A stretch of DNA of 63,865 bases, counting the filler, from Myxococcota bacterium (lineage in GTDB: Bacteria > Myxococcota_C > UBA6777): the NCBI GenBank assembly GCA_023150835.1. It is 3 parts of 3 records of this genome, joined end to end, with 100 filler letters (N's around TTAATTAATTAA, not from the genome) between each part and the next. Parts side by side here need not be neighbours in the genome. Positions count along the whole stretch, not along the records: positions 22,034 to 43,674 come from JAKLKB010000123.1; 2 more parts are not named here. One strand, 5' to 3'. The notes under the pieces were generated by a model that saw only the letters and a list, made by a program, of their open reading frames with translations, was not told where the DNA came from and searched no databases. Made by a program: the position numbers and the translations under genes. Below, one piece after another: positions 1-63,865 of this stretch. How positions within the stretch are numbered: position 1 is the first letter of the stretch; the number at the start of each line of letters is the position of its first letter.

Positions 1-179
1 CCCCCCCTCAATCCCCCCGTGAACGGGGGGAAGTTGGAACGGGCAGCGTCTGCGCGTCGTGCATACAGCGTGCGTCATGAAAAAACAAAATCCCCGATGC
101 TTCCGACTTTCGCTCCCTCCCCTGTTCACGGGGGAGGGCGGGGTGGGGGGCTTTCCTCCGCTTCACCTAACGCCTATGG
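1..179. mobile_element. Right part of a MITE-like repeat (family A) with internal GC-rich palindromes
   Basis: CCCCCCCTCAATCCCCCCGTGAACGGGGGGAAG... recurs at 43604-43674 and 63805-63865. The right end (...TTCACCTAACGCCTATGG) is an imperfect inverted repeat of the left end of the other copies (CCATACGCG...TTAAGGTGGAA). Confidence 0.6.
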
Positions 180-223
180 GGTGATACCCCACAGATCGAC
201 CCAATCGCAGCAAGGTTGGGGTG

Positions 224-1330
224 TTATTCGTCGTTGGATTCGTTGTTGGGGGAGAGGGAGAGCAGGTTGGAGAGTTCGTTGGTGTTGGCGATGAGTGTGA
301 GTTTTTGGACTTTGCCAGCGATCTCTTTCCACGTTTCGAGCTCTTTGAGGCGCAGGAGGGTGGGGTTGCGTTCCAACATCTTGGCGGTGTTTGCGAGAGA
401 GCGTGTGGCAGCGGTCTCTTCGCGGCGGAGGATGTTGTTGGCGGATGCCTCTTTTTCGGCTTCGATGACGCGGTTGAGAAGCTGTTTCATCTCGCCGGGA
501 AGAACGACATCTTTGATATCGGTGCGCATGATCTGGACGCCCCATTCGAGGGCGCGGGGGCTGAGTTCGTTGCGCATGGAGATGGCGATCTCGGTGCGGT
601 TTTCGAGCAGTTCGTCGACGGTGTGTCCAGCGATAAAGGCGCGAGCGATCATTTGGGTTTCGCTGTAGAGGGCGTTGGTGAGGTTATCGACGCTTTCGAC
701 GCTGCGTTGGGCATCTTGGATCTTGTACTTGATGATCAAGTTGAGTCGAAGAGAGACTTTGTCGCGGGTCATGACTTCTTGGCCGACGATCTGGATCTCT
801 TGTTCGCGTAGATCGATCAGTCGGATGTCGAGTTTGCGCCGCCAGACGCTGAGGGAGTAGTTTCCGCCTTCGAGACGTTGCTCGAACTTTCCGTTGACGT
901 AGAGCAGGCCGTGTTGGTAAGCCATGACGCCTTGGTTGAAGAGCAGATCGGCGGGGATCAAACGCCGATGATCTTCGGGGACATCTTGGAACAAGGTGTT
1001 GAGGTCGTAGCGACGGATATCGACAGGGAGCCGCCCTTTCCAGAGGATGTAGCGTCCCGGGCGCAAAAGCGCGTGGCTACGGTAGTTGAGGATCAAGATG
1101 CCGATCTCGTGGCTTTGGAGTTCGATGCAATCGCCGGCTTCTTTGGGGAGGATGCGTTCGAGTTCGGGTGTCAGGGCGGTATAGCCTTCATCCAGATTGA
1201 GTTTGCGGACATCAAAGGTGGCTCCGAAATTCCACCATGTGTGGCGGCCTGTGTCGAGCCAGCGGGTGAGTTTGCCGTCTTTGTAGAGCAGCCCGCGTTC
1301 GTTTTCTTGGATGAGGACTTCGGTACGCAT
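224..1330 (-). CDS. SPFH/band 7 (slipin-family) protein
   Basis: Repeated 'E.GLLY.DGK..R.L..G' units, then the SPFH core (GQEVMTRDKVSLRLN...DIKDVVLPGEMK...RREETAATRSLANTAK...NPTLLRLKELE). Start moved to the ATG at 1330 (MRTEVLIQ). Confidence 0.88.
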   Translation of the reverse strand: MRTEVLIQENERGLLYKDGKLTRWLDTGRHTWWNFGATFDVRKLNLDEGYTALTPELERILPKEAGDCIELQSHEIGILILNYRSHALLRPGRYILWKGRLPVDIRRYDLNTLFQDVPEDHRRLIPADLLFNQGVMAYQHGLLYVNGKFEQRLEGGNYSLSVWRRKLDIRLIDLREQEIQIVGQEVMTRDKVSLRLNLIIKYKIQDAQRSVESVDNLTNALYSETQMIARAFIAGHTVDELLENRTEIAISMRNELSPRALEWGVQIMRTDIKDVVLPGEMKQLLNRVIEAEKEASANNILRREETAATRSLANTAKMLERNPTLLRLKELETWKEIAGKVQKLTLIANTNELSNLLSLSPNNESNDE

Positions 1331-1484
1331 CAAGATCTCCTTTTGAGGTGACGACTTTTCCCTTGACAAGGGGAAAGAAGGGGGTGACAAAATCGCGTGG
1401 GGTGCCTTACGGAGGATCGGGTGATCGGGTTCATCCTGCGGCATAAGAATATCGATCGAAGCGCAGAGAGCGGAGAGTGCAGGG

Positions 1485-2879
1485 ATGTTGCGAGAAAAAC
1501 AAGAGTCGTCAGAAGTCGCGGGTGTGGATGTGGTGGTGGTAGGGGCCGGGATGGCGGGTCTTTGCGCTGCTTGGGAACTGATGCAACAAGGTTTGTCGGT
1601 GTGTGTGTTGGAGGCGAGAGAGCGGGTGGGAGGCAGAGTAAAGACTTCGTATGGATGGCGAGGTGGCCAATATGCCGAGGCAGGGGCGGAGTACGTCAGC
1701 ACCGAGCATGAGGCGGTGGCGCATTATCTCGATGTATTCGGCATCTCGCGTGTCGCAGTAGGGCGTCCGTATGATCGCGTGCAGTTTTTGGGGAAGACGA
1801 CATCGTTTCTTCGCCCGAAGCGTGGGGATCTTCCGAAGTCCGTGAGCCAGCTATTGTCGGGTAATTTCTTTAGTGTGGATTTAGAAGAGTCGTGTTTGAT
1901 GCCGTTGTTTGGGGCGATCGATGCGCAGAGCGAAGAAGATGCAGCGGAGCGCGGCGGATTGTTGAATGTGGAGACGGCGCTGCGTTTGATCGAAGCATAT
2001 CCCGAGCAGGTGCAGTATGTACGGATGCGGCTGATCCCGTTTGAGGGGGTGGAGTTGGATGCGATCAATGCGTTGGATCTGGGTCAAGAAGGATGGCCGA
2101 GCGATTACCATGAGGAGTTGTATCGGATAGAAGGGGGGAATCAGCGGCTGCCCGATGCCTTTGCGGAGAGCTTGGGAGAGCAGGTGATCTTGAGAGCGGA
2201 GGTGCGGGAGATCGCGCAGGATCAGGAGGGCGTTTCGGTGTCGTATCTGTGCGATGGCGAGACGCGCACGATCTCAGGGAAAGCGGTGATCTTGGCGGTC
2301 CCTGCGCTGTCATTGCGCACGATTCAAAGCGACCCTGCGTGGCCCGATGCGTTGCAAAAGGCGATCGATCGGGTGGCATACGGAAAGGTGTTGAAGCTGA
2401 ATGTGCAGTTTGCTCGTCGCTTTTGGGAGGCCGCAGGTTGGAATGGCGGGTTGATCTCGGATCATCCGCTGTGTGTGTGGCACGCAACAGAACAACAACA
2501 AGGAGAATCCGGGATCTTGACCTTTTATGTCACAGGAGCACTCGTCGAAACGGTCCGTCAGATGGACAAAGAAGTGTTGTGTACGCATCTGTTGTCGTTG
2601 GTCGAACCGACGCTCAAGGCCGATGGTGAGGAGATCTTGAGCGTTGAGGTGGAAGATTGGACAGGCGATCGCTGGAGCGGCGGAGGATGGGCGGTGTATC
2701 CTGTGGGTTCCGAAGAGACGGTCTTCGATGGGTTCTTAACCAAGCATGGACGTTGTTTCTTGGCAGGAGAACACCTTGCAAGCGAGTTCGAGTCGACGAT
2801 GGAAGGGGCGCTGTGTTCGGCCCAAGAAGTTGTCGAGATCTTGCTCGAAAAGTATTGGGGTGGCCGCAACAAAGAATAG
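1485..2879 (+). CDS. Flavin monoamine oxidase / amino-acid oxidase family FAD-dependent oxidoreductase
   Basis: VVVVGAGMAGL dinucleotide-binding motif, LEARERVGGR, EAGAEY, IEGGNQRL, C-terminal LAGEH...MEGALCSA. Confidence 0.88.
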   Translation: MLREKQESSEVAGVDVVVVGAGMAGLCAAWELMQQGLSVCVLEARERVGGRVKTSYGWRGGQYAEAGAEYVSTEHEAVAHYLDVFGISRVAVGRPYDRVQFLGKTTSFLRPKRGDLPKSVSQLLSGNFFSVDLEESCLMPLFGAIDAQSEEDAAERGGLLNVETALRLIEAYPEQVQYVRMRLIPFEGVELDAINALDLGQEGWPSDYHEELYRIEGGNQRLPDAFAESLGEQVILRAEVREIAQDQEGVSVSYLCDGETRTISGKAVILAVPALSLRTIQSDPAWPDALQKAIDRVAYGKVLKLNVQFARRFWEAAGWNGGLISDHPLCVWHATEQQQGESGILTFYVTGALVETVRQMDKEVLCTHLLSLVEPTLKADGEEILSVEVEDWTGDRWSGGGWAVYPVGSEETVFDGFLTKHGRCFLAGEHLASEFESTMEGALCSAQEVVEILLEKYWGGRNKE

Positions 2880-2929
2880 TCCACGGACAACACGGAAAGG
2901 GGCACGAAAAGGGAAGGGGAGAGGCAAGT

Positions 2930-4753
2930 TCAGCGGTGGAACCATCCGAGCCACCAAGCGACAGCAGCCAAGGCCGAGAGCGAAAGGCCGATGGCAAGGG
3001 AGAGAACGAGGGGGGACGGAGAGCGGGAGGGTGGAGAGGAGAAGGTGTCGTCGAGGCTCGGCGAAGAAGTGGGGGCGGAGAGGGTCTCTTTGGGGGGGGT
3101 GGAGTGAGGGAGGGGCTTGACGGTGCTGATCTCGGCATCGGTGGAGAAGTCGGACTCAGCGAGGAGATGGGGAGGTGGCGAAGGATGAGGGACGCCGGGT
3201 TGTGTTTGGGCATCGGGCGGATCGAGGGGCGGGGGTGTGTGAGGGGCGTGTGGGCGGCGAAGCGTTTCGGGAGGGGGGAGTGTTTTGGAGGCGGATGGAG
3301 GTGGAGTTTGGGAGAGGAAGATATCGATTTCGGCGGAGGTGGCTTCGCTGATGGCGGGAGTGATGGGGGCGTTGGTTTCGTGGCTGGGGGGGGCGGGTGT
3401 GCTGTTGGAGGAGAGGACTTGGGGGAGGGTGCCGGGTTCGGGTGTAAACAGCGGAGAGAAGCGGGAAGTCACTTCGTCGAGGAAGACGACGTTCATTTGT
3501 GCGCCGTCATCTTCGTCGAACGCGACGGGTAGATCGGGGAGATGAACAGCGGTGATGTCATCTTTGGGGGCGTTTTTGGCGATGGTTGCGTCATCATCGA
3601 AGGCGTTAGGAAGTTGGGAAGGGGAGAGCAGACTGGCTCCAGCGGAGGCGTAGGCGTCAAGCGCGGGATTGAAGGGTCGGGTTTGATCGTCGGCGAGTCC
3701 TTCGATCTTGATCTTGAGGACGCCGTGGGAATTGGGGACTTGATCGTCGAAGAATTGGGAGGCTTCGTCGAGATCGAGTTCGTTGTCTTTGTGGAAGGGG
3801 TCATCGGAGATCTGGACACGTTGGACCCATTGAGCGAGGGTTTGGTCGTTGTGTTGGGGGGCTTCTTCTTCGAGGACGCGCAGGAGGGCGCGTTGGAGGG
3901 CAGCGGGCGAGGCGAAGCGGTCGTCGGGGTGTTTTTCGAGCAGGCAGAGGGAGATTTCTTGGAGGAGGACGGGGATGGCTTGTTTTTCGGAGATCATGGG
4001 AGGGGGAGGTTCGATCTGGATGGCGCGAAGGGTTTCGACAAGAGAGACACGGGGATAAGGAGGTTGTCCGACACACATCTCGAAGAGGATGGTGCCGAGG
4101 GCGAACATCTCGGAAGCAGGACTGCGTTCGTGAGTTGTCACTTGTTCGGGGGAGAGGTAGGTGGGATGTCCTTCGAGCAAGCCGTTTTCGGTTTCGTAGC
4201 GAGGGCGAAAGATCTTGGCGACCCCAAAGTCGAGAAGGCAGGTGGAACCGTCTTTATCGATGCCGATGTGTTCGGGGGTGAGGTTGCCGTGTAAGAAGAT
4301 CTCGGTGGGATCGGCATAAGCGGAGCGTTTTTCATTTTTGCTGTAGGCGTATTGAAGGGCGTCACAGAGTCCAAGGAGGATGCGCGCTGCGTGGTGCCAA
4401 GGGATGGGGAGATCATACTGAGCGAGGTGAGAGAACATGATCTGGCGCAGGGTGTGCCCCGAAAAGAAGGGCGTGACGAGGTAGAAAAAATCGTCGGAGA
4501 CACCGTGAAGAATGGGAAGATAAAGGGTGGGATGGTGGAGCGTTGCGAGGCGTTCGAGTTCGTTGTTGAGGGCGTTGTGGAGCTTGGCGTCTTGGAGATG
4601 CTCGCGCAAGATTAAGCGAAGCAAGACCTCGACAGGAGGGGCGTCGGGTTGGAAGTATTGGGCAACCCACAATTGGATTTGATTTTTGGGAGCGAGGGGC
4701 TTTCCCAAGATCAGGCAGCCGTCTGCAAGGGCATCTCCAGCTTTTAGGGTCAT
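2930..4753 (-). CDS. Membrane-anchored Ser/Thr kinase-like protein, probable pseudokinase
   Basis: Kinase fold (LLDFGVAK, YLSPEQ, EMFALG, DRF) but no Gly-rich loop, no VAIK lysine, and HGNL in place of HRDL. Pro-rich linker and C-terminal TM helix. Confidence 0.8.
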   Translation of the reverse strand: MTLKAGDALADGCLILGKPLAPKNQIQLWVAQYFQPDAPPVEVLLRLILREHLQDAKLHNALNNELERLATLHHPTLYLPILHGVSDDFFYLVTPFFSGHTLRQIMFSHLAQYDLPIPWHHAARILLGLCDALQYAYSKNEKRSAYADPTEIFLHGNLTPEHIGIDKDGSTCLLDFGVAKIFRPRYETENGLLEGHPTYLSPEQVTTHERSPASEMFALGTILFEMCVGQPPYPRVSLVETLRAIQIEPPPPMISEKQAIPVLLQEISLCLLEKHPDDRFASPAALQRALLRVLEEEAPQHNDQTLAQWVQRVQISDDPFHKDNELDLDEASQFFDDQVPNSHGVLKIKIEGLADDQTRPFNPALDAYASAGASLLSPSQLPNAFDDDATIAKNAPKDDITAVHLPDLPVAFDEDDGAQMNVVFLDEVTSRFSPLFTPEPGTLPQVLSSNSTPAPPSHETNAPITPAISEATSAEIDIFLSQTPPPSASKTLPPPETLRRPHAPHTPPPLDPPDAQTQPGVPHPSPPPHLLAESDFSTDAEISTVKPLPHSTPPKETLSAPTSSPSLDDTFSSPPSRSPSPLVLSLAIGLSLSALAAVAWWLGWFHR

Positions 4754-4757
4754 ATCC

Positions 4758-7700
4758 TCACCGCAATGTCAGAAAAAGAATGATACCCACAAGAATCAAG
4801 ATCACAAGGATGTTCCCGCCGATCCAGAGCATTTTGATGCGTTGTTTTCTTCGTTGGATCGCCTCGATAAGTCGAACATCCAATACGGTGTGTTCTCCAC
4901 CGCTATCGCGGAGATCATCGGGATCGCGTGGTTTGGGGAGGGGAAGGTTTTGGGGGGCGACGCGGGGAGGAGCGGTTTGCGTCAAACGGTAGTATTCAGG
5001 CGGGGGTTGGTTGGGATCGTAAGCAGCTCCTGCGAGCGGGGAAACTCCTTGTCGGATGGTTGCGGCTTCTTCGTCTGCGCGGGAGGGAGCGGGCGATTCT
5101 GCAAAATGGAAAGAGAGCGCAGGGAGTTCGCCTTGGGACATGAAAGCGATATCGCTAAAGATCACTTCGTCTTGGGGATCTTCGTAGGGGGAGGGGAGCT
5201 TGGGGGACAGGGAGATGTTGGTGGGGGCTTCGTCGGGATCGTCGTCTTCGCCATTTTGTTGTGGGGTGTTGGCTTGTGGGGCGCGTTGGATATTGGTGGA
5301 TTCGCCTGCGAGGTCGTGCTCTTCATCTTCTGCTTCGTAGTCTGCTTCGTAGTCTGCTTCGTAGTCTTTGTTCTCAAAAAGGCTGGAAAAGGCGGAGGGT
5401 GAAGGGTTTTTTGAAGAAGTGTGGGCGTTGTTTTGGGAGGGATGGATGTGTGTGATGTGGTAAGCTGCGGAGATATCGATGCCATGAGAGGGAGGGGAGG
5501 TGTTGGGTGCGAGGAGAGCAGCAGCGACTTCGGGAGAGATACCTTCGATGAGCGGTGCGGTACTTTGGAAGGCAAGCTCGGTGGCGATATTTGGGCGTGG
5601 TTCGGGGTTTACGGGTGAGGGGCGGGGCGAGAGAAGCTCCGCAGAACCGAGCGAAGGAAGAGAAGTGGGGCTTACAGCGGAGTCGAGCGAAGGGCGGGGC
5701 GAGGGAAGTTCAGGGGAGCCGAGTTTGTGGAGGGGTGCGGGAAGTTCAGGGGAGCCGAGAGAAGGAAGGGAAGTGGGAAGTTCAGCAGAGCCGAGTTTGT
5801 GAAGCGGGGATTGTGTGAGCGTCGAGGCGAGGAGGTGGGAATGGCTTTGTGTGAGGGGATTTGGGAGAGCGGGAGCGGAATAACGCGGTACATCGGACGT
5901 GTCGGCGAGAGGGTCGGGCGTTTTTGCGGAAGGAGCAAGGGTTGGCGGATCGGTGTCGGGTGCTGCGAGGACAGACGTGAGGGTCGGGTCGTTTGGGGTT
6001 GATTCTTGCGGATCTTGCGCTGCTTGTGCGGGGGGATCGATGGGATCGATGGGATCGATGGGACCGATGGGGCCGATGGGGAGGGGCGACAGGGGGATGG
6101 AAGAAAGCGCTGTATGGGCAGCGTTTGGAGAAGCAAGAGAGAGGTCGAAGTCGAGGGCGTCGGGTGGTGCGGGCGGTTGCAAGAAAGGGTCGGAAAAGTC
6201 ATCAAGAAACGAGAGTGGATCGTTGGAGGGTTTGACGTTCATGGAGAGGGCGTCAAGCAGGGAAGAGGAAGGCGAATTGGTTTTTGGGGGAGGGGCGCCA
6301 AAGAGCGAAGAGGACGAGCGAGTTGGTGCAGTGGGCGGGAGTGCGGGTGCAGTGGGCGGGAGTGCGGGTGCAGTGGGCGGAAGTGCGGGTGCAGTGGGCG
6401 GGAGTGCCGAAGTGAGGGGCGATGCGGGCGGAGCGGGTGGGAGTGCCGAAGTGAGGGGCGATGCGAGCGGAGAGGGCGGGAGTGCCGAAGTGAGGGTCGA
6501 TGCGAGCGGAGAGGGCGGGAGTGCCGAAGTGAGGGTCGATGCGAGCGGAGAGGGTGGGAGAGGGAGTTGCGCGTCGGAAGATTGGGCGTCGGTGATGTAT
6601 TCGGTGTCTTCGGAGGTAAAGTTGGGGAGTGCGACGTTGGGGTCGGTGGGGCGGGAGTGTTCGTATTTGGGGAGTAGATGAGGCGGAAGTGCCGAGACAG
6701 CGATGATCTTGGAGATGATCGAGGAAGGTGTCGAGGATTCGGATTCGGCGGAGGGTTGGTTGGTTGGTGCGGAGTTCGACACGGAGGGAGGGGAGGATGG
6801 GTTGATTTCTTTGGCGTAGTTGCGCAAGACATGTCGCAACTGGTCTTTTTCAGCGGAAGGAAGTACGGAATCGCGGAGGGTTTGATCGGTGGGGATGCCG
6901 ATGACCGCGCCTGGGGGGAGATGAGAAGGGAGGTTGATCTTGGCTTCTTTGGAGGGGGTTGTGCGATGCTCTTCGGAAGAGGGTCGTTTTTGTGCGGCTT
7001 TGCGGAGTTCTTCGAGAGGTGCAGCCATGGTGGGTTCGATGGCGGCGTCATCTTCGGGGAAGAGGCTTTCAAGGGGTGCGGGTGGTTGGCGCATGGGGTT
7101 GGGAGTGTGGGAGTCGAACAAGCGCATGGGTGCGGGAGAAGGGGTGTAGGAGGGTCGGGTGGCGTCGGTGGCGATCAGGGGTTCGCTTGGGGAGGTATCG
7201 GCGGGAGGGGCGGGGAGAGGGTTGGGCTGTGCGTATCGTTGAGCGAATTGGAGGAGGCTATCGCGGTGAAAGCCGGCGGGGGCGTCTTGTCGGATGATCT
7301 GTTCGAGTGCGCGTAGAACTTGTCGAGCGTCTTGAAAGCGGTCGTCGGGTTTTTTTTCGAGGAGCTTGAGGACCAATTGGTCGAAGGAAGCGGGGATACG
7401 GGGGGAGCGTTTTCGGAGGGGTTCGGGCTGATTTTCGAGGATGGCGTAGATCAGGGTGGGGAGCATATCACCGAGAAAAGGGCGTTGTCCGGTGCAGAGT
7501 TCGTACATGATGATGCCAAGGGCGAAGAGGTCGGAGCGGAGGTCTTGGGGGCGTGCGGTGATCTGTTCGGGGGACATATAGGAAGGGGTGCCTTTGATGA
7601 CGCCCGTTTGGGTTTTATGTTGGACGCTGGAGGCTTTGGCCATACCGAAGTCGATGATCTTGATGAAGCCATCGACGGTGAGGAGCATATTTTCGGGTTT

Positions 7701-8162
7701 GAGGTCGCGGTGGATCAGGTCAAGAGGTTTGCCATCGCGCCCGACGCTGGTGTGCGCGTAGAAGAGGCCCTTGCAGACGCCGATCATCATTTGTGCGACA
7801 AGTGTCCAAGGAAGAGGTTGTCCTGTTTTTTGGACGTGATCTTCGAGGATGCGCCCGAGGTCTTGGCCTCGGATGAGTTCCATGACGATGTAGTCGAGTT
7901 CGTTGTGTTGGCCGATGTCGTAGATCTCGACGATGTTGGGGTGTTGGAGTTGTGCGGCGAGGTGGGCTTCGTTGAGGAAGATCTCGTGAAGTTTGGGGGT
8001 TTCGAGGGCTTTGGCGTGGACGATCTTGATGACGACGTCTTTGGAGAATCCACCGACTCCAAGTTGCTGTGCCTTCCAGACCTCGGCCTGTCCACCTTTT
8101 CCAAGGCGCGCTTCGACGATGTATTTTCCGCCTGCGATGGATGTGCCTTCTTTGACGATCAT
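4758..8162 (-). CDS. Ser/Thr protein kinase with long Pro/Ser-rich region and C-terminal TM helix
   Basis: LGKGGQAEV, VVIK, IHRDLKPEN, DFG and YMSPEQ are all intact. Start set at MIVKEG (8162). Internal ALPPSPLASTLTS and ALPPTAP repeats. Confidence 0.92.
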   Translation of the reverse strand: MIVKEGTSIAGGKYIVEARLGKGGQAEVWKAQQLGVGGFSKDVVIKIVHAKALETPKLHEIFLNEAHLAAQLQHPNIVEIYDIGQHNELDYIVMELIRGQDLGRILEDHVQKTGQPLPWTLVAQMMIGVCKGLFYAHTSVGRDGKPLDLIHRDLKPENMLLTVDGFIKIIDFGMAKASSVQHKTQTGVIKGTPSYMSPEQITARPQDLRSDLFALGIIMYELCTGQRPFLGDMLPTLIYAILENQPEPLRKRSPRIPASFDQLVLKLLEKKPDDRFQDARQVLRALEQIIRQDAPAGFHRDSLLQFAQRYAQPNPLPAPPADTSPSEPLIATDATRPSYTPSPAPMRLFDSHTPNPMRQPPAPLESLFPEDDAAIEPTMAAPLEELRKAAQKRPSSEEHRTTPSKEAKINLPSHLPPGAVIGIPTDQTLRDSVLPSAEKDQLRHVLRNYAKEINPSSPPSVSNSAPTNQPSAESESSTPSSIISKIIAVSALPPHLLPKYEHSRPTDPNVALPNFTSEDTEYITDAQSSDAQLPLPPSPLASTLTSALPPSPLASTLTSALPPSPLASPLTSALPPAPPASPLTSALPPTAPALPPTAPALPPTAPALPPTAPTRSSSSLFGAPPPKTNSPSSSLLDALSMNVKPSNDPLSFLDDFSDPFLQPPAPPDALDFDLSLASPNAAHTALSSIPLSPLPIGPIGPIDPIDPIDPPAQAAQDPQESTPNDPTLTSVLAAPDTDPPTLAPSAKTPDPLADTSDVPRYSAPALPNPLTQSHSHLLASTLTQSPLHKLGSAELPTSLPSLGSPELPAPLHKLGSPELPSPRPSLDSAVSPTSLPSLGSAELLSPRPSPVNPEPRPNIATELAFQSTAPLIEGISPEVAAALLAPNTSPPSHGIDISAAYHITHIHPSQNNAHTSSKNPSPSAFSSLFENKDYEADYEADYEAEDEEHDLAGESTNIQRAPQANTPQQNGEDDDPDEAPTNISLSPKLPSPYEDPQDEVIFSDIAFMSQGELPALSFHFAESPAPSRADEEAATIRQGVSPLAGAAYDPNQPPPEYYRLTQTAPPRVAPQNLPLPKPRDPDDLRDSGGEHTVLDVRLIEAIQRRKQRIKMLWIGGNILVILILVGIILFLTLR

Positions 8163-8395
8163 GGCGTTGCTTCTTTTTGGGCTACAGCAAGGAGACTCTT
8201 GCGAAGTGATGGCAGAATCAAGCAACAAGCGGCATGGGTTGATGATGGTCGGGGGTGGCGCTGGTCTGGGCCGCATGTTCTTTGACAGGGTACTGATGCG
8301 CGGTTTTCTGTCAAGAGAACAGACCGCCTTGAGCCGAGTACACCGCATCGAATCAAGAGAGGGCTAACGCGGTTGGGTTTGTTTTGTGGGCTGGG

Positions 8396-9166
8396 TTAAT
8401 TTTCGAGAGCGAAGCGGACGGGGATACGGAATTCGGCCCAAGGTCGGCGAAAGCCTGTGGGGAGGATGGGCAGAGGGAGGGCCGCGCTGACCATGCGAAC
8501 GGCTTCTTGATCAAGGACACCATAACCGCTGGAACGTTCGATGGATGGGGGTGTTGCGAGGCTTCCTTGGGAAGTGATGCGCAAGCGCAAAACGACGAGT
8601 CCTTCGAGGCCCATGCGTTGAGCCATGGGGGGATAGCGCTTGTGGCGCTCGATGGCGTGTCCAAGGACGCGTCGATAAGGGCCGAGATCGACGGGAGGTG
8701 TGGGGGGTGTGGGAGGTGTGGGAGGTGTGGGAGGTGTGGGAGGTGTGGCCCGTAGGGCTTGAAGAGGTGTGGGAGGTGAGACGGGGACGGCTTGGGGGCG
8801 AGGGGCCGAGGTGGTGATGGGGCGAGGGAGCGGAGGAGGAGGGACGGCTGGACGTTGGGGGATGGGTCGGCTCTGGCGTTTGGGGGGGCGTTGTGGGCGG
8901 CGGCTCTTGCGCTTGGGGGCTGGTTTGGGAGGGGTGATGGGGCGTGGAAGCGTGCGAGGACGCGGCGGGGGGGGCGGAGGGGGCGGAGGGACGGGGCGTG
9001 CAACGATCTGAATTCGCAGCGGCGGAGGTGGCGGGGGTGGGATGTCCATCGAAAGCGGGAGCCAACCGAGAAGCCCGTGGACAAGCAAGGCAAAGATCAA
9101 CGAAGTCGCCCAAGAGTGGGCGCGTTTATGAGGTGGTGTGGAGGGGATGTGTGTGGATGGAGGCAT
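8396..9166 (-). CDS. tonB: Energy transducer TonB
   Basis: N-terminal TM helix with His (ALLVHGLL), Pro-rich spacer, C-terminal YPPMAQRMGLEGLVVL...SSGYGVLDQEA...IPVRF domain. Lies downstream of exbB/exbD. Confidence 0.88.
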   Translation of the reverse strand: MPPSTHIPSTPPHKRAHSWATSLIFALLVHGLLGWLPLSMDIPPPPPPPLRIQIVARPVPPPPPPPPPRPRTLPRPITPPKPAPKRKSRRPQRPPKRQSRPIPQRPAVPPPPLPRPITTSAPRPQAVPVSPPTPLQALRATPPTPPTPPTPPTPPTPPVDLGPYRRVLGHAIERHKRYPPMAQRMGLEGLVVLRLRITSQGSLATPPSIERSSGYGVLDQEAVRMVSAALPLPILPTGFRRPWAEFRIPVRFALEN

Positions 9167-9187
9167 GACTTCTTTCCGAAGGGAGGT

Positions 9188-9595
9188 CTAGGGGGTTTGT
9201 GTGGGTTTGATATCGGCGGCGGCGAGCGAAACCGATTGGAACTGGAGTTTGGCGGCGAGGTCGAGTACGAAGACAGCGTGTTGGAGCGCGACTTTGCTAT
9301 CGGCGCGGATGACGAGGTCTTTGTGCTGTTTGCGGAGTTTTTCAAGGGCCGAAGGCAGGGCTTGTTTGGTGATGTCTTGGCCGTCGACTTGGTATTGGCC
9401 GCGTTTTCCGACGGTAAGGATCAGGGGTTTTTTGGGACTCGATTGCGCGCTTTCAGCGGTGGGTAGTTCGACTTTGAGGCCACGTATGCGTTCAAAGTTG
9501 GCCGCGAGGACGACGAAGATCAGCAAGATAAACACGATATCGATCAGAGGCGTGAGTCCGACTTCTGGGGCCGGTCGTTTGGGGGCATCAAACAT
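9188..9595 (-). CDS. exbD: Biopolymer transport protein ExbD/TolR
   Basis: LTPLIDIVFILLIF motif and VIRADSKV. Confidence 0.9.
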   Translation of the reverse strand: MFDAPKRPAPEVGLTPLIDIVFILLIFVVLAANFERIRGLKVELPTAESAQSSPKKPLILTVGKRGQYQVDGQDITKQALPSALEKLRKQHKDLVIRADSKVALQHAVFVLDLAAKLQFQSVSLAAADIKPTQTP

Positions 9596-10313
9596 GGCTG
9601 GACTCGATCGGTGGCTGGGCAGAGCGCGCTGGGTGAATTTCGAGGTTTTGGGCGGTGGCCGGCTTGTTTGAACGGGCGGCCTCATCGGGCCAAGGCTCTT
9701 CGATCGGTGGCAAGACATGAAGCATCCGCTCGACGGTATCGCGCATTTGGAGGCGTAGGTTTTCAAGGCGACCTGTGAGGTAATGATGCCCTGCGAGTGT
9801 GGGGGCGGCGACCACGAGACCTGCCGCAGTTGTCAACAGCGCTTGCCAGATCCCCGAAGATAGGGCGGCTGCGTTGACATTGGACATCCCTGCGCCTTGG
9901 AGACCAAAGAATAGCTGCACCATCCCAACCACCGTTCCCAAAAGGCCCAACAAGGGGGCGATCTGTGATATCAGCGCGAGCAGAGGCAGGTTGTGATCAT
10001 GTTGGCTTAGCTCTAACATCCCGACACGTTGGGCTTCCGCAGCCACTCGATCTGGGCGCGTTCTCGCAAGGCGCGCAGAGGCCGCAAGGATCCGTGCAAC
10101 AGGATGGTCGATCTTTTCTGCCGCTTCGGCGGCTTCGTTGTAGTGCATCGCTCCGATCCGTTGCAAGAGCGGATCGACCCAAGGCAGGCGGTTTGCGCGG
10201 ATCTTTCGATACAGCCAAAGCCGCTGTCCAAAGATCGTGAGCGCAAGCACCGAACACAGGTAGATCGGCCACATCGCCCATCCGCCTTGCGCCAAAAGGT
10301 TTGCTACCGTCAT
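9588..10313 (-). CDS. exbB: MotA/TolQ/ExbB proton channel protein
   Basis: GGWAMWPI, APLLGLLGTVVGM, GIWQALLTTAAGL. Start set at MTVANLL because the upstream ORF extension runs through a repeat. Confidence 0.9.
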   Translation of the reverse strand: MTVANLLAQGGWAMWPIYLCSVLALTIFGQRLWLYRKIRANRLPWVDPLLQRIGAMHYNEAAEAAEKIDHPVARILAASARLARTRPDRVAAEAQRVGMLELSQHDHNLPLLALISQIAPLLGLLGTVVGMVQLFFGLQGAGMSNVNAAALSSGIWQALLTTAAGLVVAAPTLAGHHYLTGRLENLRLQMRDTVERMLHVLPPIEEPWPDEAARSNKPATAQNLEIHPARSAQPPIESSHV

Positions 10314-10374
10314 CGCCAAAATCTTTCTTTCTGTAGGTGTCGCTTCGTGTGGGTATCGCTTGTTCGGAGTATGT

Positions 10375-10497
10375 TGTGGGGCTTTGCCCCACGCCCCACA
10401 AGGGAGCGCGGCCCCCTTGACCCCGTGAGGGGCGGGAAGCACAGACGTTGTTCAAACCAACGACGGCTCCGCTTGAAAGTCCGCGAACACGGGATTT
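10375..10497 (-). repeat. Dispersed ~125-bp palindromic REP/MITE-like element (family B)
   Basis: Core GGGGTCAAGGG.GCCGCGCTCCCTTGTGGGGCGTGGGGCAAAGCCCCAC plus a GTGTTCGCG...CAAGCG...TTGAAA arm. Related copies at ~16692-16780, 18960-19085, 26755-26880, 29885-30010, 33543-33668, 39167-39290 and 51865-51992. Confidence 0.8.
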
Positions 10498-10696
10498 GTT
10501 GTCAATTGCGGCAATTCTTTCTTCGCCACACTAAATTTTGTTGAGTGATTGGGCTGAAAACAAAGGATTTTTCCTTTGTTCCACTCAAAAGAGCCACAAC
10601 ATGCGAGAGGGGGGGACGAGTTGTCAAGATCTAAATCTTCTTGAAATCGAAGCGAGGGGATTGCTCGGTGTGTTTGGTGTGTCCGATGAGGTGAGA

Positions 10697-11758
10697 TTAT
10701 TCGGTGCGTTCGATGTGTTCGATGTGAGGGGATTGTTCGATGTGTTCGATGTGATGGGATTGTTCGATGTGTTCGATGTGATGGGATTGTTCGATGTGTT
10801 CGATGTGATGGGATTGTTCGATGTGTTCGATGTGTTCGATGTGTTCGATGTGTTCGATGTGAGGGGATTGTTCGATGTGATGGGATTGTTCGATGTGTTC
10901 GATGTGTTCGAGGAGAGCGCGTAGGTAGGCATGGGGAGGGAGCCATCCTTTTTCAAGGGGCGGATCGAGGGGTTTCAGGGCGCATTGTTTTTCAAGCCAA
11001 GAGCATTTGTGGGCAAAGAAGCGTTTGAGCAGAGCGGGTGGATGTTGTAGGAGAGCATGGCTAAACAGCCATCGGTCGGGCGGGAGCGGTTCGGAGAGCG
11101 GGGAGGCGTCGGTGATCTCGACGAGATGGCCGAGATAGAAGAGGTGTTGATCTTCGACCAAGAATTCGTCTAGTAAACGCCATCCCCATTGTAGGAGCGT
11201 GCGGCGCAGCAGTTCTTCTTGGGTGTTGCTTTGGAGAAGAGCGTAGCGCAGGCCCATTTTGTGAAGATCGCGAGAACTCAAAAGCCGTTCGATGGTGTTT
11301 CGCCCCATCCCTGCGAGGATAACAGCATCGACCTCGTCGTCTTGGAGCGGAGACAGACCATCGCCACGGCGTATCTGCAAGGGGGCTTCGGGGAGATAAA
11401 GTTGGTGGTTGGCTTGTACCAAGGCGATGGGACCGGGGTTTTTGTCGCAAGCGATCACCGTTTTCGGGTGTCCTTGGGCGAGCAGGTGCAGCGGAAGCAA
11501 GCCGTGATCCGTTCCGATATCTGCGATACGCCATTCAGGGCGAACCCATCGACGAAGCGCATCAAGGCGTGCCCCCAACAACGGTAGCGGGTTGTGTTCT
11601 CGGTCAGTCGGCAAAAAAGAAGGTGTTGGGGAGGACATCGGTGTTGAGGTGGACATCGGTGTTGGGGATGGGGGTGTTGAGGAGGACATCGGTGTTGTGG
11701 AGGACATCGGTGTTGTGGAGGACATCGGTGTTGGGGATGGGGGCGTTGTGGAGGACAT
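10697..11758 (-). CDS. trmK: tRNA (adenine(22)-N1)-methyltransferase with repeat-derived N- and C-terminal extensions
   Basis: ADIGTDHGLLP, RRGDGLSPL, ILAGMG, LLQSN, E.LVED...Y. The exact start is uncertain because several ATGs lie in the N-terminal repeat. Confidence 0.82.
   Translation of the reverse strand: MSSTTPPSPTPMSSTTPMSSTTPMSSSTPPSPTPMSTSTPMSSPTPSFLPTDREHNPLPLLGARLDALRRWVRPEWRIADIGTDHGLLPLHLLAQGHPKTVIACDKNPGPIALVQANHQLYLPEAPLQIRRGDGLSPLQDDEVDAVILAGMGRNTIERLLSSRDLHKMGLRYALLQSNTQEELLRRTLLQWGWRLLDEFLVEDQHLFYLGHLVEITDASPLSEPLPPDRWLFSHALLQHPPALLKRFFAHKCSWLEKQCALKPLDPPLEKGWLPPHAYLRALLEHIEHIEQSHHIEQSPHIEHIEHIEHIEHIEQSHHIEHIEQSHHIEHIEQSHHIEHIEQSPHIEHIERTE
10707..10910. repeat. Tandem repeat built on the 9-bp unit TTCGATGTG (encodes HIE/HIEQSH in trmK)
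   Basis: Directly visible TTCGATGTG units interspersed with (A/G)TGGGATTG-type units. Confidence 0.9.
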
Positions 11759-11863
11759 CGGTGTTGGGGTGCGCTCGCGTGCGTTGGTGTGGGGTTGCGT
11801 TCGTATGCGTTCGTGGGTGTTTGTTGCGTTCGTATGCGTCAGTGGGTGTTTGTGGAAAGGGAG

Positions 11864-13174
11864 CTACTCTCCGATGGGGATACCTTTTCCGTCTTCGCTA
11901 TCGTTGCGACCGGAGGGGCCTTTTTCGTTGTTTTCGCCAAACAGCAGCCAAGCGGGGGCTTCGAGATCTTCGAATTGTTGGGGGACGGATTGGAAGAGGT
12001 TGTGCATGGCTTGGCTGCGCAGATCCATGAGTTGACGGAGAGCGCGTTCGAGATTGGGTTCAAAGCGTCGGATCAAGCGATACGATTCGATGGGCAGATG
12101 AAGCAAGATGCCGCCGTCGGGCATCCAGACGGAGGCTGTGGTGGGTTCGTTGTTGAGCAGAGAGAACTCGCCAAAGGTGTCGCCTTCGGACAAGGTCGCG
12201 AGGTGAATCCTCCGACCATCGGGAGTTTGGGCCATGACGACAGCTTCGCCGTGTAAGATCACGAACAGTCCGGGGGGTTCGACACCTTGTTCAAAGACTT
12301 TTTCGTCCACTTCGATCACGCGCAAGCGAAAAGCACGCAACAAGCTGTCTTTGGTTTCGACTTGGGAAAAGACATCGCTGAGTTTGAACAGGTTTTCGAG
12401 GTTGCGGCGTTTGATCAGTTGTTGGAGGGAGTGGATGAGTTGAGGGTGTCTGTGGGCGAGGGCGGACATCAGGGCGGCATCGACACACCAAGCGACGCCC
12501 GCTCCTTGAGAGACCACCGAAGCGCGGCGGGCCACCGTGGTCAAGAGCGACATCTCGCCGATGAATGTAGGGGCTTGGAGGGTGGCGAGTTTGATCACTT
12601 CCTTGTTGGGGCGGCGTTGTTGGATCTCGACGCTGCCATGCGAGAGCAGGTAAAAGGTGCGGTCGGTGTTGCCTTGTTCGATCAGGATCTTTCCGGGAAA
12701 AAGCTGGACAGGCTGCACCATCAAGGCCAGTTCGTAGAGATCGTTTGCGTTGAGATCACCGAATAGCGCGGGAGAGGGAAGCGGCGAATGGGGTGGAAGG
12801 CCGATGCCTCCGAGATCAAGCGCCAAGGAGTAGGCTTCTTGGATCTGTCCGTCTTCGTCGGGAGGGAGTGTGAGATTGCGGGGGGCCGCTGGCTGGGGGC
12901 TTTGGGGGAGGCCGGGGAGGCGTCGATCGATCGCAAAGCGTTCTGCAAGCTCCCGCACAAGAGGGGGTTGTGCAGCTTTGGGCAAGTGCATTCGCACCAA
13001 GGCGAGCGCGCTAAAGAACTCGCCCCGCAACGAGGCCACACGCACCGCAGAAGTCAGCATCGCAGCGGCCAGATCGGCCTCTCCACGACTGGCAAGGTCA
13101 TTCGCAAGAAATACCCGTGCTTTGACAGCGTCAGGTTGTTGTGCAACGGCGCGGATCTTTTCTCCTAAGCTCAT
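11864..13174 (-). CDS. Protein with two cyclic-nucleotide-binding (cNMP/Crp-type) domains
   Basis: LIEQG...FYLLSHGSVEI...FIGEMSLL..RRASV and VFEQG...LFVILHGEA...GDTFGEFSLL...TASV. Confidence 0.85.
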   Translation of the reverse strand: MSLGEKIRAVAQQPDAVKARVFLANDLASRGEADLAAAMLTSAVRVASLRGEFFSALALVRMHLPKAAQPPLVRELAERFAIDRRLPGLPQSPQPAAPRNLTLPPDEDGQIQEAYSLALDLGGIGLPPHSPLPSPALFGDLNANDLYELALMVQPVQLFPGKILIEQGNTDRTFYLLSHGSVEIQQRRPNKEVIKLATLQAPTFIGEMSLLTTVARRASVVSQGAGVAWCVDAALMSALAHRHPQLIHSLQQLIKRRNLENLFKLSDVFSQVETKDSLLRAFRLRVIEVDEKVFEQGVEPPGLFVILHGEAVVMAQTPDGRRIHLATLSEGDTFGEFSLLNNEPTTASVWMPDGGILLHLPIESYRLIRRFEPNLERALRQLMDLRSQAMHNLFQSVPQQFEDLEAPAWLLFGENNEKGPSGRNDSEDGKGIPIGE

Positions 13175-13394
13175 GATCGTCCCTTTCTTCGGTGCCTTGA
13201 GGGGGCTTGGTGCGTGGGATCTTTGCGAAAGGCCCGTACTGTGTGGGCTTGTTGTCGTACATAAACGCTTGTGGGGCGTTTGGACTCCGTCAAAGCGCTG
13301 CGTCTAGCCTTGTGGTACACCAACGCAGGACTCGTCGCAAGCCTCTTCTGTGGGGCGTTGGTGAAAGCCTGTTGACTCTTGAGGGGGGGGCCAT

Positions 13395-13600
13395 CAACAA
13401 CGTATTACGAGATCTGCCCATTGCGTGTAAACGTCAACGACGTATTACGAGATCTGCCCATTGCGTGTAAAACGTAGGGGCTGCCCCCTGTGGCTGCCCA
13501 AGAACAGGGCAAACACCATTCAACGACGTATTACGAGATCTGCCCATCGTGTGTCCGTGAAACGCAGGGGCTGCCCCCTGTGGCTGCCCAAGAACAGGGC
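13395..13600 (+). repeat. Cluster of GTAG-type REP units (family C) with duplicated flanks
   Basis: G(T/C)AGGGGCTGCCCCCTGTGGCTGCCCAAGAACAGGGCAA occurs twice and CAAC(A/G)ACGTATTACGAGATCTGCCCAT three times. Confidence 0.85.
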
Positions 13601-13717
13601 AATTACATCAGCGAATCGCATCGACATTGCGAGCACACACGGCTCAGATATCGTATGACTTCCATCGGATACAACATAGAGCGAAGCGAAGTGCGTAGAG
13701 AGGAAAAGGGTGAAACT

Positions 13718-16384
13718 GTGTTAGAAGGTTTGCGAGCGTGGTGGAGTCGTTTTTTGCATCCGGGGAGTGCGTTGGCGTACCGACCGATCTTGCGCCATGT
13801 CAACGCGCTAGAGGCGAAGATGCAGGGGATGTCGGCATCGGATCTTGCGGCACAAACAGCGGTGTTTCGTGGGCGGCTAGAGCGAGGTGCGCCGCTGTTG
13901 TCTTTGATCCCTGAGGCTTATGCGACGGTGCGTGAAGTGGCGCGGCGCGAGTTGGGGATGCGTCACTTTGATGTGCAGATCTTGGGTGGTGTGGCGCTGG
14001 CACACGGTAGCATCGCAGAGATGAAAACGGGTGAAGGAAAGACGTTGGTGGCGACCTTGCCTGCGTACCTGTATGCTTTGCAAGGAAAAGGCGTGCATGT
14101 GATCACGGTCAACGATTATCTTGCGGCGCGAGATGCCGAATGGATGGGAAAGATCTATCGCTTTCTTGGCCTTGAGGTGGGGGTGGTGTTGGAGGATATG
14201 GGCGAAGGTTCGGCGGAGACAGAACGCAGACAAGCCGCGTATCGCGCTGATATCACGTATGTCACCAACCACGAAGTGGTTTTTGATTATCTGCGCGATC
14301 ATCTTGCGACAAGCCCCGATGAGCTGGTTCAACGCCCACCGCATTTTGCGATCGTGGACGAAGTCGATCTGTTGTTGATCGATGAGGTCCGTACGCCCTT
14401 GATTATCAGCGGCCCTGCGCACGAAGATGTGTCCTTGTTTGCGGAAGTCGATAAGGTCGTGCGCAAGCTACAGATGGGTCCTGATATCCGCTTTCATGCA
14501 CGCACCAAGACCGCCACATTGACAGAAGTCGGGCAAGAAAAGGTCGAGTCGATGTTGGGGCGCAATCTCAGCGAACCGAGCCAGCTTCCGTGGTTTCATG
14601 CGATCCACCAATCGGTCCAAGCACATGGGGCCTACAAGAGAGACGTCGATTACATCGTCAAAGGCGGAGAAGTCCAACTGATCGATGAGCATACAGGCCG
14701 CGTCTCTCCTGATAAGCGGTTTTCAGATGGCCTGCACCAAGCCCTCGAAGCCAAAGAACGCTTGCGCGTACAGGCCGAAGATCGGACCTTTGCGCGGATG
14801 AGTTATCAACAGTACTTTCGGTTGTATCCGCGCCTTTGTGGGATGACGGGAACGGCAGCTTCGGAGAAACAAGAGTTTCAACAAACCTATGGTCTGCAAG
14901 TCGTGACGGTCCCCACCAACCAGCCCGTTCAACGCAAGGATTTTATGGACGCGATCTATGCGACCAAGCGCGAAAAACACGAAGCTGTCGTCGCAAGCAT
15001 CGAAGAGATCCACAAAAGCGGGCAGCCGATCTTGGTGGGGACGACTTCGGTCGAAGAATCCGAGCAGCTTGCGCGGCTTTTGCGAAAGAGCGGCCTTTCT
15101 TGCGAGATCCTCAACGCCAAAGATCACGACCGCGAAGCCGAGATCATTGCACAGGCCGGACGGCGCGGCGCGATCACCATCTCCACCAATATGGCGGGGC
15201 GCGGAACCGATATCTTGCTCGGCGGAAACCCCGAAGCGAGTCAAGCCACTGACTCTCCCAAAAAGAGTCCACAGAAAACACGGAAAACACGGAAAGAAGA
15301 AGGGAAGCCGTTGAAAGCAGAAGGAGCGATGGGAGAGGCGGCATCGAAAGAACGCGACACAAAGTACGAGGAACACGCAGCGGTAGTCCAAGCAGGGGGC
15401 CTCTTTGTGATCGGAACAGCGCTCCACGAGTCTCCGCGCCTTGACAACCAGCTTCGCGGTCGTGCAGGCCGCCAAGGTGATCCCGGGGCCTCGCAGTTCT
15501 TTGTCTCTCTCGAAGACGAGATATTCGAAAAGTACGGAGAGACCGAGATATCCGCCATCCATCTCGATCTCGAAGAACGAGAGCACCCCGAAGGCGAAGA
15601 GATCGAAGACCGAAATGTCCGCGCTATCCTCTATGCCTTGCGCGACAAAGTCGCCTTTGAACACCGCTCCGAACGCGCCGAAACCCTCAAATACGATACC
15701 GTTGTCCACCAACAGCGCGAGCAGATCTATCTGTGGCGGCAATCCATCCTGCTCGGCGCTCCGACCCTCGACGAACACCGCGCTCAGGCTCACGCCATCC
15801 TCGCCGAAGTCCTCGCCGATCAAGTCCATCTCGCTCTCCACGATCTCCAGCCCGACGAAGATCTCCAAGCCATCTATGCCGAACTCCAAGATATCTTGCG
15901 CGAGATCTTCCGCACCCCCCTCACCGTCCCACGACTCCCCGAAAGCCGCGACCTTCCATCCTCCGTCACACAATCCCTACTCCCCGCCGTCCAAGAAGCC
16001 TTTGAGCAGCGTTTCACAGGCAAGGATGCCCAACCGCGCGCTACCATCGATCTCCAAAACACCCTTCTTCTCGAAAGTATCGACGACGCTTGGATCGATC
16101 ACCTTAACGCCATCGAACGCCTCGAAGACAACGTCAGTCTCTACGGCTACGCCGAACAAGACCCGATCGTGATCTTTCGCAAAGCCGCAGGACTCCAATT
16201 CGGCGAACTCTTGGCCGAGATCCGCTTGCGTGCCGTCAGCCTCTGGTTCGCCCTTGAACTCGATTCCTCCGACCATTCCGCTTCTTCCACATCCGTATCT
16301 CCCTCCAAGAAAAAGGCCGATAAGCCCAAGCATCCGCTCCTCCACCCCTCCAACCGCAAACGCCGCAAACGCAAAATGGCCTAA
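13718..16384 (+). CDS. secA: Preprotein translocase ATPase SecA (possibly an accessory paralogue)
   Basis: AEMKTGEGKT, HVITVNDYLA.RDAEWM, IVDEVD, GLHQALEAKE, GMTGTA, TNMAGRGTDI, QLRGRAGRQGDPG. GTG start at 13718 follows a purine-rich RBS. No C-terminal SEC-C zinc motif. Confidence 0.93.
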   Translation: MLEGLRAWWSRFLHPGSALAYRPILRHVNALEAKMQGMSASDLAAQTAVFRGRLERGAPLLSLIPEAYATVREVARRELGMRHFDVQILGGVALAHGSIAEMKTGEGKTLVATLPAYLYALQGKGVHVITVNDYLAARDAEWMGKIYRFLGLEVGVVLEDMGEGSAETERRQAAYRADITYVTNHEVVFDYLRDHLATSPDELVQRPPHFAIVDEVDLLLIDEVRTPLIISGPAHEDVSLFAEVDKVVRKLQMGPDIRFHARTKTATLTEVGQEKVESMLGRNLSEPSQLPWFHAIHQSVQAHGAYKRDVDYIVKGGEVQLIDEHTGRVSPDKRFSDGLHQALEAKERLRVQAEDRTFARMSYQQYFRLYPRLCGMTGTAASEKQEFQQTYGLQVVTVPTNQPVQRKDFMDAIYATKREKHEAVVASIEEIHKSGQPILVGTTSVEESEQLARLLRKSGLSCEILNAKDHDREAEIIAQAGRRGAITISTNMAGRGTDILLGGNPEASQATDSPKKSPQKTRKTRKEEGKPLKAEGAMGEAASKERDTKYEEHAAVVQAGGLFVIGTALHESPRLDNQLRGRAGRQGDPGASQFFVSLEDEIFEKYGETEISAIHLDLEEREHPEGEEIEDRNVRAILYALRDKVAFEHRSERAETLKYDTVVHQQREQIYLWRQSILLGAPTLDEHRAQAHAILAEVLADQVHLALHDLQPDEDLQAIYAELQDILREIFRTPLTVPRLPESRDLPSSVTQSLLPAVQEAFEQRFTGKDAQPRATIDLQNTLLLESIDDAWIDHLNAIERLEDNVSLYGYAEQDPIVIFRKAAGLQFGELLAEIRLRAVSLWFALELDSSDHSASSTSVSPSKKKADKPKHPLLHPSNRKRRKRKMA

Positions 16385-16407
16385 TCTCCATCCGCCCGTA
16401 GTACGAT

Positions 16408-16524
16408 CGTCAAAGATGTAGGGGCAGCCCCCTGTGGCTGCCCAACCGTCAAAGATGTAGGGGCAGCCCCCTGTGGCTGCCCAACCGTCAAAGATGTAGG
16501 GGCAGCCCCCTGTGGCTGCCCAAC
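16408..16524 (+). repeat. Three perfect tandem 39-bp GTAG-type REP units (family C)
   Basis: CGTCAAAGATGTAGGGGCAGCCCCCTGTGGCTGCCCAAC x3, with no spacers. Related or degenerate copies at ~32400-32520, 43500-43540, 43820-43860, 52350-52410, 57775-57900 and 63700-63742. Confidence 0.9.
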
Positions 16525-16779
16525 AATCGGGCAATGACAGCGAATCGCACCGACCCTTGCGATCACACATCTCTCGGATATCGTATCATAAGAAATCCGC
16601 CCGTCGTGTGATTGTCAAACGTAGGCGCAGGCTGCCCAACAATCGGGCGTCTGTGTACTCTCCCTCGATCACAGATTACTCGGATATCGTATGACCCCTT
16701 GACCCCGTATTGGCGGGGCACACAGGCGTTTTTCAAACGAACACCTGCGCCGCTTGAACATCCGCAAACACGGGGGGTC

Positions 16780-18819
16780 TTAGCTGTAGAGGGCTTCTTG
16801 GAGGCGGGTGGAGTAATCGAGCAATGTTTCGTAGGGGGCGAGGTTGAGCAGCCGCTCGCACAATCCGTCGAGGGTGTGTCGCATCGAGAAAAGGGCAGGA
16901 TCGCTGTGGCAATTCAGGATCTTGAAATGGTTGCGCATTCGTTGCCACAGGACGCGCCAGACTTCGGGCTGTAGCACACCGTGTGCCTGTGGATCGAGCA
17001 GCATCCCATTCAACAAACGACCCGCCTTTCGCAAGTGCAAAAAGGTTCCCATGGTACGAGCGCTCTGCGTCAACCTACGCTTTACCGTGTGTGCTTTTTG
17101 TTCGCCCCAAAAAAGCAGTAAGAGCCTATCTTCCGCCGACAACGGATCGGATGAAACCGCTTGGTCCGAAAAAGACAGACAAGAAAGCGCATAGCGCCAA
17201 TTCAGCGCCCGCAGAGAAGAAGGGCGAAAATTCAGCAGCAATGTTTCCACGCGGGGAATGAAGATCGAGGCTGCGTAGCCCATCTCTTCCACCACCGTCG
17301 ACGGGTAGAAAAGCAAGGGGTCGTGGGCATCCGTTGGCCCGAATAGTCGTCGCGGCTGGTCTCGAAACAAGCGCTCCATCCATTCGGCACACAAGGGGCT
17401 TTTCAAACAAGCCAGACTCCACAAGGTCTCCCACGTCGGCTCGGCTTCTTTGGGCAGCAGCCAGATATAGGTTTCGAGCGATTCCAACATCTCGACGACT
17501 CCACCGCATCCGACGGTGAGGAGCAGTCTGTTGAGCCATGCTTCGTTGTTTTGCTGTCGCGCCCACCGCCACAAAGGTTCGAATCCCTCTGGATGGCGTT
17601 GTGCATCCATCAACAATGCCTTGAACGCCTCTTCTTCTTCCACGCGATCTTGTTTGTGCAAGATCGACCACAAAAATCCGCGTATCTTGTCGTTTGCACA
17701 CGACGCCATCGGCAAAAACAGATGTCGGCGAAAGGCATCATACGCATGATGGTGGGCTTGTTTGTAGAGTTCTTCGCACTCAGGCAGCGAAAGCCCTTGC
17801 CAATGCGACAAAGCCATCGCTGCACAAGTGGATGTCTTGCCATCGGTATGCTCCAAACGCTGCAACATCCGATGCAACTGTTCTTTGTCGAGGGCTGTCG
17901 GTTCGATCTCAGCGAGGGCTTGTACAGCCATCGGCCAAAGCTCAGGTAGCGGTCCTTCGAGCGCATCGATCCATCGGTCCACCAGTTCGCCTCCCGCGCT
18001 ACCCAAGCTGCCCAACAGGCCATACAAACCTTCCCATGCTTCGCATTCCTTGCGGTTTTTTTGGCTTCGCACAGGGATCTGTTGGCCTAGGCGCACAAAA
18101 GCCGCCTCAAGCAACGCAGGCGCACGAAGGGATTCTTGATCAATGACACCCCGTAAGGTCGCTTCTTGGAGTCCGAATGGCAGGTCTTCTTGCAAACATT
18201 CGCCCAACACTTCGATGGCTTGGGGATGATCGACTCTTGCGATCTGGTGCAATATCTCGCTGCGGATGCGTACCGCTGTTTGTGTACCCAATGCTTCTTT
18301 CATCAACGGCAATGCTTCACGCCATCTCCGATCAACGGGATGAGATACGTCTGTGGGTACTCGCGCAACCATCGCCCCTTGCCTGACTTGTAGCTGTTCT
18401 AAAGTCCATGCGGTCGCTTGGATTTGGGCTTGCTGCTTTTGAAGCTGAAGCATCAGCAGGATCGCTGCATTGTTGCGATGTTTGCCTTTCGCAGACAAAA
18501 AGCGTGCAAAGGGCGAAGTGCCTTCGTTGTCGGGATGAGGGCCTTCTTGCTCCCATCCTTGCCAATCCTGCGCACCTGCTCGACGCAGCCATCCGACGGG
18601 TTCTTCCAATCCTTGCGGATCGAGGTGCGCCAAGCTCCTCACCAACGCCGTCGGTTCGATATCTTTGTCTTCCATCAGTTCCGCCCACGCCCGTTTTTGC
18701 GAGGACGTCCACGCCCCTCCTGCCGCAAGATACCGCTCCAACAACAGCGGAAACGCTCGCGGTGCGATGTCTGGCACTCCCTCCAACAGCCTCCACCGAA
18801 ACGATGCCCAAGCTTCCAT
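16780..18819 (-). CDS. Hypothetical alpha-helical (HEAT-repeat-like) protein
   Basis: 679-aa Leu/Ala/Trp-rich ORF with HEAT-like segments (VRIRSEILHQIARVDHPQAIEVLGECL). No family recognised. Confidence 0.65.
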   Translation of the reverse strand: MEAWASFRWRLLEGVPDIAPRAFPLLLERYLAAGGAWTSSQKRAWAELMEDKDIEPTALVRSLAHLDPQGLEEPVGWLRRAGAQDWQGWEQEGPHPDNEGTSPFARFLSAKGKHRNNAAILLMLQLQKQQAQIQATAWTLEQLQVRQGAMVARVPTDVSHPVDRRWREALPLMKEALGTQTAVRIRSEILHQIARVDHPQAIEVLGECLQEDLPFGLQEATLRGVIDQESLRAPALLEAAFVRLGQQIPVRSQKNRKECEAWEGLYGLLGSLGSAGGELVDRWIDALEGPLPELWPMAVQALAEIEPTALDKEQLHRMLQRLEHTDGKTSTCAAMALSHWQGLSLPECEELYKQAHHHAYDAFRRHLFLPMASCANDKIRGFLWSILHKQDRVEEEEAFKALLMDAQRHPEGFEPLWRWARQQNNEAWLNRLLLTVGCGGVVEMLESLETYIWLLPKEAEPTWETLWSLACLKSPLCAEWMERLFRDQPRRLFGPTDAHDPLLFYPSTVVEEMGYAASIFIPRVETLLLNFRPSSLRALNWRYALSCLSFSDQAVSSDPLSAEDRLLLLFWGEQKAHTVKRRLTQSARTMGTFLHLRKAGRLLNGMLLDPQAHGVLQPEVWRVLWQRMRNHFKILNCHSDPALFSMRHTLDGLCERLLNLAPYETLLDYSTRLQEALYS

Positions 18820-18845
18820 CTTTCACCCTCCATTTGTCGCACAAT

Positions 18846-18979
18846 GTTGTGGGGTTCCACTCCACGCTCTGTCGTTGTGGGGTTCCATCTCACGCTCCAT
18901 AGCTGTGGGGTTCCACTCCACGCTCTGTCGTTGTGGGGTTCCACCTCACGCTCCATAGTTGTGGGGTTCCACCCCACGC
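18846..18979. repeat. 28-bp tandem repeat x5, an amplified end of the family B element
   Basis: GTTGTGGGGTTCCA(CTC/TCT/CCT/CCC)CACGC units at 18846, 18874, 18902, 18930 and 18958, with no unique spacers. Confidence 0.9.
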
Positions 18980-19238
18980 CCCGCAAGGGGTCGCAGCCCC
19001 CTTGACCCCATATTGGCGGGGTGGGCGGTTGTATTTCAAACCAACAGCCCTGCCGCTTGAAGGTTTGCGAACACGAGGGTTTTTGACGTTTCCGCTACGA
19101 CCTTTCTTTGTGGCTTGACCGCATTGGTGAACCTCGCGCATATTTGCGAGAGATCAGAACGTGCCTACAGATTCAGACCCGTGTTGTTAAGGGGGAAAAC
19201 CTCGGGTGTTGAGGCAAAAAACGCAATGGAGGACAGTC

Positions 19239-21509
19239 GTGGAGAAAAAAGGACTGATGGAAGAATTAGAGCAGTTGGGCAAGCTGCACCAAGCAGGTGT
19301 GCTTTCGGCTGCGGAGTTCGAGGCCGAGAAAACGGGGATCTTGTCGCGATTGCGTGCGTTGCGAGAAAAGAGCCATCCCGCAGGCGAGAGCAGCGGTGTT
19401 CACGGCGGAGATGCTTTTCGGACGGGTGCTGCGGAGGTTCAGCCAGCAAGAACACCTGCACCGTTGTTTTCTCCCGACCCAGCGGGATCAGGGGTTTGTG
19501 GGGTGATCGGGGAGCGGTATCGATTGGTGAGGATGCTCGGTCGGGGCGGCATGGGTGAAGTGTGGTTGGTCGAAAACTTCCGATTGGCGCGAGTTTTTGC
19601 GCTGAAGTTTCTGGCAAGTGAATTGGTGGGATCGTCGGAAGCTTTAGCGCGGATGCATCGAGAATACGAAGTGCTTGAAAAGTTGTCGCACCCAAATATC
19701 GTGCGCGTGTTCGATATGGATCAAGACAAAGAGAGCAGCCGGTGGTATCTGCGGATGGAATATGTGGAAGGCGAAGACTTGGGGAAAAAAATCGCTTTGG
19801 CTTCGAAACAAGGGCAGAAGCCGTTGTTTGCGATGCAGCAGATCGTGGGTTGGTTGGGGCAACTTGCAGAGGCGCTGGATTATGCCCATCAGCGGGGGAT
19901 CTTGCATCGCGATATCAAACCCGCGAATCTGATGCTTACAGCCGATCAGCATCTAAAAGTGATGGACTTTGGGATCGCACGCGTCGTCAGTGGAACGCAT
20001 ACGACCCAACACACCGCGATGATGGGGTCGATGTATTACACCGCCCCTGAGTTGCTGCGTGGTCAAGCAGCCACCCCGTCAACGGATATCTATTCGTTTG
20101 GCGTGTTGGTGTACGAGCTGCTAACGGGCAATTTGCCTGTGGGACGGTTTGCACTGCCATCTTCGTTGGTGGCGGGGTTGCCGAAGCGTGTCGATGATGC
20201 TGTCGAACGAATGTTGATGATGGAGCCTAAACAGCGGGGAGAATCGCTGCGCGAAGTGTGGTTGCCTTTGCGGGACGCGCTTGGTGGACAGCCCACGCAA
20301 TCCGTTGTTCTGCAAAAAACAGATCCACCACCGACGAAGACGGAGGCGACTACGCCGCCACCCGCGAAGCCGACGCTCGGGAAGAAAGGGGTGGTAGAGG
20401 AAAAGTCGGAAGAGAAAAAGAATCGGGAACTTGCGGAGGAGCGACGCGAAGCGAATGCCTCGCAAGAGCGCACGGGGCGGAAAAAGAGCGGCTGGGGGCG
20501 GTGGGTGGCTGCGTTCGTGGTGTTGGGGTTATGTGGCTGGGGCGTGGTGTGGGGTGTGGGCGTGTACCAAGAAGCGCAAAGACGGGAAGAAGCGCAAAGA
20601 CGGGAAGAAGCGCAAAGACGGGAAGAAGCGCAAAGACGGGAAGAAGCGCAAAGACGGCAACGAAATTCGCGGAGTGATGGCAAGGTCAAGCGTGTGTTTC
20701 AAATCGGGGATGCGGAGTACAAGACGCGATGGATTCCAGCAGGGGAATTTGTGATGGGGAGTCCGTCGAATGAGCCGAATCGAAGCTCAAACGAAGGGCC
20801 ACAGCGGACGGTGCGGATCAGTGAGGGATATTGGATGATGGAGAACGAAGTGACGCAGGGGCAATGGAAAGCAGTGATGGGAGCGGCGAATAACCCACCG
20901 AGTTTTTCATCGTGTGGGGACAAGTGCCCGATGGAAAGCGTGTCGTGGCATCAAGCCGCAGCGTATGCGAACAAGCTGTCGAAGAAGCAAGGCGTGGAAG
21001 AGTGCTTTACGTGTCGTGGCGAGGGAAAGGGCATACGGTGTGACGGATTGGGAAACAAGGGGAGAGATTATGTGAAGTGCAAGGGATGGAGGTTGCCAAC
21101 CGAGGCGGAGTGGGAATACGCAGCGCGAGCAGGAACAACGAAGGCGTATCACACAGGGGATTGTATCTCGGCAGCACAAGCGAACTACAACGGGAACTAC
21201 CCCGAAACGAATTGCGAGAAGGGAGAGTACCGGAAACAGACGATAGAGGTGTGCGGCTTGGTGCGGAACGCATGGGGGTTGTGCGATATGCACGGAAATG
21301 TGTGGGAGTGGGTGTATGATGGGTACAAGGACACAGCCTATCAGGAGCTAGGAGCCGTTGATCCAGTCTACGTAGCAGCGGCGTCGTACCGCGTCTTACG
21401 GGGCGGTAGTTGGTACTACTACGCGCAGTTCTTGCGGTCAGCGTATCGCTCCTGGTTCGCGCCTACGGACGCCAGCAACTTTCTCGGTTTTCGGTTGCTC
21501 AGGCATTGA
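19239..21509 (+). CDS. SHOCT - Ser/Thr kinase - TM - FGE-sulfatase (CLec) receptor; candidate DGR target
   Basis: N-terminal SHOCT-like helix (LEQLGKLHQAGVLSAAEFEAEK). Intact kinase (LGRGGMGEV, ALK, HRDIKPAN, DFG, APE). TM helix and REEAQR repeat. FGE domain (IPAGEFVMGS, EVTQ, RLPTEAEWEYAARAG, DMHGNVWEW, RVLRGGSW...GFRL). Start is GTG 19239 (after GGAGG) or ATG 19257. Confidence 0.92.
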   Translation: MEKKGLMEELEQLGKLHQAGVLSAAEFEAEKTGILSRLRALREKSHPAGESSGVHGGDAFRTGAAEVQPARTPAPLFSPDPAGSGVCGVIGERYRLVRMLGRGGMGEVWLVENFRLARVFALKFLASELVGSSEALARMHREYEVLEKLSHPNIVRVFDMDQDKESSRWYLRMEYVEGEDLGKKIALASKQGQKPLFAMQQIVGWLGQLAEALDYAHQRGILHRDIKPANLMLTADQHLKVMDFGIARVVSGTHTTQHTAMMGSMYYTAPELLRGQAATPSTDIYSFGVLVYELLTGNLPVGRFALPSSLVAGLPKRVDDAVERMLMMEPKQRGESLREVWLPLRDALGGQPTQSVVLQKTDPPPTKTEATTPPPAKPTLGKKGVVEEKSEEKKNRELAEERREANASQERTGRKKSGWGRWVAAFVVLGLCGWGVVWGVGVYQEAQRREEAQRREEAQRREEAQRREEAQRRQRNSRSDGKVKRVFQIGDAEYKTRWIPAGEFVMGSPSNEPNRSSNEGPQRTVRISEGYWMMENEVTQGQWKAVMGAANNPPSFSSCGDKCPMESVSWHQAAAYANKLSKKQGVEECFTCRGEGKGIRCDGLGNKGRDYVKCKGWRLPTEAEWEYAARAGTTKAYHTGDCISAAQANYNGNYPETNCEKGEYRKQTIEVCGLVRNAWGLCDMHGNVWEWVYDGYKDTAYQELGAVDPVYVAAASYRVLRGGSWYYYAQFLRSAYRSWFAPTDASNFLGFRLLRH
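21390..21503 (+). other. DGR variable-region-like segment (VR) of the kinase-CLec gene
   Basis: Colinear, gap-free 114-nt alignment to the TR at 39573-39686. Hand count: 20 of 32 TR adenines differ versus 18 of 82 non-adenines, the latter mostly at codon third positions. Confidence 0.6.
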
Positions 21510-21765
21510 GGTTTGGCGTTTTACCGTTTCAGGGTTTGCGAGGACTTAGGGGATGGAAAGGGGAGGTGGTAGGGAAGAAGAAACGGAGCGAAGGCGGAGT
21601 AGCGCGAAGAAGCGAAGCCTGAAGCGCACGGAGACGGAGCGGAGCGGTCGGGGAAGGGGGGTTTGGGGGGGGGTCCCCCCCAAGCGGGCGGGAAACGGTG
21701 AAGTGATTGCGGACAGGCAGAGGGTTTGGGGGGAGAGATGCGGACAAGAAGGAGTGTGGGAAGGT

Positions 21766-21933
21766 GATGACGAGTTTTTTGGGTGGTGTGGAGTACCAAA
21801 ATAGGTTGATGACAGGTTTTTTGGGTGGTGTGGAGTGCCAAAATAGGCTGATGACAAGTTCGTTTGGGTGGTGTGGAGTGCCAAAATAGGCTGACGACAG
21901 GTTTTTTGGGTGGTGTGGAGTGCCAAAATAGGC
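21766..21933. repeat. 42-43-bp tandem repeat, at least 4 copies, truncated by the contig end
   Basis: GATGACAGGTTTTTTGGGTGGTGTGGAGTGCCAAAATAGGCT-like units at 21766, 21808, 21850 and 21893. Confidence 0.9.
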
Positions 21934-22033
21934 NNNNNNNNNNNNNNNNNNNNNNNNNNNNNNNNNNNNNNNNNNNNTTAATTAATTAANNNNNNNNNNN
22001 NNNNNNNNNNNNNNNNNNNNNNNNNNNNNNNNN
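21934..22033. other. Artificial contig-joining linker
   Basis: N44-TTAATTAATTAA-N44, a six-frame stop spacer. Confidence 0.98.
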
Positions 22034-22158
22034 GTAGAAACTGTTTGCTTTGAAAAAAGCAGCCGTCAAAGCGAACAGTCCGGAGCAGAAACCTCGTTAC
22101 GCAGGGAAAAAACAGTCGTGTTGTCAGCGAAACGAATCGATTGAGTTGGTCCAAGTGC
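22034..22158. mobile_element. Partial MITE-like element (family D) at the contig start
   Basis: 125 bp with one mismatch to 43884-44008. It ends at ...GAGTTGGTCCAAGTGC and abuts a half family C REP. Confidence 0.6.
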
Positions 22159-22227
22159 CACAGGGGGCTGCCCAAGGATCGGGCGTCTGTGTACGATCTT
22201 ACGATCACACACCACTCGGAGATCGTA

Positions 22228-23802
22228 TCACCAACCGCCACCGTCTCCACCGCCACCCCAGTCCCCACCGCCGCCCCAGTCTCCACCGTCTCCACCGCCG
22301 CCCCAGTCTCCTCCGCCGTCTCCACTACTCCCCCAATCGCCACCATCGTCCCGGCCTCCGCCGTCATCCCAACCGCCATCACCACCGCGATCGTCAGAAG
22401 CGTCGTCGTAGCCGCCTTGATCATCGTAGCCGCCTTGATCATCGTAGCCGCCTTGATCATCGTAGCCGTCTTGTCCGTCATCATACGCGCCATCGCCGTA
22501 TCCATCAGCACCATCGCCCCATCCGTGATCGTAATCGGCGCTGTAGCCGTAATCTGCGTATGCGCCTTCTTCGATGCCGTGGTAAAAGTCACCTGCAAAA
22601 CCATCGTATTCACCGAAGTATCCGTGATCATAGGCATCGACGAAGGGAAGACTGTTGTCGACGTAGATCCCGTCGTATCCGTAATCCACAAAGCCATCGT
22701 GGAACCACGGGTCATGGATCAAAAAGTCTTCGGCGTAAAAGGCGGAGCCAAGGGCATAACCCCACGGATCAAGGACGTAGACATAAGGCAGATGCCATGA
22801 GTGGTTAAACAACATACAAGAGAAAAAGGTGTAAAGCATAAAGTCATAATAGGGATCGTAGTAGTAGACGTTGTAGACATCAACGTAGAGGGGTTGTTGG
22901 TGAAGAGGGCGATGTGTGCGCACCATCGAACGGCGGCGGCGACGGGGTGAGGTCTCTTCACGGCGCAAGCGACGGCGGCCACGCGGAGCCTCAGCGCGAT
23001 CCTCGCGACGCGCACCGTGCCGTTCGGGAGGTGGGGGTGCAGCGTAACGTGTGAAAGCATGTGCGCGGGGGGCGGGGCTTTGGGGGTTGAGATCGCGCAT
23101 ACGCGGGGGTTGGACTTGGTTTCCGAAGCGCAGATTGCGGAAGTTTCCGACCTGCTGGGGGGTGAGCTTTTGAAGGCGAACCGTCACAGGCTCGTGATGG
23201 ATCTCGGCGTTGGGGAGGGTATCGCGCAGGTGGGCCGCGACGCGCTGCGTGATGGATTCGAGGGCTTTGCGCGACCAATCAAGGCGTGAGGGATCTGCGG
23301 AAAATTCGCGCAGCCGTTCGCTATAATGGCGGGCATCTTCGCCTTTTTGGATCTGGAGTTGAAGCAAGCGAGCGGAAACCTCGGTTTGGATCGGAGCTTC
23401 TCCTGCGAGGGCGTCTTGATCGGCGCGGATATCAAACAAGACGCGCAAGCCTTCTTCTTCGTGGCTGAGAAGGATGTGCATATTCCCAAAGGGTTTTTGC
23501 AAGAGATTCGAGCGTTGTGCGGCGCGCATCATCTCGTCGAGATCGTGCTCACGTTCTTCGGTGTCGAGATAGACAGCGGATTGATCGATCTCCAAAGCGA
23601 TCGCGTTGTCGATGCCCGAAGCGCCGTAAGCGCGTGCGATCCGCGTAAGCAAGTCAAGACCTTGTTGGACGGGTTGGGCTGTTTCTGGCGTCCATTGGCG
23701 GCGACGGCGTGCGCGTGGGCTGTCGTCTTCTTGGCGAGACGCGCTTCGGCGTGTCGGTCGGCTGCTTTGTTCGAGTTGGATACGGATCTTGGCGTGAAGC
23801 AT
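22228..23802 (-). CDS. Hypothetical protein with Arg-rich insertions and a Gly/Asp/Tyr-rich low-complexity C-terminal tail
   Basis: 524-aa ORF from MLHAKIRI, with a Tyr-rich hydrophobic segment and (G)GYDDQ and GGDWGGG repeats. Confidence 0.7.
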   Translation of the reverse strand: MLHAKIRIQLEQSSRPTRRSASRQEDDSPRARRRRQWTPETAQPVQQGLDLLTRIARAYGASGIDNAIALEIDQSAVYLDTEEREHDLDEMMRAAQRSNLLQKPFGNMHILLSHEEEGLRVLFDIRADQDALAGEAPIQTEVSARLLQLQIQKGEDARHYSERLREFSADPSRLDWSRKALESITQRVAAHLRDTLPNAEIHHEPVTVRLQKLTPQQVGNFRNLRFGNQVQPPRMRDLNPQSPAPRAHAFTRYAAPPPPERHGARREDRAEAPRGRRRLRREETSPRRRRRSMVRTHRPLHQQPLYVDVYNVYYYDPYYDFMLYTFFSCMLFNHSWHLPYVYVLDPWGYALGSAFYAEDFLIHDPWFHDGFVDYGYDGIYVDNSLPFVDAYDHGYFGEYDGFAGDFYHGIEEGAYADYGYSADYDHGWGDGADGYGDGAYDDGQDGYDDQGGYDDQGGYDDQGGYDDASDDRGGDGGWDDGGGRDDGGDWGSSGDGGGDWGGGGDGGDWGGGGDWGGGGDGGGW

Positions 23803-23917
23803 CGCAAATCCTTTCGTTAGGGGCCGCACATCGGCGGCTTGGCAAAGACGTAGAAAACGGGAAGCGTCCTTCATCCTTTCACCAGTCGCTGTTCGCCGAA
23901 TACAGGCCCTTGTCGTA

Positions 23918-24856
23918 TCAAGGGGTGCGCCAGCCTTTGGGTTTGACAGCAAGGATCGGCGTATCGACGGAGGCAAGGATGCGCTCTGCGGTATTGCCCA
24001 TAAAAAAGCCTGTAATACCGGTACGAGCGACGGTTCCCATGATCAACAAGTCGATGTTTTTTTGTTCGCAAAACAGTTTGGTTTGTTTTTCGATGGGGTG
24101 ATCCACGAGAAAGACGTGCCAGCCTTTTCGTTCTTCTCCAAGAAGAGCATCGATCTTTTTCTTGGCTTCGTCACGAACGGATTGACGGTAAGCTTGGACG
24201 GCTTCTTTTCCGTTGGCTTCGTGGAGAGCAGCGATCGCGCCCGGGTATTCGAGGGCATGGAGCAGATAACGCTCCGATCCAACGAGAGCAGCAAACGAGT
24301 TTGCGAGTTCGATGCAACGTTCACTGGCGCTGGAGAAGTCGGCAGGGACGAGGATATGCTGGAGGACAGGCGTGGCATCGTGCGGAGAGACCACCCAAAC
24401 GGGCGAAGGGCAATAACGCAGAAGCCGCTTGGAAGTGCTGCCATGAAAGAGCCGATCAAAGGCCGATTCGTCGCGATGGAAGCAGACCATCAGCAGATCG
24501 TAGCCGTCTTGCGCGGTGGTTTGGATCAAGCGTTCGCTGGCGATGCCTGTTTCGATGCGATAACTTGCGTCGATACCGAATCCTTTGGCGGAGTCCGTGA
24601 TCTCTTGGAGAAGGGGTTCCGAACGTTCGCGGATCATCTCGTGAAGGCTTTTTTCTTGGCCGACGACTTCGGAGTCAGCCCCTTCGATGGCGTGGAAAAA
24701 AGTCAGCGAAGCCCCCGTTTGTTGGGCATACCAGCGAGCTTGTGCGATCAGTGCGATATCACCTTGGACGATGCGTAGCTCTGGAGCAAAGGGATTGTCG
24801 CTCAAAGATACGCCGACAAGAACACGTTTAGGGAGGGCCGTCAACTGCTCGTTCAT
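23918..24856 (-). CDS. Universal stress protein with tandem USP domains (UspE-like)
   Basis: HGSTSKRLLRYCPSPVWVV, ILVPADFS, DLLIMGTVARTGITGFFMGNTAERIL...ILAVKP. Confidence 0.92.
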   Translation of the reverse strand: MNEQLTALPKRVLVGVSLSDNPFAPELRIVQGDIALIAQARWYAQQTGASLTFFHAIEGADSEVVGQEKSLHEMIRERSEPLLQEITDSAKGFGIDASYRIETGIASERLIQTTAQDGYDLLMVCFHRDESAFDRLFHGSTSKRLLRYCPSPVWVVSPHDATPVLQHILVPADFSSASERCIELANSFAALVGSERYLLHALEYPGAIAALHEANGKEAVQAYRQSVRDEAKKKIDALLGEERKGWHVFLVDHPIEKQTKLFCEQKNIDLLIMGTVARTGITGFFMGNTAERILASVDTPILAVKPKGWRTP

Positions 24857-25042
24857 GCGAAATTCTCCTTGTCTTTTTTGCAAAGTGCGTGAGTCGTGAT
24901 CTCGCGTCGTGCGCTGGGTGCGTGCATCCAACCGTGGTGCGTCTTGATGGACAGCCCATTCGTTTTAACTGTGGACGGATTGTTTGCGCAAGATGCGACG
25001 TGCCTTTTTGTATGGTTTCTTGCGCGAATGCGACGTCGCGTG

Positions 25043-26419
25043 TTAAGGGCGGGGCCAGAGTTCGAGGATCGCAAGCATCGCGTCCTGATCGCCGCCGTGT
25101 TGTGGCTGCGGTGCTTGCGTGGTTTGAAGATCGGCGGCACAAGTCGTCCCTCCAAGAACAAGCAGATTTTCACGCAAGGCCGCCACCGTAAAGTATTGCT
25201 GTCCAGCACAGTTCCCGCCGATGCGTGCGTGAAACAAGGCTGTTTTCAAGGATTCAGAGAGGGCCAATACACCGCTGCTGGCGGTGGCTGCTTGGTTGAA
25301 AGGATTGGAGGGACCGGGGCCTCCCGAGCGGCTGCTGCCTGTGCGTGCAAGATAGACGCGCCCCCACGCATCCACCGCCAAAACAGGGACATGGCTTGCG
25401 ACGAAGGTTCCTGAAACAACGCTGCCACCGTTGTTTGTGTCGATCAAGGCGTACAGACTGGACATCCCACCTGCGCTGTTTTGGTAGGCCCCTTGAGCCC
25501 AGACAGGGTTAAACCCTGCCGATTTCAGATCACGCGGATCTTTGGCGAGAACGGAGTTTCCACCGTCGGTCCAACATTGAACGCCGATGCGCCCTTGGGG
25601 CATCCCCCATGCTTGATAACAGCGGCTATCCGCCGTCAATTTGAGATCGATGGCGTCTTGTACCGCATGGCCCCACAAAGTCCACACTCGTGTTGTGCCT
25701 TGAAAAGCACGGAATATCGGCATTTGTAGATTGCTACCCGCTTGGCGATAGCCCACACGAAAGGTCAGTCCTGTGGGGGGATGGCTGTAGGCGCGCCCGG
25801 GATCACCCGACAGAGGGGGGCGATCGGAGGTGCTTTCTGTATCAAGGGTGTTGGGATCGCCTGAGATACGGCCATTCGCGCCGTTTGCATCGTATTGAAT
25901 CGAAAAGCCCTTGCCTTCAGCGATCATGCTGCCATCTGCGGCAAAACGGATCGAACGGATGGTTTGATTGCCTTTGCCACCCGCATACGTGAGAGCGATG
26001 AGTTTCGGTTGGAGCGCAGGAGCGGGCGTGGTGGGGCGCAGCACCTGCAAGGTGTTCGGATCGCTCGGAGGATAGAGATGTACGTTGGCTGTAGGCATTC
26101 CATCCGCCAGATGTTCGGTCGGCGGAGCCTCTTCGGAAGATATCTCGGGGGTAAGCGTTGTGTCTGTTGTCTGGCCTTCGGTGTCGCTTTGCTCGGTGAG
26201 ATGGGGATCTTCGGCTTGGGCCTCGGAGGCAGGAGTCTCGGTAAGAACAATCTCCTCAAAGGCAGGCTGCTCAGCAGGCGACGAATCCACAAGCGCAGCC
26301 TCTTGTCCCGCATCATCGGTATGTTCTGAGGTGGGCGTGTTGGGTGGACAAGCCCAGCACAAGAAACAACAGAGTATCGCCAAAAGGCCCAAGAACAAGG
26401 ACTTGTTGGTTTGTCGCAT
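25043..26419 (-). CDS. Hypothetical lipoprotein with acidic linker and beta-rich domain
   Basis: Signal peptide ending CCFLCWAC, an E/P/T-rich linker, then a Gly-rich beta-propeller-like region (LAVDAWGRVYL, HGGDQDA). Confidence 0.68.
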   Translation of the reverse strand: MRQTNKSLFLGLLAILCCFLCWACPPNTPTSEHTDDAGQEAALVDSSPAEQPAFEEIVLTETPASEAQAEDPHLTEQSDTEGQTTDTTLTPEISSEEAPPTEHLADGMPTANVHLYPPSDPNTLQVLRPTTPAPALQPKLIALTYAGGKGNQTIRSIRFAADGSMIAEGKGFSIQYDANGANGRISGDPNTLDTESTSDRPPLSGDPGRAYSHPPTGLTFRVGYRQAGSNLQMPIFRAFQGTTRVWTLWGHAVQDAIDLKLTADSRCYQAWGMPQGRIGVQCWTDGGNSVLAKDPRDLKSAGFNPVWAQGAYQNSAGGMSSLYALIDTNNGGSVVSGTFVASHVPVLAVDAWGRVYLARTGSSRSGGPGPSNPFNQAATASSGVLALSESLKTALFHARIGGNCAGQQYFTVAALRENLLVLGGTTCAADLQTTQAPQPQHGGDQDAMLAILELWPRP

Positions 26420-26929
26420 ATGCAAACCGCTCCCAAACATCTGCAAAAACCAAAACGACTCCAAAAGATCGACGCTATCTTTCGGCTTTCAGTCTTCCAC
26501 GATCCTTTTTTCCGCACAATCGGACCAAAAACAAGAGCCGTCACAATTATTTCGGACGTGGGACAACGCGCCATAAAACAACCCCAACAAATGATACGAC
26601 GCCTACGACGCGTGAAAAATATGTGAAGGGGCTTCGCAAACAATTCAAAGATCGAAGCCACAGAAGGCTCGTTTGGAGGGGGCGTTGGTGTCCGTGATTT
26701 TTTGATACGACGCACGCCGACAAAATTCTCTCCTAACATGAGAGTGGCGCAGTGACCCAATCCCCCGTGTTCGCGACCGTACAAGCGAGAGAGTCGTTTG
26801 ATTGAAAAACGATGCTCTGTTCGCCAACACAGGGTCAAGGGAGCCGCGCTCCCTTGTGGGGCGTGGGGCAAAGCCCCGCAACACAAACCAACCGTGTCAC
26901 TCTTGTCCTCAAAAAGAAGCGGAGGCCGT

Positions 26930-29818
26930 ATGTGGTGGAAAAGAGGCGCTTTGCAAAGCGCGTGGTGCTTGTGGTGCTTGTGTTGTCTCGGATGGATGGG
27001 ATGGGTGGATGGGCGTGTTGCAAACGCGCAAGGACCGACATCGCGGCCTGCTGTGGCAGAAAAAAAGATGCAGCCACAAGGAAGTGTGTTTGTAGGTCTT
27101 CAACGCCTGCATACGCTGATGGCAAGTCAAAAGCCGAGTGGCGCTCCTGCTTGGATGGCAGGAGAAGCCCATTACACGGGAGAGATCGTCGAGCAAACGA
27201 TGAATCTTTCGGTGGTTCGTCATATCTTGGTTGAGCCGTCGAAGCCAGCGTGGGTGCCTTTGGGTGGGCAGGGCGGTGTGGTGTGGGATGTGCGGGTGGG
27301 CGATCGCATCGGACTTCCCGTTCGGTGGACAGATGGTCGTGTGGGGTTGTGGCTGCCAAAAGGAAAGCACCTCTTGCGTTATCGACTCCAGCTTCCCATC
27401 CCCAAAAGCCGAGGAGAACACACGTTGGCGCTGTCTTTGCCGCCATCTCCGCAAGCCCAACTTCATCTGCGTTTCCAAGGCCCCGATTGGAGCGTTCACA
27501 CCGAGCCTGCATCCCAAGTGATCATGACCTATCCAAAAGGCCAGACACACGCGACGTTGCGCTTGCCAACGGGTGGCCATCTGCTTTTGCATTGGAAAGG
27601 CAAACGCATCGAGCGCGACGAACAAACCCGATTCCGCGCATCCCTGCAACAATGGGTGACGCTACAAGAGCGGATGATGTCGGTGCGCGCAAAGCTACAG
27701 CTTGAAGTCGTCACGGGAGCCTTGCGTCAGGTACGTTGTAAAGTCCCAGCAGATCTGGAGATCTTGCACATTGACGGCAAGGGCGTGACGGAGTGGTTTC
27801 AAGAGCGTCGTGAAGGCGATCAACAGATCATCTTGGTTCAGTTCGGTTATGCGGTGCGCGAAAAGCAAGAGATGACGCTGCAAATGGAGCGGACTCGCTT
27901 ACAAGCAGGACGCCCTGTAAAACTTCCGACGTTACAGGTCTTGGGAGCCGAAGAAGTCAACGGCGATATCGGCGTCCAAGCCCGCGCAGACACCGAGGTT
28001 TCCCACGATAGCGCCCAAGGAGCCATCCCCGTAGACGTCCGCAGCCTCCCCCCCACCATCCGCCAAGGTAGCGACCTACCGATCCTGCTCGCCTACCGTT
28101 TTGAGCAGGCCGACTGGGATATCCAAGTGCGGGTCGTCAAACACCCACCGCTCAAAGTCATCAGCATCGTTGTCAACCAAGCCCGCTTCGAGACGGTGTA
28201 CACACGAACGGGCCGCGAAGTGACGAAGGCCACATGGTGGGTCACCAACAATCGACGCCAATTTATGCCGATCTTCTTGGACGAAAAAGCCGATCTATTG
28301 GGCGCTTTCGTGGCGGGAAACGCTGTACAGGTCGCCGAGCAAGCCAAGTCTCCAACCCGAGCCGCAAAACAAGCCAAGCATCCGACCAAAGAGCGTCTAT
28401 TTCTTTTGCCGCTGGTGCGTTCCAAAAGCTCGCGTTCAGGAAAAGTCTTTCCTGTCGAAGTCCTCTACACGGTCAAACGTGCGCCTCTTCGGGCATGGGG
28501 AACCTTGCGAACGGCCTTACCGAGAACCCCGCTTGAGGTGTTGTCTTTCCAATGGAATGTGTATCTTGCGCGAACACATCGGATGATCTGGCAAGATGGC
28601 GATGTCTTACCAAAACATCGCCGCCGCTTGTTGCGCTATCTCGACTGGCGGATCATGGAAGACCTTAAATCAGGAACCCCCGTCTTGTGGGCGGGTGGAA
28701 CGCGCAAAAACCCCTTTGGTCGCTACAGTTCGATGGGCTTAAAAGAGCGTTTTGCGGCCCCCGCTGCGTCTCCCCTGATGAGCGATGTACTCACCACCGT
28801 CCCCAAAACCGAGTACCGCTCGCGCTTTGCACAGGTCCAATGGCAAGTCCGCACAGAGATCCCCTTGGTCGGAAACCTGATCTCTTTGCAAGGCCATATG
28901 CTCCGCGATCGTGCGCCTCACCTTGAGATCCTCTACCTCCAAGAGATCTTTCTTTCGTTTTGGTTTTGGGTGGTCTGGTTGACTGTGACGGCCTTGGTAT
29001 GGCTGTTTTTGCGCGGCAGCTTTGCTCAAAACGGCGTGCGTTGGGACTGGCTGTTGTTTTCTGTCGTCGGCCTCTTGGCCCTTTTTGTCGCAGGATTCTT
29101 TTTGCCGATGACGTATCTTGCGGCCCTACGCGGCTTTCTCTTGGGTGTTTGGCTCGCGTTCCTGTACCGCTCGGCGACAAACCAAAACCCGATCTTTCCG
29201 CTATGGGCGTCTTTGGGGCGTAACTCGATGATCTTCTTGACCTTCGTCTTCTTGCTCGAAGGAAGTATTTATTCGCAGATCCTCTGCTGCTTCTTGGCTG
29301 CGGCTTTCCTTCCTGCCCTGTTTGGCCGAAACCCACAAAAGGCCGAACCACCGCCCTCCTCATCGCCGTCACGTGGCAACTCTCCTGAAAAACGCTCCCC
29401 CTCACCACCCACAACCACACCGAACACCTCCGCGACTTCGCTCCCGTCCGATACTTCGACTCCTGCAACATCATCACCCGCGCCGAAACTCCCCGATACT
29501 TCGACTCTTGCATCGCTCACTCCGAAACTCCCCGATACTTCGACTCTTGCATCGCTCACTCCGAAACTCCCCGATACTTCGACTCCTGCATCGCCCACTC
29601 CGAAACTCCCCGATACCTCGACTCCTGCATCGCCCACTCCAAAACTCCCCGATACTTCGACTCTTGCATCGCCCACTCCAAAGGCGACCGCTCCTTCGAC
29701 ACCTACACCCGCTCCCACAGCCCAAAAACAAGCCACATCCGCCCCCTATCCATCGCCCTCTGCGGCCAGCCCAAAAGCCCAACCCAGCGGAAAAAACAAG
29801 CAAGGAGCCAAGAAGTAA
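26930..29818 (+). CDS. Large uncharacterised exported protein with multiple C-terminal TM helices
   Basis: GGAGG RBS before ATG 26930. Signal peptide, beta-rich body, several TM helices and a PKLPDTST(L/P)AS(L/P)T x5 tail. Paralogous to the next gene. Confidence 0.8.
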   Translation: MWWKRGALQSAWCLWCLCCLGWMGWVDGRVANAQGPTSRPAVAEKKMQPQGSVFVGLQRLHTLMASQKPSGAPAWMAGEAHYTGEIVEQTMNLSVVRHILVEPSKPAWVPLGGQGGVVWDVRVGDRIGLPVRWTDGRVGLWLPKGKHLLRYRLQLPIPKSRGEHTLALSLPPSPQAQLHLRFQGPDWSVHTEPASQVIMTYPKGQTHATLRLPTGGHLLLHWKGKRIERDEQTRFRASLQQWVTLQERMMSVRAKLQLEVVTGALRQVRCKVPADLEILHIDGKGVTEWFQERREGDQQIILVQFGYAVREKQEMTLQMERTRLQAGRPVKLPTLQVLGAEEVNGDIGVQARADTEVSHDSAQGAIPVDVRSLPPTIRQGSDLPILLAYRFEQADWDIQVRVVKHPPLKVISIVVNQARFETVYTRTGREVTKATWWVTNNRRQFMPIFLDEKADLLGAFVAGNAVQVAEQAKSPTRAAKQAKHPTKERLFLLPLVRSKSSRSGKVFPVEVLYTVKRAPLRAWGTLRTALPRTPLEVLSFQWNVYLARTHRMIWQDGDVLPKHRRRLLRYLDWRIMEDLKSGTPVLWAGGTRKNPFGRYSSMGLKERFAAPAASPLMSDVLTTVPKTEYRSRFAQVQWQVRTEIPLVGNLISLQGHMLRDRAPHLEILYLQEIFLSFWFWVVWLTVTALVWLFLRGSFAQNGVRWDWLLFSVVGLLALFVAGFFLPMTYLAALRGFLLGVWLAFLYRSATNQNPIFPLWASLGRNSMIFLTFVFLLEGSIYSQILCCFLAAAFLPALFGRNPQKAEPPPSSSPSRGNSPEKRSPSPPTTTPNTSATSLPSDTSTPATSSPAPKLPDTSTLASLTPKLPDTSTLASLTPKLPDTSTPASPTPKLPDTSTPASPTPKLPDTSTLASPTPKATAPSTPTPAPTAQKQATSAPYPSPSAASPKAQPSGKNKQGAKK

Positions 29819-30046
29819 ATGCGTACCCACTTCCTACGAAACGCTTCCAACGGCTCACACCCTACAAAATCGACGCCGTTGGCCCGAAAAACCCCGTGTT
29901 CGCGCCCCTCCAAGCGGAAAAGTCGTTTGATTGAAACACCACCGCTCGTCCCGTCGATACGGGGTCAAGGGAGCGTGGCTCCCTTGCGGGGCGTGGGGTG
30001 GACCCCCACTTCACAAAACCGCTCCAACCCCTCTGATTCCACTCGG

Positions 30047-32284
30047 ATGTGGGCCATGTTGCGCTCTCTTGTGGTCTGTCTTGGTATCTGGGGGATAATG
30101 TGTGGCAGGGCGTGGGCTGAACTGCCGAACTACCCGCTCCATCCGCAACCTCACCATACCTTCCAACAAAACTCGAACTCCGCCAATCCAACGCAGCAAT
30201 CGTTTGTTCCGAGCCATCACACGGACACATCCAAAGAAGGGGCATGGCTGCCGCTTTCGCAATACACAGCGCTTCATCATCGGGCCAACAAGCCCTTGCC
30301 AGCGCGAAGTGCGCAAGTGATCGAAGCGTTTTATTACGCAAAAGTCCAAGCAGACGGCTTGTTGGTGGATGCGCGTCTTGTGGTTGCAAGCGAGGGAGAA
30401 GGATGGCACAGCCTCGCTGTCCTTTTGGGAGCTTACCCGCTGATCTCGGCGCGTTTAGGCGGTCAAACACCCTTTTTGGTTCCCGCCAAAACGCCGACAG
30501 ATTGGACTTCTTTGTTGTTGGTTGGCACAAAGCGCGAAGCCTTGTTGTTGCGTTTCTTTGTGCCACGCCAAGCCGGCCTAGACCCGCTGGTGGCGTTTCG
30601 TGGAGCGCCTGCGGTGGCCTCCTCTTTTGAAGCCCGTTTTGCAGGAGCAGGCTATCGCCCCACCCTCGAAGGCGGCATCCATACGCGAATCACCCGATCC
30701 GCTCAAGAGGTTGTGGTTTCAGCGATCTTGCCCGATCCGACACTGGGTATCTCGCTGCGTTGGTGGCAACAAGAAACCCCCTTACAAGCTGCACGAAAAG
30801 ACCAGCGTAAGTCTCGGATGTATGTAAGAACTTTCGCGCTACTTTCGATCGCCAAAGCCGGCCAAGAGATGTTTTTAACCTACCGTTACACCTTGGTCCA
30901 AGCTCCGCGAGAGCGCTTCTTGTTGCATATCCCCAAGGGCCTTTTGCTCCGAACAGTCCGAGGCTTGGGGATGCGCGATTATCGTTTGCGTCCCGACACC
31001 AAACAGGGCGGACAGATCTTGGATGTGCTGCTTGTGGAACCCGTCAGCGAACGCTACGAGCTCTCGATCTTGGCCGAACGACGGTACGCACAAGAACAAG
31101 ATATCCGCCTCCCTGTCCCGCTTGAAACGCAACGAGAAACGGGCTTTGTCGGGATGGAAGCCGTCGGCAACGAAGAGATCACCGTACAAGCCACAGGCGC
31201 AAATCCCATCGATGTCCAAGAACTCCCACAAGAGATCATCCGAGGCACCACTCGCCCGCTGCTCTATGCTTTCCGCTACACACGCCGCCCTGTCTCGTGG
31301 CGCCTGTCTGTCAAACGCCACAAAAGCGCCGCATTACCCGCCTCGATGATCGATCGCGCAGAATACCTACAAGTCGCCAACAAAGAAGGCAGTACATGGG
31401 TTCAAGCCGCCTATCGCATCCGAAACAGCTTCAAACAGTTTATGGCCCTACGTCTGCCCAAAGGTGCGCGCATCCGCAGTGCCTTTGTGGACGGCTTGCC
31501 TGTCAAACCTGCGATGGATGCCCAACAACGGGCTTTGATCCCGCTCAAACGCTCGGGACAAGCCGCCAGCCGCGCTTTCCCCGTCGAAGTCGTCTACAGC
31601 CTTCCATTGCCCCCATTCCAAAGTTATCGGCGTTATCGCTACGCTCTACCACAAGTCGACCTCTGGATCAGTGCGCTCTCTTGGCGGCTTTATCTTCCCG
31701 ACGGGCGTGTGACGATCCACAAAAGCGACCTTCAACGCGATTGGACCCATCAGACCGCACAGTGGGAACATACCACCAACGAGCGCAACTTCTCCGATCA
31801 ACGCAGCCTGATCCAACTCCGCAGACGCTCTTCTAGTGAAACCACCCCCCAGCACGCCACCAACGCCGCAACGTCGACGCAGTCTACCGCAGATGGCGTC
31901 GGCCAATTGCCTGTGCGCGTTCAACTTCCGCGTGTGGGTCGCACCTATCTATTCCATCAATTCCATATCCCCGCGATGCAACAGACCGCGATGGAGTTCT
32001 CTTTTGTCGGATACTGGTTGCAAGCGATCAGCGGGATCTTGTTCTTTTTTGCAGGATGCTGCTTGTTCTTAGGCATCGCGCTTTGGTGGATGCAAGTAAA
32101 CCATGCGCAGCGTTGGGCTTTTGGATTGGGGCTTCAAAGCGCCCTGATGTTCGCCTTCGCCGCATGGACCGTCTCTCGCATCGCTTGGTCTGTCCTCTTC
32201 CTTGGCGGACTGTTCGGTGTCTTTATCGCTTTTGCCATCGGCCTGCTACGTTGGTTTGAACAAAAACAACCCAAAATCGATTAA
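30047..32284 (+). CDS. Uncharacterised exported membrane protein, paralogue of the upstream gene
   Basis: Signal peptide ending AWA. Shares GA.P.DV..LP..I......P.L.A.R, N...QFM, AFV.G..V, L.PL.RS and FPVEV.Y motifs with 26930-29818. About three C-terminal TM helices. Confidence 0.8.
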   Translation: MWAMLRSLVVCLGIWGIMCGRAWAELPNYPLHPQPHHTFQQNSNSANPTQQSFVPSHHTDTSKEGAWLPLSQYTALHHRANKPLPARSAQVIEAFYYAKVQADGLLVDARLVVASEGEGWHSLAVLLGAYPLISARLGGQTPFLVPAKTPTDWTSLLLVGTKREALLLRFFVPRQAGLDPLVAFRGAPAVASSFEARFAGAGYRPTLEGGIHTRITRSAQEVVVSAILPDPTLGISLRWWQQETPLQAARKDQRKSRMYVRTFALLSIAKAGQEMFLTYRYTLVQAPRERFLLHIPKGLLLRTVRGLGMRDYRLRPDTKQGGQILDVLLVEPVSERYELSILAERRYAQEQDIRLPVPLETQRETGFVGMEAVGNEEITVQATGANPIDVQELPQEIIRGTTRPLLYAFRYTRRPVSWRLSVKRHKSAALPASMIDRAEYLQVANKEGSTWVQAAYRIRNSFKQFMALRLPKGARIRSAFVDGLPVKPAMDAQQRALIPLKRSGQAASRAFPVEVVYSLPLPPFQSYRRYRYALPQVDLWISALSWRLYLPDGRVTIHKSDLQRDWTHQTAQWEHTTNERNFSDQRSLIQLRRRSSSETTPQHATNAATSTQSTADGVGQLPVRVQLPRVGRTYLFHQFHIPAMQQTAMEFSFVGYWLQAISGILFFFAGCCLFLGIALWWMQVNHAQRWAFGLGLQSALMFAFAAWTVSRIAWSVLFLGGLFGVFIAFAIGLLRWFEQKQPKID

Positions 32285-32533
32285 TAAGAAATCCCACCCA
32301 TGCTGTAATCAAAAATAGGCATTGCCCTGTAGCTTCTCAACAACAGGGTCTCTACGAATCAAGAGGAACGATTGATTCGAAATCCGCCCGTTGTGTACAC
32401 AAAAGATGCAGGGGCAGCCCCGTGGCTGCCCAATGACAGGGCCTCTACGAATCATACGAGATCCACCCGTTGCGTTATCGTAAAGGTGTAGGGGCAGCTT
32501 CCCGTGGCTGCCCAATGACAGAGCTTCGAAGCC

Positions 32534-33505
32534 CTACCCGTCGAAACGCACCAAACGGAAACCGTAATGCCCGTTGGCATCTTCAGGGATACTCAGATGC
32601 AAAAAGGTGAGCCGCGTCGCACCCTCGTGACTAAACCAACATCCCCCATGCAAGATCCGAAGATCGCCTTGTGACGCGCCTGTTGGATTGTCCTGTGTTT
32701 GCTTTTCTTGCGGATTGTACAGACTATAAGTCCACTCCCACACATTCCCCAACACATCATAAAGCCCCCATGCATTGGGCTTTTTCTGCCCCACAGGATG
32801 CGTTTTGTGACCGCTGTTGTGTAGATACCACGCGATCTCATCGATCTTTCCGTATCGCGCATTCTTTTCTCCCGCACGTGCGGCATATTCCCACTCCACC
32901 TCGGTTGGAAGGCGCCAGCCACGGCAGCGCACATAATCGCTCTTGCCATCCCCCACCCCCGCAAGCTTCCCCTCACGACCGACAAAACAGCGTTGTAATC
33001 CTTCTTTCTCCGAAAGCTTGTTTGTAAAAGCCGCTGCATCATACCAACTCACGCCCTCCACCGGACAGCGGCCACCACATCCACGAAAATGTGATGGGTT
33101 TTTTCCCATGATCGCAACGTATTGTTCTTGCGTCACTTCTGTCTCAGCGATCCAAAATCCCCGACTAATCCGCACCTCGCGTTGCTTTTTTTCATGACGA
33201 AAGCCTTCTTTGTCTCTCTTTGGGCATCCCTCCACGAAACACCCCGCAGGCACCCAACGCATCGCAAACTCCGTCTCCCCCACGCGAAACACCCGCCGCT
33301 CACCCGCTTTCTTTTCGCTATGGCCGTTCTTCTCTTGCAACGTGCGCTCTGCTTGCTGTTCTGCCAACCAACCCCGGCGATGTCCTTTTTTGGCGGCAGG
33401 TCGGCTCGTTGGCCCCCCTTGTCCTTCTGCCGTCTGTGTGCTGCCGATCCACCACAAACTCACAGCACAAGCCACCCCCCAAACACTTCGCCTCACCCGC
33501 AACAT
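32534..33505 (-). CDS. Secreted FGE-sulfatase (SUMF1/CLec-fold) domain protein
   Basis: Signal peptide, ETEVTQ, CPVEGVSW, RLPTEVEWEYAARAG, PNAWGLYDVLGNVWEW, terminal GFRLVR. Confidence 0.9.
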   Translation of the reverse strand: MLRVRRSVWGVACAVSLWWIGSTQTAEGQGGPTSRPAAKKGHRRGWLAEQQAERTLQEKNGHSEKKAGERRVFRVGETEFAMRWVPAGCFVEGCPKRDKEGFRHEKKQREVRISRGFWIAETEVTQEQYVAIMGKNPSHFRGCGGRCPVEGVSWYDAAAFTNKLSEKEGLQRCFVGREGKLAGVGDGKSDYVRCRGWRLPTEVEWEYAARAGEKNARYGKIDEIAWYLHNSGHKTHPVGQKKPNAWGLYDVLGNVWEWTYSLYNPQEKQTQDNPTGASQGDLRILHGGCWFSHEGATRLTFLHLSIPEDANGHYGFRLVRFDG

Positions 33506-33766
33506 CTTTCGCTCCTTTCTTTGGATGACGCTCTCTTCCGATTTGTGGGGCGCTGCCCCACACCCCGCAAGGGACCCATGGCCCCTTGACCCCGATTTGG
33601 CGGGGTGATCGTTCACTTTTCAAACAAACGTCTGCGCCGCTTGAGGTGGCGCGAACACTTGGTTTTTTTGTCAACTACGTCACTTCTGTGTTGGTTGAGG
33701 ACTATCGCGATCTTCGCGCTCCCCATCCACCGCACTCAAACAACGAATCCCTCAAAAAAAGTCCCC

Positions 33767-33842
33767 CACTCCGCCTCGATGTCTGCACTCCGCCTCGATG
33801 TTTGCACTCCGCCTCGATGTTTGCACTCCGCCTCGATGTTTG
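33767..33842. repeat. 19-bp tandem repeat x4
   Basis: CACTCCGCCTCGATGT(C/T)TG units. Confidence 0.9.
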
Positions 33843-33865
33843 CGCTCTCCTTCGATCCGCACATT

Positions 33866-34699
33866 TCACATCGACGCGCCAACAGCCTCACACAAGCGCG
33901 GCAACGCCTCTTCTGCATTCACTTGAAGGTTCATCACGCCCACGCCTTCCCAATCGCCCGTTTCGACTTCAGGGTTTAGAGAAAAAGCCGGAACTTGCCG
34001 TAGATGCGCACTCTCCAACATCGCTGCCGTCACGCCCACCGAAAAAGAAGTCCCGACAAACACCATCAATCGGGCTTCTTGGGTTGCGTTCATGGCGTCT
34101 CGCATCCGATAATCTCGGTGAGAGGTGTAGTATTCGTCAAACAGCAGCGCGTGAATTCGTACAAGCGACCCGCACGCCGAGCAGCGCGGAATATGCTCAA
34201 GACGCGGTTCTGCCCGAAAGGCCGAGAAATCCAAACTATCAAAGCGAATCTTGCCTTTGGGCGCTCCATTCTCGCACCCATAACGCGTGCATCGCGCATG
34301 TCCCATATCTCCGTGTATATGGATCAATTCTTTTGTCCCTGCGCGATCATGCAACAAGTCGATGTTTTGCGTGATCACCGTCATCCGTCCTCCCCGCGCT
34401 TGTTGCCAACGCTCCAACGCTGTCACCGCATAATGCGCTGGATTCGGCTGTCGTTCAAAGTACGAATCAAATCGTCCCAAAAACCACTCCCAATGTCCAA
34501 CAGGCGTCTCTTCAAAAAACGCATACGTCCCCAACTCCATCGGGCTACGATTCCAAACCGCCTCGATATCCGAACCCCGAAACGTCGGGATCCCGCTTGC
34601 CTTGCTGATCCCCGCTCCCGTACAAAACAAGATCAGGCCATCCTTGACTGACTCGATCGCCCGACAAAATCGGTTCCACTCTGCTTGTTCATGATCCAT
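33866..34699 (-). CDS. cobB: NAD-dependent protein deacylase, sirtuin (Sir2/CobB) family
   Basis: TGAGISKASGIPTFRG, PNPAH, ITQNIDLLH, HG..., two Cys pairs for zinc binding, VGTSFSV. Confidence 0.9.
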   Translation of the reverse strand: MDHEQAEWNRFCRAIESVKDGLILFCTGAGISKASGIPTFRGSDIEAVWNRSPMELGTYAFFEETPVGHWEWFLGRFDSYFERQPNPAHYAVTALERWQQARGGRMTVITQNIDLLHDRAGTKELIHIHGDMGHARCTRYGCENGAPKGKIRFDSLDFSAFRAEPRLEHIPRCSACGSLVRIHALLFDEYYTSHRDYRMRDAMNATQEARLMVFVGTSFSVGVTAAMLESAHLRQVPAFSLNPEVETGDWEGVGVMNLQVNAEEALPRLCEAVGASM

Positions 34700-34880
34700 C
34701 GTTGGCTCCTTTCTTAGGTCCTTCCTGTTCCTCCCTATCCTACGCAAGCAGCATCGCGTTGTGCAAAAATTCTTTTACACACCTCGCACCCAACACCATC
34801 TCGCTCCGTCTTCGGCCTCCACGTCCATCCGCACAAAACACGCGTGTTCTTTTCACAACACAAATACATGAGGAGGCAAG

Positions 34881-35183
34881 ATGAGTTGGGCAACGGCTTG
34901 GATCGCCAAGCTGCAACAGGGCGAAACCGTTTCTTTTCGACCGCGAGGGTCGTCAATGTCCCCAAAGATCCGTTCAGGGCAACGTTGTACCGTCGCACCT
35001 GTCGATCCTTCGGCGCTTGGCGTCGGCGATATCGTGCTTTGCAAAGTGCGCGGTGCGCAATACCTCCACCTGATCAACGCCATACGCGGCGATCAATTCC
35101 AGATCGCCAACAACCGCGGACACATCAACGGCTGGATCTCCGCTAACGCCATCTTTGGCCGCCTCGTCTGCGTCGAAGATTAG
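34881..35183 (+). CDS. Small S24/S26 peptidase-like protein
   Basis: RPRGSSMSP Ser motif, GDIVLCKV, YLHL. GAGGAGG RBS upstream. Confidence 0.75.
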   Translation: MSWATAWIAKLQQGETVSFRPRGSSMSPKIRSGQRCTVAPVDPSALGVGDIVLCKVRGAQYLHLINAIRGDQFQIANNRGHINGWISANAIFGRLVCVED

Positions 35184-35506
35184 CCCACCACAACGCTCCC
35201 CACCTGCCCGCTGACCACGTCGAAGCCAACGGTGCCGTACTCGACAACCACAACGCTCCCCACCTGCCCGCTGACCACGATCACAAGCCCTCTCGTCCAA
35301 CTCACACACGACGCCTGTCCAAAAAACAAACGCCCGCAAGCCACAACCCCTTCGCTTTCGTTCTCTCACCGCATCCTTACTTTTTATATCCGACCAGAAT
35401 CGAAAGAGAATTCTCTCTATGCTCCTTTGGGAACAAGGATTGACAAGCAGCCTCTCGTCAGCGTCAAGCCTTCCGACGCACAACAACATCCAAAGGAGAC
35501 AAAACG

Positions 35507-37021
35507 ATGAGCGATCAAACAATTACCCGCAAACAATTCACCCAAGCCACCGTTTCTGCCAACAACCCTGACCTTCAAAAAATCTTGAAAAACAATTACA
35601 ACCAAGCCTTTGATACCAACGGAGACGGGAAACTGGACGCATCCGATTTCGGCGTCAACAAGGATGGAACCATCAGCAAAGAGGGAATGGAACGACTCTT
35701 CGCCTTCGCCACTTTTTACCAGAGCAACGAAAACGCCAAGGCCGTCAAAAACCAAGGCGTTGTTGGCGAACTCTACTCTGCCATACGCCAAGAAAACGCT
35801 TCTCCCAGCCCAAAAACCAGTGCTGCCTATCGAAGCAATACTGCTGACAAACCTCTCACAGCCGAGGAAAAACAAATCGCACAAACTGCTTTCCTCCGTA
35901 TCAAAAGCCAAATCCCCTCGAATCTGCACGCTCAAATGCAAGAAAAACTACAAAAACTCGCAAGAAACGGCCAACTCAACTGGCTCAAAGATTCAAGTCT
36001 TACACCAAAAGCACAGTCCTTCGCGCTTCTTGAACAACTCACATCCTCCAAACAAGCCAACGAGATCGCTGCTTTCGCTAAAAATCCCCGTATCCAACAG
36101 GCTTTCATTGAAAATGGTCTGAGTGTTTCACCCAAAATATTACAAGAAAAAGAACTTGTACAAACCCTCTTTCTTCGCCTCGCGTCAAAGTCAGGAAACG
36201 AATTCGCCACACGCATCTTTGAACACTTTGATTCTTCTAACCTTTCCCGCACACAACAAACACAAATCCTCAGTGTACTCCTCGCACACCCAAATCACGC
36301 AAAGACGCTCGCAGCCCTCCCGAAAGAAAAAATCGCAGAAGCCCTCCAAACGATGGCGAAGGATATCTCACAATTTCAACAGCTTGCTTCCAGCGCGGAT
36401 TCTGGCATCAACAGCGCAACACAAATCGATCGAACAACACAAGCGGCAAAAGCCCTCAAAGAAAAACCTTGGCTGCTTTACAGCCTTCCTGCCAACGAAG
36501 CACAAAAACTGATCACCACTTTCGTCCACGCGCTCGGCCAAACCGAGGCAGCAAAAACAAGCCCCCGCGACGAAAAGTTTCAGCAAGAAATCATCAAAGA
36601 CGCCCTTCTCGGACTCAAAAAAGACAGCCCCAAAATGTACAGTGTTTTATTTGGCGCAGCCTATCAATCCGTCACGAACAATCCCCTACCCAACTGGAAA
36701 GAACATCTGCTTTCCCTTGCCGCCAACCTTGGAGCTTCTACTCTTCCTCTGGGTGCGTTCAAACCCTTTTTCGGAAGTGCGGTCTCTTTCGAAGTTTCGA
36801 GAGCAACAGGAATGAGCAACGGAACCGCTGCTGCTGACGCAATAACAGGACTCGCAAATGACCTTTTGATGGGAGTCCTTGGACTCGGTTCCGCAGGAGC
36901 CCTCGCCATCATCCTCAAAACAACCCTCACCGTATCCGCCGATCTCATCCGAAACGAATTGGCACAAACAGGCATCGGTCGGTTCCTTTCCAAAGCAGAA
37001 AATGCGAATATCCTGCCGTAA
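35507..37021 (+). CDS. Hypothetical helical protein with an EF-hand-like loop and a hydrophobic C-terminus
   Basis: AAGGAG RBS, DTNGDGKLDASDF loop, no signal peptide. Visibly more A/T-rich than its neighbours. Confidence 0.75.
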   Translation: MSDQTITRKQFTQATVSANNPDLQKILKNNYNQAFDTNGDGKLDASDFGVNKDGTISKEGMERLFAFATFYQSNENAKAVKNQGVVGELYSAIRQENASPSPKTSAAYRSNTADKPLTAEEKQIAQTAFLRIKSQIPSNLHAQMQEKLQKLARNGQLNWLKDSSLTPKAQSFALLEQLTSSKQANEIAAFAKNPRIQQAFIENGLSVSPKILQEKELVQTLFLRLASKSGNEFATRIFEHFDSSNLSRTQQTQILSVLLAHPNHAKTLAALPKEKIAEALQTMAKDISQFQQLASSADSGINSATQIDRTTQAAKALKEKPWLLYSLPANEAQKLITTFVHALGQTEAAKTSPRDEKFQQEIIKDALLGLKKDSPKMYSVLFGAAYQSVTNNPLPNWKEHLLSLAANLGASTLPLGAFKPFFGSAVSFEVSRATGMSNGTAAADAITGLANDLLMGVLGLGSAGALAIILKTTLTVSADLIRNELAQTGIGRFLSKAENANILP

Positions 37022-37156
37022 CAAGACAAAAAATCAGTAATTACCGCCGATATCACTCGCACAAACCGCCCCTACAACAGCGATTCGACAACCGAAACCA
37101 CACCCATCGACAAATCACTTTTCGGCCCAATGTTCGACGATGCTGCCTCAGCCCTT

Positions 37157-38011
37157 TTACCCCCCCAGCAAAAACTCCAACAGTAGCGCATTCACCCGCT
37201 CAGGCGCATCACACTGCACCCAATGGCTTGCGTCCGAGATCCGATCCACCCGAAGCACCCGCACCCAATGCTCCAACCCTTCCAACAAAGACAGCCCCAG
37301 ATACTTGTCCTGTTCTCCCCAGATCACCTGTGTGGGGGCCTCGACGATCTGTCTTTTTGGCCAATAGCTCGAAAGATCCCTTGCTGCGGCCCGATAATAG
37401 TTCAGCCCCGCCGTCAAAGCCCCTTCTTGACCCAACGCCTCACAATACAACCGACGATCTTCCTCTGTAAAAGCCTCTTTATGCACAGGATCACGCTGCA
37501 ACAGCTTGTCCAACAACGCGAACCCATCTCGACGAATCACTCGCTCCGCAAACGGCGACTGAAACTGCAAGATATACAGCGATTTTTGAAACTGTTCCCA
37601 CGTCCGCAACTTCTTCGCAAACACCACAGGATGCGGCGCATTCAAGATCGCCAACTTCTCCACAACACGCGGATGCCGCAACGCCACTTGCCACGCCACC
37701 ACCCCTCCCCAATCATGCCCCACCACCACCGCGCTCTCTTCCCCTGCGTCCTTGATCAGCCCCAACACATCCCCCACCAACGCTTCCATCCGATACGACG
37801 CCAATCCCTTCGGCTTTTCCGACAGATTGTACCCCCGCATATCGGGCGCAATCACCCGATAACCCGCCTCCGCCAACGCTCCGATCTGATGCCTCCACGA
37901 ATACCAAAACTCTGGAAACCCATGCAACAACACCACCAACGGCCCTTCGCCGTACTCCACAAGGTGCAGCCGCACGCCATTCACTCGCGTTTCCCGATGT
38001 ATCCAACCCAT
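37157..38011 (-). CDS. Alpha/beta hydrolase, epoxide hydrolase family
   Basis: LLHGFPEFWYSWRHQ, APDMRGYNLS, VGHDWGG, NYYRA, IWGEQD, ASHWVQ. Confidence 0.93.
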   Translation of the reverse strand: MGWIHRETRVNGVRLHLVEYGEGPLVVLLHGFPEFWYSWRHQIGALAEAGYRVIAPDMRGYNLSEKPKGLASYRMEALVGDVLGLIKDAGEESAVVVGHDWGGVVAWQVALRHPRVVEKLAILNAPHPVVFAKKLRTWEQFQKSLYILQFQSPFAERVIRRDGFALLDKLLQRDPVHKEAFTEEDRRLYCEALGQEGALTAGLNYYRAAARDLSSYWPKRQIVEAPTQVIWGEQDKYLGLSLLEGLEHWVRVLRVDRISDASHWVQCDAPERVNALLLEFLLGG

Positions 38012-38278
38012 CAACCACCTCCAGATCCATTCAACGCCATCAGGGGGGGGAACCTCACAAACCCAACCCCCACAAACCCCACAGCACAAACCCTATCCTC
38101 ACTCAATTGACCGATTCTCTCGTCAGCAGCGTGAACTCGACACGTCGGTTGCGAGCGCGCCCTTGTGCGTCTTGATTGCTTCTTACCGCTCCCTCTGCCT
38201 TTCCCCCTCGCCTCTGCGAAAAGCAGGGAGAGGGGGATGCCCGCTAGGGCAGGGGGTGAGGGTAAAAAGCAACAAGCG

Positions 38279-39124
38279 TCAATACCTCACCAACCGAAAG
38301 CCGAAACCAGAACTGCGGCCCGACGTTCCATAGGGATCGCGATACGCCGCACGCGCATACCACAAATTAAAGTATCAACTACCACCCCGCACCACACAGC
38401 GGTCCGCTGGCTTGCTTTGGAGTGGATCCTGCGTCGCCATCCCTTCATACGAACCGTACATGTCCATCGTCCACTCCCACACATTCCCCAACATATCCTT
38501 CAGTCCCCATGCGTTCGCCTTCTTCCCACCTACGGGGTGCGTCTTTTTGTCGCTGTTGCCACCATACCAAGCCACCTCATCAACATCCCCGTACCACGCT
38601 CCTGTTGTTCCCGCTCGTGCTGCGTATTCCCACTCTGCCTCTGTCGGCAACCTCCATCCTTTGCATTGGAAGATCCTTCGATCCGTCACGGCACAAGGCA
38701 CCCGCTTTTGCGCTTCCGACAACTTGTTCGCAAACGCTCGCGCATCATGCCAGTTCACCTTCTCCACAGGGCAGTTGTCGCCGCATTTCTGAAAATGCGA
38801 TGGATTCGACCCCATCAACGCCCTGTACTGTCCTTGTGTCACTTCCGTCTCCAACATCCAAAATCCCTTGCTGATCTGAACCCTTCGCTGCGGCCCCTCA
38901 TCGTATTGCCGCCCCGCCTCCCCTATCGGACTCCCCATCACAAATGATCCCGCTGGAATCCATCGCATCGCAAACGCCGATCCTCCCGCCACAAACGTCT
39001 TTCGTGTTCCTGCTCTTCGCGCTCCTCCTTTTCCCTGCGAATAGCCCTCTCCACCACCCCACAATGCCAAACCAAACACCAACACCAAACCACACACTCC
39101 CACCATCCACCGCTGTCTTTGCAT
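38279..39124 (-). pseudogene. Secreted FGE-sulfatase/CLec protein with an in-frame nonsense codon in the VR-equivalent region
   Basis: All FGE motifs are present. RGGS is followed by TGA (38375-38377) where Trp (TGG) is conserved. The same frame continues YFNLWYARAAYRDPYGTSGRSSGFGFRLVRY to a stop at 38279-38281. Confidence 0.8.
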
Positions 39125-39399
39125 CTTTACCACTCCTTTTTTCAATCTGGCATTTTTTCTCTAGATTTGTGGGGTGCCACCCCATACCTCGCCATAGACT
39201 GTCGCCCATTGACCCCGATATCGGCGAACAGAGCATCGTTTTTCACACCAACGGCTCTTTCGCTTGAGACGCCTCGAACACGGGGGATTGTCGGCCAGCG
39301 GCCTTCATCCCATCCGAAACACAGGCTTTTCGACCGACGGTCTCTGTTCCGTCCCAAACACAGGTTTCTTGGCCAAATGCGCCGCTCATCTCCTTTTTT

Positions 39400-39572
39400 T
39401 GAAAAACACCGACGCTACGGGTGAAACAGGCCCCTTGTGGAGGACGCCCCGAAACGCAGCATCGGTGCTGTTTGGTTCTTTGGTGCTTTCGCACACAGGG
39501 AGCGAAGCGGTGGTTCTCTTATACCTGTTGGCGCGGTCTCCGTAAAGGCCGCACATCGAAGATGTTAGAGAA
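39400..39572 (-). ncRNA. Putative DGR spacer RNA downstream of the TR
   Basis: Non-coding region directly 3' of the TR. A 13-bp stem (39455-39467 with 39407-39419) pairs fully only on the minus strand, using two G-U wobbles, and is followed by a U-run. A second stem GCGGCC...GACCGC lies nearer the TR. Confidence 0.55.
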
Positions 39573-39686
39573 GCTGAGCAAGCGGAAACCAAGGTTGTTG
39601 TTGCGATTCGTCGGCGCATTGTTGTTGCGATTCGCTGAGCGCACGTTCCTCGCGTTGTTGTTCCAACTACCACCTCGATTCACCCG
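39573..39686 (-). repeat. DGR template repeat (TR)
   Basis: Minus strand CGGGTGAATCGAGGTGGTAGTTGGAACAACAACGCGAGGAACGTGCGCTCAGCGAATCGCAACAACAATGCGCCGACGAATCGCAACAACAACCTTGGTTTCCGCTTGCTCAGC. This reads RVNRGGSWNNNARNVRSANRNNNAPTNRNNNLGFRLLS, an AAC/AAT-rich copy of an FGE C-terminus directly after the RT stop. Confidence 0.95.
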
Positions 39687-39698
39687 CTTCGTACTGTT

Positions 39699-40695
39699 TC
39701 ATGCTTCGACCCCTCCGCCTATCCCTTCAAAGAAGCGACGGCGAAACGGCAATGTATGCCTGCCCAAACTATGCCCAAGTCGCGCTGCACTACAAGCTGC
39801 CAGCCTGACTTCCGATACCTTTCCCGCCCGATGCTCCGACCACAATCGCCGAAACCCTCTACAGAAACGATGCTTCCGCGCCGCTGTCCAACGCAACCCG
39901 CTCCGAAAAACCCGCACACCCAAAAAGCGCACACCTTCCGTCACCGGACAAAGCCTTGTCACCGACCTTTTCAAATCCAAACACAATTCGCCCACAACGA
40001 TCTCTTGCAGCGCAAACAAAGCATCCCATAACGCTGCTTTCTCCGCACCAAAGCACAAGATGTCGTCCATGCACCGACTCTTTCGCCGCGTGATCCAGCC
40101 GACCCAAATAAAAGTTCGCAAAATGTTGGCTCGTGAGGTTCCCTATCGGCAACCCCTTACCTTCACGCGATCCCTCCAACGGCACCCCAAGGATCTTCGC
40201 AAATAGCCGATGCAACGCCCTCTCCCCAAATTTTCGCTCCAACGCAGCTTGAAGCACCCCGTGATCGATGCTCTCAAAAAATCGCTCGATATCCAGTTTC
40301 AGCACATACGGATAACGCCGTGCATAGGTCTGCGCTGCTTCCAAAGCCCGTAAGCTGCCTTTGCCTTTTCGACAAGCGTAACTGTCCCTTGTTGCATAAG
40401 CCTCCAAATGCGGCTCCAGTACACCGCATAGCGCGTGATGCACCACCCTGTCCCGAAATCCTGCCGCCGAGATCCGACGTGCCTTTGGATCGCACACCCA
40501 AAAATGCCGCAATCGTCCCGGTTCATAACCGCCCGAACGTAGCTCTTCTTGCAACCGCAATATCTCCGCTTCACGATCCCACAAAAAAGCCTGTACATCT
40601 TTCCTTTGGCGTTTTCCCTTCGCAGCTCGTTCTGTCGCCTTCCACAACGTCTCAAACGCACAAACCTGCTCAAATAGCCCATCTACCCGCTTCAT
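39699..40695 (-). pseudogene. DGR-class reverse transcriptase, frameshifted at the catalytic motif
   Basis: MKRVDGLFEQ..., DPKARRISAAGFRDRVVHHAL, SYACRKGKG, LKLDIERFFESIDH, GLPIGNLTSQHFANFYL. At ~40077 the frame shifts from DHAAKE to RCMDDILCF, followed by GVRFLGVRVF. The start overlaps the avd stop (ATGA). Confidence 0.88.
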
Positions 40696-41087
40696 TGGCT
40701 CGCACCTATCGACTTCAACCAACCACCCAACATCCGCCCCGCTTCCACTAGCCTTTGACTCGTCTGCTCCAAACCACCGTGGCTGAGGTAGCCTCGTGTG
40801 TGGCACAACCGCACCAACAAACGCAATCGCTCCAGCTTCCGATTCACACCTTCCAGTATCGTGCGCTTTTCCTTCCGATAACGCGCTTCGATCAATTCCT
40901 CGAATATCTCCAACGCCAGATCCTCCACCCGCCTTGTCAGCGTCATCCGTGCCGCCTTTGGGAACTTTTCGGTTCGCTCCAACAACTCCCCTACAAATCC
41001 CTCCCACAACGTCAACAACGGTAACGACGCGACGTTCCCCTGACCTTCTTTCCCTTCCTCACTTTTCTCCGTCTTTTCCCGTATCAC
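40692..41087 (-). CDS. avd: DGR accessory variability determinant (Avd / four-helix bundle)
   Basis: KFPKAARMTLTRRVE...LRLLVRL...L.EAGRMLGGWLK, typical of bAvd-like proteins. Translationally coupled to the RT. Confidence 0.9.
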   Translation of the reverse strand: MIREKTEKSEEGKEGQGNVASLPLLTLWEGFVGELLERTEKFPKAARMTLTRRVEDLALEIFEELIEARYRKEKRTILEGVNRKLERLRLLVRLCHTRGYLSHGGLEQTSQRLVEAGRMLGGWLKSIGASQ

Positions 41088-41989
41088 TTCTCCCTTACTC
41101 TTTTTTCCTGCCCTTTCCGTGCTTTACGAAGCGTGAGACTCCCGTTGGTCGTCTTCCGTGTCTTCTGTGGACGGCCTTCCTTCGCCTTTCGGGAGCTCTT
41201 CCGCTTCTCTCGCTTGCCGCTCCGCTTGCCGCTCCGCTTGCTGCGCTTCCTTCGCTTCAGACTCCCCCCAGACTTTTTGCAATCCGCCATCACGATGGCT
41301 GTTTCAGCTAATGGACTCTCCATCACATACACTTTTACACCGCCCACGTTCGCCGACACCACCAACACGCCCCATCCTTCGATGCTTGAGGTTGCCCCGC
41401 TCGTTCCGCTTGTTCCCGTCGAAGCCACGCGCTGCCCACAACCCGGCATCCGCACCAACAACATCCCTTTTCCCGCGATATCCGGCCTCAACGACGGCGT
41501 TTGTGTCTTCCCCAACTTGCGCGCTTCATCACTTACTTTGTCGCTCACGTAGTCCTGTATCTCTTGCGCTGTAATGCACTTGTCTCCGTTCTTATCCGCC
41601 TCTCCACGCAATCCCTTCAAGAAGTAGTGCGTATATAGCCCATTCCCCAAATTTCTCGGTTCCAACGACACTTCGTTTCCATCCGACGGCGTGAACACCA
41701 CACGATTTTCACCCCGAAACATCGTTCCGTGCGTGCTCGGTAGAAAATTACTCTTTTCTCTTCCCAAACTTGCGATATACTCCGAGGCCACCGCTCGGCT
41801 AAAGCATGTAGCCAGCACCAACATCTGTTGCCGCACACGCATCCGCTTCAACGCATTCTCCAAAAATCCTCCCGACAGCCCCGAATGCTTCAACCTCGCC
41901 GCATCCGAATCGTGCATCACTAAGAAGCTTCCTTCCTCTCCTAACTTCTCTCCTTGCGTACTCACGAATACAAACACCATCCTCCCCAT
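41084..41989 (-). pseudogene. Truncated or degenerate caspase-like (peptidase C14) protein with the start of a PEGA domain
   Basis: VFVFVSTQG (cf. FSGHG), LVLATCFS (cf. LDACHS), NGLYTHYFLKGLRGEADKNGD..IT..E...YV...V....QTP. This is followed by GVLVVSANVGGVKVYV and a basic, apparently out-of-frame tail. The N-terminal part of the caspase fold is missing. Confidence 0.62.
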
Positions 41990-42225
41990 ACTACGAAAAA
42001 ACCTCTCGGTGCAACCCCCCTCTTTCTTTCCATTCCGCCTCTTCTCTGTCCCAAAACGCATAGCGTTCTTCAAATAAGGCCGACTTCGCGTCCTCCCAAG
42101 CGACCGAGGCGTTCGTTTGGAAAATCTCTGTTCGCTTCGCCAATACCCGCGACCTATGGCGGAGTCTGAAGCGGAACCCCAAACACAACCCGCTCCCTCG
42201 CCTCGATAGTCCTCTAAAAAAATCC

Positions 42226-42311
42226 TTGACAGATCTCGAAAGCGGTTTACACTACAAACCAAGTTTGTATCACAAACCAGTTTACATCACAAACAGGTTC
42301 ACATCACAGAC
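42226..42311 (+). promoter_or_regulatory. Sigma70-type promoter overlapped by four tandem palindromic operator sites
   Basis: TTGACA (42226-42231), 16 nt, TACACT (42248-42253). 15-bp sites: GTTTACACTACAAAC (42245), GTTTGTATCACAAAC (42263), GTTTACATCACAAAC (42280), GTTCACATCACAGAC (42297). Confidence 0.7.
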
Positions 42312-42321
42312 CGAGAAAACG

Positions 42322-43062
42322 ATGAACGAAAAACCCCACCCACCCGAAGAATTAGAGACAGCGTTGGCGAATGTGCGGATGATCCGCGAAGTGATGGACA
42401 AGGTGCGACTGAGTCATCCTGTGCGGGAGATGATGCGTCCGCTGCTGTTGCTTGGCTTGTGGTTTATGCCGGTATTTGTGCTGTACGGTGTGGTGTGCCA
42501 ATGGCTATTGGATCAACCTGTAGCGCAGCTTTGGGGGCAGCCGAAAAGCACATGGATCTGGAGTGCGAGCTTTCTGTTGTTCTCCTTTGCGGGTTATGCA
42601 AAATACTATGTCTCACGCCCAGAAATGAACCGTCATGGGTATGATTATCTGAGTTTTTTAAAGCGAATTCTTGTGGGTGATGGGTATTTGCGGATCGTAT
42701 TTGGCGTGTTGGCGCTGTTAGGCGCAAGCATCGCATTGGTCGTGCAAGCGGGCCTGAGCCACCAAATACCGGGGCTTTTCGTGATCGGAACGGGCGCGAT
42801 TATGTTGATGCTTCCGTTGGCGCTTCCGCTGCCTGAACTCACAGGAACTGGTGTGTTTTTGATCTTTGCAGGGATTTTTTCGCTGTTTGTGTTTCCGACG
42901 TACCCTTTCTATAAGATATCGGTTTTGTTTGGCTTATTTAATCTGCTTGTTGGTCTGCAAGGGTTGAAAATCGCTGCTTCGCCACAACCAATCACTCTGA
43001 CAGAATCGAGCGAAAAAAACGCACAAGGCGACATCGAAAAAACGGGTCAAACGCATGGATGA
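42322..43062 (+). CDS. Hypothetical multi-pass membrane protein
   Basis: About six hydrophobic helices after an N-terminal 'L..IR.VM' helix. Overlaps the following regulator gene. Confidence 0.8.
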   Translation: MNEKPHPPEELETALANVRMIREVMDKVRLSHPVREMMRPLLLLGLWFMPVFVLYGVVCQWLLDQPVAQLWGQPKSTWIWSASFLLFSFAGYAKYYVSRPEMNRHGYDYLSFLKRILVGDGYLRIVFGVLALLGASIALVVQAGLSHQIPGLFVIGTGAIMLMLPLALPLPELTGTGVFLIFAGIFSLFVFPTYPFYKISVLFGLFNLLVGLQGLKIAASPQPITLTESSEKNAQGDIEKTGQTHG

Positions 43063-43372
43063 TCCAACAAAAATCTTTGCGCTTTCCAAGATCTTTCATG
43101 AACCAGCGCGCCTTGCGATCATGACGTTGCTTTCGGCACGCCCCGAAGGTGTTGATTTCAATGGGATGCGCAACACGCTCAAGATGACCAAAGGCAATCT
43201 TGTGGTTCACGTCTCAAAGCTCGAAGAGGCGGGGTATGTCGAAGTCCTCAAAGAGTTTCTCGACCGACAACCTCGCACACTTTACCGCACAACCGCTCTT
43301 GGACGTGAGGATTTTTCCATTTATCTCCGACGGCTCGAAGATATCATCTCTCAAGCACGCAAATATGCTTAA
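43055..43372 (+). CDS. Winged helix-turn-helix transcriptional regulator (HTH_34, ArsR/MarR-like)
   Basis: IFHEPARLAIMTLL...F..MR..L.MTKGNL..H..KLEEAGYV...K.F..RQPRT.Y..T..GR..F..Y. Confidence 0.9.
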   Translation: MDDPTKIFALSKIFHEPARLAIMTLLSARPEGVDFNGMRNTLKMTKGNLVVHVSKLEEAGYVEVLKEFLDRQPRTLYRTTALGREDFSIYLRRLEDIISQARKYA

Positions 43373-43538
43373 CTTTCGATATGATCGGCGAGTTTCGTAC
43401 GGATACGGTATTCGAGAGATGTGCGATCAAAGGGCAGTACATAGACGCCCTGTTGTTGGCTGATACGATCTCCGAGTGATGCGTACACGAAGCATCGTTC
43501 GCAGACGCCCTGTTTTGGGCAGCCACAGGGGGCTGCCC

Positions 43539-43674
43539 CCATACGCGCCTTGTTAAGGTGGAAACACCGGAGGGTCGAGGATGATCGCCGTTTTGGGTGT
43601 TGGCCCCCCCTCAATCCCCCCGTGAACGGGGGGAAGTTGGAACGGGTAGCGTCTGCGTCTCGTGCATACAGCGT
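43539..43674. mobile_element. Left part of MITE-like family A element, truncated by the contig end
   Basis: CCATACGCGCCTTGTTAAGGTGGAAACACCGG... is shared with 63741-63865, and the distal part matches 1-71. Confidence 0.6.
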
Positions 43675-43774
43675 NNNNNNNNNNNNNNNNNNNNNNNNNN
43701 NNNNNNNNNNNNNNNNNNTTAATTAATTAANNNNNNNNNNNNNNNNNNNNNNNNNNNNNNNNNNNNNNNNNNNN
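43675..43774. other. Artificial contig-joining linker
   Basis: N44-TTAATTAATTAA-N44. Confidence 0.98.
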
Positions 43775-43863
43775 CGTCAAAAGCGTATCCATAAGCGTCG
43801 ATGCGGTTTGTTGTAAACGCCCTGTGATTGGGCAGCCACACCTGTCTGCCCCTACTTTTTCAC

Positions 43864-44008
43864 GTACTTCACGGACGGAACTCGTAGAAACTGTTTGCTT
43901 TGAAAAAAGCAGCCTTCAAAGCGAACAGTCCGGAGCAGAAACCTCGTTACGCAGGGAAAAAACAGTCGTGTTGTCAGCGAAACGAATCGATTGAGTTGGT
44001 CCAAGTGC
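43864..44008. mobile_element. ~145-bp MITE-like element (family D)
   Basis: Imperfect terminal inverted repeats (left GTACTTCACGGACGGAACTC; right, reverse-complemented, GCACTTGGACCAACTC). Near-identical to 22034-22158, with CACCTGTCTGCCCCTAC REP halves on both sides. Confidence 0.55.
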
Positions 44009-44310
44009 ACACCTGTCTGCCCCTACGTTTTGCGATCACACACCCTGCGGATCTCGTATAAGCCCTATCATCGCAAGACTTACGCTCCATCCACCGCGAC
44101 ATCTCGAAACTTCTTCGTCTTTCCCTTGGTGCTTTGCTTGATCACCCCTCACCATCACAAGATCTTGCCCCCCTTGTGATGGGGCGCAAAGTGCGGCTAT
44201 CGTACCCGTGCTTCGCGTCGATTTATCTGCTCCACCCACTGCCAAAGGAGGTTTTCTCAGCCACCATCATTTTTCTTGTTCCACCACCCCCCTTCAAGGA
44301 GATTAGCCTG

Positions 44311-45525
44311 ATGAGTTCGATGCTTCTGTTTTATTTGCTTTCCTTCCTTACGCCACTCAAGCCCGGTTCCCCCGCGCCACCCGCCCAAGTCGTTTACAAA
44401 CACACCCTCGCAGAGTCCAACGTGATTCTTTCCACGCATCTTCGGCCTTTTGCGGACGGCTTCTTTGATCGCCTCGAAGCCTTCGGCCAAGAAGAATTCA
44501 TCAAAAACAACCCCGGCTTTTCGCGTGCTTATGCAACCTCCCTCGAACAGATCAAAAAAGCCTTCGATGAATTCTCCCAAAATAGCGGCATCGATCCACT
44601 CAAGGATATCCACTTTATGACGCTTTCGATGTACGCCACCGAGCGCAAACCCCACATCCTGATCGCATTGGGCGGCAAATTCAACGAAAAACAATGCGCC
44701 ATGCTTGCCAAGTGGATGAACCTCCAAGGCCCCACCACCCAACAAAACGGATATACCGTCCACCAAAGCACCAGCAAATGGCGGCGTCAGGTTTTGGCCC
44801 TTTCTCCTGATGGACAGCTTCTTTTTTCTGAGCGAGACACCCTACAAAAATACCTGATCCGCGCCAACGATGGCCTCGGTCTTGTCGCTCGCATGGCCCA
44901 ACAACAACGCCCGGGCGACCTCTTTTCTTTTGGATTCGACCCACACAGCGGCGAGATGCCCAAGATCTTCCCCAAACTCCCCGGCACGATCCGCGATCTG
45001 CTCGCAGGATGGAAGACCATCCACCTCAGCACACAGATCCAACAAGCCGACCTCAACGTCTGGACCACCGGCGGCCAAGCCCTCCGCCGCACCACCTCGT
45101 TGATGCGCGGCATCGAAGCCTTCGCCAAAGCAGGCGATCTCAGCGTGCGCGGTATGCTCAATCTGCTCGACGGGCTCCTCGAAGACGATTCCTCCAAACT
45201 ACCGCCTTCTCCGTTCGGCGCGATCTTCCAGCACAAAAAAGCACTTCTTCGCATCCTACGCGAGCAATTTGGAACCTCCCCCCTCGCCTCCAGCCTCCGC
45301 AGCAGCAGCAAAGAAAGCGTCCACCTCACCCTCCAAGGCCGCCTCAGCAGCAACATCGCGATCCTCGTCAGCTTTGGCGGATTCCCTGCCTTTTTCCTCT
45401 TCCGCCAGACCTCACGCAGAGCCATGCGCCCATCCCGCCGATACCCTCGGGCTTATCCAGCCAAACCGCCCACCGTTCCGCCGCCACACCATACCCCCCA
45501 CCAACCTCCCCCACCCCTCCGATAA
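44311..45525 (+). CDS. Hypothetical exported protein (paralogue 1)
   Basis: AAGGAG RBS, hydrophobic N-terminus, C-terminal hydrophobic helix and Pro-rich tail. Similar to the next ORF. Confidence 0.75.
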   Translation: MSSMLLFYLLSFLTPLKPGSPAPPAQVVYKHTLAESNVILSTHLRPFADGFFDRLEAFGQEEFIKNNPGFSRAYATSLEQIKKAFDEFSQNSGIDPLKDIHFMTLSMYATERKPHILIALGGKFNEKQCAMLAKWMNLQGPTTQQNGYTVHQSTSKWRRQVLALSPDGQLLFSERDTLQKYLIRANDGLGLVARMAQQQRPGDLFSFGFDPHSGEMPKIFPKLPGTIRDLLAGWKTIHLSTQIQQADLNVWTTGGQALRRTTSLMRGIEAFAKAGDLSVRGMLNLLDGLLEDDSSKLPPSPFGAIFQHKKALLRILREQFGTSPLASSLRSSSKESVHLTLQGRLSSNIAILVSFGGFPAFFLFRQTSRRAMRPSRRYPRAYPAKPPTVPPPHHTPHQPPPPLR

Positions 45526-45553
45526 CCACACACCCTCATAAGGAGAATCCGCC

Positions 45554-46657
45554 ATGTCCATGATATCGCCTTTTTCGCCCATCATCTTGATGATGCTGTT
45601 TTCTCTTTTGGTTCCCGAGCAAGTCAACCAACCCGCCCCACCACCCGCCGAGATGTACCGCTACATCCCCCAAGGCAGCCAATTCTGCATCAGCTTCCAC
45701 ACCGCCCCCCTTGCCAAAGACTTTTTCCAGCGCCTCCAAAGCCTCGAAAAAAATCCGCTCTTTGCGCTTCTTCCTCGCAACGAATCGATGCTCCAACATT
45801 TCACCAACAAGCTCACCCGCGCTCGCCAACAAATCCAACGAGAAACAGGCAAAGACTTTTTCTCAGAGCTTCGCTTTGCCACGCTCTGCCTGCGTTTCCA
45901 AGGAGGCCGAACCGATCTCGGCGCGTTCCACATCGGTATCCCCTACTCGCTCCAAGAATACACGCGCTTCGCCCAAAAAAATGCCAACACCGAGATCGCT
46001 ACCGCACACGGCTTCCACATCGCCGTTCGGCCCCATTCCCGCGAATCCTTGGTACTCACTCCCGAAAATGAACTCTTGCTTCTCCACAAAGACCACGCAC
46101 AGGCCCTGATCAAACAAGGCCCTTCTGCCCTCCAAAACCAAGCCATGCAGCGCCTGCTCACACGCCACCACCGCAGCGAACAACTCGCTGCCTTCGGCCT
46201 GATCATGGACAACAACCTCCAACAGATCCTCCAACAAAGCGCGGGCATGGTCACCAACCTATTCCAAGGCTGGCGCTCGTTTCATGCCAGTACCAGCCTC
46301 ACCCACCTCAAAGCCCACCTCCACACCACCGACGCAGAAACCACCCGACGTTCCGCACTTTTTCTCAAAGGACTCCAACAGATGGGCAGCGCCGCTGTCT
46401 TGTATGGACAAGGTCTTTTTCACGGATTGACCGGCATCCTCGATATGCCCAACCCCGAACAACGTTCCCCCATGATCCGCAAACTTGTTCAAAACAAGCA
46501 CCTGATCTTTGGCCTGATGCGCACCTACCTCGGCGATCAAAGCGCCCTCCAAACCCGTATCCACACCCGCCCCAATCATCTGATCTTTGACGCCCAAGGC
46601 CCCCTCAACCGCATCTGGACGCTGCTCGGTTATACCCTTGTCGCTCAAGCCATCTAG
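45554..46657 (+). CDS. Hypothetical exported protein (paralogue 2)
   Basis: AAGGAG RBS. Shares PAPP...Y...H..P.A..FF.RL, GW...H.ST, T......RR......G and K..I/L......G patterns with 44311-45525. Confidence 0.75.
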   Translation: MSMISPFSPIILMMLFSLLVPEQVNQPAPPPAEMYRYIPQGSQFCISFHTAPLAKDFFQRLQSLEKNPLFALLPRNESMLQHFTNKLTRARQQIQRETGKDFFSELRFATLCLRFQGGRTDLGAFHIGIPYSLQEYTRFAQKNANTEIATAHGFHIAVRPHSRESLVLTPENELLLLHKDHAQALIKQGPSALQNQAMQRLLTRHHRSEQLAAFGLIMDNNLQQILQQSAGMVTNLFQGWRSFHASTSLTHLKAHLHTTDAETTRRSALFLKGLQQMGSAAVLYGQGLFHGLTGILDMPNPEQRSPMIRKLVQNKHLIFGLMRTYLGDQSALQTRIHTRPNHLIFDAQGPLNRIWTLLGYTLVAQAI

Positions 46658-46672
46658 CCGCGCCCTCCTCTC

Positions 46673-48280
46673 TCAAGCCTGTTTGTCGATCTCCAACACG
46701 GAGAGATTGCGCTTGCGAACCTCGCGGAAAAGATCGGGATGTGCGTTGAGATCTTGCCCGTAGAACGGAATCATCTCACGCAAACGGTCCGTCCATCCGT
46801 CCTTTTTGAGACGATCTGCAAAACAGCGCTCCAGCACATCCAACATGATCTGCACCGAAGTCGATGCCCCGGGCGAAGCCCCCAACAGTCCGGCCAAACT
46901 TCCGTCGCGTGCAGCCACCACTTCCGTTCCAAACTCCAGCGTTCCGCCTTTTTCGGGATGAGGCTTGATGATCTGCACGCGCTTTCCAGCATGCGCAAGC
47001 TCCCAATCTTCGGAGCGCACATTCGGAAAGTACCGACGCAACGAAGCCACCCGCGCATCTTGTGATTGCAAGACCTCACCCACCAGATACATCGCAAGAT
47101 CGATCTCACGCAAACCCACCGACAACAGCGCTCGCAAGTTCTGGCTCTCGACACTCATCGGCAGATCCAACAGAGAGCCTTCATTCAAAAAGCGCGTCGT
47201 AAAACCCGCATACGGGCCAAACAACAACATCCGCTTGCCGTCGATCACCCGCGTATCCAAGTGCGGCACAGACATCGGCGGTGCGCCGATCGCGGCTTTA
47301 CCGTAGACTTTAGCGGTGTGCTGTTCGGCAAGTGTGGGATGTTTGCAGATCAGCCACTGACCGCCCACAGGAAATCCACCATACCCGACAGCTTCGGGTA
47401 TCCCGGACTTTTGCAACAGCGGCAACGCTCCGCCTCCCGCACCCAAAAACACAAATCCTGCGTTGATCACTTCGTAGGTTCCTTTGTCGAGATCCTTGAG
47501 CGTCACCAACCACCGTCGATCCGTCTGTTGCACAAGATCCGTCACTTCGCGGCGCAAACGCAGATCAAAGCCCGTATGTTGTTGCATCGCTTCGGTCATC
47601 CGATGCGCCAACGTACCAAAGTCCACATCTGTCCCGTAGCGTACGCGAGTTGCAGCGATCCGCTCTTTTGCAGATCGGCCTTCCATCACCAACGGCATCC
47701 ATCGCCGCAGCACCGCAGGATCTTCGCTGTATTCCATCTCCCCAAACGCCACCGAGTCTTTGAGGGCTTCGTAACGCTTGCGCAAAAACGCCACGTCTTC
47801 TTCGCCCCAAACAAAGCTGATGTGAGGCACTTGGCGGATAAAGTCGCTTGGTTTGCCCAAGACCCCCTTCTCGACAAGATACGACCAGAAAGACAAACTC
47901 GCCTCAAAAGAAGCGTTGATCTTAAAGGCTTTGCTTGCATTGACGCTCCCGTCTTTTTCTTGGGGCGTGTAGTTTAATTCGCAATAAGCTGCATGACCTG
48001 TTCCCGCATTGTTCAGCGCATCTGTACTTTCGACTGCGATATCGCCCAAGCGTTCGACCATACAGATCCGCATCGAGGGATCGATCTGCTGCAAGATCAT
48101 CCCCAGCGTCGTACTCATCGCCCCCGCGCCCACCAACAACACATCAACCTTTTCGCTGGGGATCGTGACAGACTCAGGGGGCAAAGCATCCCGCCAACGC
48201 CGCCGCTGAAAACGGGTCAAAAACCACAGCGCCCCCACGCCCAACACCACGATCCCAACAATCCACCCGATCAAGCCCAT
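46673..48280 (-). CDS. mqo: Malate:quinone oxidoreductase
   Basis: VLLVGAGAMS, NNAGTGHAAYCELNYTP, GTDVDFG, FLGAGGGALPLLQKSGIPE, GAPPMSVPHLDTR, FGTEVV, LLGASPGAST. Carries an extra N-terminal TM helix. Confidence 0.96.
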   Translation of the reverse strand: MGLIGWIVGIVVLGVGALWFLTRFQRRRWRDALPPESVTIPSEKVDVLLVGAGAMSTTLGMILQQIDPSMRICMVERLGDIAVESTDALNNAGTGHAAYCELNYTPQEKDGSVNASKAFKINASFEASLSFWSYLVEKGVLGKPSDFIRQVPHISFVWGEEDVAFLRKRYEALKDSVAFGEMEYSEDPAVLRRWMPLVMEGRSAKERIAATRVRYGTDVDFGTLAHRMTEAMQQHTGFDLRLRREVTDLVQQTDRRWLVTLKDLDKGTYEVINAGFVFLGAGGGALPLLQKSGIPEAVGYGGFPVGGQWLICKHPTLAEQHTAKVYGKAAIGAPPMSVPHLDTRVIDGKRMLLFGPYAGFTTRFLNEGSLLDLPMSVESQNLRALLSVGLREIDLAMYLVGEVLQSQDARVASLRRYFPNVRSEDWELAHAGKRVQIIKPHPEKGGTLEFGTEVVAARDGSLAGLLGASPGASTSVQIMLDVLERCFADRLKKDGWTDRLREMIPFYGQDLNAHPDLFREVRKRNLSVLEIDKQA

Positions 48281-48377
48281 CGCAAACGCCTCCAAGCAAC
48301 AAGGGATACACAGCCCCGACCGCTGCGCAAAAGATATCTTGCCTCTCTACGCCCAAAACACTGCTTTGCCAAGAGAC

Positions 48378-51300
48378 CTAGCGCGTCACCCAAAACGAAG
48401 TGGCCGTATCCGCGCCTAGATCGATCTCCAAATACCCTGATGCCGAGGCCGACCAAGGCGTGTGACTCGCTGGAACAAGCCCTTTCCACTCGTTGCCTGC
48501 GACACCATACACCAGATGCCCTGCAAGCCGTATCCGCGTGGGATCTCCAAGCTGTGATCGATGAATTCGACACGCGAGGGTGTGTCGATCTGCTGCACGC
48601 CAGATCTCTCGGCCCTCTTTCAACCGCTGCTGTAACGCCCAACCATTCGCCTCTTTTCGCCAAACCCCGTTCCACGGACCAAATCCGTCTTGGTTGTCGG
48701 CTTTGTAGCGCACCCCGATCAGATGCGTCGGTGTAAAGGGCAGTTGCGCGATCTGCTGCAAGTAGCTCATCCCTGTGCTTGCCTGCGCCGCCGAAGTGGT
48801 GCCTTGGAGGGACTCGATATAAAGCATATAAGCCCGAAGATCCGCCTCAAAGCCTTGGTTGACCACCGCGATATACAGCCACTCCGCGTCCCACGTCAGC
48901 GCAAAACGCTCCCATACCGCCAACGCAGCCCCTACACTCACCGCTTGCGTGGTGGGGAATTTGTCGTAGTCGCTCTTTCCATCCAAAGCGATCAGACGGC
49001 CCGTCGAGTCGGGCTGCCACGCCGCTTGCTTCGGAAACATCCGCACACCCACGAGCTCCACACGATTCCAAGGCAGCGCCCCACCACCCACACCGCTGTA
49101 GATCGAAAAGTGTTCCAAAAAGCTCATATTGTGCAACGTGTTGGGCGCTTCATCCACACGGACGCGATAGGTTTGACGCGCATCCAGATCCACCAAAAAG
49201 CCCGTAGAGGCCGATACATCCGTTTGTTCCGAATGAGGCATCGCAACCCAACGGATCGCGATCGGTGTTGCAGAGGACGAAGCAAAGATCTGCACGCGCT
49301 TCACCACCGCTGTAATGCCCGTGTTTCTCGATCCGTGTGGATTGCGATACAACAGATCGACGTGATAACGCCCTGTACCCCGAACGCGGATCGCTCGCGA
49401 TTCAAGAAGATGATCGCGATCTCCCCATTCCACAAACGCTGCACCACCCGCATGATCCGCCCACTTTCCACCCCGATGCTCAAAGCGCCACGCATCGACG
49501 ATCTGTTCACGCGCTTCGCCTTCTCCTTTCCAACAACGCGGCAACGCTCGATGCGACCGATGCCCGCTACTCAAAAAGATCAGCTCCGCGCTGTAGCAAT
49601 AACCGATATCTCCATCGGGTTTGGCTGTGCTGTCCACATAACGCCCGGGCTGGATCTGTGTGGCGATCCGCCGACCATCGCGATAAAGATCCACCACCAC
49701 GCCCGTTTCTCCCGCAGCATCGACATCGACCGCCAAACCTCCCCCCCCTTTTTGCAACCCCGTGATCGTGGGCTCTTTTGGACTCCATAACGCCCGATAA
49801 TCGCCCGTATCTCGCACGATCTTCAACGGCTTGGCCGCTTCCCCTTGATCGCGCAACCACACCGACACCACCGAACGTCCTTGCCATCGGCTCGCCGCGA
49901 TCACCGCTTGCGGATCCGCGATCACTTGGCCATTGAGCATCATCCGATCGATCCCGTACGCACCGGATCCCCCCGCCTGCGTCGGCAGATGCACTTCGAT
50001 ATCCACCTTCCCACCTTGGTAAGGCATCCCTTCCAAACGCACCACGCCTTGCAACCAGCCCTCCCGATGCAACGCCGCAGGGATCAACGGACGGATACGC
50101 AGCCCGCCCGACTGCACTTCCCATCCCATCAGGCTTTCCGCTACCGACGAGACGTATCCCGCCACCGACCACAACTGACGGCGTGAGTTCACCACCGGCC
50201 CCGAATACGCCCCATCTGCCGCAGAATTCTTGCCCGTCATCCATTCGAGATTTTCCATATTCGAAAGATTCAACGCCGCTGCGCGCACCAACGAACGTAT
50301 GCTATGCGCAAGGCTCTCTGCATGACCCACTCGACGCGCTGCTTGCGCCCAATACGCCGTCACAAACGGCCAGATCGCTCGGTTGTGATAGATCGGGATC
50401 AACGGCTGCTGCGGCCAATACACAGGCGGCCCCATCGGTGACGCAGGATACGAAGACACCGCTTGCAGCGCTTCGGCTCCCTGCACCACCCCCTCCAAGA
50501 TCGCCAAGGATTGCCCGAGCAGATCGAACTTTGCAACAGGCGCATCCTCTAGCAACGTCGTCTTCATCGTGCTGTGCATCCCCCAACCCGACAAGTAAAA
50601 AGCCGAATGGATCGTCGTTTTCAACGACTGCGCCCACGCTTGATAACGCGCCGCATCTGCCGTCTGTTGCAACGCTCCCGCGACTTCTGCTGCCCATCCC
50701 AACAAGATCAGATGCGCCACGTTGGTCGACAGCGTCTTGGACATCGCGATATGTTCCAAACGCTCCTTGACCCACGCAGGATAAGTCTGTTCGCGCCAAT
50801 CCAAAAACGACTGCTCTCCCCGATACAAACCATCCGACGCATCAAAGATCATCTCGCGATCTTGGGCGATCGTCCCCGTCAATGCGGGATACACCGCACG
50901 CAAGAAACGATCGCGCTGTGTCGGCGACAACGCCCAAGACAACTTGCGCCCCGCCAACGCCCAGATCACCCGATCGCTGGAGATCGGCCACGCACCGCCT
51001 GTTCCTGTATCTTGAACGATCTGTGTTCCCGCAGAAGCCCCACCCACCGAGGCTTTCCACGATGACAACTTAAACATCAAGGTATTCTCTGCGCGCACAG
51101 GGTCCATCCACGCGAGCGCAAGATCGACGGCATACGCTGTGTCGCGTGTCCACGCCCACGTCCACTTTGCACCCGTTTGAAAGCAGGCACAATTCACGGG
51201 CTTCCCTTGATTAAATCCCCCCTCAAACACCGATTGTACGCTGTTTTGATGAGCTTCCTCGATCGCCATCGCCCACAACGCATCAAACAACAGATTTCCC

Positions 51301-51836
51301 GAACGAAGGCGCGGAGCATCGGGCCTTTCGGAAAAGCTGATCTGTTTACTCGCGGGTTCGTTGTCGCGCAGAGCATGGGTGGTCGACATCGTGTAGCGCC
51401 TTGTCCCATCGGCTTGTGTCACACAACTCACCGTCACCGTATCGTTCTCAAACGCCGTCTGCACAGGCCCTTTTGTACACAGATCGTTTGGTGTCACATC
51501 GGGCCTCTCTTCTTGCGTTACGTCGGGCCTCTCTTCCTGCGTTGCATCGGGCCTCTCCGCCACTCCTTCGACCTGCCCTGCATCTCCTTCGATGCTTTGC
51601 TCCGCGCTGCTTTCGGCGGAAAGATCCGACAGCGGCTCCGTTCCCACCGCCTCTTGCGAGGACTCACGCCGCTCCTGATCTGCTTTTTCGTTCGATGCCT
51701 CTGGCGCTTGCTCGCCGGCAGACTCCCCGACCACTTCTTGTTGTCGCTCGATACTTGGCTCTGTTGTCGGCCCGACAGGATCACAGCACCACAAAGACAA
51801 ACACAACACACCCAACCAGCACCACCTCGCCCTCAT
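48378..51836 (-). CDS. Lipoprotein six-hairpin glycoside hydrolase (amylo-alpha-1,6-glucosidase / MGH1-like) with C-terminal accessory domains
   Basis: TGAKWTWAWTRDTAYA, QDTGTGGAWPISSDR, GLYRGEQSFLDWREQTYP, YHNRAIWPFV, NSRRQLWSVAGY. Cys-containing signal peptide and acidic linker. Confidence 0.82.
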   Translation of the reverse strand: MRARWCWLGVLCLSLWCCDPVGPTTEPSIERQQEVVGESAGEQAPEASNEKADQERRESSQEAVGTEPLSDLSAESSAEQSIEGDAGQVEGVAERPDATQEERPDVTQEERPDVTPNDLCTKGPVQTAFENDTVTVSCVTQADGTRRYTMSTTHALRDNEPASKQISFSERPDAPRLRSGNLLFDALWAMAIEEAHQNSVQSVFEGGFNQGKPVNCACFQTGAKWTWAWTRDTAYAVDLALAWMDPVRAENTLMFKLSSWKASVGGASAGTQIVQDTGTGGAWPISSDRVIWALAGRKLSWALSPTQRDRFLRAVYPALTGTIAQDREMIFDASDGLYRGEQSFLDWREQTYPAWVKERLEHIAMSKTLSTNVAHLILLGWAAEVAGALQQTADAARYQAWAQSLKTTIHSAFYLSGWGMHSTMKTTLLEDAPVAKFDLLGQSLAILEGVVQGAEALQAVSSYPASPMGPPVYWPQQPLIPIYHNRAIWPFVTAYWAQAARRVGHAESLAHSIRSLVRAAALNLSNMENLEWMTGKNSAADGAYSGPVVNSRRQLWSVAGYVSSVAESLMGWEVQSGGLRIRPLIPAALHREGWLQGVVRLEGMPYQGGKVDIEVHLPTQAGGSGAYGIDRMMLNGQVIADPQAVIAASRWQGRSVVSVWLRDQGEAAKPLKIVRDTGDYRALWSPKEPTITGLQKGGGGLAVDVDAAGETGVVVDLYRDGRRIATQIQPGRYVDSTAKPDGDIGYCYSAELIFLSSGHRSHRALPRCWKGEGEAREQIVDAWRFEHRGGKWADHAGGAAFVEWGDRDHLLESRAIRVRGTGRYHVDLLYRNPHGSRNTGITAVVKRVQIFASSSATPIAIRWVAMPHSEQTDVSASTGFLVDLDARQTYRVRVDEAPNTLHNMSFLEHFSIYSGVGGGALPWNRVELVGVRMFPKQAAWQPDSTGRLIALDGKSDYDKFPTTQAVSVGAALAVWERFALTWDAEWLYIAVVNQGFEADLRAYMLYIESLQGTTSAAQASTGMSYLQQIAQLPFTPTHLIGVRYKADNQDGFGPWNGVWRKEANGWALQQRLKEGREIWRAADRHTLACRIHRSQLGDPTRIRLAGHLVYGVAGNEWKGLVPASHTPWSASASGYLEIDLGADTATSFWVTR

Positions 51837-52017
51837 CCCAAATCCTCCGCACTTCAATCGGGGTGGATCAAAAACCCCGCATTCGCGACGCTTCAAGCGG
51901 CAGCGCTATCGGTTTGAAAAACCGTTATTCGCTCCGACGATACGGGGTCAAGGGAGCCGCGCTCCCTTGTGGGGCGTGGGGCAAAGCCCCACTGCATCGA
52001 CCCAAATCCTCCTCGCT

Positions 52018-52311
52018 TCAAAACAACACATCCCACGCCTCTTGCGCCCCCGCCAACAGCCCCAATCCACCGCGTGATGGGCGCGCACAAGGACGGCTGC
52101 TCGAAGCATCCGCCATCCCCGATGCCATCGGAGAAAAGTATACCACCGCTTCGCAATGCAGCCGCCCCTCCGAAAGATGGCGAACAAACAACGCCATCCC
52201 CTCGGGCCGCCCACGCTGTTCATAGACCACCGCAAACTGCGACCGCAAGGCGTCTAACGCCTCCATCGCCATCGTCGATTCTCCTAGATCCATCCGATAC
52301 CAATGCTCCAC
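52018..52311 (-). CDS. Small hypothetical protein
   Basis: 97 aa with a GGAG-like RBS. The W...LG...A...MALF.RH.SEGRLHCE...YFSP pattern resembles a conserved uncharacterised family (from recall, unverified). Confidence 0.62.
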   Translation of the reverse strand: MEHWYRMDLGESTMAMEALDALRSQFAVVYEQRGRPEGMALFVRHLSEGRLHCEAVVYFSPMASGMADASSSRPCARPSRGGLGLLAGAQEAWDVLF

Positions 52312-52739
52312 GTCGCGCTCCTTTTGGTCGAAGACCTCGCAGTAGCACGAAATCCGCCCGTTGTGTGATCGTAAAGATGTAGCAGCTCACTTTGGCTGCC
52401 CTATAATCGGGCTTCTACGCACTCTCCGTTGTGTACGCATCGCTCGGATTTCGTATGGCTTGTTGTTTGGTCGCTGTCGCCCAAACCGCAGTCGACCTGA
52501 TGAAAAAGTGATGTTCTTGCTTCTTTTGGCTCCTGTCTACGGGCAGGTACAAAAAATTCATTCGCAGCATGAATTTTTTTGTTGCTTCTATTCAACGCAT
52601 CGCTACCATCCGATCTGCTTTCTCCTTGAGGAGCGGTCTTCTTTTGGGGAAAAAGAACTCACATTGAAAACGATCATGAGCGTCGCATCCAAACCGAGCG
52701 GCGAGCGCGCCATGAGGCCAAACAAATCGAGGTGTTCCC

Positions 52740-53078
52740 ATGTCGGCTGAATTTGAAAGTTATGTCTTGGATGAATATCTCCTTGATGAATTCCCCCCCG
52801 AAGAAGGCTGGGAGATCCTTCACCGCCCTCAACTCGAAGACGGATCGCGCCCGAGCTTCTTGATCCAAAATGCCACCGAAAGCATCGTCATCCTCGCCAA
52901 AGACAAAGACTCCGTCACCTTCCGCGATGTCGATAAACTTCTCGCTGCTGCTGAAGAGGCTGACGCTGACGAAGCCATCCTGATCATCGCAGGAACCACC
53001 GATATATCCGAAGAAGTCGGCGAATATCTCGAACAACATGAGATCGAAGTCGTCGAGATGAGCGACTGGGCGGGCTGA
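52740..53078 (+). CDS. Small acidic restriction-endonuclease-like (PD-(D/E)XK/Mrr-type fold) protein with degenerate active site
   Basis: GAGG RBS. FE..V...L...F....GW.I, RPSFLI, VILAKDK, T..DVDKL, A.LII. The expected acidic catalytic residues are replaced. Confidence 0.55.
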   Translation: MSAEFESYVLDEYLLDEFPPEEGWEILHRPQLEDGSRPSFLIQNATESIVILAKDKDSVTFRDVDKLLAAAEEADADEAILIIAGTTDISEEVGEYLEQHEIEVVEMSDWAG

Positions 53079-53228
53079 TCGCTTTCCCACTTTTCTTTCT
53101 CGCCTCTTTCTTTGTCCCTGTCCTGTCTCTTTCTTCTCCCATCCATCGCTGTTTTTCCCGCAACGCTCTGTTCTCTCGCTCCTCTCTTCTTCCCCAAAAA
53201 CAGACGACGCTCCACTTCACACAGAAAA

Positions 53229-54335
53229 ATGACCATGCACGAAACCCTCGCCTTGATTGCCCAAGCCCAACAATGGGCGCACGACGGACAGCGCCTTGCC
53301 ATCGCCACCGTCATCCAAACATGGGGATCTTCGCCCCGACGCCCGGGAGCGCAGATGTTGATCTCCGAAGATCTACTCGTCTCAGGCTCCGTGAGTGCTG
53401 GCTGTGTTGAATCCGCCGTGATCCACGCTGCGGGTGAGGTCATCACAACCCAACAGCCACAGATCCTGCACTTTGGCGTCGCAGACGAAGACGCTCTCCA
53501 TGTCGGCCTTGCCTGTGGTGGAGAGATCACGCTCTTTGTCCAACCTTGGAAGGTGCCGCTGTACCGCGCCATCCAACAAACTCTCCAAAACCAAGAAAGC
53601 TGCGCGCTTTTAACGATCCTCAACGGCCCCCCAGAATCACTCGGCGCGCAACACCTCCTCCACCAAGGCAACACGCTCTATTCGGACCTCTCTCCTGCTC
53701 TCCAACAGGCTTTTTCTGATACCTTGCACGCGCCTCTTGGAGCGCCCCAACGCGGAACGCTCGATCATCCCGACACACCCGCCCTCGACTACTTTTTGAT
53801 GCACATCCAACCCGCCCCGCTGCTCGTCTTGATCGGCGGCAACCATATCGCGATCGCCCTCACCCAACTCGCCCAGATCATGGGCTACCGACAGATCGTG
53901 ATCGACCCACGCTCGATCTTTGCGACCCCTGCGCGTTTTCCACACGTCGAACAGCTCTTCGACCGATGGCCCCAAGAGATCTTGCCACAGATCCACATCA
54001 CCGAACAAACCGCCTTTGTCTTGCTCACCCATGATCCCAAGATCGATGACCTCGCTCTTGATTTTGCGCTACACTCGCGTGCAGGCTACATCGGCGCGCT
54101 CGGCAGTCGCCGCACCCACGCCAAACGCCTCCAACGGCTCCAAGAACGCGGCCTCCCCCCCGAACAACTTCAACGCATCTTCGGCCCGATCGGACTCGCC
54201 ATCGGCGCAGAAACCCCCGAACAGATCGCCCTGTCCATCCTCTGCGAGATCGTCCTTCACCAAAAACGACCGCCTCTCGCTCCCCGCTTGCCTACCCCGC
54301 CCTCCCTCAAAAACATCCCACCATCTTCCCCATGA
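53229..54335 (+). CDS. xdhC: XdhC/CoxI family molybdenum cofactor insertion chaperone
   Basis: ATVIQTWGSSPRRPGAQM, GSVSAGCVE, VGLACGGEI, LTHDPKIDD, YIGALGSRRT, GPIGLAIGAETPEQIALSI. Confidence 0.92.
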   Translation: MTMHETLALIAQAQQWAHDGQRLAIATVIQTWGSSPRRPGAQMLISEDLLVSGSVSAGCVESAVIHAAGEVITTQQPQILHFGVADEDALHVGLACGGEITLFVQPWKVPLYRAIQQTLQNQESCALLTILNGPPESLGAQHLLHQGNTLYSDLSPALQQAFSDTLHAPLGAPQRGTLDHPDTPALDYFLMHIQPAPLLVLIGGNHIAIALTQLAQIMGYRQIVIDPRSIFATPARFPHVEQLFDRWPQEILPQIHITEQTAFVLLTHDPKIDDLALDFALHSRAGYIGALGSRRTHAKRLQRLQERGLPPEQLQRIFGPIGLAIGAETPEQIALSILCEIVLHQKRPPLAPRLPTPPSLKNIPPSSP

Positions 54336-55051
54336 CACCGGCTTTTCCATCCCCCTCCCCCCTTTGCGTCCACGCGATCGTCCTCGCTGCGGGATCTTCC
54401 CGTCGCATGGGCGCAAACAAACTGCTTTTGCCTTGGCCGCCTTACCCAACCATCCTCTCCTCAACGCTCGCTGCGTTGCTCCCCTTGTTGCCTTCTTCTC
54501 TACAAACGATCCACGTCGTCACAGGCCATCAATCCGAGCAGATCACTCCCCTTCTACAAGCTCTCCCCGTCCACTTGCTCCACAATCCCCATCACAGCGA
54601 TGGGATGCTGTCCTCGCTTCAAACAGCCCTCCGTCACCTCCCTCCCCACGCCACCACCGCCATGATCCTCCCCGCCGATCTCCCCATGCTCCAAACGTCC
54701 ACTCTGCTCGCGCTCCTCCGCGCTCTACACACCACCACCTCCCTTACAACCGCCGCTCCCCCTACAGCCACCGACCATTTCACCGCAGCCGCTCCCCCTA
54801 CAACCACCGAGATCTCCCCGACACCCGGGATCCTCGCCCCCTCCTACCAAGGCCAACGCGGCCACCCTGTGTTTTTGCCGCGTGACCTGTTTCAGCCCAT
54901 GATGTCTCTTCCGCCCCACGCTTCACCACGCGATCTCTTTCTCCAATACCCTGATCGGCTTCACCTCTTCCCTGTCGATACATCCGCCATCTTCGCCGAT
55001 ATCGATACACCCGAAGCCTACCACCGCGCCCTGTCTTCGCCGATAAATTGA
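54332..55051 (+). CDS. mocA: Molybdenum cofactor cytidylyltransferase (MocA-like nucleotidyltransferase)
   Basis: IVLAAGSSRRMGANKLLL, GMLSSL, LPADLP, RGHPV.L, DIDTPEAY. ATGA overlap with xdhC. Confidence 0.85.
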   Translation: MTPAFPSPSPLCVHAIVLAAGSSRRMGANKLLLPWPPYPTILSSTLAALLPLLPSSLQTIHVVTGHQSEQITPLLQALPVHLLHNPHHSDGMLSSLQTALRHLPPHATTAMILPADLPMLQTSTLLALLRALHTTTSLTTAAPPTATDHFTAAAPPTTTEISPTPGILAPSYQGQRGHPVFLPRDLFQPMMSLPPHASPRDLFLQYPDRLHLFPVDTSAIFADIDTPEAYHRALSSPIN

Positions 55052-55361
55052 CCGATTTGTGTGTTGTTGTGTGAGCATCTCCGTTCGCTGCTCTATGTCC
55101 CGAGACACGGGCGGTTCGCGAACCGCCCCTGCGCAAACATTGCCTTGCATCGAACACGGCTCGAACGAAAGAATCGTAGACAAAGCAAACGCAAACAGAC
55201 ATAAAAAGACGGAGGATACGACATCCGTGTCTGGTGTGCTCAAAGGGTGGGGCGTATTGCATACGCCCTTGCCCCATTCACGGGGATTTTGCTCGCTGTG
55301 TACGAGCAGGCAACCTGCGGATGTCGTATGACGCAGTTGAAAAGGGAAAGCGTGAAGAATC

Positions 55362-55438
55362 AACCCGTTTTAGGGGCGGTTCCCCAACCGCCCGCGCCTG
55401 AACCCGTTTTAGGGGCGGTTCCCCAACCGCCCGCGCCC
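55362..55438. repeat. Two tandem 39-bp palindromic REP-like units
   Basis: AACCCGTTTTAGGGGCGGTTCCCCAACCGCCCGCGCC x2. Related hairpins at ~55108-55130 and ~55249-55270. Confidence 0.8.
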
Positions 55439-55510
55439 GAACATGGGCCTTTTTCGTATCGAACTGCGTAAGTCCTATCTGATACAACCACAGGAGCGAA
55501 GAATCCAGCG

Positions 55511-57754
55511 ATGCGTACTTTGGTGATGATGCGTGGAGCCCCGGGTGTGGGCAAAAGCACCTTTTTGCGCGAACAAGGGCTTCAAGCCTTTACGCTTTGC
55601 CCTGACGATTACCGCCTTCGCTTGGCTGGAATCGAGATCACTCCCGAAGGTGATCTCGGGATCTCCCAAAGCAAGGACGGTTTGGTGTGGACTTCGTTAT
55701 GGGCCGATGTTGAAGCCAAGATGCGACGCGGTGAATTCATCGTGTTGGATGCCACTTTCCAACGCGGACGCGACTTCAAAGACGCGCTCGATCTCGGCGC
55801 AAAGTACGGCTACAACCTTCACGGCATCGACTTTACACACATCCCGATCGAGATCGCCCTCGAACGCAACCGCCAACGCGAATCTTACAAGATCGTTCCT
55901 GAATTTGTAATCACACGCGCTTATGAAAACTTTGCCAACAACCCCAATCCTCCGCGCATCCAATGGCATACACCAGAAGAGTTCGCACAACGCCCCCTCT
56001 GCAAGGCCCTTGATGTCCCGATCGTGGATCTTTCCGATTACAAGGCCGTGATCCATGTAGGCGATGTCCATAGCTGTTTTGAACCGCTCGCAGAATTCTT
56101 CAAAGAGGGATTCCATGACGATTGTTATTATCTCTTTTTGGGAGATTTTCTGGATCGCGGACTCCATACCAAAGAAGTGATTCAATGGGTACAAAGCCAC
56201 TTGCTTGATAAAGAAAATATCTCGATCATCTACGGAAATCACGAACTTTATTTGCGCGATATGCTCTTGGGCCATCCGATCCACTACACCGAGTTTACCC
56301 ATATTACGCAACCCGCCCTCCAAGACGCAGGGATCGGCTCCGAAGAGATTACGCGGCTTTTGCAGCAGCTCAAGGACGTGGTGTTGTACCAGTATGGTGA
56401 CAAGCGGGTGGTGGTAAATCACGGCGGGATCCCTCGACTCCCCGACACGCTTCTGCCGATCCCCTCCGAGATCTTCTGGAAAGGTGCGGGAGTTTACGAT
56501 CACCCCGTCGATCAAGTCTTTCACGACAACATGACCAGCCAAGGCTGGATACAGATACACGGCCATCGCAATGCTCAAAAACTCCCGATCCTCGCTACGC
56601 CTCATTCGTACAATCTCGAAGGACTGATCGAACAGGGCGGCCATCTGCGGATCTTGACCTTTTACCAAGACGGTCGCACCGAAGCCACCGAGATCAAAAA
56701 CAACACCTTTCGCGATCCACGCATCGAAGCGCTGGGTCTGATCCAAGGCGAACCGAGCGGCTTTATGGACCCTGCGCTGTTGGTACAACTCGAAAACCAC
56801 GACATGGTACGCGCCAAGCGTTTTGAAAGCACCCCACAGATCCGCAGCTTTAACTTCACTTCCAAAGCCTTCTATTCGCGCCAATGGGACGAGATCAATA
56901 CCCTCGCACGTGGCCTATTTGTCGGAGATGATGGGCGGATCGTGGCTCGATCTTACGAAAAATTCTTTAACCTCCACGAACGCCCCGAAACACAGATCTC
57001 CGCCCTCGAAACCAGCCTTGTCTTTCCTCTCACGCTCTGGGTCAAAGAAAACGGATTTCTCGGGATCTTAGGATACAATCACTTTGAAGATGTGCTGTTT
57101 TTTGCTTCCAAAAGCACGCCTGATGGCGAATATGCCGATGCCTTTCGGCGACTATTTGAGCAGATGCTCTCCAAAGAGACACGCCGCCTTTGCAAAGAGA
57201 TCTTACGCAAACAAAACCTCAGCCTTGTCTTTGAAGTGATCGAACCGACATGGGATCCCCACCCCATCGCCTACGACAAGCCCCAATTGATCCTGCTCGA
57301 CGGCATCTACCGCGAAGCTTCGTTTCGCAAACTCGAACAAGCCAAGTTGGTGTACCTCGGCAAAACGCTCGGGCTACCGATCAAAGAGCGCGGCCCAAGT
57401 CTGCGCGACTGGTCCCAATTCATCGGCTGGTACAACGCCGTCCAAGAGCAAGGGCGTAACTATCGCTATCGAAGCCGTCAGATCGAGGGATTCGTCGTCG
57501 AAGACGCCGAAGGATTCCAGTTCAAGATCAAACTACCCTATTACAGCTTTTGGAAGCGTATGCGCAGCCTCAAAGACAAGCTCCGCGCCTACCGACAGCG
57601 CGACAAAGATATCACCGACTTGGAAGACTACACCAGCGGAGATCCCGAAGCCGAAGCCTTTTTCGCTTGGATACGCGAACAAACCGACGAGACCCTTGCG
57701 CTGGATATCGTCGCACTACGCGCACAATTTCACACCGCGATGCAACAAACCTAG
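55511..57754 (+). CDS. Trifunctional polynucleotide kinase - metallophosphoesterase - Rnl1-type RNA ligase
   Basis: P-loop GAPGVGKST. Calcineurin-like motifs GDVH, GDFLDRG, GNHE, HGG, HGH. Ligase motifs ARGLF, KFFN, KENG (motif I), FASKS, FEVI, EGFVV, FKIK. Confidence 0.88.
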   Translation: MRTLVMMRGAPGVGKSTFLREQGLQAFTLCPDDYRLRLAGIEITPEGDLGISQSKDGLVWTSLWADVEAKMRRGEFIVLDATFQRGRDFKDALDLGAKYGYNLHGIDFTHIPIEIALERNRQRESYKIVPEFVITRAYENFANNPNPPRIQWHTPEEFAQRPLCKALDVPIVDLSDYKAVIHVGDVHSCFEPLAEFFKEGFHDDCYYLFLGDFLDRGLHTKEVIQWVQSHLLDKENISIIYGNHELYLRDMLLGHPIHYTEFTHITQPALQDAGIGSEEITRLLQQLKDVVLYQYGDKRVVVNHGGIPRLPDTLLPIPSEIFWKGAGVYDHPVDQVFHDNMTSQGWIQIHGHRNAQKLPILATPHSYNLEGLIEQGGHLRILTFYQDGRTEATEIKNNTFRDPRIEALGLIQGEPSGFMDPALLVQLENHDMVRAKRFESTPQIRSFNFTSKAFYSRQWDEINTLARGLFVGDDGRIVARSYEKFFNLHERPETQISALETSLVFPLTLWVKENGFLGILGYNHFEDVLFFASKSTPDGEYADAFRRLFEQMLSKETRRLCKEILRKQNLSLVFEVIEPTWDPHPIAYDKPQLILLDGIYREASFRKLEQAKLVYLGKTLGLPIKERGPSLRDWSQFIGWYNAVQEQGRNYRYRSRQIEGFVVEDAEGFQFKIKLPYYSFWKRMRSLKDKLRAYRQRDKDITDLEDYTSGDPEAEAFFAWIREQTDETLALDIVALRAQFHTAMQQT

Positions 57755-57997
57755 CGCAAACGCCTCGCCATACGAGATCCGCCCGTAGTGTGATCGCAAG
57801 GATGCAGGGGCAGACAGATGTGTCTGCCCCACAATAGGACCCGATGGGGCAGAGGAGCATCACCTTCATCTGATCGGCAGACCCCTGTATCTGCCCAACA
57901 ATAGGGCGTCGACGTACTCTCGTTTGCTGTGTACACCACTCGGATATCGTATAAGTCCGATGTTGTATGAAAAGGGTGGGGGAAGGGCAGGGGAGAT

Positions 57998-59254
57998 TTA
58001 GGAGCGAGGAGAGCGGGAAGAGGCGGTCGATGCGGCGTGTTCGCTATGTTGTTTGGAGGGATGGATCACCTCGGCCACACGGCCATTGCGATCGAAGGTG
58101 TAGCGGATGCCCGCCCATCGGAGATCACGGGCATAAACACTGCGCAACAAACAGACCGCAGCGATCAGATCTCCCACCATACACCCTTTGATCCAAGTCC
58201 AGTTGAAAAAGTCCGAAGATCGGCGGATCAGCGCTTGTGCGATGTTCATCAACACAAGGTAGAGATAGAAAAAAACACAGATCCATCCCGCACGTTGGGA
58301 GACTTCGCTTGTGCCAAACAGCAACAACAGTGGCCCGCTCAAGATCAGGGTGGCTTGTACCAAGTTGCCCAGCACAGCGACTTGCCACACAAGACGTCGG
58401 TGGTAGCGCATGAACAGGATCTGGCGTGTAAACCAATGGATCAGATTGGAGACGGCGGGCATACGGGTTGGGATATCCGACGGCAGATCGGGTAAGGGAT
58501 ACACCAACAACTGCTGATCGGAAGGCGCTTTTTGATTGAAGATCTCGATGCGCTCATACAGGGCGATATCGTCCACCACAGTCGAAGACCATGTTGCGGT
58601 TCCGTCAATCTTTTCGAGGGTTTCTCGCCAGATCGCAAAGGTTCCTCCCCACAGCGCCGTAATCGCCATCACATAACGCGCTTGAAACGTCGTATACGCG
58701 GCCTCCATCCCTTGTGCATAAGTTGGTTGGGAGATGCGTCCGCTCGGCAAGCCCGTCACGATATAGCGCGGCCCCAAGGTCAACGGCTGCATCAGCGACT
58801 TGAGCCAATGCGACTCGGTCAATACATCGGCATCCGCAAAAGCAAACACCTCGCTCTCGGTGTCATCTTGCATCGCCACCAACAGGTTATGGTTCTTTTG
58901 CCCGCAGCGTTGGGCCAATCCAGCGACTTTGTGCCGCAGGTGCGGATGCCGCTGCGCCGCTGCACGAAGCAAAGGAACCGCCCCATCTTCGTCAGACTCC
59001 GTGACAAACGTCACACAAAAGCGGCTGGGATATTCTTGTGTGGCAAAAGCCTCGATCACCTGCTCAAGGCGCTCACTTCGGCCTTTGCAAGGCACAAACA
59101 AATGCACTGTGGGATACGCTGTTCCCTGAAGAAAGCGCGGCTTGTAAAGGTGCGGATACAGAAAACGCGCATACAGGATGGCTTTGAACAAGGTGACGAT
59201 CTGAACGGTCCCCATAATCAAGGCACATAGGACGATAAGATGGATGATGGACAC
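57998..59254 (-). CDS. GT-A fold glycosyltransferase, GT2/GT21 (ceramide glucosyltransferase / HpnI-like)
   Basis: N-terminal TM helix, VPCKG, QKNHNL, FADAD, WGG, VDD, WFTRQ, C-terminal TM helices and W.G..Y. Confidence 0.85.
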   Translation of the reverse strand: MSIIHLIVLCALIMGTVQIVTLFKAILYARFLYPHLYKPRFLQGTAYPTVHLFVPCKGRSERLEQVIEAFATQEYPSRFCVTFVTESDEDGAVPLLRAAAQRHPHLRHKVAGLAQRCGQKNHNLLVAMQDDTESEVFAFADADVLTESHWLKSLMQPLTLGPRYIVTGLPSGRISQPTYAQGMEAAYTTFQARYVMAITALWGGTFAIWRETLEKIDGTATWSSTVVDDIALYERIEIFNQKAPSDQQLLVYPLPDLPSDIPTRMPAVSNLIHWFTRQILFMRYHRRLVWQVAVLGNLVQATLILSGPLLLLFGTSEVSQRAGWICVFFYLYLVLMNIAQALIRRSSDFFNWTWIKGCMVGDLIAAVCLLRSVYARDLRWAGIRYTFDRNGRVAEVIHPSKQHSEHAASTASSRSPRS

Positions 59255-59275
59255 GACGTCTTTTCCTTTTCGCTT

Positions 59276-61801
59276 CTATGCCGAACGATCCGGCGAAAGA
59301 GAATGAGATTCCACCGCTGGTTCTGCTGGAGACGCGATCAAGTGTTCATACTTTCTCGCAGAGGCCCGTGCGTACAGGGCCATCACCACACCGATCAACG
59401 AAGGCGTGATCACCAACGCCGTCACCAAGCCGCTAAAGATCCCAAGAACTGCCAACAGGCCCAATTGCTGTAATCCCGGGTGCATCAGGGGAATCAATGC
59501 CCCAAAACCGATCATGGATGTAAACGCCGCCAACAAGATCGCCATCAATACGCTTCGCGTACTCTCCACCACCGAACCACGGCCATCTTCATCCCAACGG
59601 TGGAAGATATACACACAATGATCGATGCCCAACCCAAGCGTCACAGGCAGCGCCATCACGTTGAACGCATTGAGACGCAGACCAAACGCCCAGATCAAAC
59701 CCAGCAGCATAAACAGCCCCGCCACCAGCGGAGCCAACACCAACGGAAGCGCAAGCAGTTGGCGGCGAAAACCGACCAACAGCACCAACACGATCACCAA
59801 AAACGCCAACCCAACGGCCCTCGGACCATCTCGCCCGATCAACCAAAACATATCCGCCAGCACCATATTCGAGTCGCCGAGGATCACCTGCTTGTCATCG
59901 ACGCTTTGCTTGATCTCTTTGAGTTCACGGCTCAACAGGATCGCGTTGTTGAGTTGCATGGGATTGATCCCGGGCGTCAAAAACATCAGCGGCTTGTTGC
60001 CGCCCAAACCATCGCGCACACTCGCAGGCAGATCTTCTAACTTGTAAGGTTTCGCACGCGCCATCGTACGGAATCGCTTCAACAACGCAAGCTCTTTTTC
60101 ATAATCATCCCGATCCAACGAGCGAAACGCCTTATCACCCAACAAAGCATCGATCTGGCGCAACAACGGCAGGTGTTCTTCGGGGCGTTCTGGCACCAAC
60201 GAAAGCTGCGAGATGACCGAGCCAATCGAAGACCAACGCTTCTTTTGCAACGCTTCATCGATCTGGTTTTGTGCTTTGCGCAAGGCTTCCCACGAAGAAA
60301 ACAACATCACGCCGGGTTCTGCTTCGCCAAAAAACACATCGCGCTTGAGCCGATCGTACACCCGCACCGCTTCGCTTCGGGTCACAAGGTTCCACACATC
60401 GTCGTCGAACTGGATGCGCCCCGACAGCAGCACAAACAGGCCCCACGAAGACAGGCCCACACACAATACCACACCAAACACCCAAACACGCGTACGCACA
60501 GGCATGATCGATTTTTTTGCACGCTCATCTTTGGGCTTCGCCACGATCGGAGCGTGCTGCCCCATCAAGATCGTGAGCGTCGGGAAAACAATCAAAAAAG
60601 CAATCAAATTCAGGATCATCCCCACACCCGCAACCATCCCAAACTGATTCAGCCCCTTAAAGTCCGTCAGCATGATCACCAAAAAAGCACCCGCCGAAGT
60701 AAATACCGCGATACTTCCGGCCTTTCCAGTACTCAACAGCGTCTCTTTCAACGCCTCCGTTAGCCCAAAGCCCCGTTCCCGTAGCTGCATATAGTGCATG
60801 AAAAAGTGGATGCCCATGTCGATCCCAAGACCAAACAAGATCGCCACAATAAAGGCTGTGATCGCGTTGATCTCTCCACCCGCCAGCCAATACGCCACCC
60901 CTGCCGTCCAAGCTACCCCCACAAGCAACGGCGTGCCGATCAACAAGATCGAGCGTTTTCGCCGCGTGTACAAAACCAACAGCAAAAAGATCCCCGTCAA
61001 CGAGATCGTGGACGCCAAGCCGATCTGTTGGTTGAGTGAGTCATCTTCTTCCAAACGCACCGTGTATCGGCCACTATAATGGATCTTGATCGACGAAGAC
61101 GTTGGCATCGCCTTTCGCGCACGCTGTTCGGCCACCCGCATCTGCGAAACCATCTTGCGAATAAATCCGATGTCGTTCTCCAACCCTTTTGGCTGCACCA
61201 GCAACACCGCTAACGTGCCTTCGCGATTTGTGATCATGCCATCGCCTGCAAGCACTTCGCGAGACAAACCATAGCGCTTCAACAGATCGTCCACTTCCAA
61301 GTTTGGCAGAGCCTTCTTCGCGGGTTCATCCCCCAAATCCACAAACATCGGATTGCGACGACGCACCTCGCGGCGAACTTCGTCACGCAGTTTTTCAACA
61401 CGTTTCACAAGCACCGCAAGATCCGCCTTTTTCATCAAGTACAACGCCCGCTGTTGCACAAACGGATCAACCTTGTAATAGCGCAAACTGCGCACCACTT
61501 CGGTTTGCTTTTCCACTTCTTTCCCGAGCACTTTGACCATCTGCGCGACTTGCTTTTTGTCTTGGCCTTCCACCGCCAAGATCACAAACCCCAACCCCCC
61601 TACGCGCTTGGTGATCTGATCAAACCCACGCACCGACTCGTAATGCTCGGGAAGAAAAGCCGCAAAATCGCTACGTATCCGAAGTCCTGTCGCGCTATAC
61701 GCCGCAATTAACACCGAGATCAGCACGAATCCAAGGACCGGCCAAGGGCGTGGTTCGATCCAATCCACCCACGCCTCGATCCAACGCCTCTGTTTCGTCA
61801 T
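59276..61801 (-). CDS. MMPL/RND family lipid exporter (HpnN-like)
   Basis: Two RND halves, with ILFGLGIDMGIHF and VTLGLGIDHCVYIFHR, T/S..GF..L and HPGL..LG motifs. Confidence 0.9.
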   Translation of the reverse strand: MTKQRRWIEAWVDWIEPRPWPVLGFVLISVLIAAYSATGLRIRSDFAAFLPEHYESVRGFDQITKRVGGLGFVILAVEGQDKKQVAQMVKVLGKEVEKQTEVVRSLRYYKVDPFVQQRALYLMKKADLAVLVKRVEKLRDEVRREVRRRNPMFVDLGDEPAKKALPNLEVDDLLKRYGLSREVLAGDGMITNREGTLAVLLVQPKGLENDIGFIRKMVSQMRVAEQRARKAMPTSSSIKIHYSGRYTVRLEEDDSLNQQIGLASTISLTGIFLLLVLYTRRKRSILLIGTPLLVGVAWTAGVAYWLAGGEINAITAFIVAILFGLGIDMGIHFFMHYMQLRERGFGLTEALKETLLSTGKAGSIAVFTSAGAFLVIMLTDFKGLNQFGMVAGVGMILNLIAFLIVFPTLTILMGQHAPIVAKPKDERAKKSIMPVRTRVWVFGVVLCVGLSSWGLFVLLSGRIQFDDDVWNLVTRSEAVRVYDRLKRDVFFGEAEPGVMLFSSWEALRKAQNQIDEALQKKRWSSIGSVISQLSLVPERPEEHLPLLRQIDALLGDKAFRSLDRDDYEKELALLKRFRTMARAKPYKLEDLPASVRDGLGGNKPLMFLTPGINPMQLNNAILLSRELKEIKQSVDDKQVILGDSNMVLADMFWLIGRDGPRAVGLAFLVIVLVLLVGFRRQLLALPLVLAPLVAGLFMLLGLIWAFGLRLNAFNVMALPVTLGLGIDHCVYIFHRWDEDGRGSVVESTRSVLMAILLAAFTSMIGFGALIPLMHPGLQQLGLLAVLGIFSGLVTALVITPSLIGVVMALYARASARKYEHLIASPAEPAVESHSLSPDRSA

Positions 61802-61947
61802 ACAAGCCTCCCGCCGTCCTGTTGAACGGGCTTCCTTGCCCTTCACAGTCCGCACGTTTGTAACACGCTGCGCGATATCCACACAACTTCACAGCGACAA
61901 CGCGGGCCTTTCCCCCCTGCTGTAGCCTCCGGAGATGAGCGACTCGC

Positions 61948-63171
61948 TCAAAATCCCATCAAACCACAGCAGCGACGACACACGGGCATCGGTCCATCTT
62001 GAGAGATCGACGTACGAAACTTCCGCGCCTTCTCGTTGTTCCACAATTCTTTGATCGGTGTGTCTTTGATGTTTCCGATCTCATAATCGTGATAATCCCG
62101 ACAAAAACTGGCGTCGCCGTTGCTGTCGAGTTCCAACGTCATAAAGATGCTAACGCACTGATTGTAGCCAAACGTCTCCTTGTGATCGGTATAATAGCGC
62201 TTGACTTCGTCCGGGCTTTTCAGTTCGGGCATCATCATCGGAGGACATTTCCCCCCATTATCCGCCGATATCTTCAACAGCTCTTGGTATTTGTCATAGA
62301 TCGGAGCGTGATCAAAGTCTTTCCAAGAGCCGATCCATCCGTAATGCGTCGAGGGTTCAAAACCAAAACGGCGCTTGAAATCTTCGGTGTGTTCGTTGGC
62401 GGACTCTGCATCGATCCACCACGTCGGGTAAAACATATGCGCGTCAGCGTATTTCGCCACAAACTTGTACAGATCCGCCACCACATCGACGTTATACGCC
62501 GTAATACAGCTAATCGGCACGATATAAGGGTAAAACAGGTCGCGCTCTTTCTTCTTGGCGCTCAATACATCCAACGCTTCTTGGACAGACTTGAAGTTGT
62601 TGTGATTCTTTGCAACACCCGGGCGTTGTGTGTTGTGGATCTCTTCGTTTGGACCGTCCACGCTAAGATGCAAGATCTTGCATGTCTCCAAGATATCATC
62701 CGCATACTTCGCGATATTCGTACCGTTGCTCACCAGAGAGATCGCCATACCGCGATCTTTGATGTAGTGCAAAAGCTCGATAATTCCGGGGTACAACATC
62801 GGCTCACCGCCCCAAAAGTACCAGATCGGACGCCACCCCGCATCCACCACCTCATCCACCACCCGCTTGTACACTTCCAACGGAATCTCTTGTGCCTTCA
62901 ACTCTTTCAGCGATTTCCCCACCAAGTAGCCGTTGTCTCCCCATTGACCGCAGGTATGGCAACGCAGGTTGCACATGTCTGTGATCCGAATCCCGATCAG
63001 CTGGATCTCGTCGCCTGTCCCATTCTTGGGCTTGAAAAAATGGCGGAAATTGAAGGTCTCTTTGGCGATCTGATAGCGAGCAAGCGAATAGGACGTGCGA
63101 AAATCCTTTCGCGCCGCTGTGATCAACTGATTCATAAAAAAACGGCTCGACACTCGGCTTCTTTGTGGCAT
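61948..63171 (-). CDS. Radical SAM / SPASM(twitch) domain protein
   Basis: CNLRCHTC motif, WGGEPM, SNGT, SVDG, C-terminal C...C..Y.IGNI......LWN...CRRCC. AGAGGA RBS upstream of ATG 63171. Confidence 0.92.
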   Translation of the reverse strand: MPQRSRVSSRFFMNQLITAARKDFRTSYSLARYQIAKETFNFRHFFKPKNGTGDEIQLIGIRITDMCNLRCHTCGQWGDNGYLVGKSLKELKAQEIPLEVYKRVVDEVVDAGWRPIWYFWGGEPMLYPGIIELLHYIKDRGMAISLVSNGTNIAKYADDILETCKILHLSVDGPNEEIHNTQRPGVAKNHNNFKSVQEALDVLSAKKKERDLFYPYIVPISCITAYNVDVVADLYKFVAKYADAHMFYPTWWIDAESANEHTEDFKRRFGFEPSTHYGWIGSWKDFDHAPIYDKYQELLKISADNGGKCPPMMMPELKSPDEVKRYYTDHKETFGYNQCVSIFMTLELDSNGDASFCRDYHDYEIGNIKDTPIKELWNNEKARKFRTSISQDGPMPVCRRCCGLMGF

Positions 63172-63740
63172 GAGGGTTCCTCTTTGATCTACGAAAGTAA
63201 TGCGTCCAAGATGCTTTTCACGCCGCATCTTCGCGTCCATTCGGACTTTACGCAAAACACAAACATCGAACGGGTGCGTTGTTCGACTTCCGCGCACGAA
63301 ACGCCCCACAGCATAGGAGGCTCCGCCGCCAAAGTCCAATCTTTCAATCGCTTGTCTATCTATTCGATCAACGTCCGAAACGCAAGAGACTTGCTCTTGC
63401 TGGTGTTTTTTCGCCCCCATGCACGGAGTGTGCCCCGCTCTTTTGCGTCTCCCCTATCCACCAACAAATCCACAACACGCTTCCTACACCGCCACACTGT
63501 GCGCCCCTCCTCTGTTGAAGAACCACCACACTCCTTCCCTTCGCTACTCCTGCTTTGGTGCGCAAACACTCCATCCACCGCGAATTGGCTTTCGCACCCT
63601 GCTTCCCCTAGCATCTCGCCTCTCCCCAAACCATCTTGCTTTGCAACGTCTTTTTCGCGTAATCATCTTGCTTTGCAACGTCTTTTTCGCGTAATACGAA
63701 ATCCGCCCATCGTGCGCTCGTAAAGATGTAGGGGCAGCCC

Positions 63741-63865
63741 CCATACGCGCCTTGTTAAGGTGGAAACACCGGATAGTCTAGCCTGATCGCCGTTTCTTTT
63801 GTCGCCCCCCCTCAATCCCCCCGTGAACGGGGGGAAGTTGGAACGGGCAGCGTCTGCGCGTCGTG
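63741..63865. mobile_element. Left part of MITE-like family A element at the window end
   Basis: Matches 43539-43665. The last 61 nt are identical to positions 1-61. Confidence 0.6.

Follow-up and report, generated by a model that had tools for sequence, protein, structure and literature searches.

The gene at positions 19206–21509 of the window, by which we mean the whole 63,865-nt stretch of DNA that was analysed, probably encodes a one-pass receptor kinase whose outer tip is diversified by a diversity-generating retroelement (DGR), the template being a sister template repeat (TR) elsewhere in the genome (Table 1). This kinase is, very probably, an active DGR target, because the changes seen in a contig from an independent sludge study cluster in its variable repeat (VR), mostly on columns where the TR of the window has adenine. 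The sister TR and its reverse transcriptase (RT) are presumably both present in the genome.

Table 1. Features of the kinase–FGE gene and of the related DGR cassette; positions count along the window
Feature	Coordinates	Strand	Basis
Receptor Ser/Thr kinase–FGE gene	19206..21509	+	767 codons from GTG 19206 (ORF list, translation, Pfam)
SHOCT-like N-terminal motif, residues 19–45	19260..19340	+	Pfam 24.3 bits, under the Pfam cut-off for SHOCT of 27 bits
Hanks-type protein kinase domain	19518..20141	+	Pfam Pkinase E 7.5e-50
Transmembrane helix, single, residues 435–453	20508..20564	+	Kyte–Doolittle 19-residue mean 1.99
REEAQR stalk, 18-base tandem repeat	20568..20660	+	4 exact REEAQR units
FGE-sulfatase/C-type-lectin domain, non-catalytic, residues 509–766	20730..21503	+	Pfam FGE-sulfatase E 4.2e-50
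Variable repeat (VR), last 38 codons	21390..21503	+	Gapless alignment to TR; 7 X5 changes at 21430–21481
Element behind VR and stop codon (candidate target-recognition element)	21504..21550	+	Conserved behind paralogous VRs: both L022 VRs, G001 C172
G9-T-C7 hairpin	21663..21683	+	−12.1 kcal/mol, z −1.06
N-TTAATTAATTAA-N linker, contig join	21934..22033		N run; kinase contig ends at 21933
FGE gene adjoining cassette	38286..39145	−	In-frame TGA 38377–38375; VR-like end misfits TR
Template repeat of related DGR	39574..39690	−	BLAST; matched by G001 caspase–FGE VR with 17/32 A and 2/78 non-A mismatches
DGR reverse transcriptase gene, broken	39699..40695	−	Two frames; RVT_1 on N-terminal part alone
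bAvd accessory gene	40692..41087	−	PF22296, E 3.4e-15

By sequence the product is a Hanks-type Ser/Thr protein kinase, the catalytic motif set of its kinase domain being complete: GRGGMG (the G-loop), ALK, HRDIKPAN, DFG and APE. Besides the GTG, ATG 19257, immediately 5′ of the SHOCT motif, is a possible start. Residues 435–453 are the sole stretch of the protein with a Kyte–Doolittle 19-residue mean above 1.6, and Arg/Lys-rich sequence flanks this helix on its N-terminal side. An X13 contig lacks 20569–20640 (72 bases, four units), so the REEAQR copy number of the stalk is different in another strain. This composition supports the reading of the protein as a receptor kinase that spans the membrane once and has an FGE-type C-type-lectin domain outside, the outward topology being presumed. 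The initial annotation had proposed the order SHOCT, intact kinase, transmembrane helix, REEAQR stalk and FGE/C-type lectin; Pfam and motif searches agree with it, the SHOCT match being weak. The product also fits the NCBI name ‘bifunctional serine/threonine-protein kinase/formylglycine-generating enzyme family protein’, borne by many proteins that match both Pkinase and FGE-sulfatase, the nearest of which are from Myxococcota MAGs and share 57–78% identity with the query across about half of its length.

In catalytic FGEs, the active-site Cys pair sits in the C-terminal segment. The final 60 residues of the kinase–FGE protein contain no Cys, and in the alignment with FGE 6muj a Cys-bearing insert is present in the 6muj chain and absent from our protein; with the C-terminal Cys pair missing, the outer domain is ruled out as a catalytic formylglycine-generating enzyme. 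Its closest solved relative is TvpA (2y3c, E 5e-25).

The C-type-lectin/FGE fold carries the VR at its C-terminal end, as in CLec/FGE-type DGR targets. Aligned without gaps to positions 39686–39573 of the minus strand, the VR mismatches 20/32 TR adenines and 18/82 other bases (Fisher P 1e-4), which reproduces the 38-codon alignment reported initially together with every fate listed there for the TR Asn codons (TAC TAC TAC, TTC, TAT, TCC, TGG, TTC, GAC, AGC, AAC, TTT). Within the 104-base BLAST core, 69% of bases match and there are no gaps, with mismatches at 18/30 A and 14/74 non-A. The adenine enrichment that had been put forward as a DGR footprint, about 62% against about 22%, was recovered in its figures but not in its specificity: when the TR core was aligned with the FGE C-termini of 62 unrelated FGE loci without a visible DGR, the mean mismatch was 62% at A and 34% at non-A. 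Because these control ends reach the same A mismatch, we reject the A-enrichment against the window TR as stand-alone evidence.

What decides the case is the variation between sludge samples. We compared contigs of X5, a run from an independent sludge study, with the kinase gene of the window, a comparison that reveals differences between samples, heterogeneity within a sample being invisible to contigs. Over the kinase gene, the listed X5 contigs differ at 12 letters in 2243 bases: 7 of these are inside the VR, within 52 bases (binomial P 3e-7 for the clustering), and 5 are in the 1992 listed bases that cover the remainder of the gene. Six of the seven VR changes lie on columns with A in the window TR (P 0.003); at the seventh, the window TR has G, and VR and TR differed at that column already. 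By codon position, six of the seven are at positions 1 or 2, and the changes form three adjacent pairs and one single, which is the AAC-to-NNC signature. This VR evidence comes from one 251-base Logan contig at depth 6.6, and X5 is the one run compared here, X7 being without cover over 21346–21741 and X13 having a depth of 2 there. Since the changed stretch is flanked by 64 bases on its 5′ side and 135 on its 3′ side that match the window exactly, the X5 contig represents the same gene and no paralogue, and since the remaining gene differs by just 5 letters in the listed contigs, the VR changes are recent. Variation between samples that is restricted to the 38 C-terminal codons and hits TR-adenine columns bears out their initial designation as a DGR variable repeat. 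All the changes but the lone one at 21430 are held in the 3′ half of the VR, the 5′ Asn-templated codons being unchanged, so one full-length retrohoming event is insufficient, and a partial 3′ conversion with one extra change must be assumed.

N linkers occur in the window at 21934–22033 (Table 1) and at 43675–43774, so kinase and TR stand on different contigs of one metagenome bin, and the 18 kb between them are an artefact of the joining; bAvd and the frameshifted RT are likewise on another contig of the bin than the kinase. Relative to the intact 353-aa RT of a cyanobacterial locus (L028), the RT shifts frame near 40080 and lacks about 23 bases just before the MDD box (pairwise BLASTP; MAFFT placed the C-terminal fragment wrongly). 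Both this frameshift and the TGA of the adjoining FGE gene are known from the assembly sequence alone. That FGE gene mismatches the TR at 20/30 A and 24/74 non-A, the latter count ruling it out as the cognate target.

It is unlikely, in our judgement, that the DGR shaped the end of the kinase formerly and that retrohoming has since ended, with the X1/X5 difference being an old standing polymorphism or gene conversion among the FGE ends of paralogues. The sole RT seen is broken and the cassette beside it looks decayed, as such a history would have it; the 5′ Asn-templated codons are identical in both samples; and the sister TR was not found by VR DNA or by a 20-base VR word in G001–G005, which are all five genomes at the family and order levels, incomplete ones among them. 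Searches with the RT protein and Pfam RVT_1 found no DGR RT in G001 (86% complete) or G002 (64% complete), the sole match being a 721-aa ORF that bears two RT domains. Of the seven X5 changes, two (21464 and 21465) are letters of the VR of L022, a metagenome contig, as gene conversion between paralogues might leave, but the other five do not match L022. The near-identity of the remaining gene speaks for recent change, and the third codon base is kept while adenine columns are targeted, which conversion by a random paralogue would not respect.

Related loci bear on a further reading, very improbable in our view, in which no DGR acts and an ordinary paralogous FGE-kinase has binding loops that evolve fast under selection, its resemblance to the TR being homology. 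A DGR is present within the flanks of 1 of the 21 full-length kinase–FGE loci from other genomes, the other 20 being without one as this reading expects, and the A-column mismatch of the control FGE ends, about 62%, is on its side as well. Against it, however, stand the 7 changes that crowd into 52 bases of a gene almost identical elsewhere, with six on adenine columns and three adjacent pairs at codon positions 1 and 2, and the variation of paralogues at Asn-templated positions alone, with the scaffold kept. The latter pattern is seen at the C-terminal ends of 11 of the 14 closest kinase–FGE matches (P0002–P0015), the exceptions (P0008, P0011 and P0012) having no readable C-terminal motif. 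An independent case in favour of DGR diversification is L028, where two Pkinase–FGE genes adjoining bAvd and the intact RT match one TR, with 15/16 and 16/17 of their mismatches at A.

Which TR templates a DGR-diversified kinase is indicated by the non-A positions. In the nearest genome, G001, the VR of a caspase–FGE gene (contig C12, L005 1522–3543, minus strand; Peptidase_C14 domain) differs from the window TR at 17/32 A and 2/78 non-A, and the window TR is an authentic TR type with this VR as its cognate type. The non-A departures of the kinase VR from the same TR are partly common to the L022 VR, which argues for a separate template family; L022 is the sole contig from one metagenome scan (1350 bases, two VRs), and its first gene, being cut off, is not callable as a kinase. 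Judged by sequence, TR 39574..39690 is thus a sister of the template of the kinase and not that template itself, in agreement with the initial annotation, which on 18 non-A differences had denied it the role of exact current template. That it is the template after all, the non-A differences being drift or low-fidelity copying at other bases, is scarcely credible and close to refuted: although nothing else in the window matches the VR better, its 14/74 non-A mismatches compare with 2/78 for its cognate VR, several of these differences recur in the independent L022 VR, one X5 change falls where it has G, and its RT is frameshifted. BLAST of the 63,865-nt stretch found no further TR copy matching the VR.

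The sequence conserved behind the paralogous VRs is a candidate target-recognition element. Folding of the flanking sequence showed no hairpin directly behind the kinase VR, the fold of the approximately 45 bases there not being significant (z −0.21). The G/C hairpin described initially is present farther downstream, but a role in the DGR is not borne out: 30 of 200 shuffled sequences reach a fold at least as stable, and the hairpin, 154 bases downstream of the stop codon, is not part of the element that paralogous VRs have in common behind them. We therefore reject it as a DGR cruciform; it is probably unrelated to retrohoming.

In the mechanism that we propose, the intact Ser/Thr kinase and the SHOCT-like motif would be on the cytoplasmic side, and the charged REEAQR stalk would present the non-catalytic FGE-fold C-type-lectin domain outside. 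A DGR RT would copy template-repeat RNA, misreading adenines, and the cDNA would overwrite the 3′ part of the kinase VR, so that about a dozen Asn-templated ligand-contact codons would be recoded and scaffold codons spared. The template would be the sister TR elsewhere in the genome and not TR 39574–39690. Ligand binding outside would presumably switch the kinase inside; that the signal is phosphorylation is an inference, as is any view of what the ligand may be.

Targets of this type have been described, and L028 provides a cyanobacterial example with its cognate TR. In the available excerpts of the respective papers, a class b12 DGR target combines a kinase domain with an FGE-sulfatase CLec1 VR (Wu et al. 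2017, PMC5758913), other DGR targets are annotated as Pkn1/PknD (PMC11661182), and Thiohalocapsa PB-PSB1 has Pkinase-bearing DGR targets (PMC10907252). As far as these excerpts extend, all share with the window gene an N-terminal kinase, a C-terminal FGE-type C-type lectin and a VR at the very end. Unlike those of b12-type targets, the cognate TR and intact RT of the window kinase are not in view; it also differs in its host, an uncultured sludge Myxococcota, and in its added SHOCT-like motif and REEAQR stalk. The same excerpts record remote targets served in trans by non-phage DGRs (PMC5758913, PMC11661182, PMC10907252). Because the literature already contains kinase–FGE targets, remote targets and DGRs that serve several targets, our finding opens no new category, and the novelty claimed in the initial annotation was rated too high. 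Literature searches surfaced no report of a DGR in Myxococcota; the matches listed, by title and abstract, concern retrons and RT classification.

TvpA of Treponema denticola, the prototype FGE-type DGR target, resembles the outer domain of the window kinase in having an FGE fold that lacks FGE chemistry and in bearing its VR on the C-terminal face. It is a surface lipoprotein and is not known to have a kinase domain or a membrane helix. The G001 caspase–FGE protein is of the same lineage as the window kinase and has the same VR scaffold, but it carries a Peptidase_C14 effector where the other has a kinase, and the two VR families are distinct at non-A positions. Mtd of Bordetella phage BPP-1 shares with the window kinase a C-type-lectin tip and mutagenic retrohoming from a TR; it is, however, a phage tail fibre with a cis-linked cassette and a hairpin directly behind the VR, whereas the window kinase shows no such hairpin. 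Mtd retrohoming shows a 3′ bias in transfer. The DGR of TvpA is thought, in the excerpted text of one survey (PMC5758913), to serve seven more related targets.

The finding would add wastewater Myxococcota to the hosts of DGRs, and it lends support to the idea that DGRs of cells tune proteins of signalling and conflict, beyond phage tail fibres, here through the direct coupling of a randomised binding surface on the outside to phosphorylation as the output. Because near-identical populations differ almost exclusively in the VR, they form a natural pair that makes field studies of the retrohoming rate feasible. More tentatively, several sister TRs may serve, in trans, whole families of paralogous receptor kinases and of caspase-like proteases, all with one hypervariable sensor fold in common, with the X1/X5 difference being partial 3′ retrohoming between two treatment plants and one cassette decaying, a scheme that we hold possible but somewhat doubtful. 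If true, the TR network would be a bacterial variable antigen receptor set wired to two outputs.

The ORF at 19206-21509 (+) encodes 767 residues with a protein kinase domain (Pfam E 7.5e-50) and an FGE-sulfatase domain (E 4.2e-50), together with a SHOCT-like motif at 24.3 bits, under the 27-bit cut-off. The full set of Hanks-kinase motifs is present, the single hydrophobic helix (residues 435-453) has Arg/Lys on its N-terminal flank, and four exact REEAQR units lie C-terminal to it; each part of the initially annotated receptor, from sub-cut-off SHOCT-like motif through kinase, single helix and REEAQR stalk to FGE domain, is thus detected. The top solved relative of the outer domain is TvpA of Treponema denticola (2y3c, E 5e-25), the prototype FGE-type target of diversity-generating retroelements (DGRs). 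True FGEs have a Cys-bearing insert in the segment corresponding to the variable repeat (VR, 21390-21503) of the kinase gene; in the kinase protein, Cys is absent from the final 60 residues. The 18-base REEAQR tandem repeat (20568-20660) is variable in copy number, one contig of sequencing run X13 joining 20568 to 20641, with four units dropped. A further Ser/Thr kinase, of 1196 residues and without an FGE domain, is encoded at 4758-8348 (-).

The window joins three contigs of a bin through N-TTAATTAATTAA-N linkers (stop-codon linkers) at 21934-22033 and 43675-43774, so order and distances across these two points are artificial. The kinase gene is terminal on its contig, its VR lying 425 bases from the contig end. 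Its neighbours are housekeeping genes (SecA, a TrmK-like methyltransferase and a cNMP-binding protein), and the DGR cassette lies on a different contig of the metagenome bin. The closest protein hits indicate an uncultured Myxococcota bacterium as host, and most runs that contain the kinase gene are metagenomes of sludge or activated sludge.

Elements of the DGR cassette and changes between populations in the kinase VR
Feature	Position	Strand	Remark
bAvd	41087-40692	-	cassette element
RT gene	40695-39699	-	start 40695; split over two frames
TR	about 39690-39574	-	cassette element
Multi-copy repeat, ~120 bases	39289-39166	-	cassette element
FGE gene	39145-38286	-	in-frame TGA 38377-38375
VR changes in run X5	21430 T>C, 21464 T>A, 21465 A>G, 21474 A>C, 21475 G>T, 21480 T>G, 21481 T>A		Logan contig 21366-21616

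The reverse transcriptase (RT) of the cassette, as assembled, changes frame near 40080 and, relative to the intact RT (353 residues) of the cyanobacterial locus L028, lacks about 23 bases after the LDHAAKE segment and before the MDD catalytic box. The TGA in the cassette FGE gene falls at the expected Trp of the RGGSW motif, and the VR-like end of this gene, with mismatches at 20/30 adenines and 24/74 other bases, matches the template repeat (TR) no more closely than a random FGE would. The TR itself is of a genuine type, since the terminal VR of a 673-residue Peptidase_C14-PEGA-FGE protein (L005 1522-3543, -) from G001, the nearest genome compared (26% of 31-mers in common with the window), differs from it at 17/32 adenines and only 2/78 other bases. 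The N-terminal half of that protein has a homologue in the window, a caspase-like ORF at 42262-41084 (-), which stops just short of bAvd as though the cassette sat inside a formerly fused gene; with this broken ORF, the cassette looks rearranged and is possibly decaying. Strong hairpins (z -5.1) lie downstream of its FGE gene, and the ~120-base repeat accounts for 38 of the 49 matches listed for G001.

The kinase VR aligns without gaps to 39686-39573 (minus strand), and the initially reported 38-codon alignment, its mismatch rates of about 62% and 22% and its codon fates are all borne out: 20/32 TR adenines and 18/82 other bases differ over the full stretch, and 18/30 and 14/74 over the 104-base BLAST core. 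As the control initially proposed, we placed the TR core gaplessly on FGE C-termini of 80 loci from other genomes, of which 71 gave at least 85 aligned bases. In the 62 of these whose loci showed no DGR, adenine mismatch was equally high (mean 62%, against 34% elsewhere); in the nine with a DGR, the aligner chose each locus's own TR. Adenine enrichment against an Asn-rich TR is thus a general property of this fold and has little evidential value. Only a lower non-adenine mismatch, 19%, sets the kinase VR apart, and one control locus has the same value.

That the TR in the window is not the exact current template, as first proposed, agrees with 14 non-adenine departures in the kinase VR. Several of these recur in the VR that begins L022, a metagenome contig recovered with a 20-base VR word, and L022 and the kinase gene also have in common a conserved stretch of about 45 bases past the stop codon. 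The shared departures and post-stop bases point to a template in a second TR family, sister to the window TR. The sister TR was not found in the related genomes G001-G005, nor a DGR RT in G001 or G002, the two incomplete genomes of the genus; a 721-residue ORF with two tandem RVT_1 domains, kept in both (L106-L109; G001 C386, G002 C17), is not a DGR RT. The post-stop bases (window 21504-21550; L022 110-159 and 1310-1350; L007 about 720-770) are kept among paralogous VR-bearing genes though the genes have diverged, and may be a cis element for retrohoming.

Of the 14 best homologues inspected (P0002-P0015), 11 have this scaffold at their end, with variation exactly at the Asn positions of the TR; P0008, P0011 and P0012 have no readable terminal motif. 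G001 contains four or more kinase paralogues (78-81% DNA identity) and a third VR scaffold family, ending IGFRVV, at the ends of FGE genes (L003, L004, L010), implying yet another, putative, template repeat; in L003 and L004 such ends share a contig with kinase-domain matches.

Variation across the VR was compared in Logan contigs of four runs (X1, X5, X7, X13) aligned to 16000-21933. In X1 and X5, the summed contig depth is 47-3700 over two multi-copy segments of this region, 16396-16791 and 18772-19167, and about 5-19 next to them. X1, the probable source run, does not differ from the window over the VR; X7 gives no cover there and X13 almost none, so that the comparison between studies is with X5 only, a run from another study. 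Among the X5 contigs listed, 12 letters differ over 2243 bases of the kinase gene (1/1048, 2/602, 2/372 and 7/251 bases). All seven changes on the 251-base contig fall within the VR, and the first 64 and last 135 bases of the contig match the window exactly (clustering, binomial P 3e-7). Of these changes, six fall on adenine columns of the window TR (P 0.003), six hit codon positions 1 or 2, and four residues are altered. At the one change off the adenine columns, 21464, the window TR has G and the kinase VR already differs, which fits a template with A in that column. The polymorphism proposed for the VR is thus seen as VR-confined, mostly adenine-column differences between populations, at the level of contigs rather than reads: one contig of depth 6.6, in which minor variants are hidden.

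The X5 changes comprise the 3′ third of the VR and one isolated site, the 5′ Asn-templated codons being unchanged. Transfer in the Bordetella phage DGR has a 3′ bias, and we assume that partial 3′ conversion of the VR would produce the X5 pattern. Two of these seven changes match L022 letters, which leaves gene conversion from a paralogue as a minor alternative. On balance, the feature is real, the kinase-FGE gene is very probably a remote DGR target under current diversification, and the window TR is not its template but a sister of it.

The system type is already known. In Wu et al. 2017 (PMC5758913), the target classes include one that combines FGE-sulfatase with a kinase domain (b12) and others that bear proteases, and remote targets are given for non-phage DGRs. 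In multicellular bacteria, the hypermutated putative antigen sensors of Doré et al. 2024 (PMC10907252) have Pkinase among their domains, a 2024 MAG survey (PMC11661182) has Pkn1-/PknD-annotated proteins with a CLec-borne VR as frequent targets, and Kaur et al. 2020 (PMC7159879) place DGR-linked FGS domains in conflict systems. L028 confirms that the Pkinase-FGE target class is real: two such genes, adjoining bAvd and an intact RT, differ from one TR with 15/16 and 16/17 mismatches at adenines. Of the 21 control loci (from the 80) matching the query from the kinase domain onward, it is the one with a DGR in its flanks. New here are the host group, evidence that two or more TR families serve paralogues of the kinase and caspase types, and a naturally occurring population pair whose differences are almost confined to the VR.

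Follow-up and report, generated by a model that had tools for sequence, protein, structure and literature searches.

A DGR of an activated-sludge Myxococcota bacterium with a probable remote caspase-PEGA-FGE target, a probable decayed cis target and a reverse transcriptase broken in this strain

On its sequence, the cassette of avd, reverse transcriptase (RT), template repeat (TR) and spacer described here is identified as a genuine chromosomal DGR of an uncultured activated-sludge Myxococcota bacterium. We consider it probable (roughly 0.72) that this DGR has a remote target, a caspase-PEGA-FGE protein encoded at another locus, that its former target in cis has decayed and that its RT has been inactivated in this strain. 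The genes of the cassette and its neighborhood were identified, several of them were found to be truncated, a deletion in the RT gene was found to be polymorphic between samples, and an adenine-only pattern of differences between the TR and a variable region (VR) was detected in a sister genome.

Results

All parts of the cassette named in an earlier sequence-only reading (avd, a DGR-type RT, an AAC-rich TR and a spacer) were found on the minus strand of the window, that is, the whole 63,865-nt stretch of DNA analyzed (Table 1). The avd gene adjoins the RT gene, with the stop codon of the former overlapping the start codon of the latter in an ATGA at 40695, so that an Avd partner of the kind associated with DGRs is present. 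When the RT was used to search the PDB, the top solved relative was 8ub7 (E 1.9e-45), which we take to be the Bordetella phage bRT, compared to 3.1e-13 for the group II RT GsI-IIC and 5.9e-11 for 'retron-type' RTs. The IGNLTSQ motif of the window RT agrees with [I/L/V]GxxxSQ, presumably motif 4 of the DGR clade, and the RT was placed in this clade by its motif and PDB scores. None of the NCBIfam RT models reached its own cut-off for the window RT. The earlier assignment of the locus to the DGRs was thus upheld, as avd scores above its equivalog cut-off and the RT is far closer to 8ub7 than to group II or retron RTs. Phage records that matched the RT numbered 158 (Bordetella phages accounting for five), and RT relatives were detected at eight loci among species-representative genomes, with a top identity of 51% and no close one. 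The avd-RT-TR order was also found in a genome of the same family (G003:C901), with a gene ahead of it that was judged HRDC-like by eye from its translation. A search of the whole window against Rfam gave no match at the gathering score.

Table 1. Features of the cassette and its surroundings, with positions counted along the window.
Feature	Coordinates	Strand	Details
Ser/Thr kinase-FGE gene	19206..21509	+	Pfam Pkinase + FGE-sulfatase
VR-like 3' end of kinase-FGE gene	21399..21502	+	closest in-window relative of the TR, not cognate
VR-like tail, in frame past TGA	38374..38287	-	YFNLWYARAAYRDPYGTSGRSSGFGFRLVRY
short FGE/CLec gene	39145..38375	-	Pfam FGE-sulfatase 6.6e-42
MITE-like intergenic repeat, ~120 bp, between cassette and next gene	39166..39289	.	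7 further copies in the window
spacer stem-loop	39554..39531	-	10-bp stem, UACG tetraloop
TR	39696..39575	-	122 nt, 36 adenines; translation matches C-terminus of Pfam FGE-sulfatase, 1.7e-4
DGR-type RT, pseudogene in this strain	40695..39699	-	Pfam RVT_1; IGNLTSQ motif
avd	41087..40692	-	Pfam bAvd 3.4e-15; NCBIfam DivGenRetAVD equivalog 86.9 bits (cut-off 80)
short dispersed repeat, ~48 nt, between 95-nt element and avd	41113..41160	.	7 further matches in G001
95-nt element	41266..41173	-	92% identical to sequence 91 nt 3' of the G001:C12 VR
caspase-like gene remnant	42262..41084	-	NCBIfam caspase_w_EACC1 50 bits, under cut-off of 140

The TR, of sequence STKRVNRGGSWNNNARNVRSANRNNNAPTNRNNNLGFRLL, begins 3 nt past the RT stop codon and holds 13 AAC/AAT codons (9 AAC and 4 AAT). 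It is homologous to the C-terminus of FGE proteins, in the manner of a non-coding, adenine-rich copy of a target end. A stem-loop starts 21 nt 3' of the TR within the spacer. When the spacers of three TR loci only (window, G003:C901 and G001:C506) were analyzed by RNAalifold, 6 of the 10 pairs were found to be kept through two-sided changes, a result that, in this small sample of three loci, is as expected of a DGR cis RNA; simple folding of the spacer gave a z-score of 0.36. An Avd-binding stem-loop lies 3' of TRs according to the available portion of the cryo-EM work on bRT-Avd (bioRxiv 10.1101/2023.10.23.563531), and the window stem-loop fits this arrangement. By this analogy, the UACG stem-loop is a candidate for the Avd-binding stem-loop of the DGR RNA.

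The window was compared to other genomes and to assembled contigs of environmental samples. Genome G001 was the nearest of the genomes compared, sharing 26% of the window 31-mers, with syntenic stretches that are 89-95% identical; its completeness is 86%, and that of a second genome, G002, is 64%. The stretch was present in 20 of the 24 runs listed, from 8 studies, and the contigs of four runs were compared in detail: X1, which is the probable source sample, and X4, X5 and X6, which stem from three other studies. All runs were examined as assembled contigs, not as raw reads.

The sequence-only reading had held that no FGE gene of the window differs from the TR at adenines only, and this was borne out. 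The BLASTN search that it had proposed (word size 7), run with the TR on the whole window, returned only two VR-like stretches, 21399-21502 on the plus strand and 38389-38314 on the minus strand, neither of which is mismatched to the TR solely at adenines. Over the 114-nt span 39573-39686, we counted 18 non-A mismatches for the kinase-FGE gene and 28 for the short FGE gene, exactly reproducing the earlier hand counts of 18 and about 28; by local alignment, the two in-window candidates had 14/73 and 14/52 non-A mismatches. The short FGE gene is cut by a TGA (38377..38375) that stands in place of TGG at the Trp of RGGSW, and a VR-like tail continues in frame past this codon. Position 38375 is changed from T to C, giving TGG, in X4, X5 and X6, and the TGA is thus specific to this strain. 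An alternative genetic code, in which TGA would be read as Trp in RGGSW, was rejected because these other strains read TGG at that codon.

In our judgment, it is highly improbable that the genuine target is one of these two genes (38375..39145 or 19206..21509), with a VR that has simply drifted. In favor of this reading, each gene has a VR-like tail with homology to the TR, adenines are over-represented among the mismatched positions (Fisher P = 1e-4 and 5e-3), and one of the two genes is found a short way downstream of the TR. However, A-enrichment is expected of any FGE paralogue because the A-rich codons of the TR sit at the naturally variable positions of the family; by alignment, the variable positions among FGE relatives coincide with the Asn codons of the TR. 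Furthermore, strain differences in the tail of the 38375..39145 gene are mostly synonymous T/C changes and do not fall at TR adenines, and the 18 and 28 non-A mismatches per 114 nt compare to 3 over the same span for a gene of the sister genome G001.

The product of this gene, which lies on contig C12 of G001, is at least 674 aa long and combines Peptidase_C14, PEGA and FGE-sulfatase domains, the last of which (Pfam 1.2e-43) covers residues 434-672 of 673 and carries a VR at the extreme C-terminus. When the window TR was aligned to this VR over 122 nt, mismatches were found at 20 of the 36 adenines and at 2 of the 86 non-adenine positions (hypergeometric P = 2.9e-11 for the adenine bias). Outside the VR, the surrounding coding sequence shares only 70-76% identity with the window paralogues. 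Homology between TR and VR ends at GCTCAG, and both non-A mismatches lie within the last 25 nt. Inspection of the VR 3' end revealed neither an IMH-like, GC-rich block nor a hairpin, and no stable fold was found downstream of the VR. Neither avd nor an RT lies beside the G001:C12 gene, which is followed by an unrelated gene. With the intact RT protein P0002 (described below) as query, no homologue was detected in G001 or G002, and matches were found in 11 of the 40 relatives searched; the template from which the C12 VR was written has thus not been seen. In G001, the orthologous DGR locus coincides with an assembly gap, as the end of contig C439 matches the window at 37676 and the end of contig C291 matches it at 41844. 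A second TR-like locus, which has a spacer stem-loop as well, lies on contig C506 of G001, and the TR-like sequence of this locus fits the C12 VR poorly (15/72 non-A mismatches). Orthologues of the C12 protein were sought in metagenome contigs (80 loci, top identity 49%) and in the protein collection (top 78% with a 243-aa C-terminal query, and top 61% of 18 matches with a 101-aa C-terminal query), and none of these relatives was close enough for testing VR diversity across samples.

The caspase-like gene upstream of avd is probably the remnant of a paralogous cis target of the cassette, as suggested by its sequence relationship to the C12 gene. No Pfam family was detected in the remnant at E<=0.01; its N-terminal half is gone and its catalytic His is lost, with STQG in place of STHG/SGHG. 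Compared to the paralogue on C12, about 1.05 kb is absent, corresponding to most of the PEGA-like linker, the FGE domain and the VR, and the remnant ORF instead remains open across sequence without homology until a stop codon at the start of avd. The two genes are about 70% identical in nucleotide sequence over 41324-41978. The C12 gene was also considered as the orthologue of the upstream gene, but synteny instead points to contig C291, to whose end C12 is 73% identical, and this option was rejected. The orthologue at the end of C291 extends about 388 nt further on the 5' side and has kept STHG.

Past the missing stretch, homology to C12 resumes in a 95-nt element upstream of avd, whose counterpart is single-copy in G001, on C12 only. 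Folding of the element revealed no structure beyond that of shuffled sequences. From its match downstream of the C12 VR, this element is taken to mark the former site of the VR-bearing 3' end. Contigs of X4 and X5 that have an intact RT span 41266-41324 without insertion, and the loss of the cis VR is thus older than the deletion in the RT gene.

Contigs with a C12-like arrangement were also detected in the samples themselves. A 494-nt contig of X1, at a depth of 15.1 (compared to 12-16 for the window's own contigs), has the 95-nt element, 231 letters and then the FGE body, with spacing as in C12. On another X1 contig, a TR-like sequence is joined to the FGE body by 12 letters, of which 11 match C12. 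A 407-nt contig of X5 has a TR-like stretch (21 differences in 121 nt), followed by 96 letters and then the 95-nt element. These contigs of X1 and X5 give the geometry and the difference counts, not which of the bases differ. Based on these arrangements, we infer that the same remote caspase-PEGA-FGE target is present in this genome, and the cassette would act on this target in strains with an intact RT. The sequence-only reading had offered two options for the missing target, namely that it lies elsewhere in the genome or that it was lost when the upstream gene was truncated. Both are supported, the former by the C12 VR of the sister genome, which agrees with the TR in 84 of the 86 non-A positions, and the latter by the loss of about 1.05 kb upstream with retention of the 95-nt element.

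The earlier view of the locus as working mutagenic machinery was not supported for this copy, in which the RT gene has a frameshifting deletion just ahead of the catalytic MDD. The closest RT protein in a large protein collection, P0002, is intact, 339 aa in length and derived from a 2053-nt Logan contig. By tblastn of P0002 against the window, residues 1-208 were found to be identical (208/208) in one frame at 40695..40072, and residues 217-339 were found in the next frame at 40070..39702 (123/125 identical), such that the RT frame breaks between 40072 and 40070. Residues 209-216 of P0002 (RLGGYVRY), which lie directly ahead of MDD and include the Tyr of YMDD, are absent from the window and have one base in their place. 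The lesion is thus a deletion of 23 nt (8 codons minus 1 nt) with a frameshift, and an open RT frame with a YxDD box was not found in the window.

The deletion was found to differ between samples. One contig each of X4, X5 and X6 (three of the four runs) carries a 23-nt insert behind 40070 that restores exactly RLGGYVRY. A 1930-nt contig of X1 (39224-41153), which comes from an independent Logan assembly, is identical to the window and lacks this insert. Over 39807-41489, the 23 nt are the sole difference between the X4 contig and the window, and the avd, TR and spacer of X4 are intact and identical to those of the window. Because the X1 contig has the same deletion and X4 is otherwise identical over 39807-41489, the deletion is real in the X1 population and recent. 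Because rare variants are dropped from contigs, a minor fraction of the source sample may still have an intact RT allele.

Such a minority allele, or a second DGR RT, could compensate for the lesion, in which case the cassette would still be active, acting in trans and possibly on multiple targets. We regard this as improbable. It would accord with how recent the deletion must be in view of the X4 strain, with the second TR-like locus and its spacer stem-loop in the sister genome (G001:C506), and with extra X1 contigs that align to the TR at single-copy depth with 20 and 19 differences. Yet the sole RT seen here is frameshifted and lacks eight residues, including the Tyr of YMDD, the independent assembly of the source sample has the same deletion with 0 differences over its 1930 nt, no A-only partner of the TR was found in the window, and the TR-like sequence at C506 is a poor fit to the C12 VR, with 15/72 non-A mismatches.

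The opposite view, that the cassette and all of its targets are decaying in this species as a fully dead relic, that the adenine-only match in G001 stems only from that other species' own element and that no cognate VR is left in this genome, is in our estimate equally improbable. Four independent lesions do fall within 4 kb (the 23-nt deletion in the RT gene, the N-terminal deletion with loss of the His in the caspase-like gene, the loss of the FGE domain and VR, and the TGA of the short FGE gene). Two of these, however, the 23-nt deletion and the TGA, are absent in three of the four runs; avd, TR and spacer are intact and identical in X4, and the C12-like contig geometry is found in the source sample at the depth of the genome.

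Two repeats flank the cassette, neither of which belongs to the DGR. The contig depth of the 41113..41160 repeat is about 8 times that of its flanks in all four runs. The MITE-like repeat has more than 30 matches in G001, and its contig depth was 657 compared to 11-17 for the flanks in X1, and 242-329 compared to 7-12 in X4-X6; no match to plasmids was found for this ~120-bp repeat.

Discussion

In its intact form, which is represented by the sludge contigs of other samples, the element is proposed to work as follows. The Avd-RT complex would bind an RNA that spans the TR and the spacer 3' of it; this RNA would be reverse-transcribed with errors at the template adenines, and the resulting cDNA would replace the homologous VR at the 3' end of a gene for an FGE/C-type-lectin-fold protein. 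The cognate target would be the caspase-PEGA-FGE protein at another locus, rather than any of the three FGE genes of the window, and targeting would therefore be remote (in trans). With the RT knocked out in this strain by the 23-nt deletion ahead of the catalytic MDD, diversification would be stopped and any remote VR frozen.

The prototype of these systems, the DGR of Bordetella phage BPP-1 (mtd-avd-TR-brt), has in common with the window cassette an Avd, an RT of the same clade, an A-rich TR and a target of the C-type-lectin fold. A stem-loop in the spacer RNA downstream of the TR is likewise shared, as far as the available text on the BPP-1 system describes it (bioRxiv 10.1101/2023.10.23.563531). 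By contrast to BPP-1, the window cassette has the order avd-RT-TR-spacer, is chromosomal rather than phage-borne, has no adjacent VR and has a broken RT in this strain; its target is not a tail fiber but an FGE-subtype CLec domain fused to a caspase.

A closer likeness is found in the DGRs of Thiohalocapsa PB-PSB1 and other multicellular bacteria, whose targets are putative antigen sensors. [quoted passage not shown] Natural structural variants with and without an intact RT, and MITE-like repeats within the loci, are further points in common in the same sections (PMC10907252). The present element differs from the DGRs treated there (PMC10907252) in its lineage, an uncultured sludge Myxococcota, in its N-terminal module, which is Peptidase_C14-PEGA in place of STAND or CHAT-TIR, and in being documented from contigs. 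Targets with signaling or protease N-terminal domains are also shared with cyanobacterial DGRs that tune regulatory proteins, judging from the excerpted account of these (PMC7517822). Thus, within what the available sections cover, each feature of the window element has already been described for DGRs of multicellular bacteria (PMC10907252). The element presents no new mechanism; it belongs to a known system, of which it is an ordinary and decayed representative. A class of DGRs from multicellular bacteria that act on lectin 'sensors' linked to caspases or kinases has recently been described, and the element extends this class with a case from the Myxococcota. In this case, targeting is probably remote, the cis target has probably decayed, and the RT was knocked out very recently and in a strain-specific manner.

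Two cautions for annotation follow from the cassette. A locus with avd, RT motifs and a perfect TR may be dead, and the target of a DGR may be recognizable only in a sister genome.

A more speculative reading, which we put forward tentatively and hold to be less likely than its negation, is that the cassette is a natural on/off polymorphism, in which a 23-nt indel in otherwise identical strains of one sludge species switches off hypermutation in an element that serves a remote caspase-lectin 'sensor' after decay of its cis target. If this is true, treatment plants would harbor, side by side and open to direct comparison, populations in which a putative death-effector sensor is still being diversified and populations in which it is not.

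Strain differences and repeats around the DGR cassette

The FGE-sulfatase/C-type-lectin-fold (FGE) gene at 39145..38375 (minus strand) was compared with assembled contigs from sludge samples of three other studies (X4, X5 and X6). Its 3' end (38264-38408, ~145 nt) differed from the window by 8 substitutions and 1 indel, identical in all three samples, and the changes were mostly synonymous T/C. Outside these positions, X4 was identical to the window over the next 3 kb. The differences look like a small recombination patch, by which the TGA that cuts this gene would also have been brought in or removed.

A ~120-bp repeat family lies between genes in the window, found in both orientations with respect to the adjoining genes (8 copies, listed in the table) and with more than 30 matches in the nearest sister genome, G001. 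Contig depth in the probable source sample (X1) was 657 at the copy beside the DGR cassette vs 11-17 in its flanks. A shorter repeat of ~48 nt lies upstream of avd (41113-41160), with ~8-fold contig depth and 7 more matches in G001. In several contigs, a 10-letter replacement lies between 41127 and 41164.

Repeats and features located in the window and in the sister genome G001
Feature	Position	Remark
~120-bp repeat	39166-39289	between DGR cassette and next gene
~120-bp repeat, other window copies	10374-10493, 16695-16776, 18951-19082, 26758-26841, 29875-30009, 33540-33658, 51875-51954	
504-aa ORF	35507..37021	inside 35190-37162; weak EF-hand match
Second AAC-rich TR-like sequence	431-552 of L030 (G001 contig C506)	
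UACG spacer stem-loop of this sequence	~567-590 of L030	

Comparison with the sister genome and a kinase-FGE gene

In G001, the second TR-like sequence follows a copy of the ~120-bp repeat. No RT was found adjoining this sequence or anywhere in the G001 assembly. The sequence may be an orphan TR or a relic. Window positions 35190-37162 (~2 kb) are missing from the syntenic G001 contig (C439), which has 181 nt instead. Within 21934-22033 and 43675-43774, four stretches are masked, each by 44 N.

The product of the gene at 19206-21509 (767 aa) combines a SHOCT-like N-terminus with a Ser/Thr kinase domain and, at its C-terminus, an FGE domain that ends in a VR-like tail. This architecture is typical of DGR targets, but no TR matching the tail was seen in the window.
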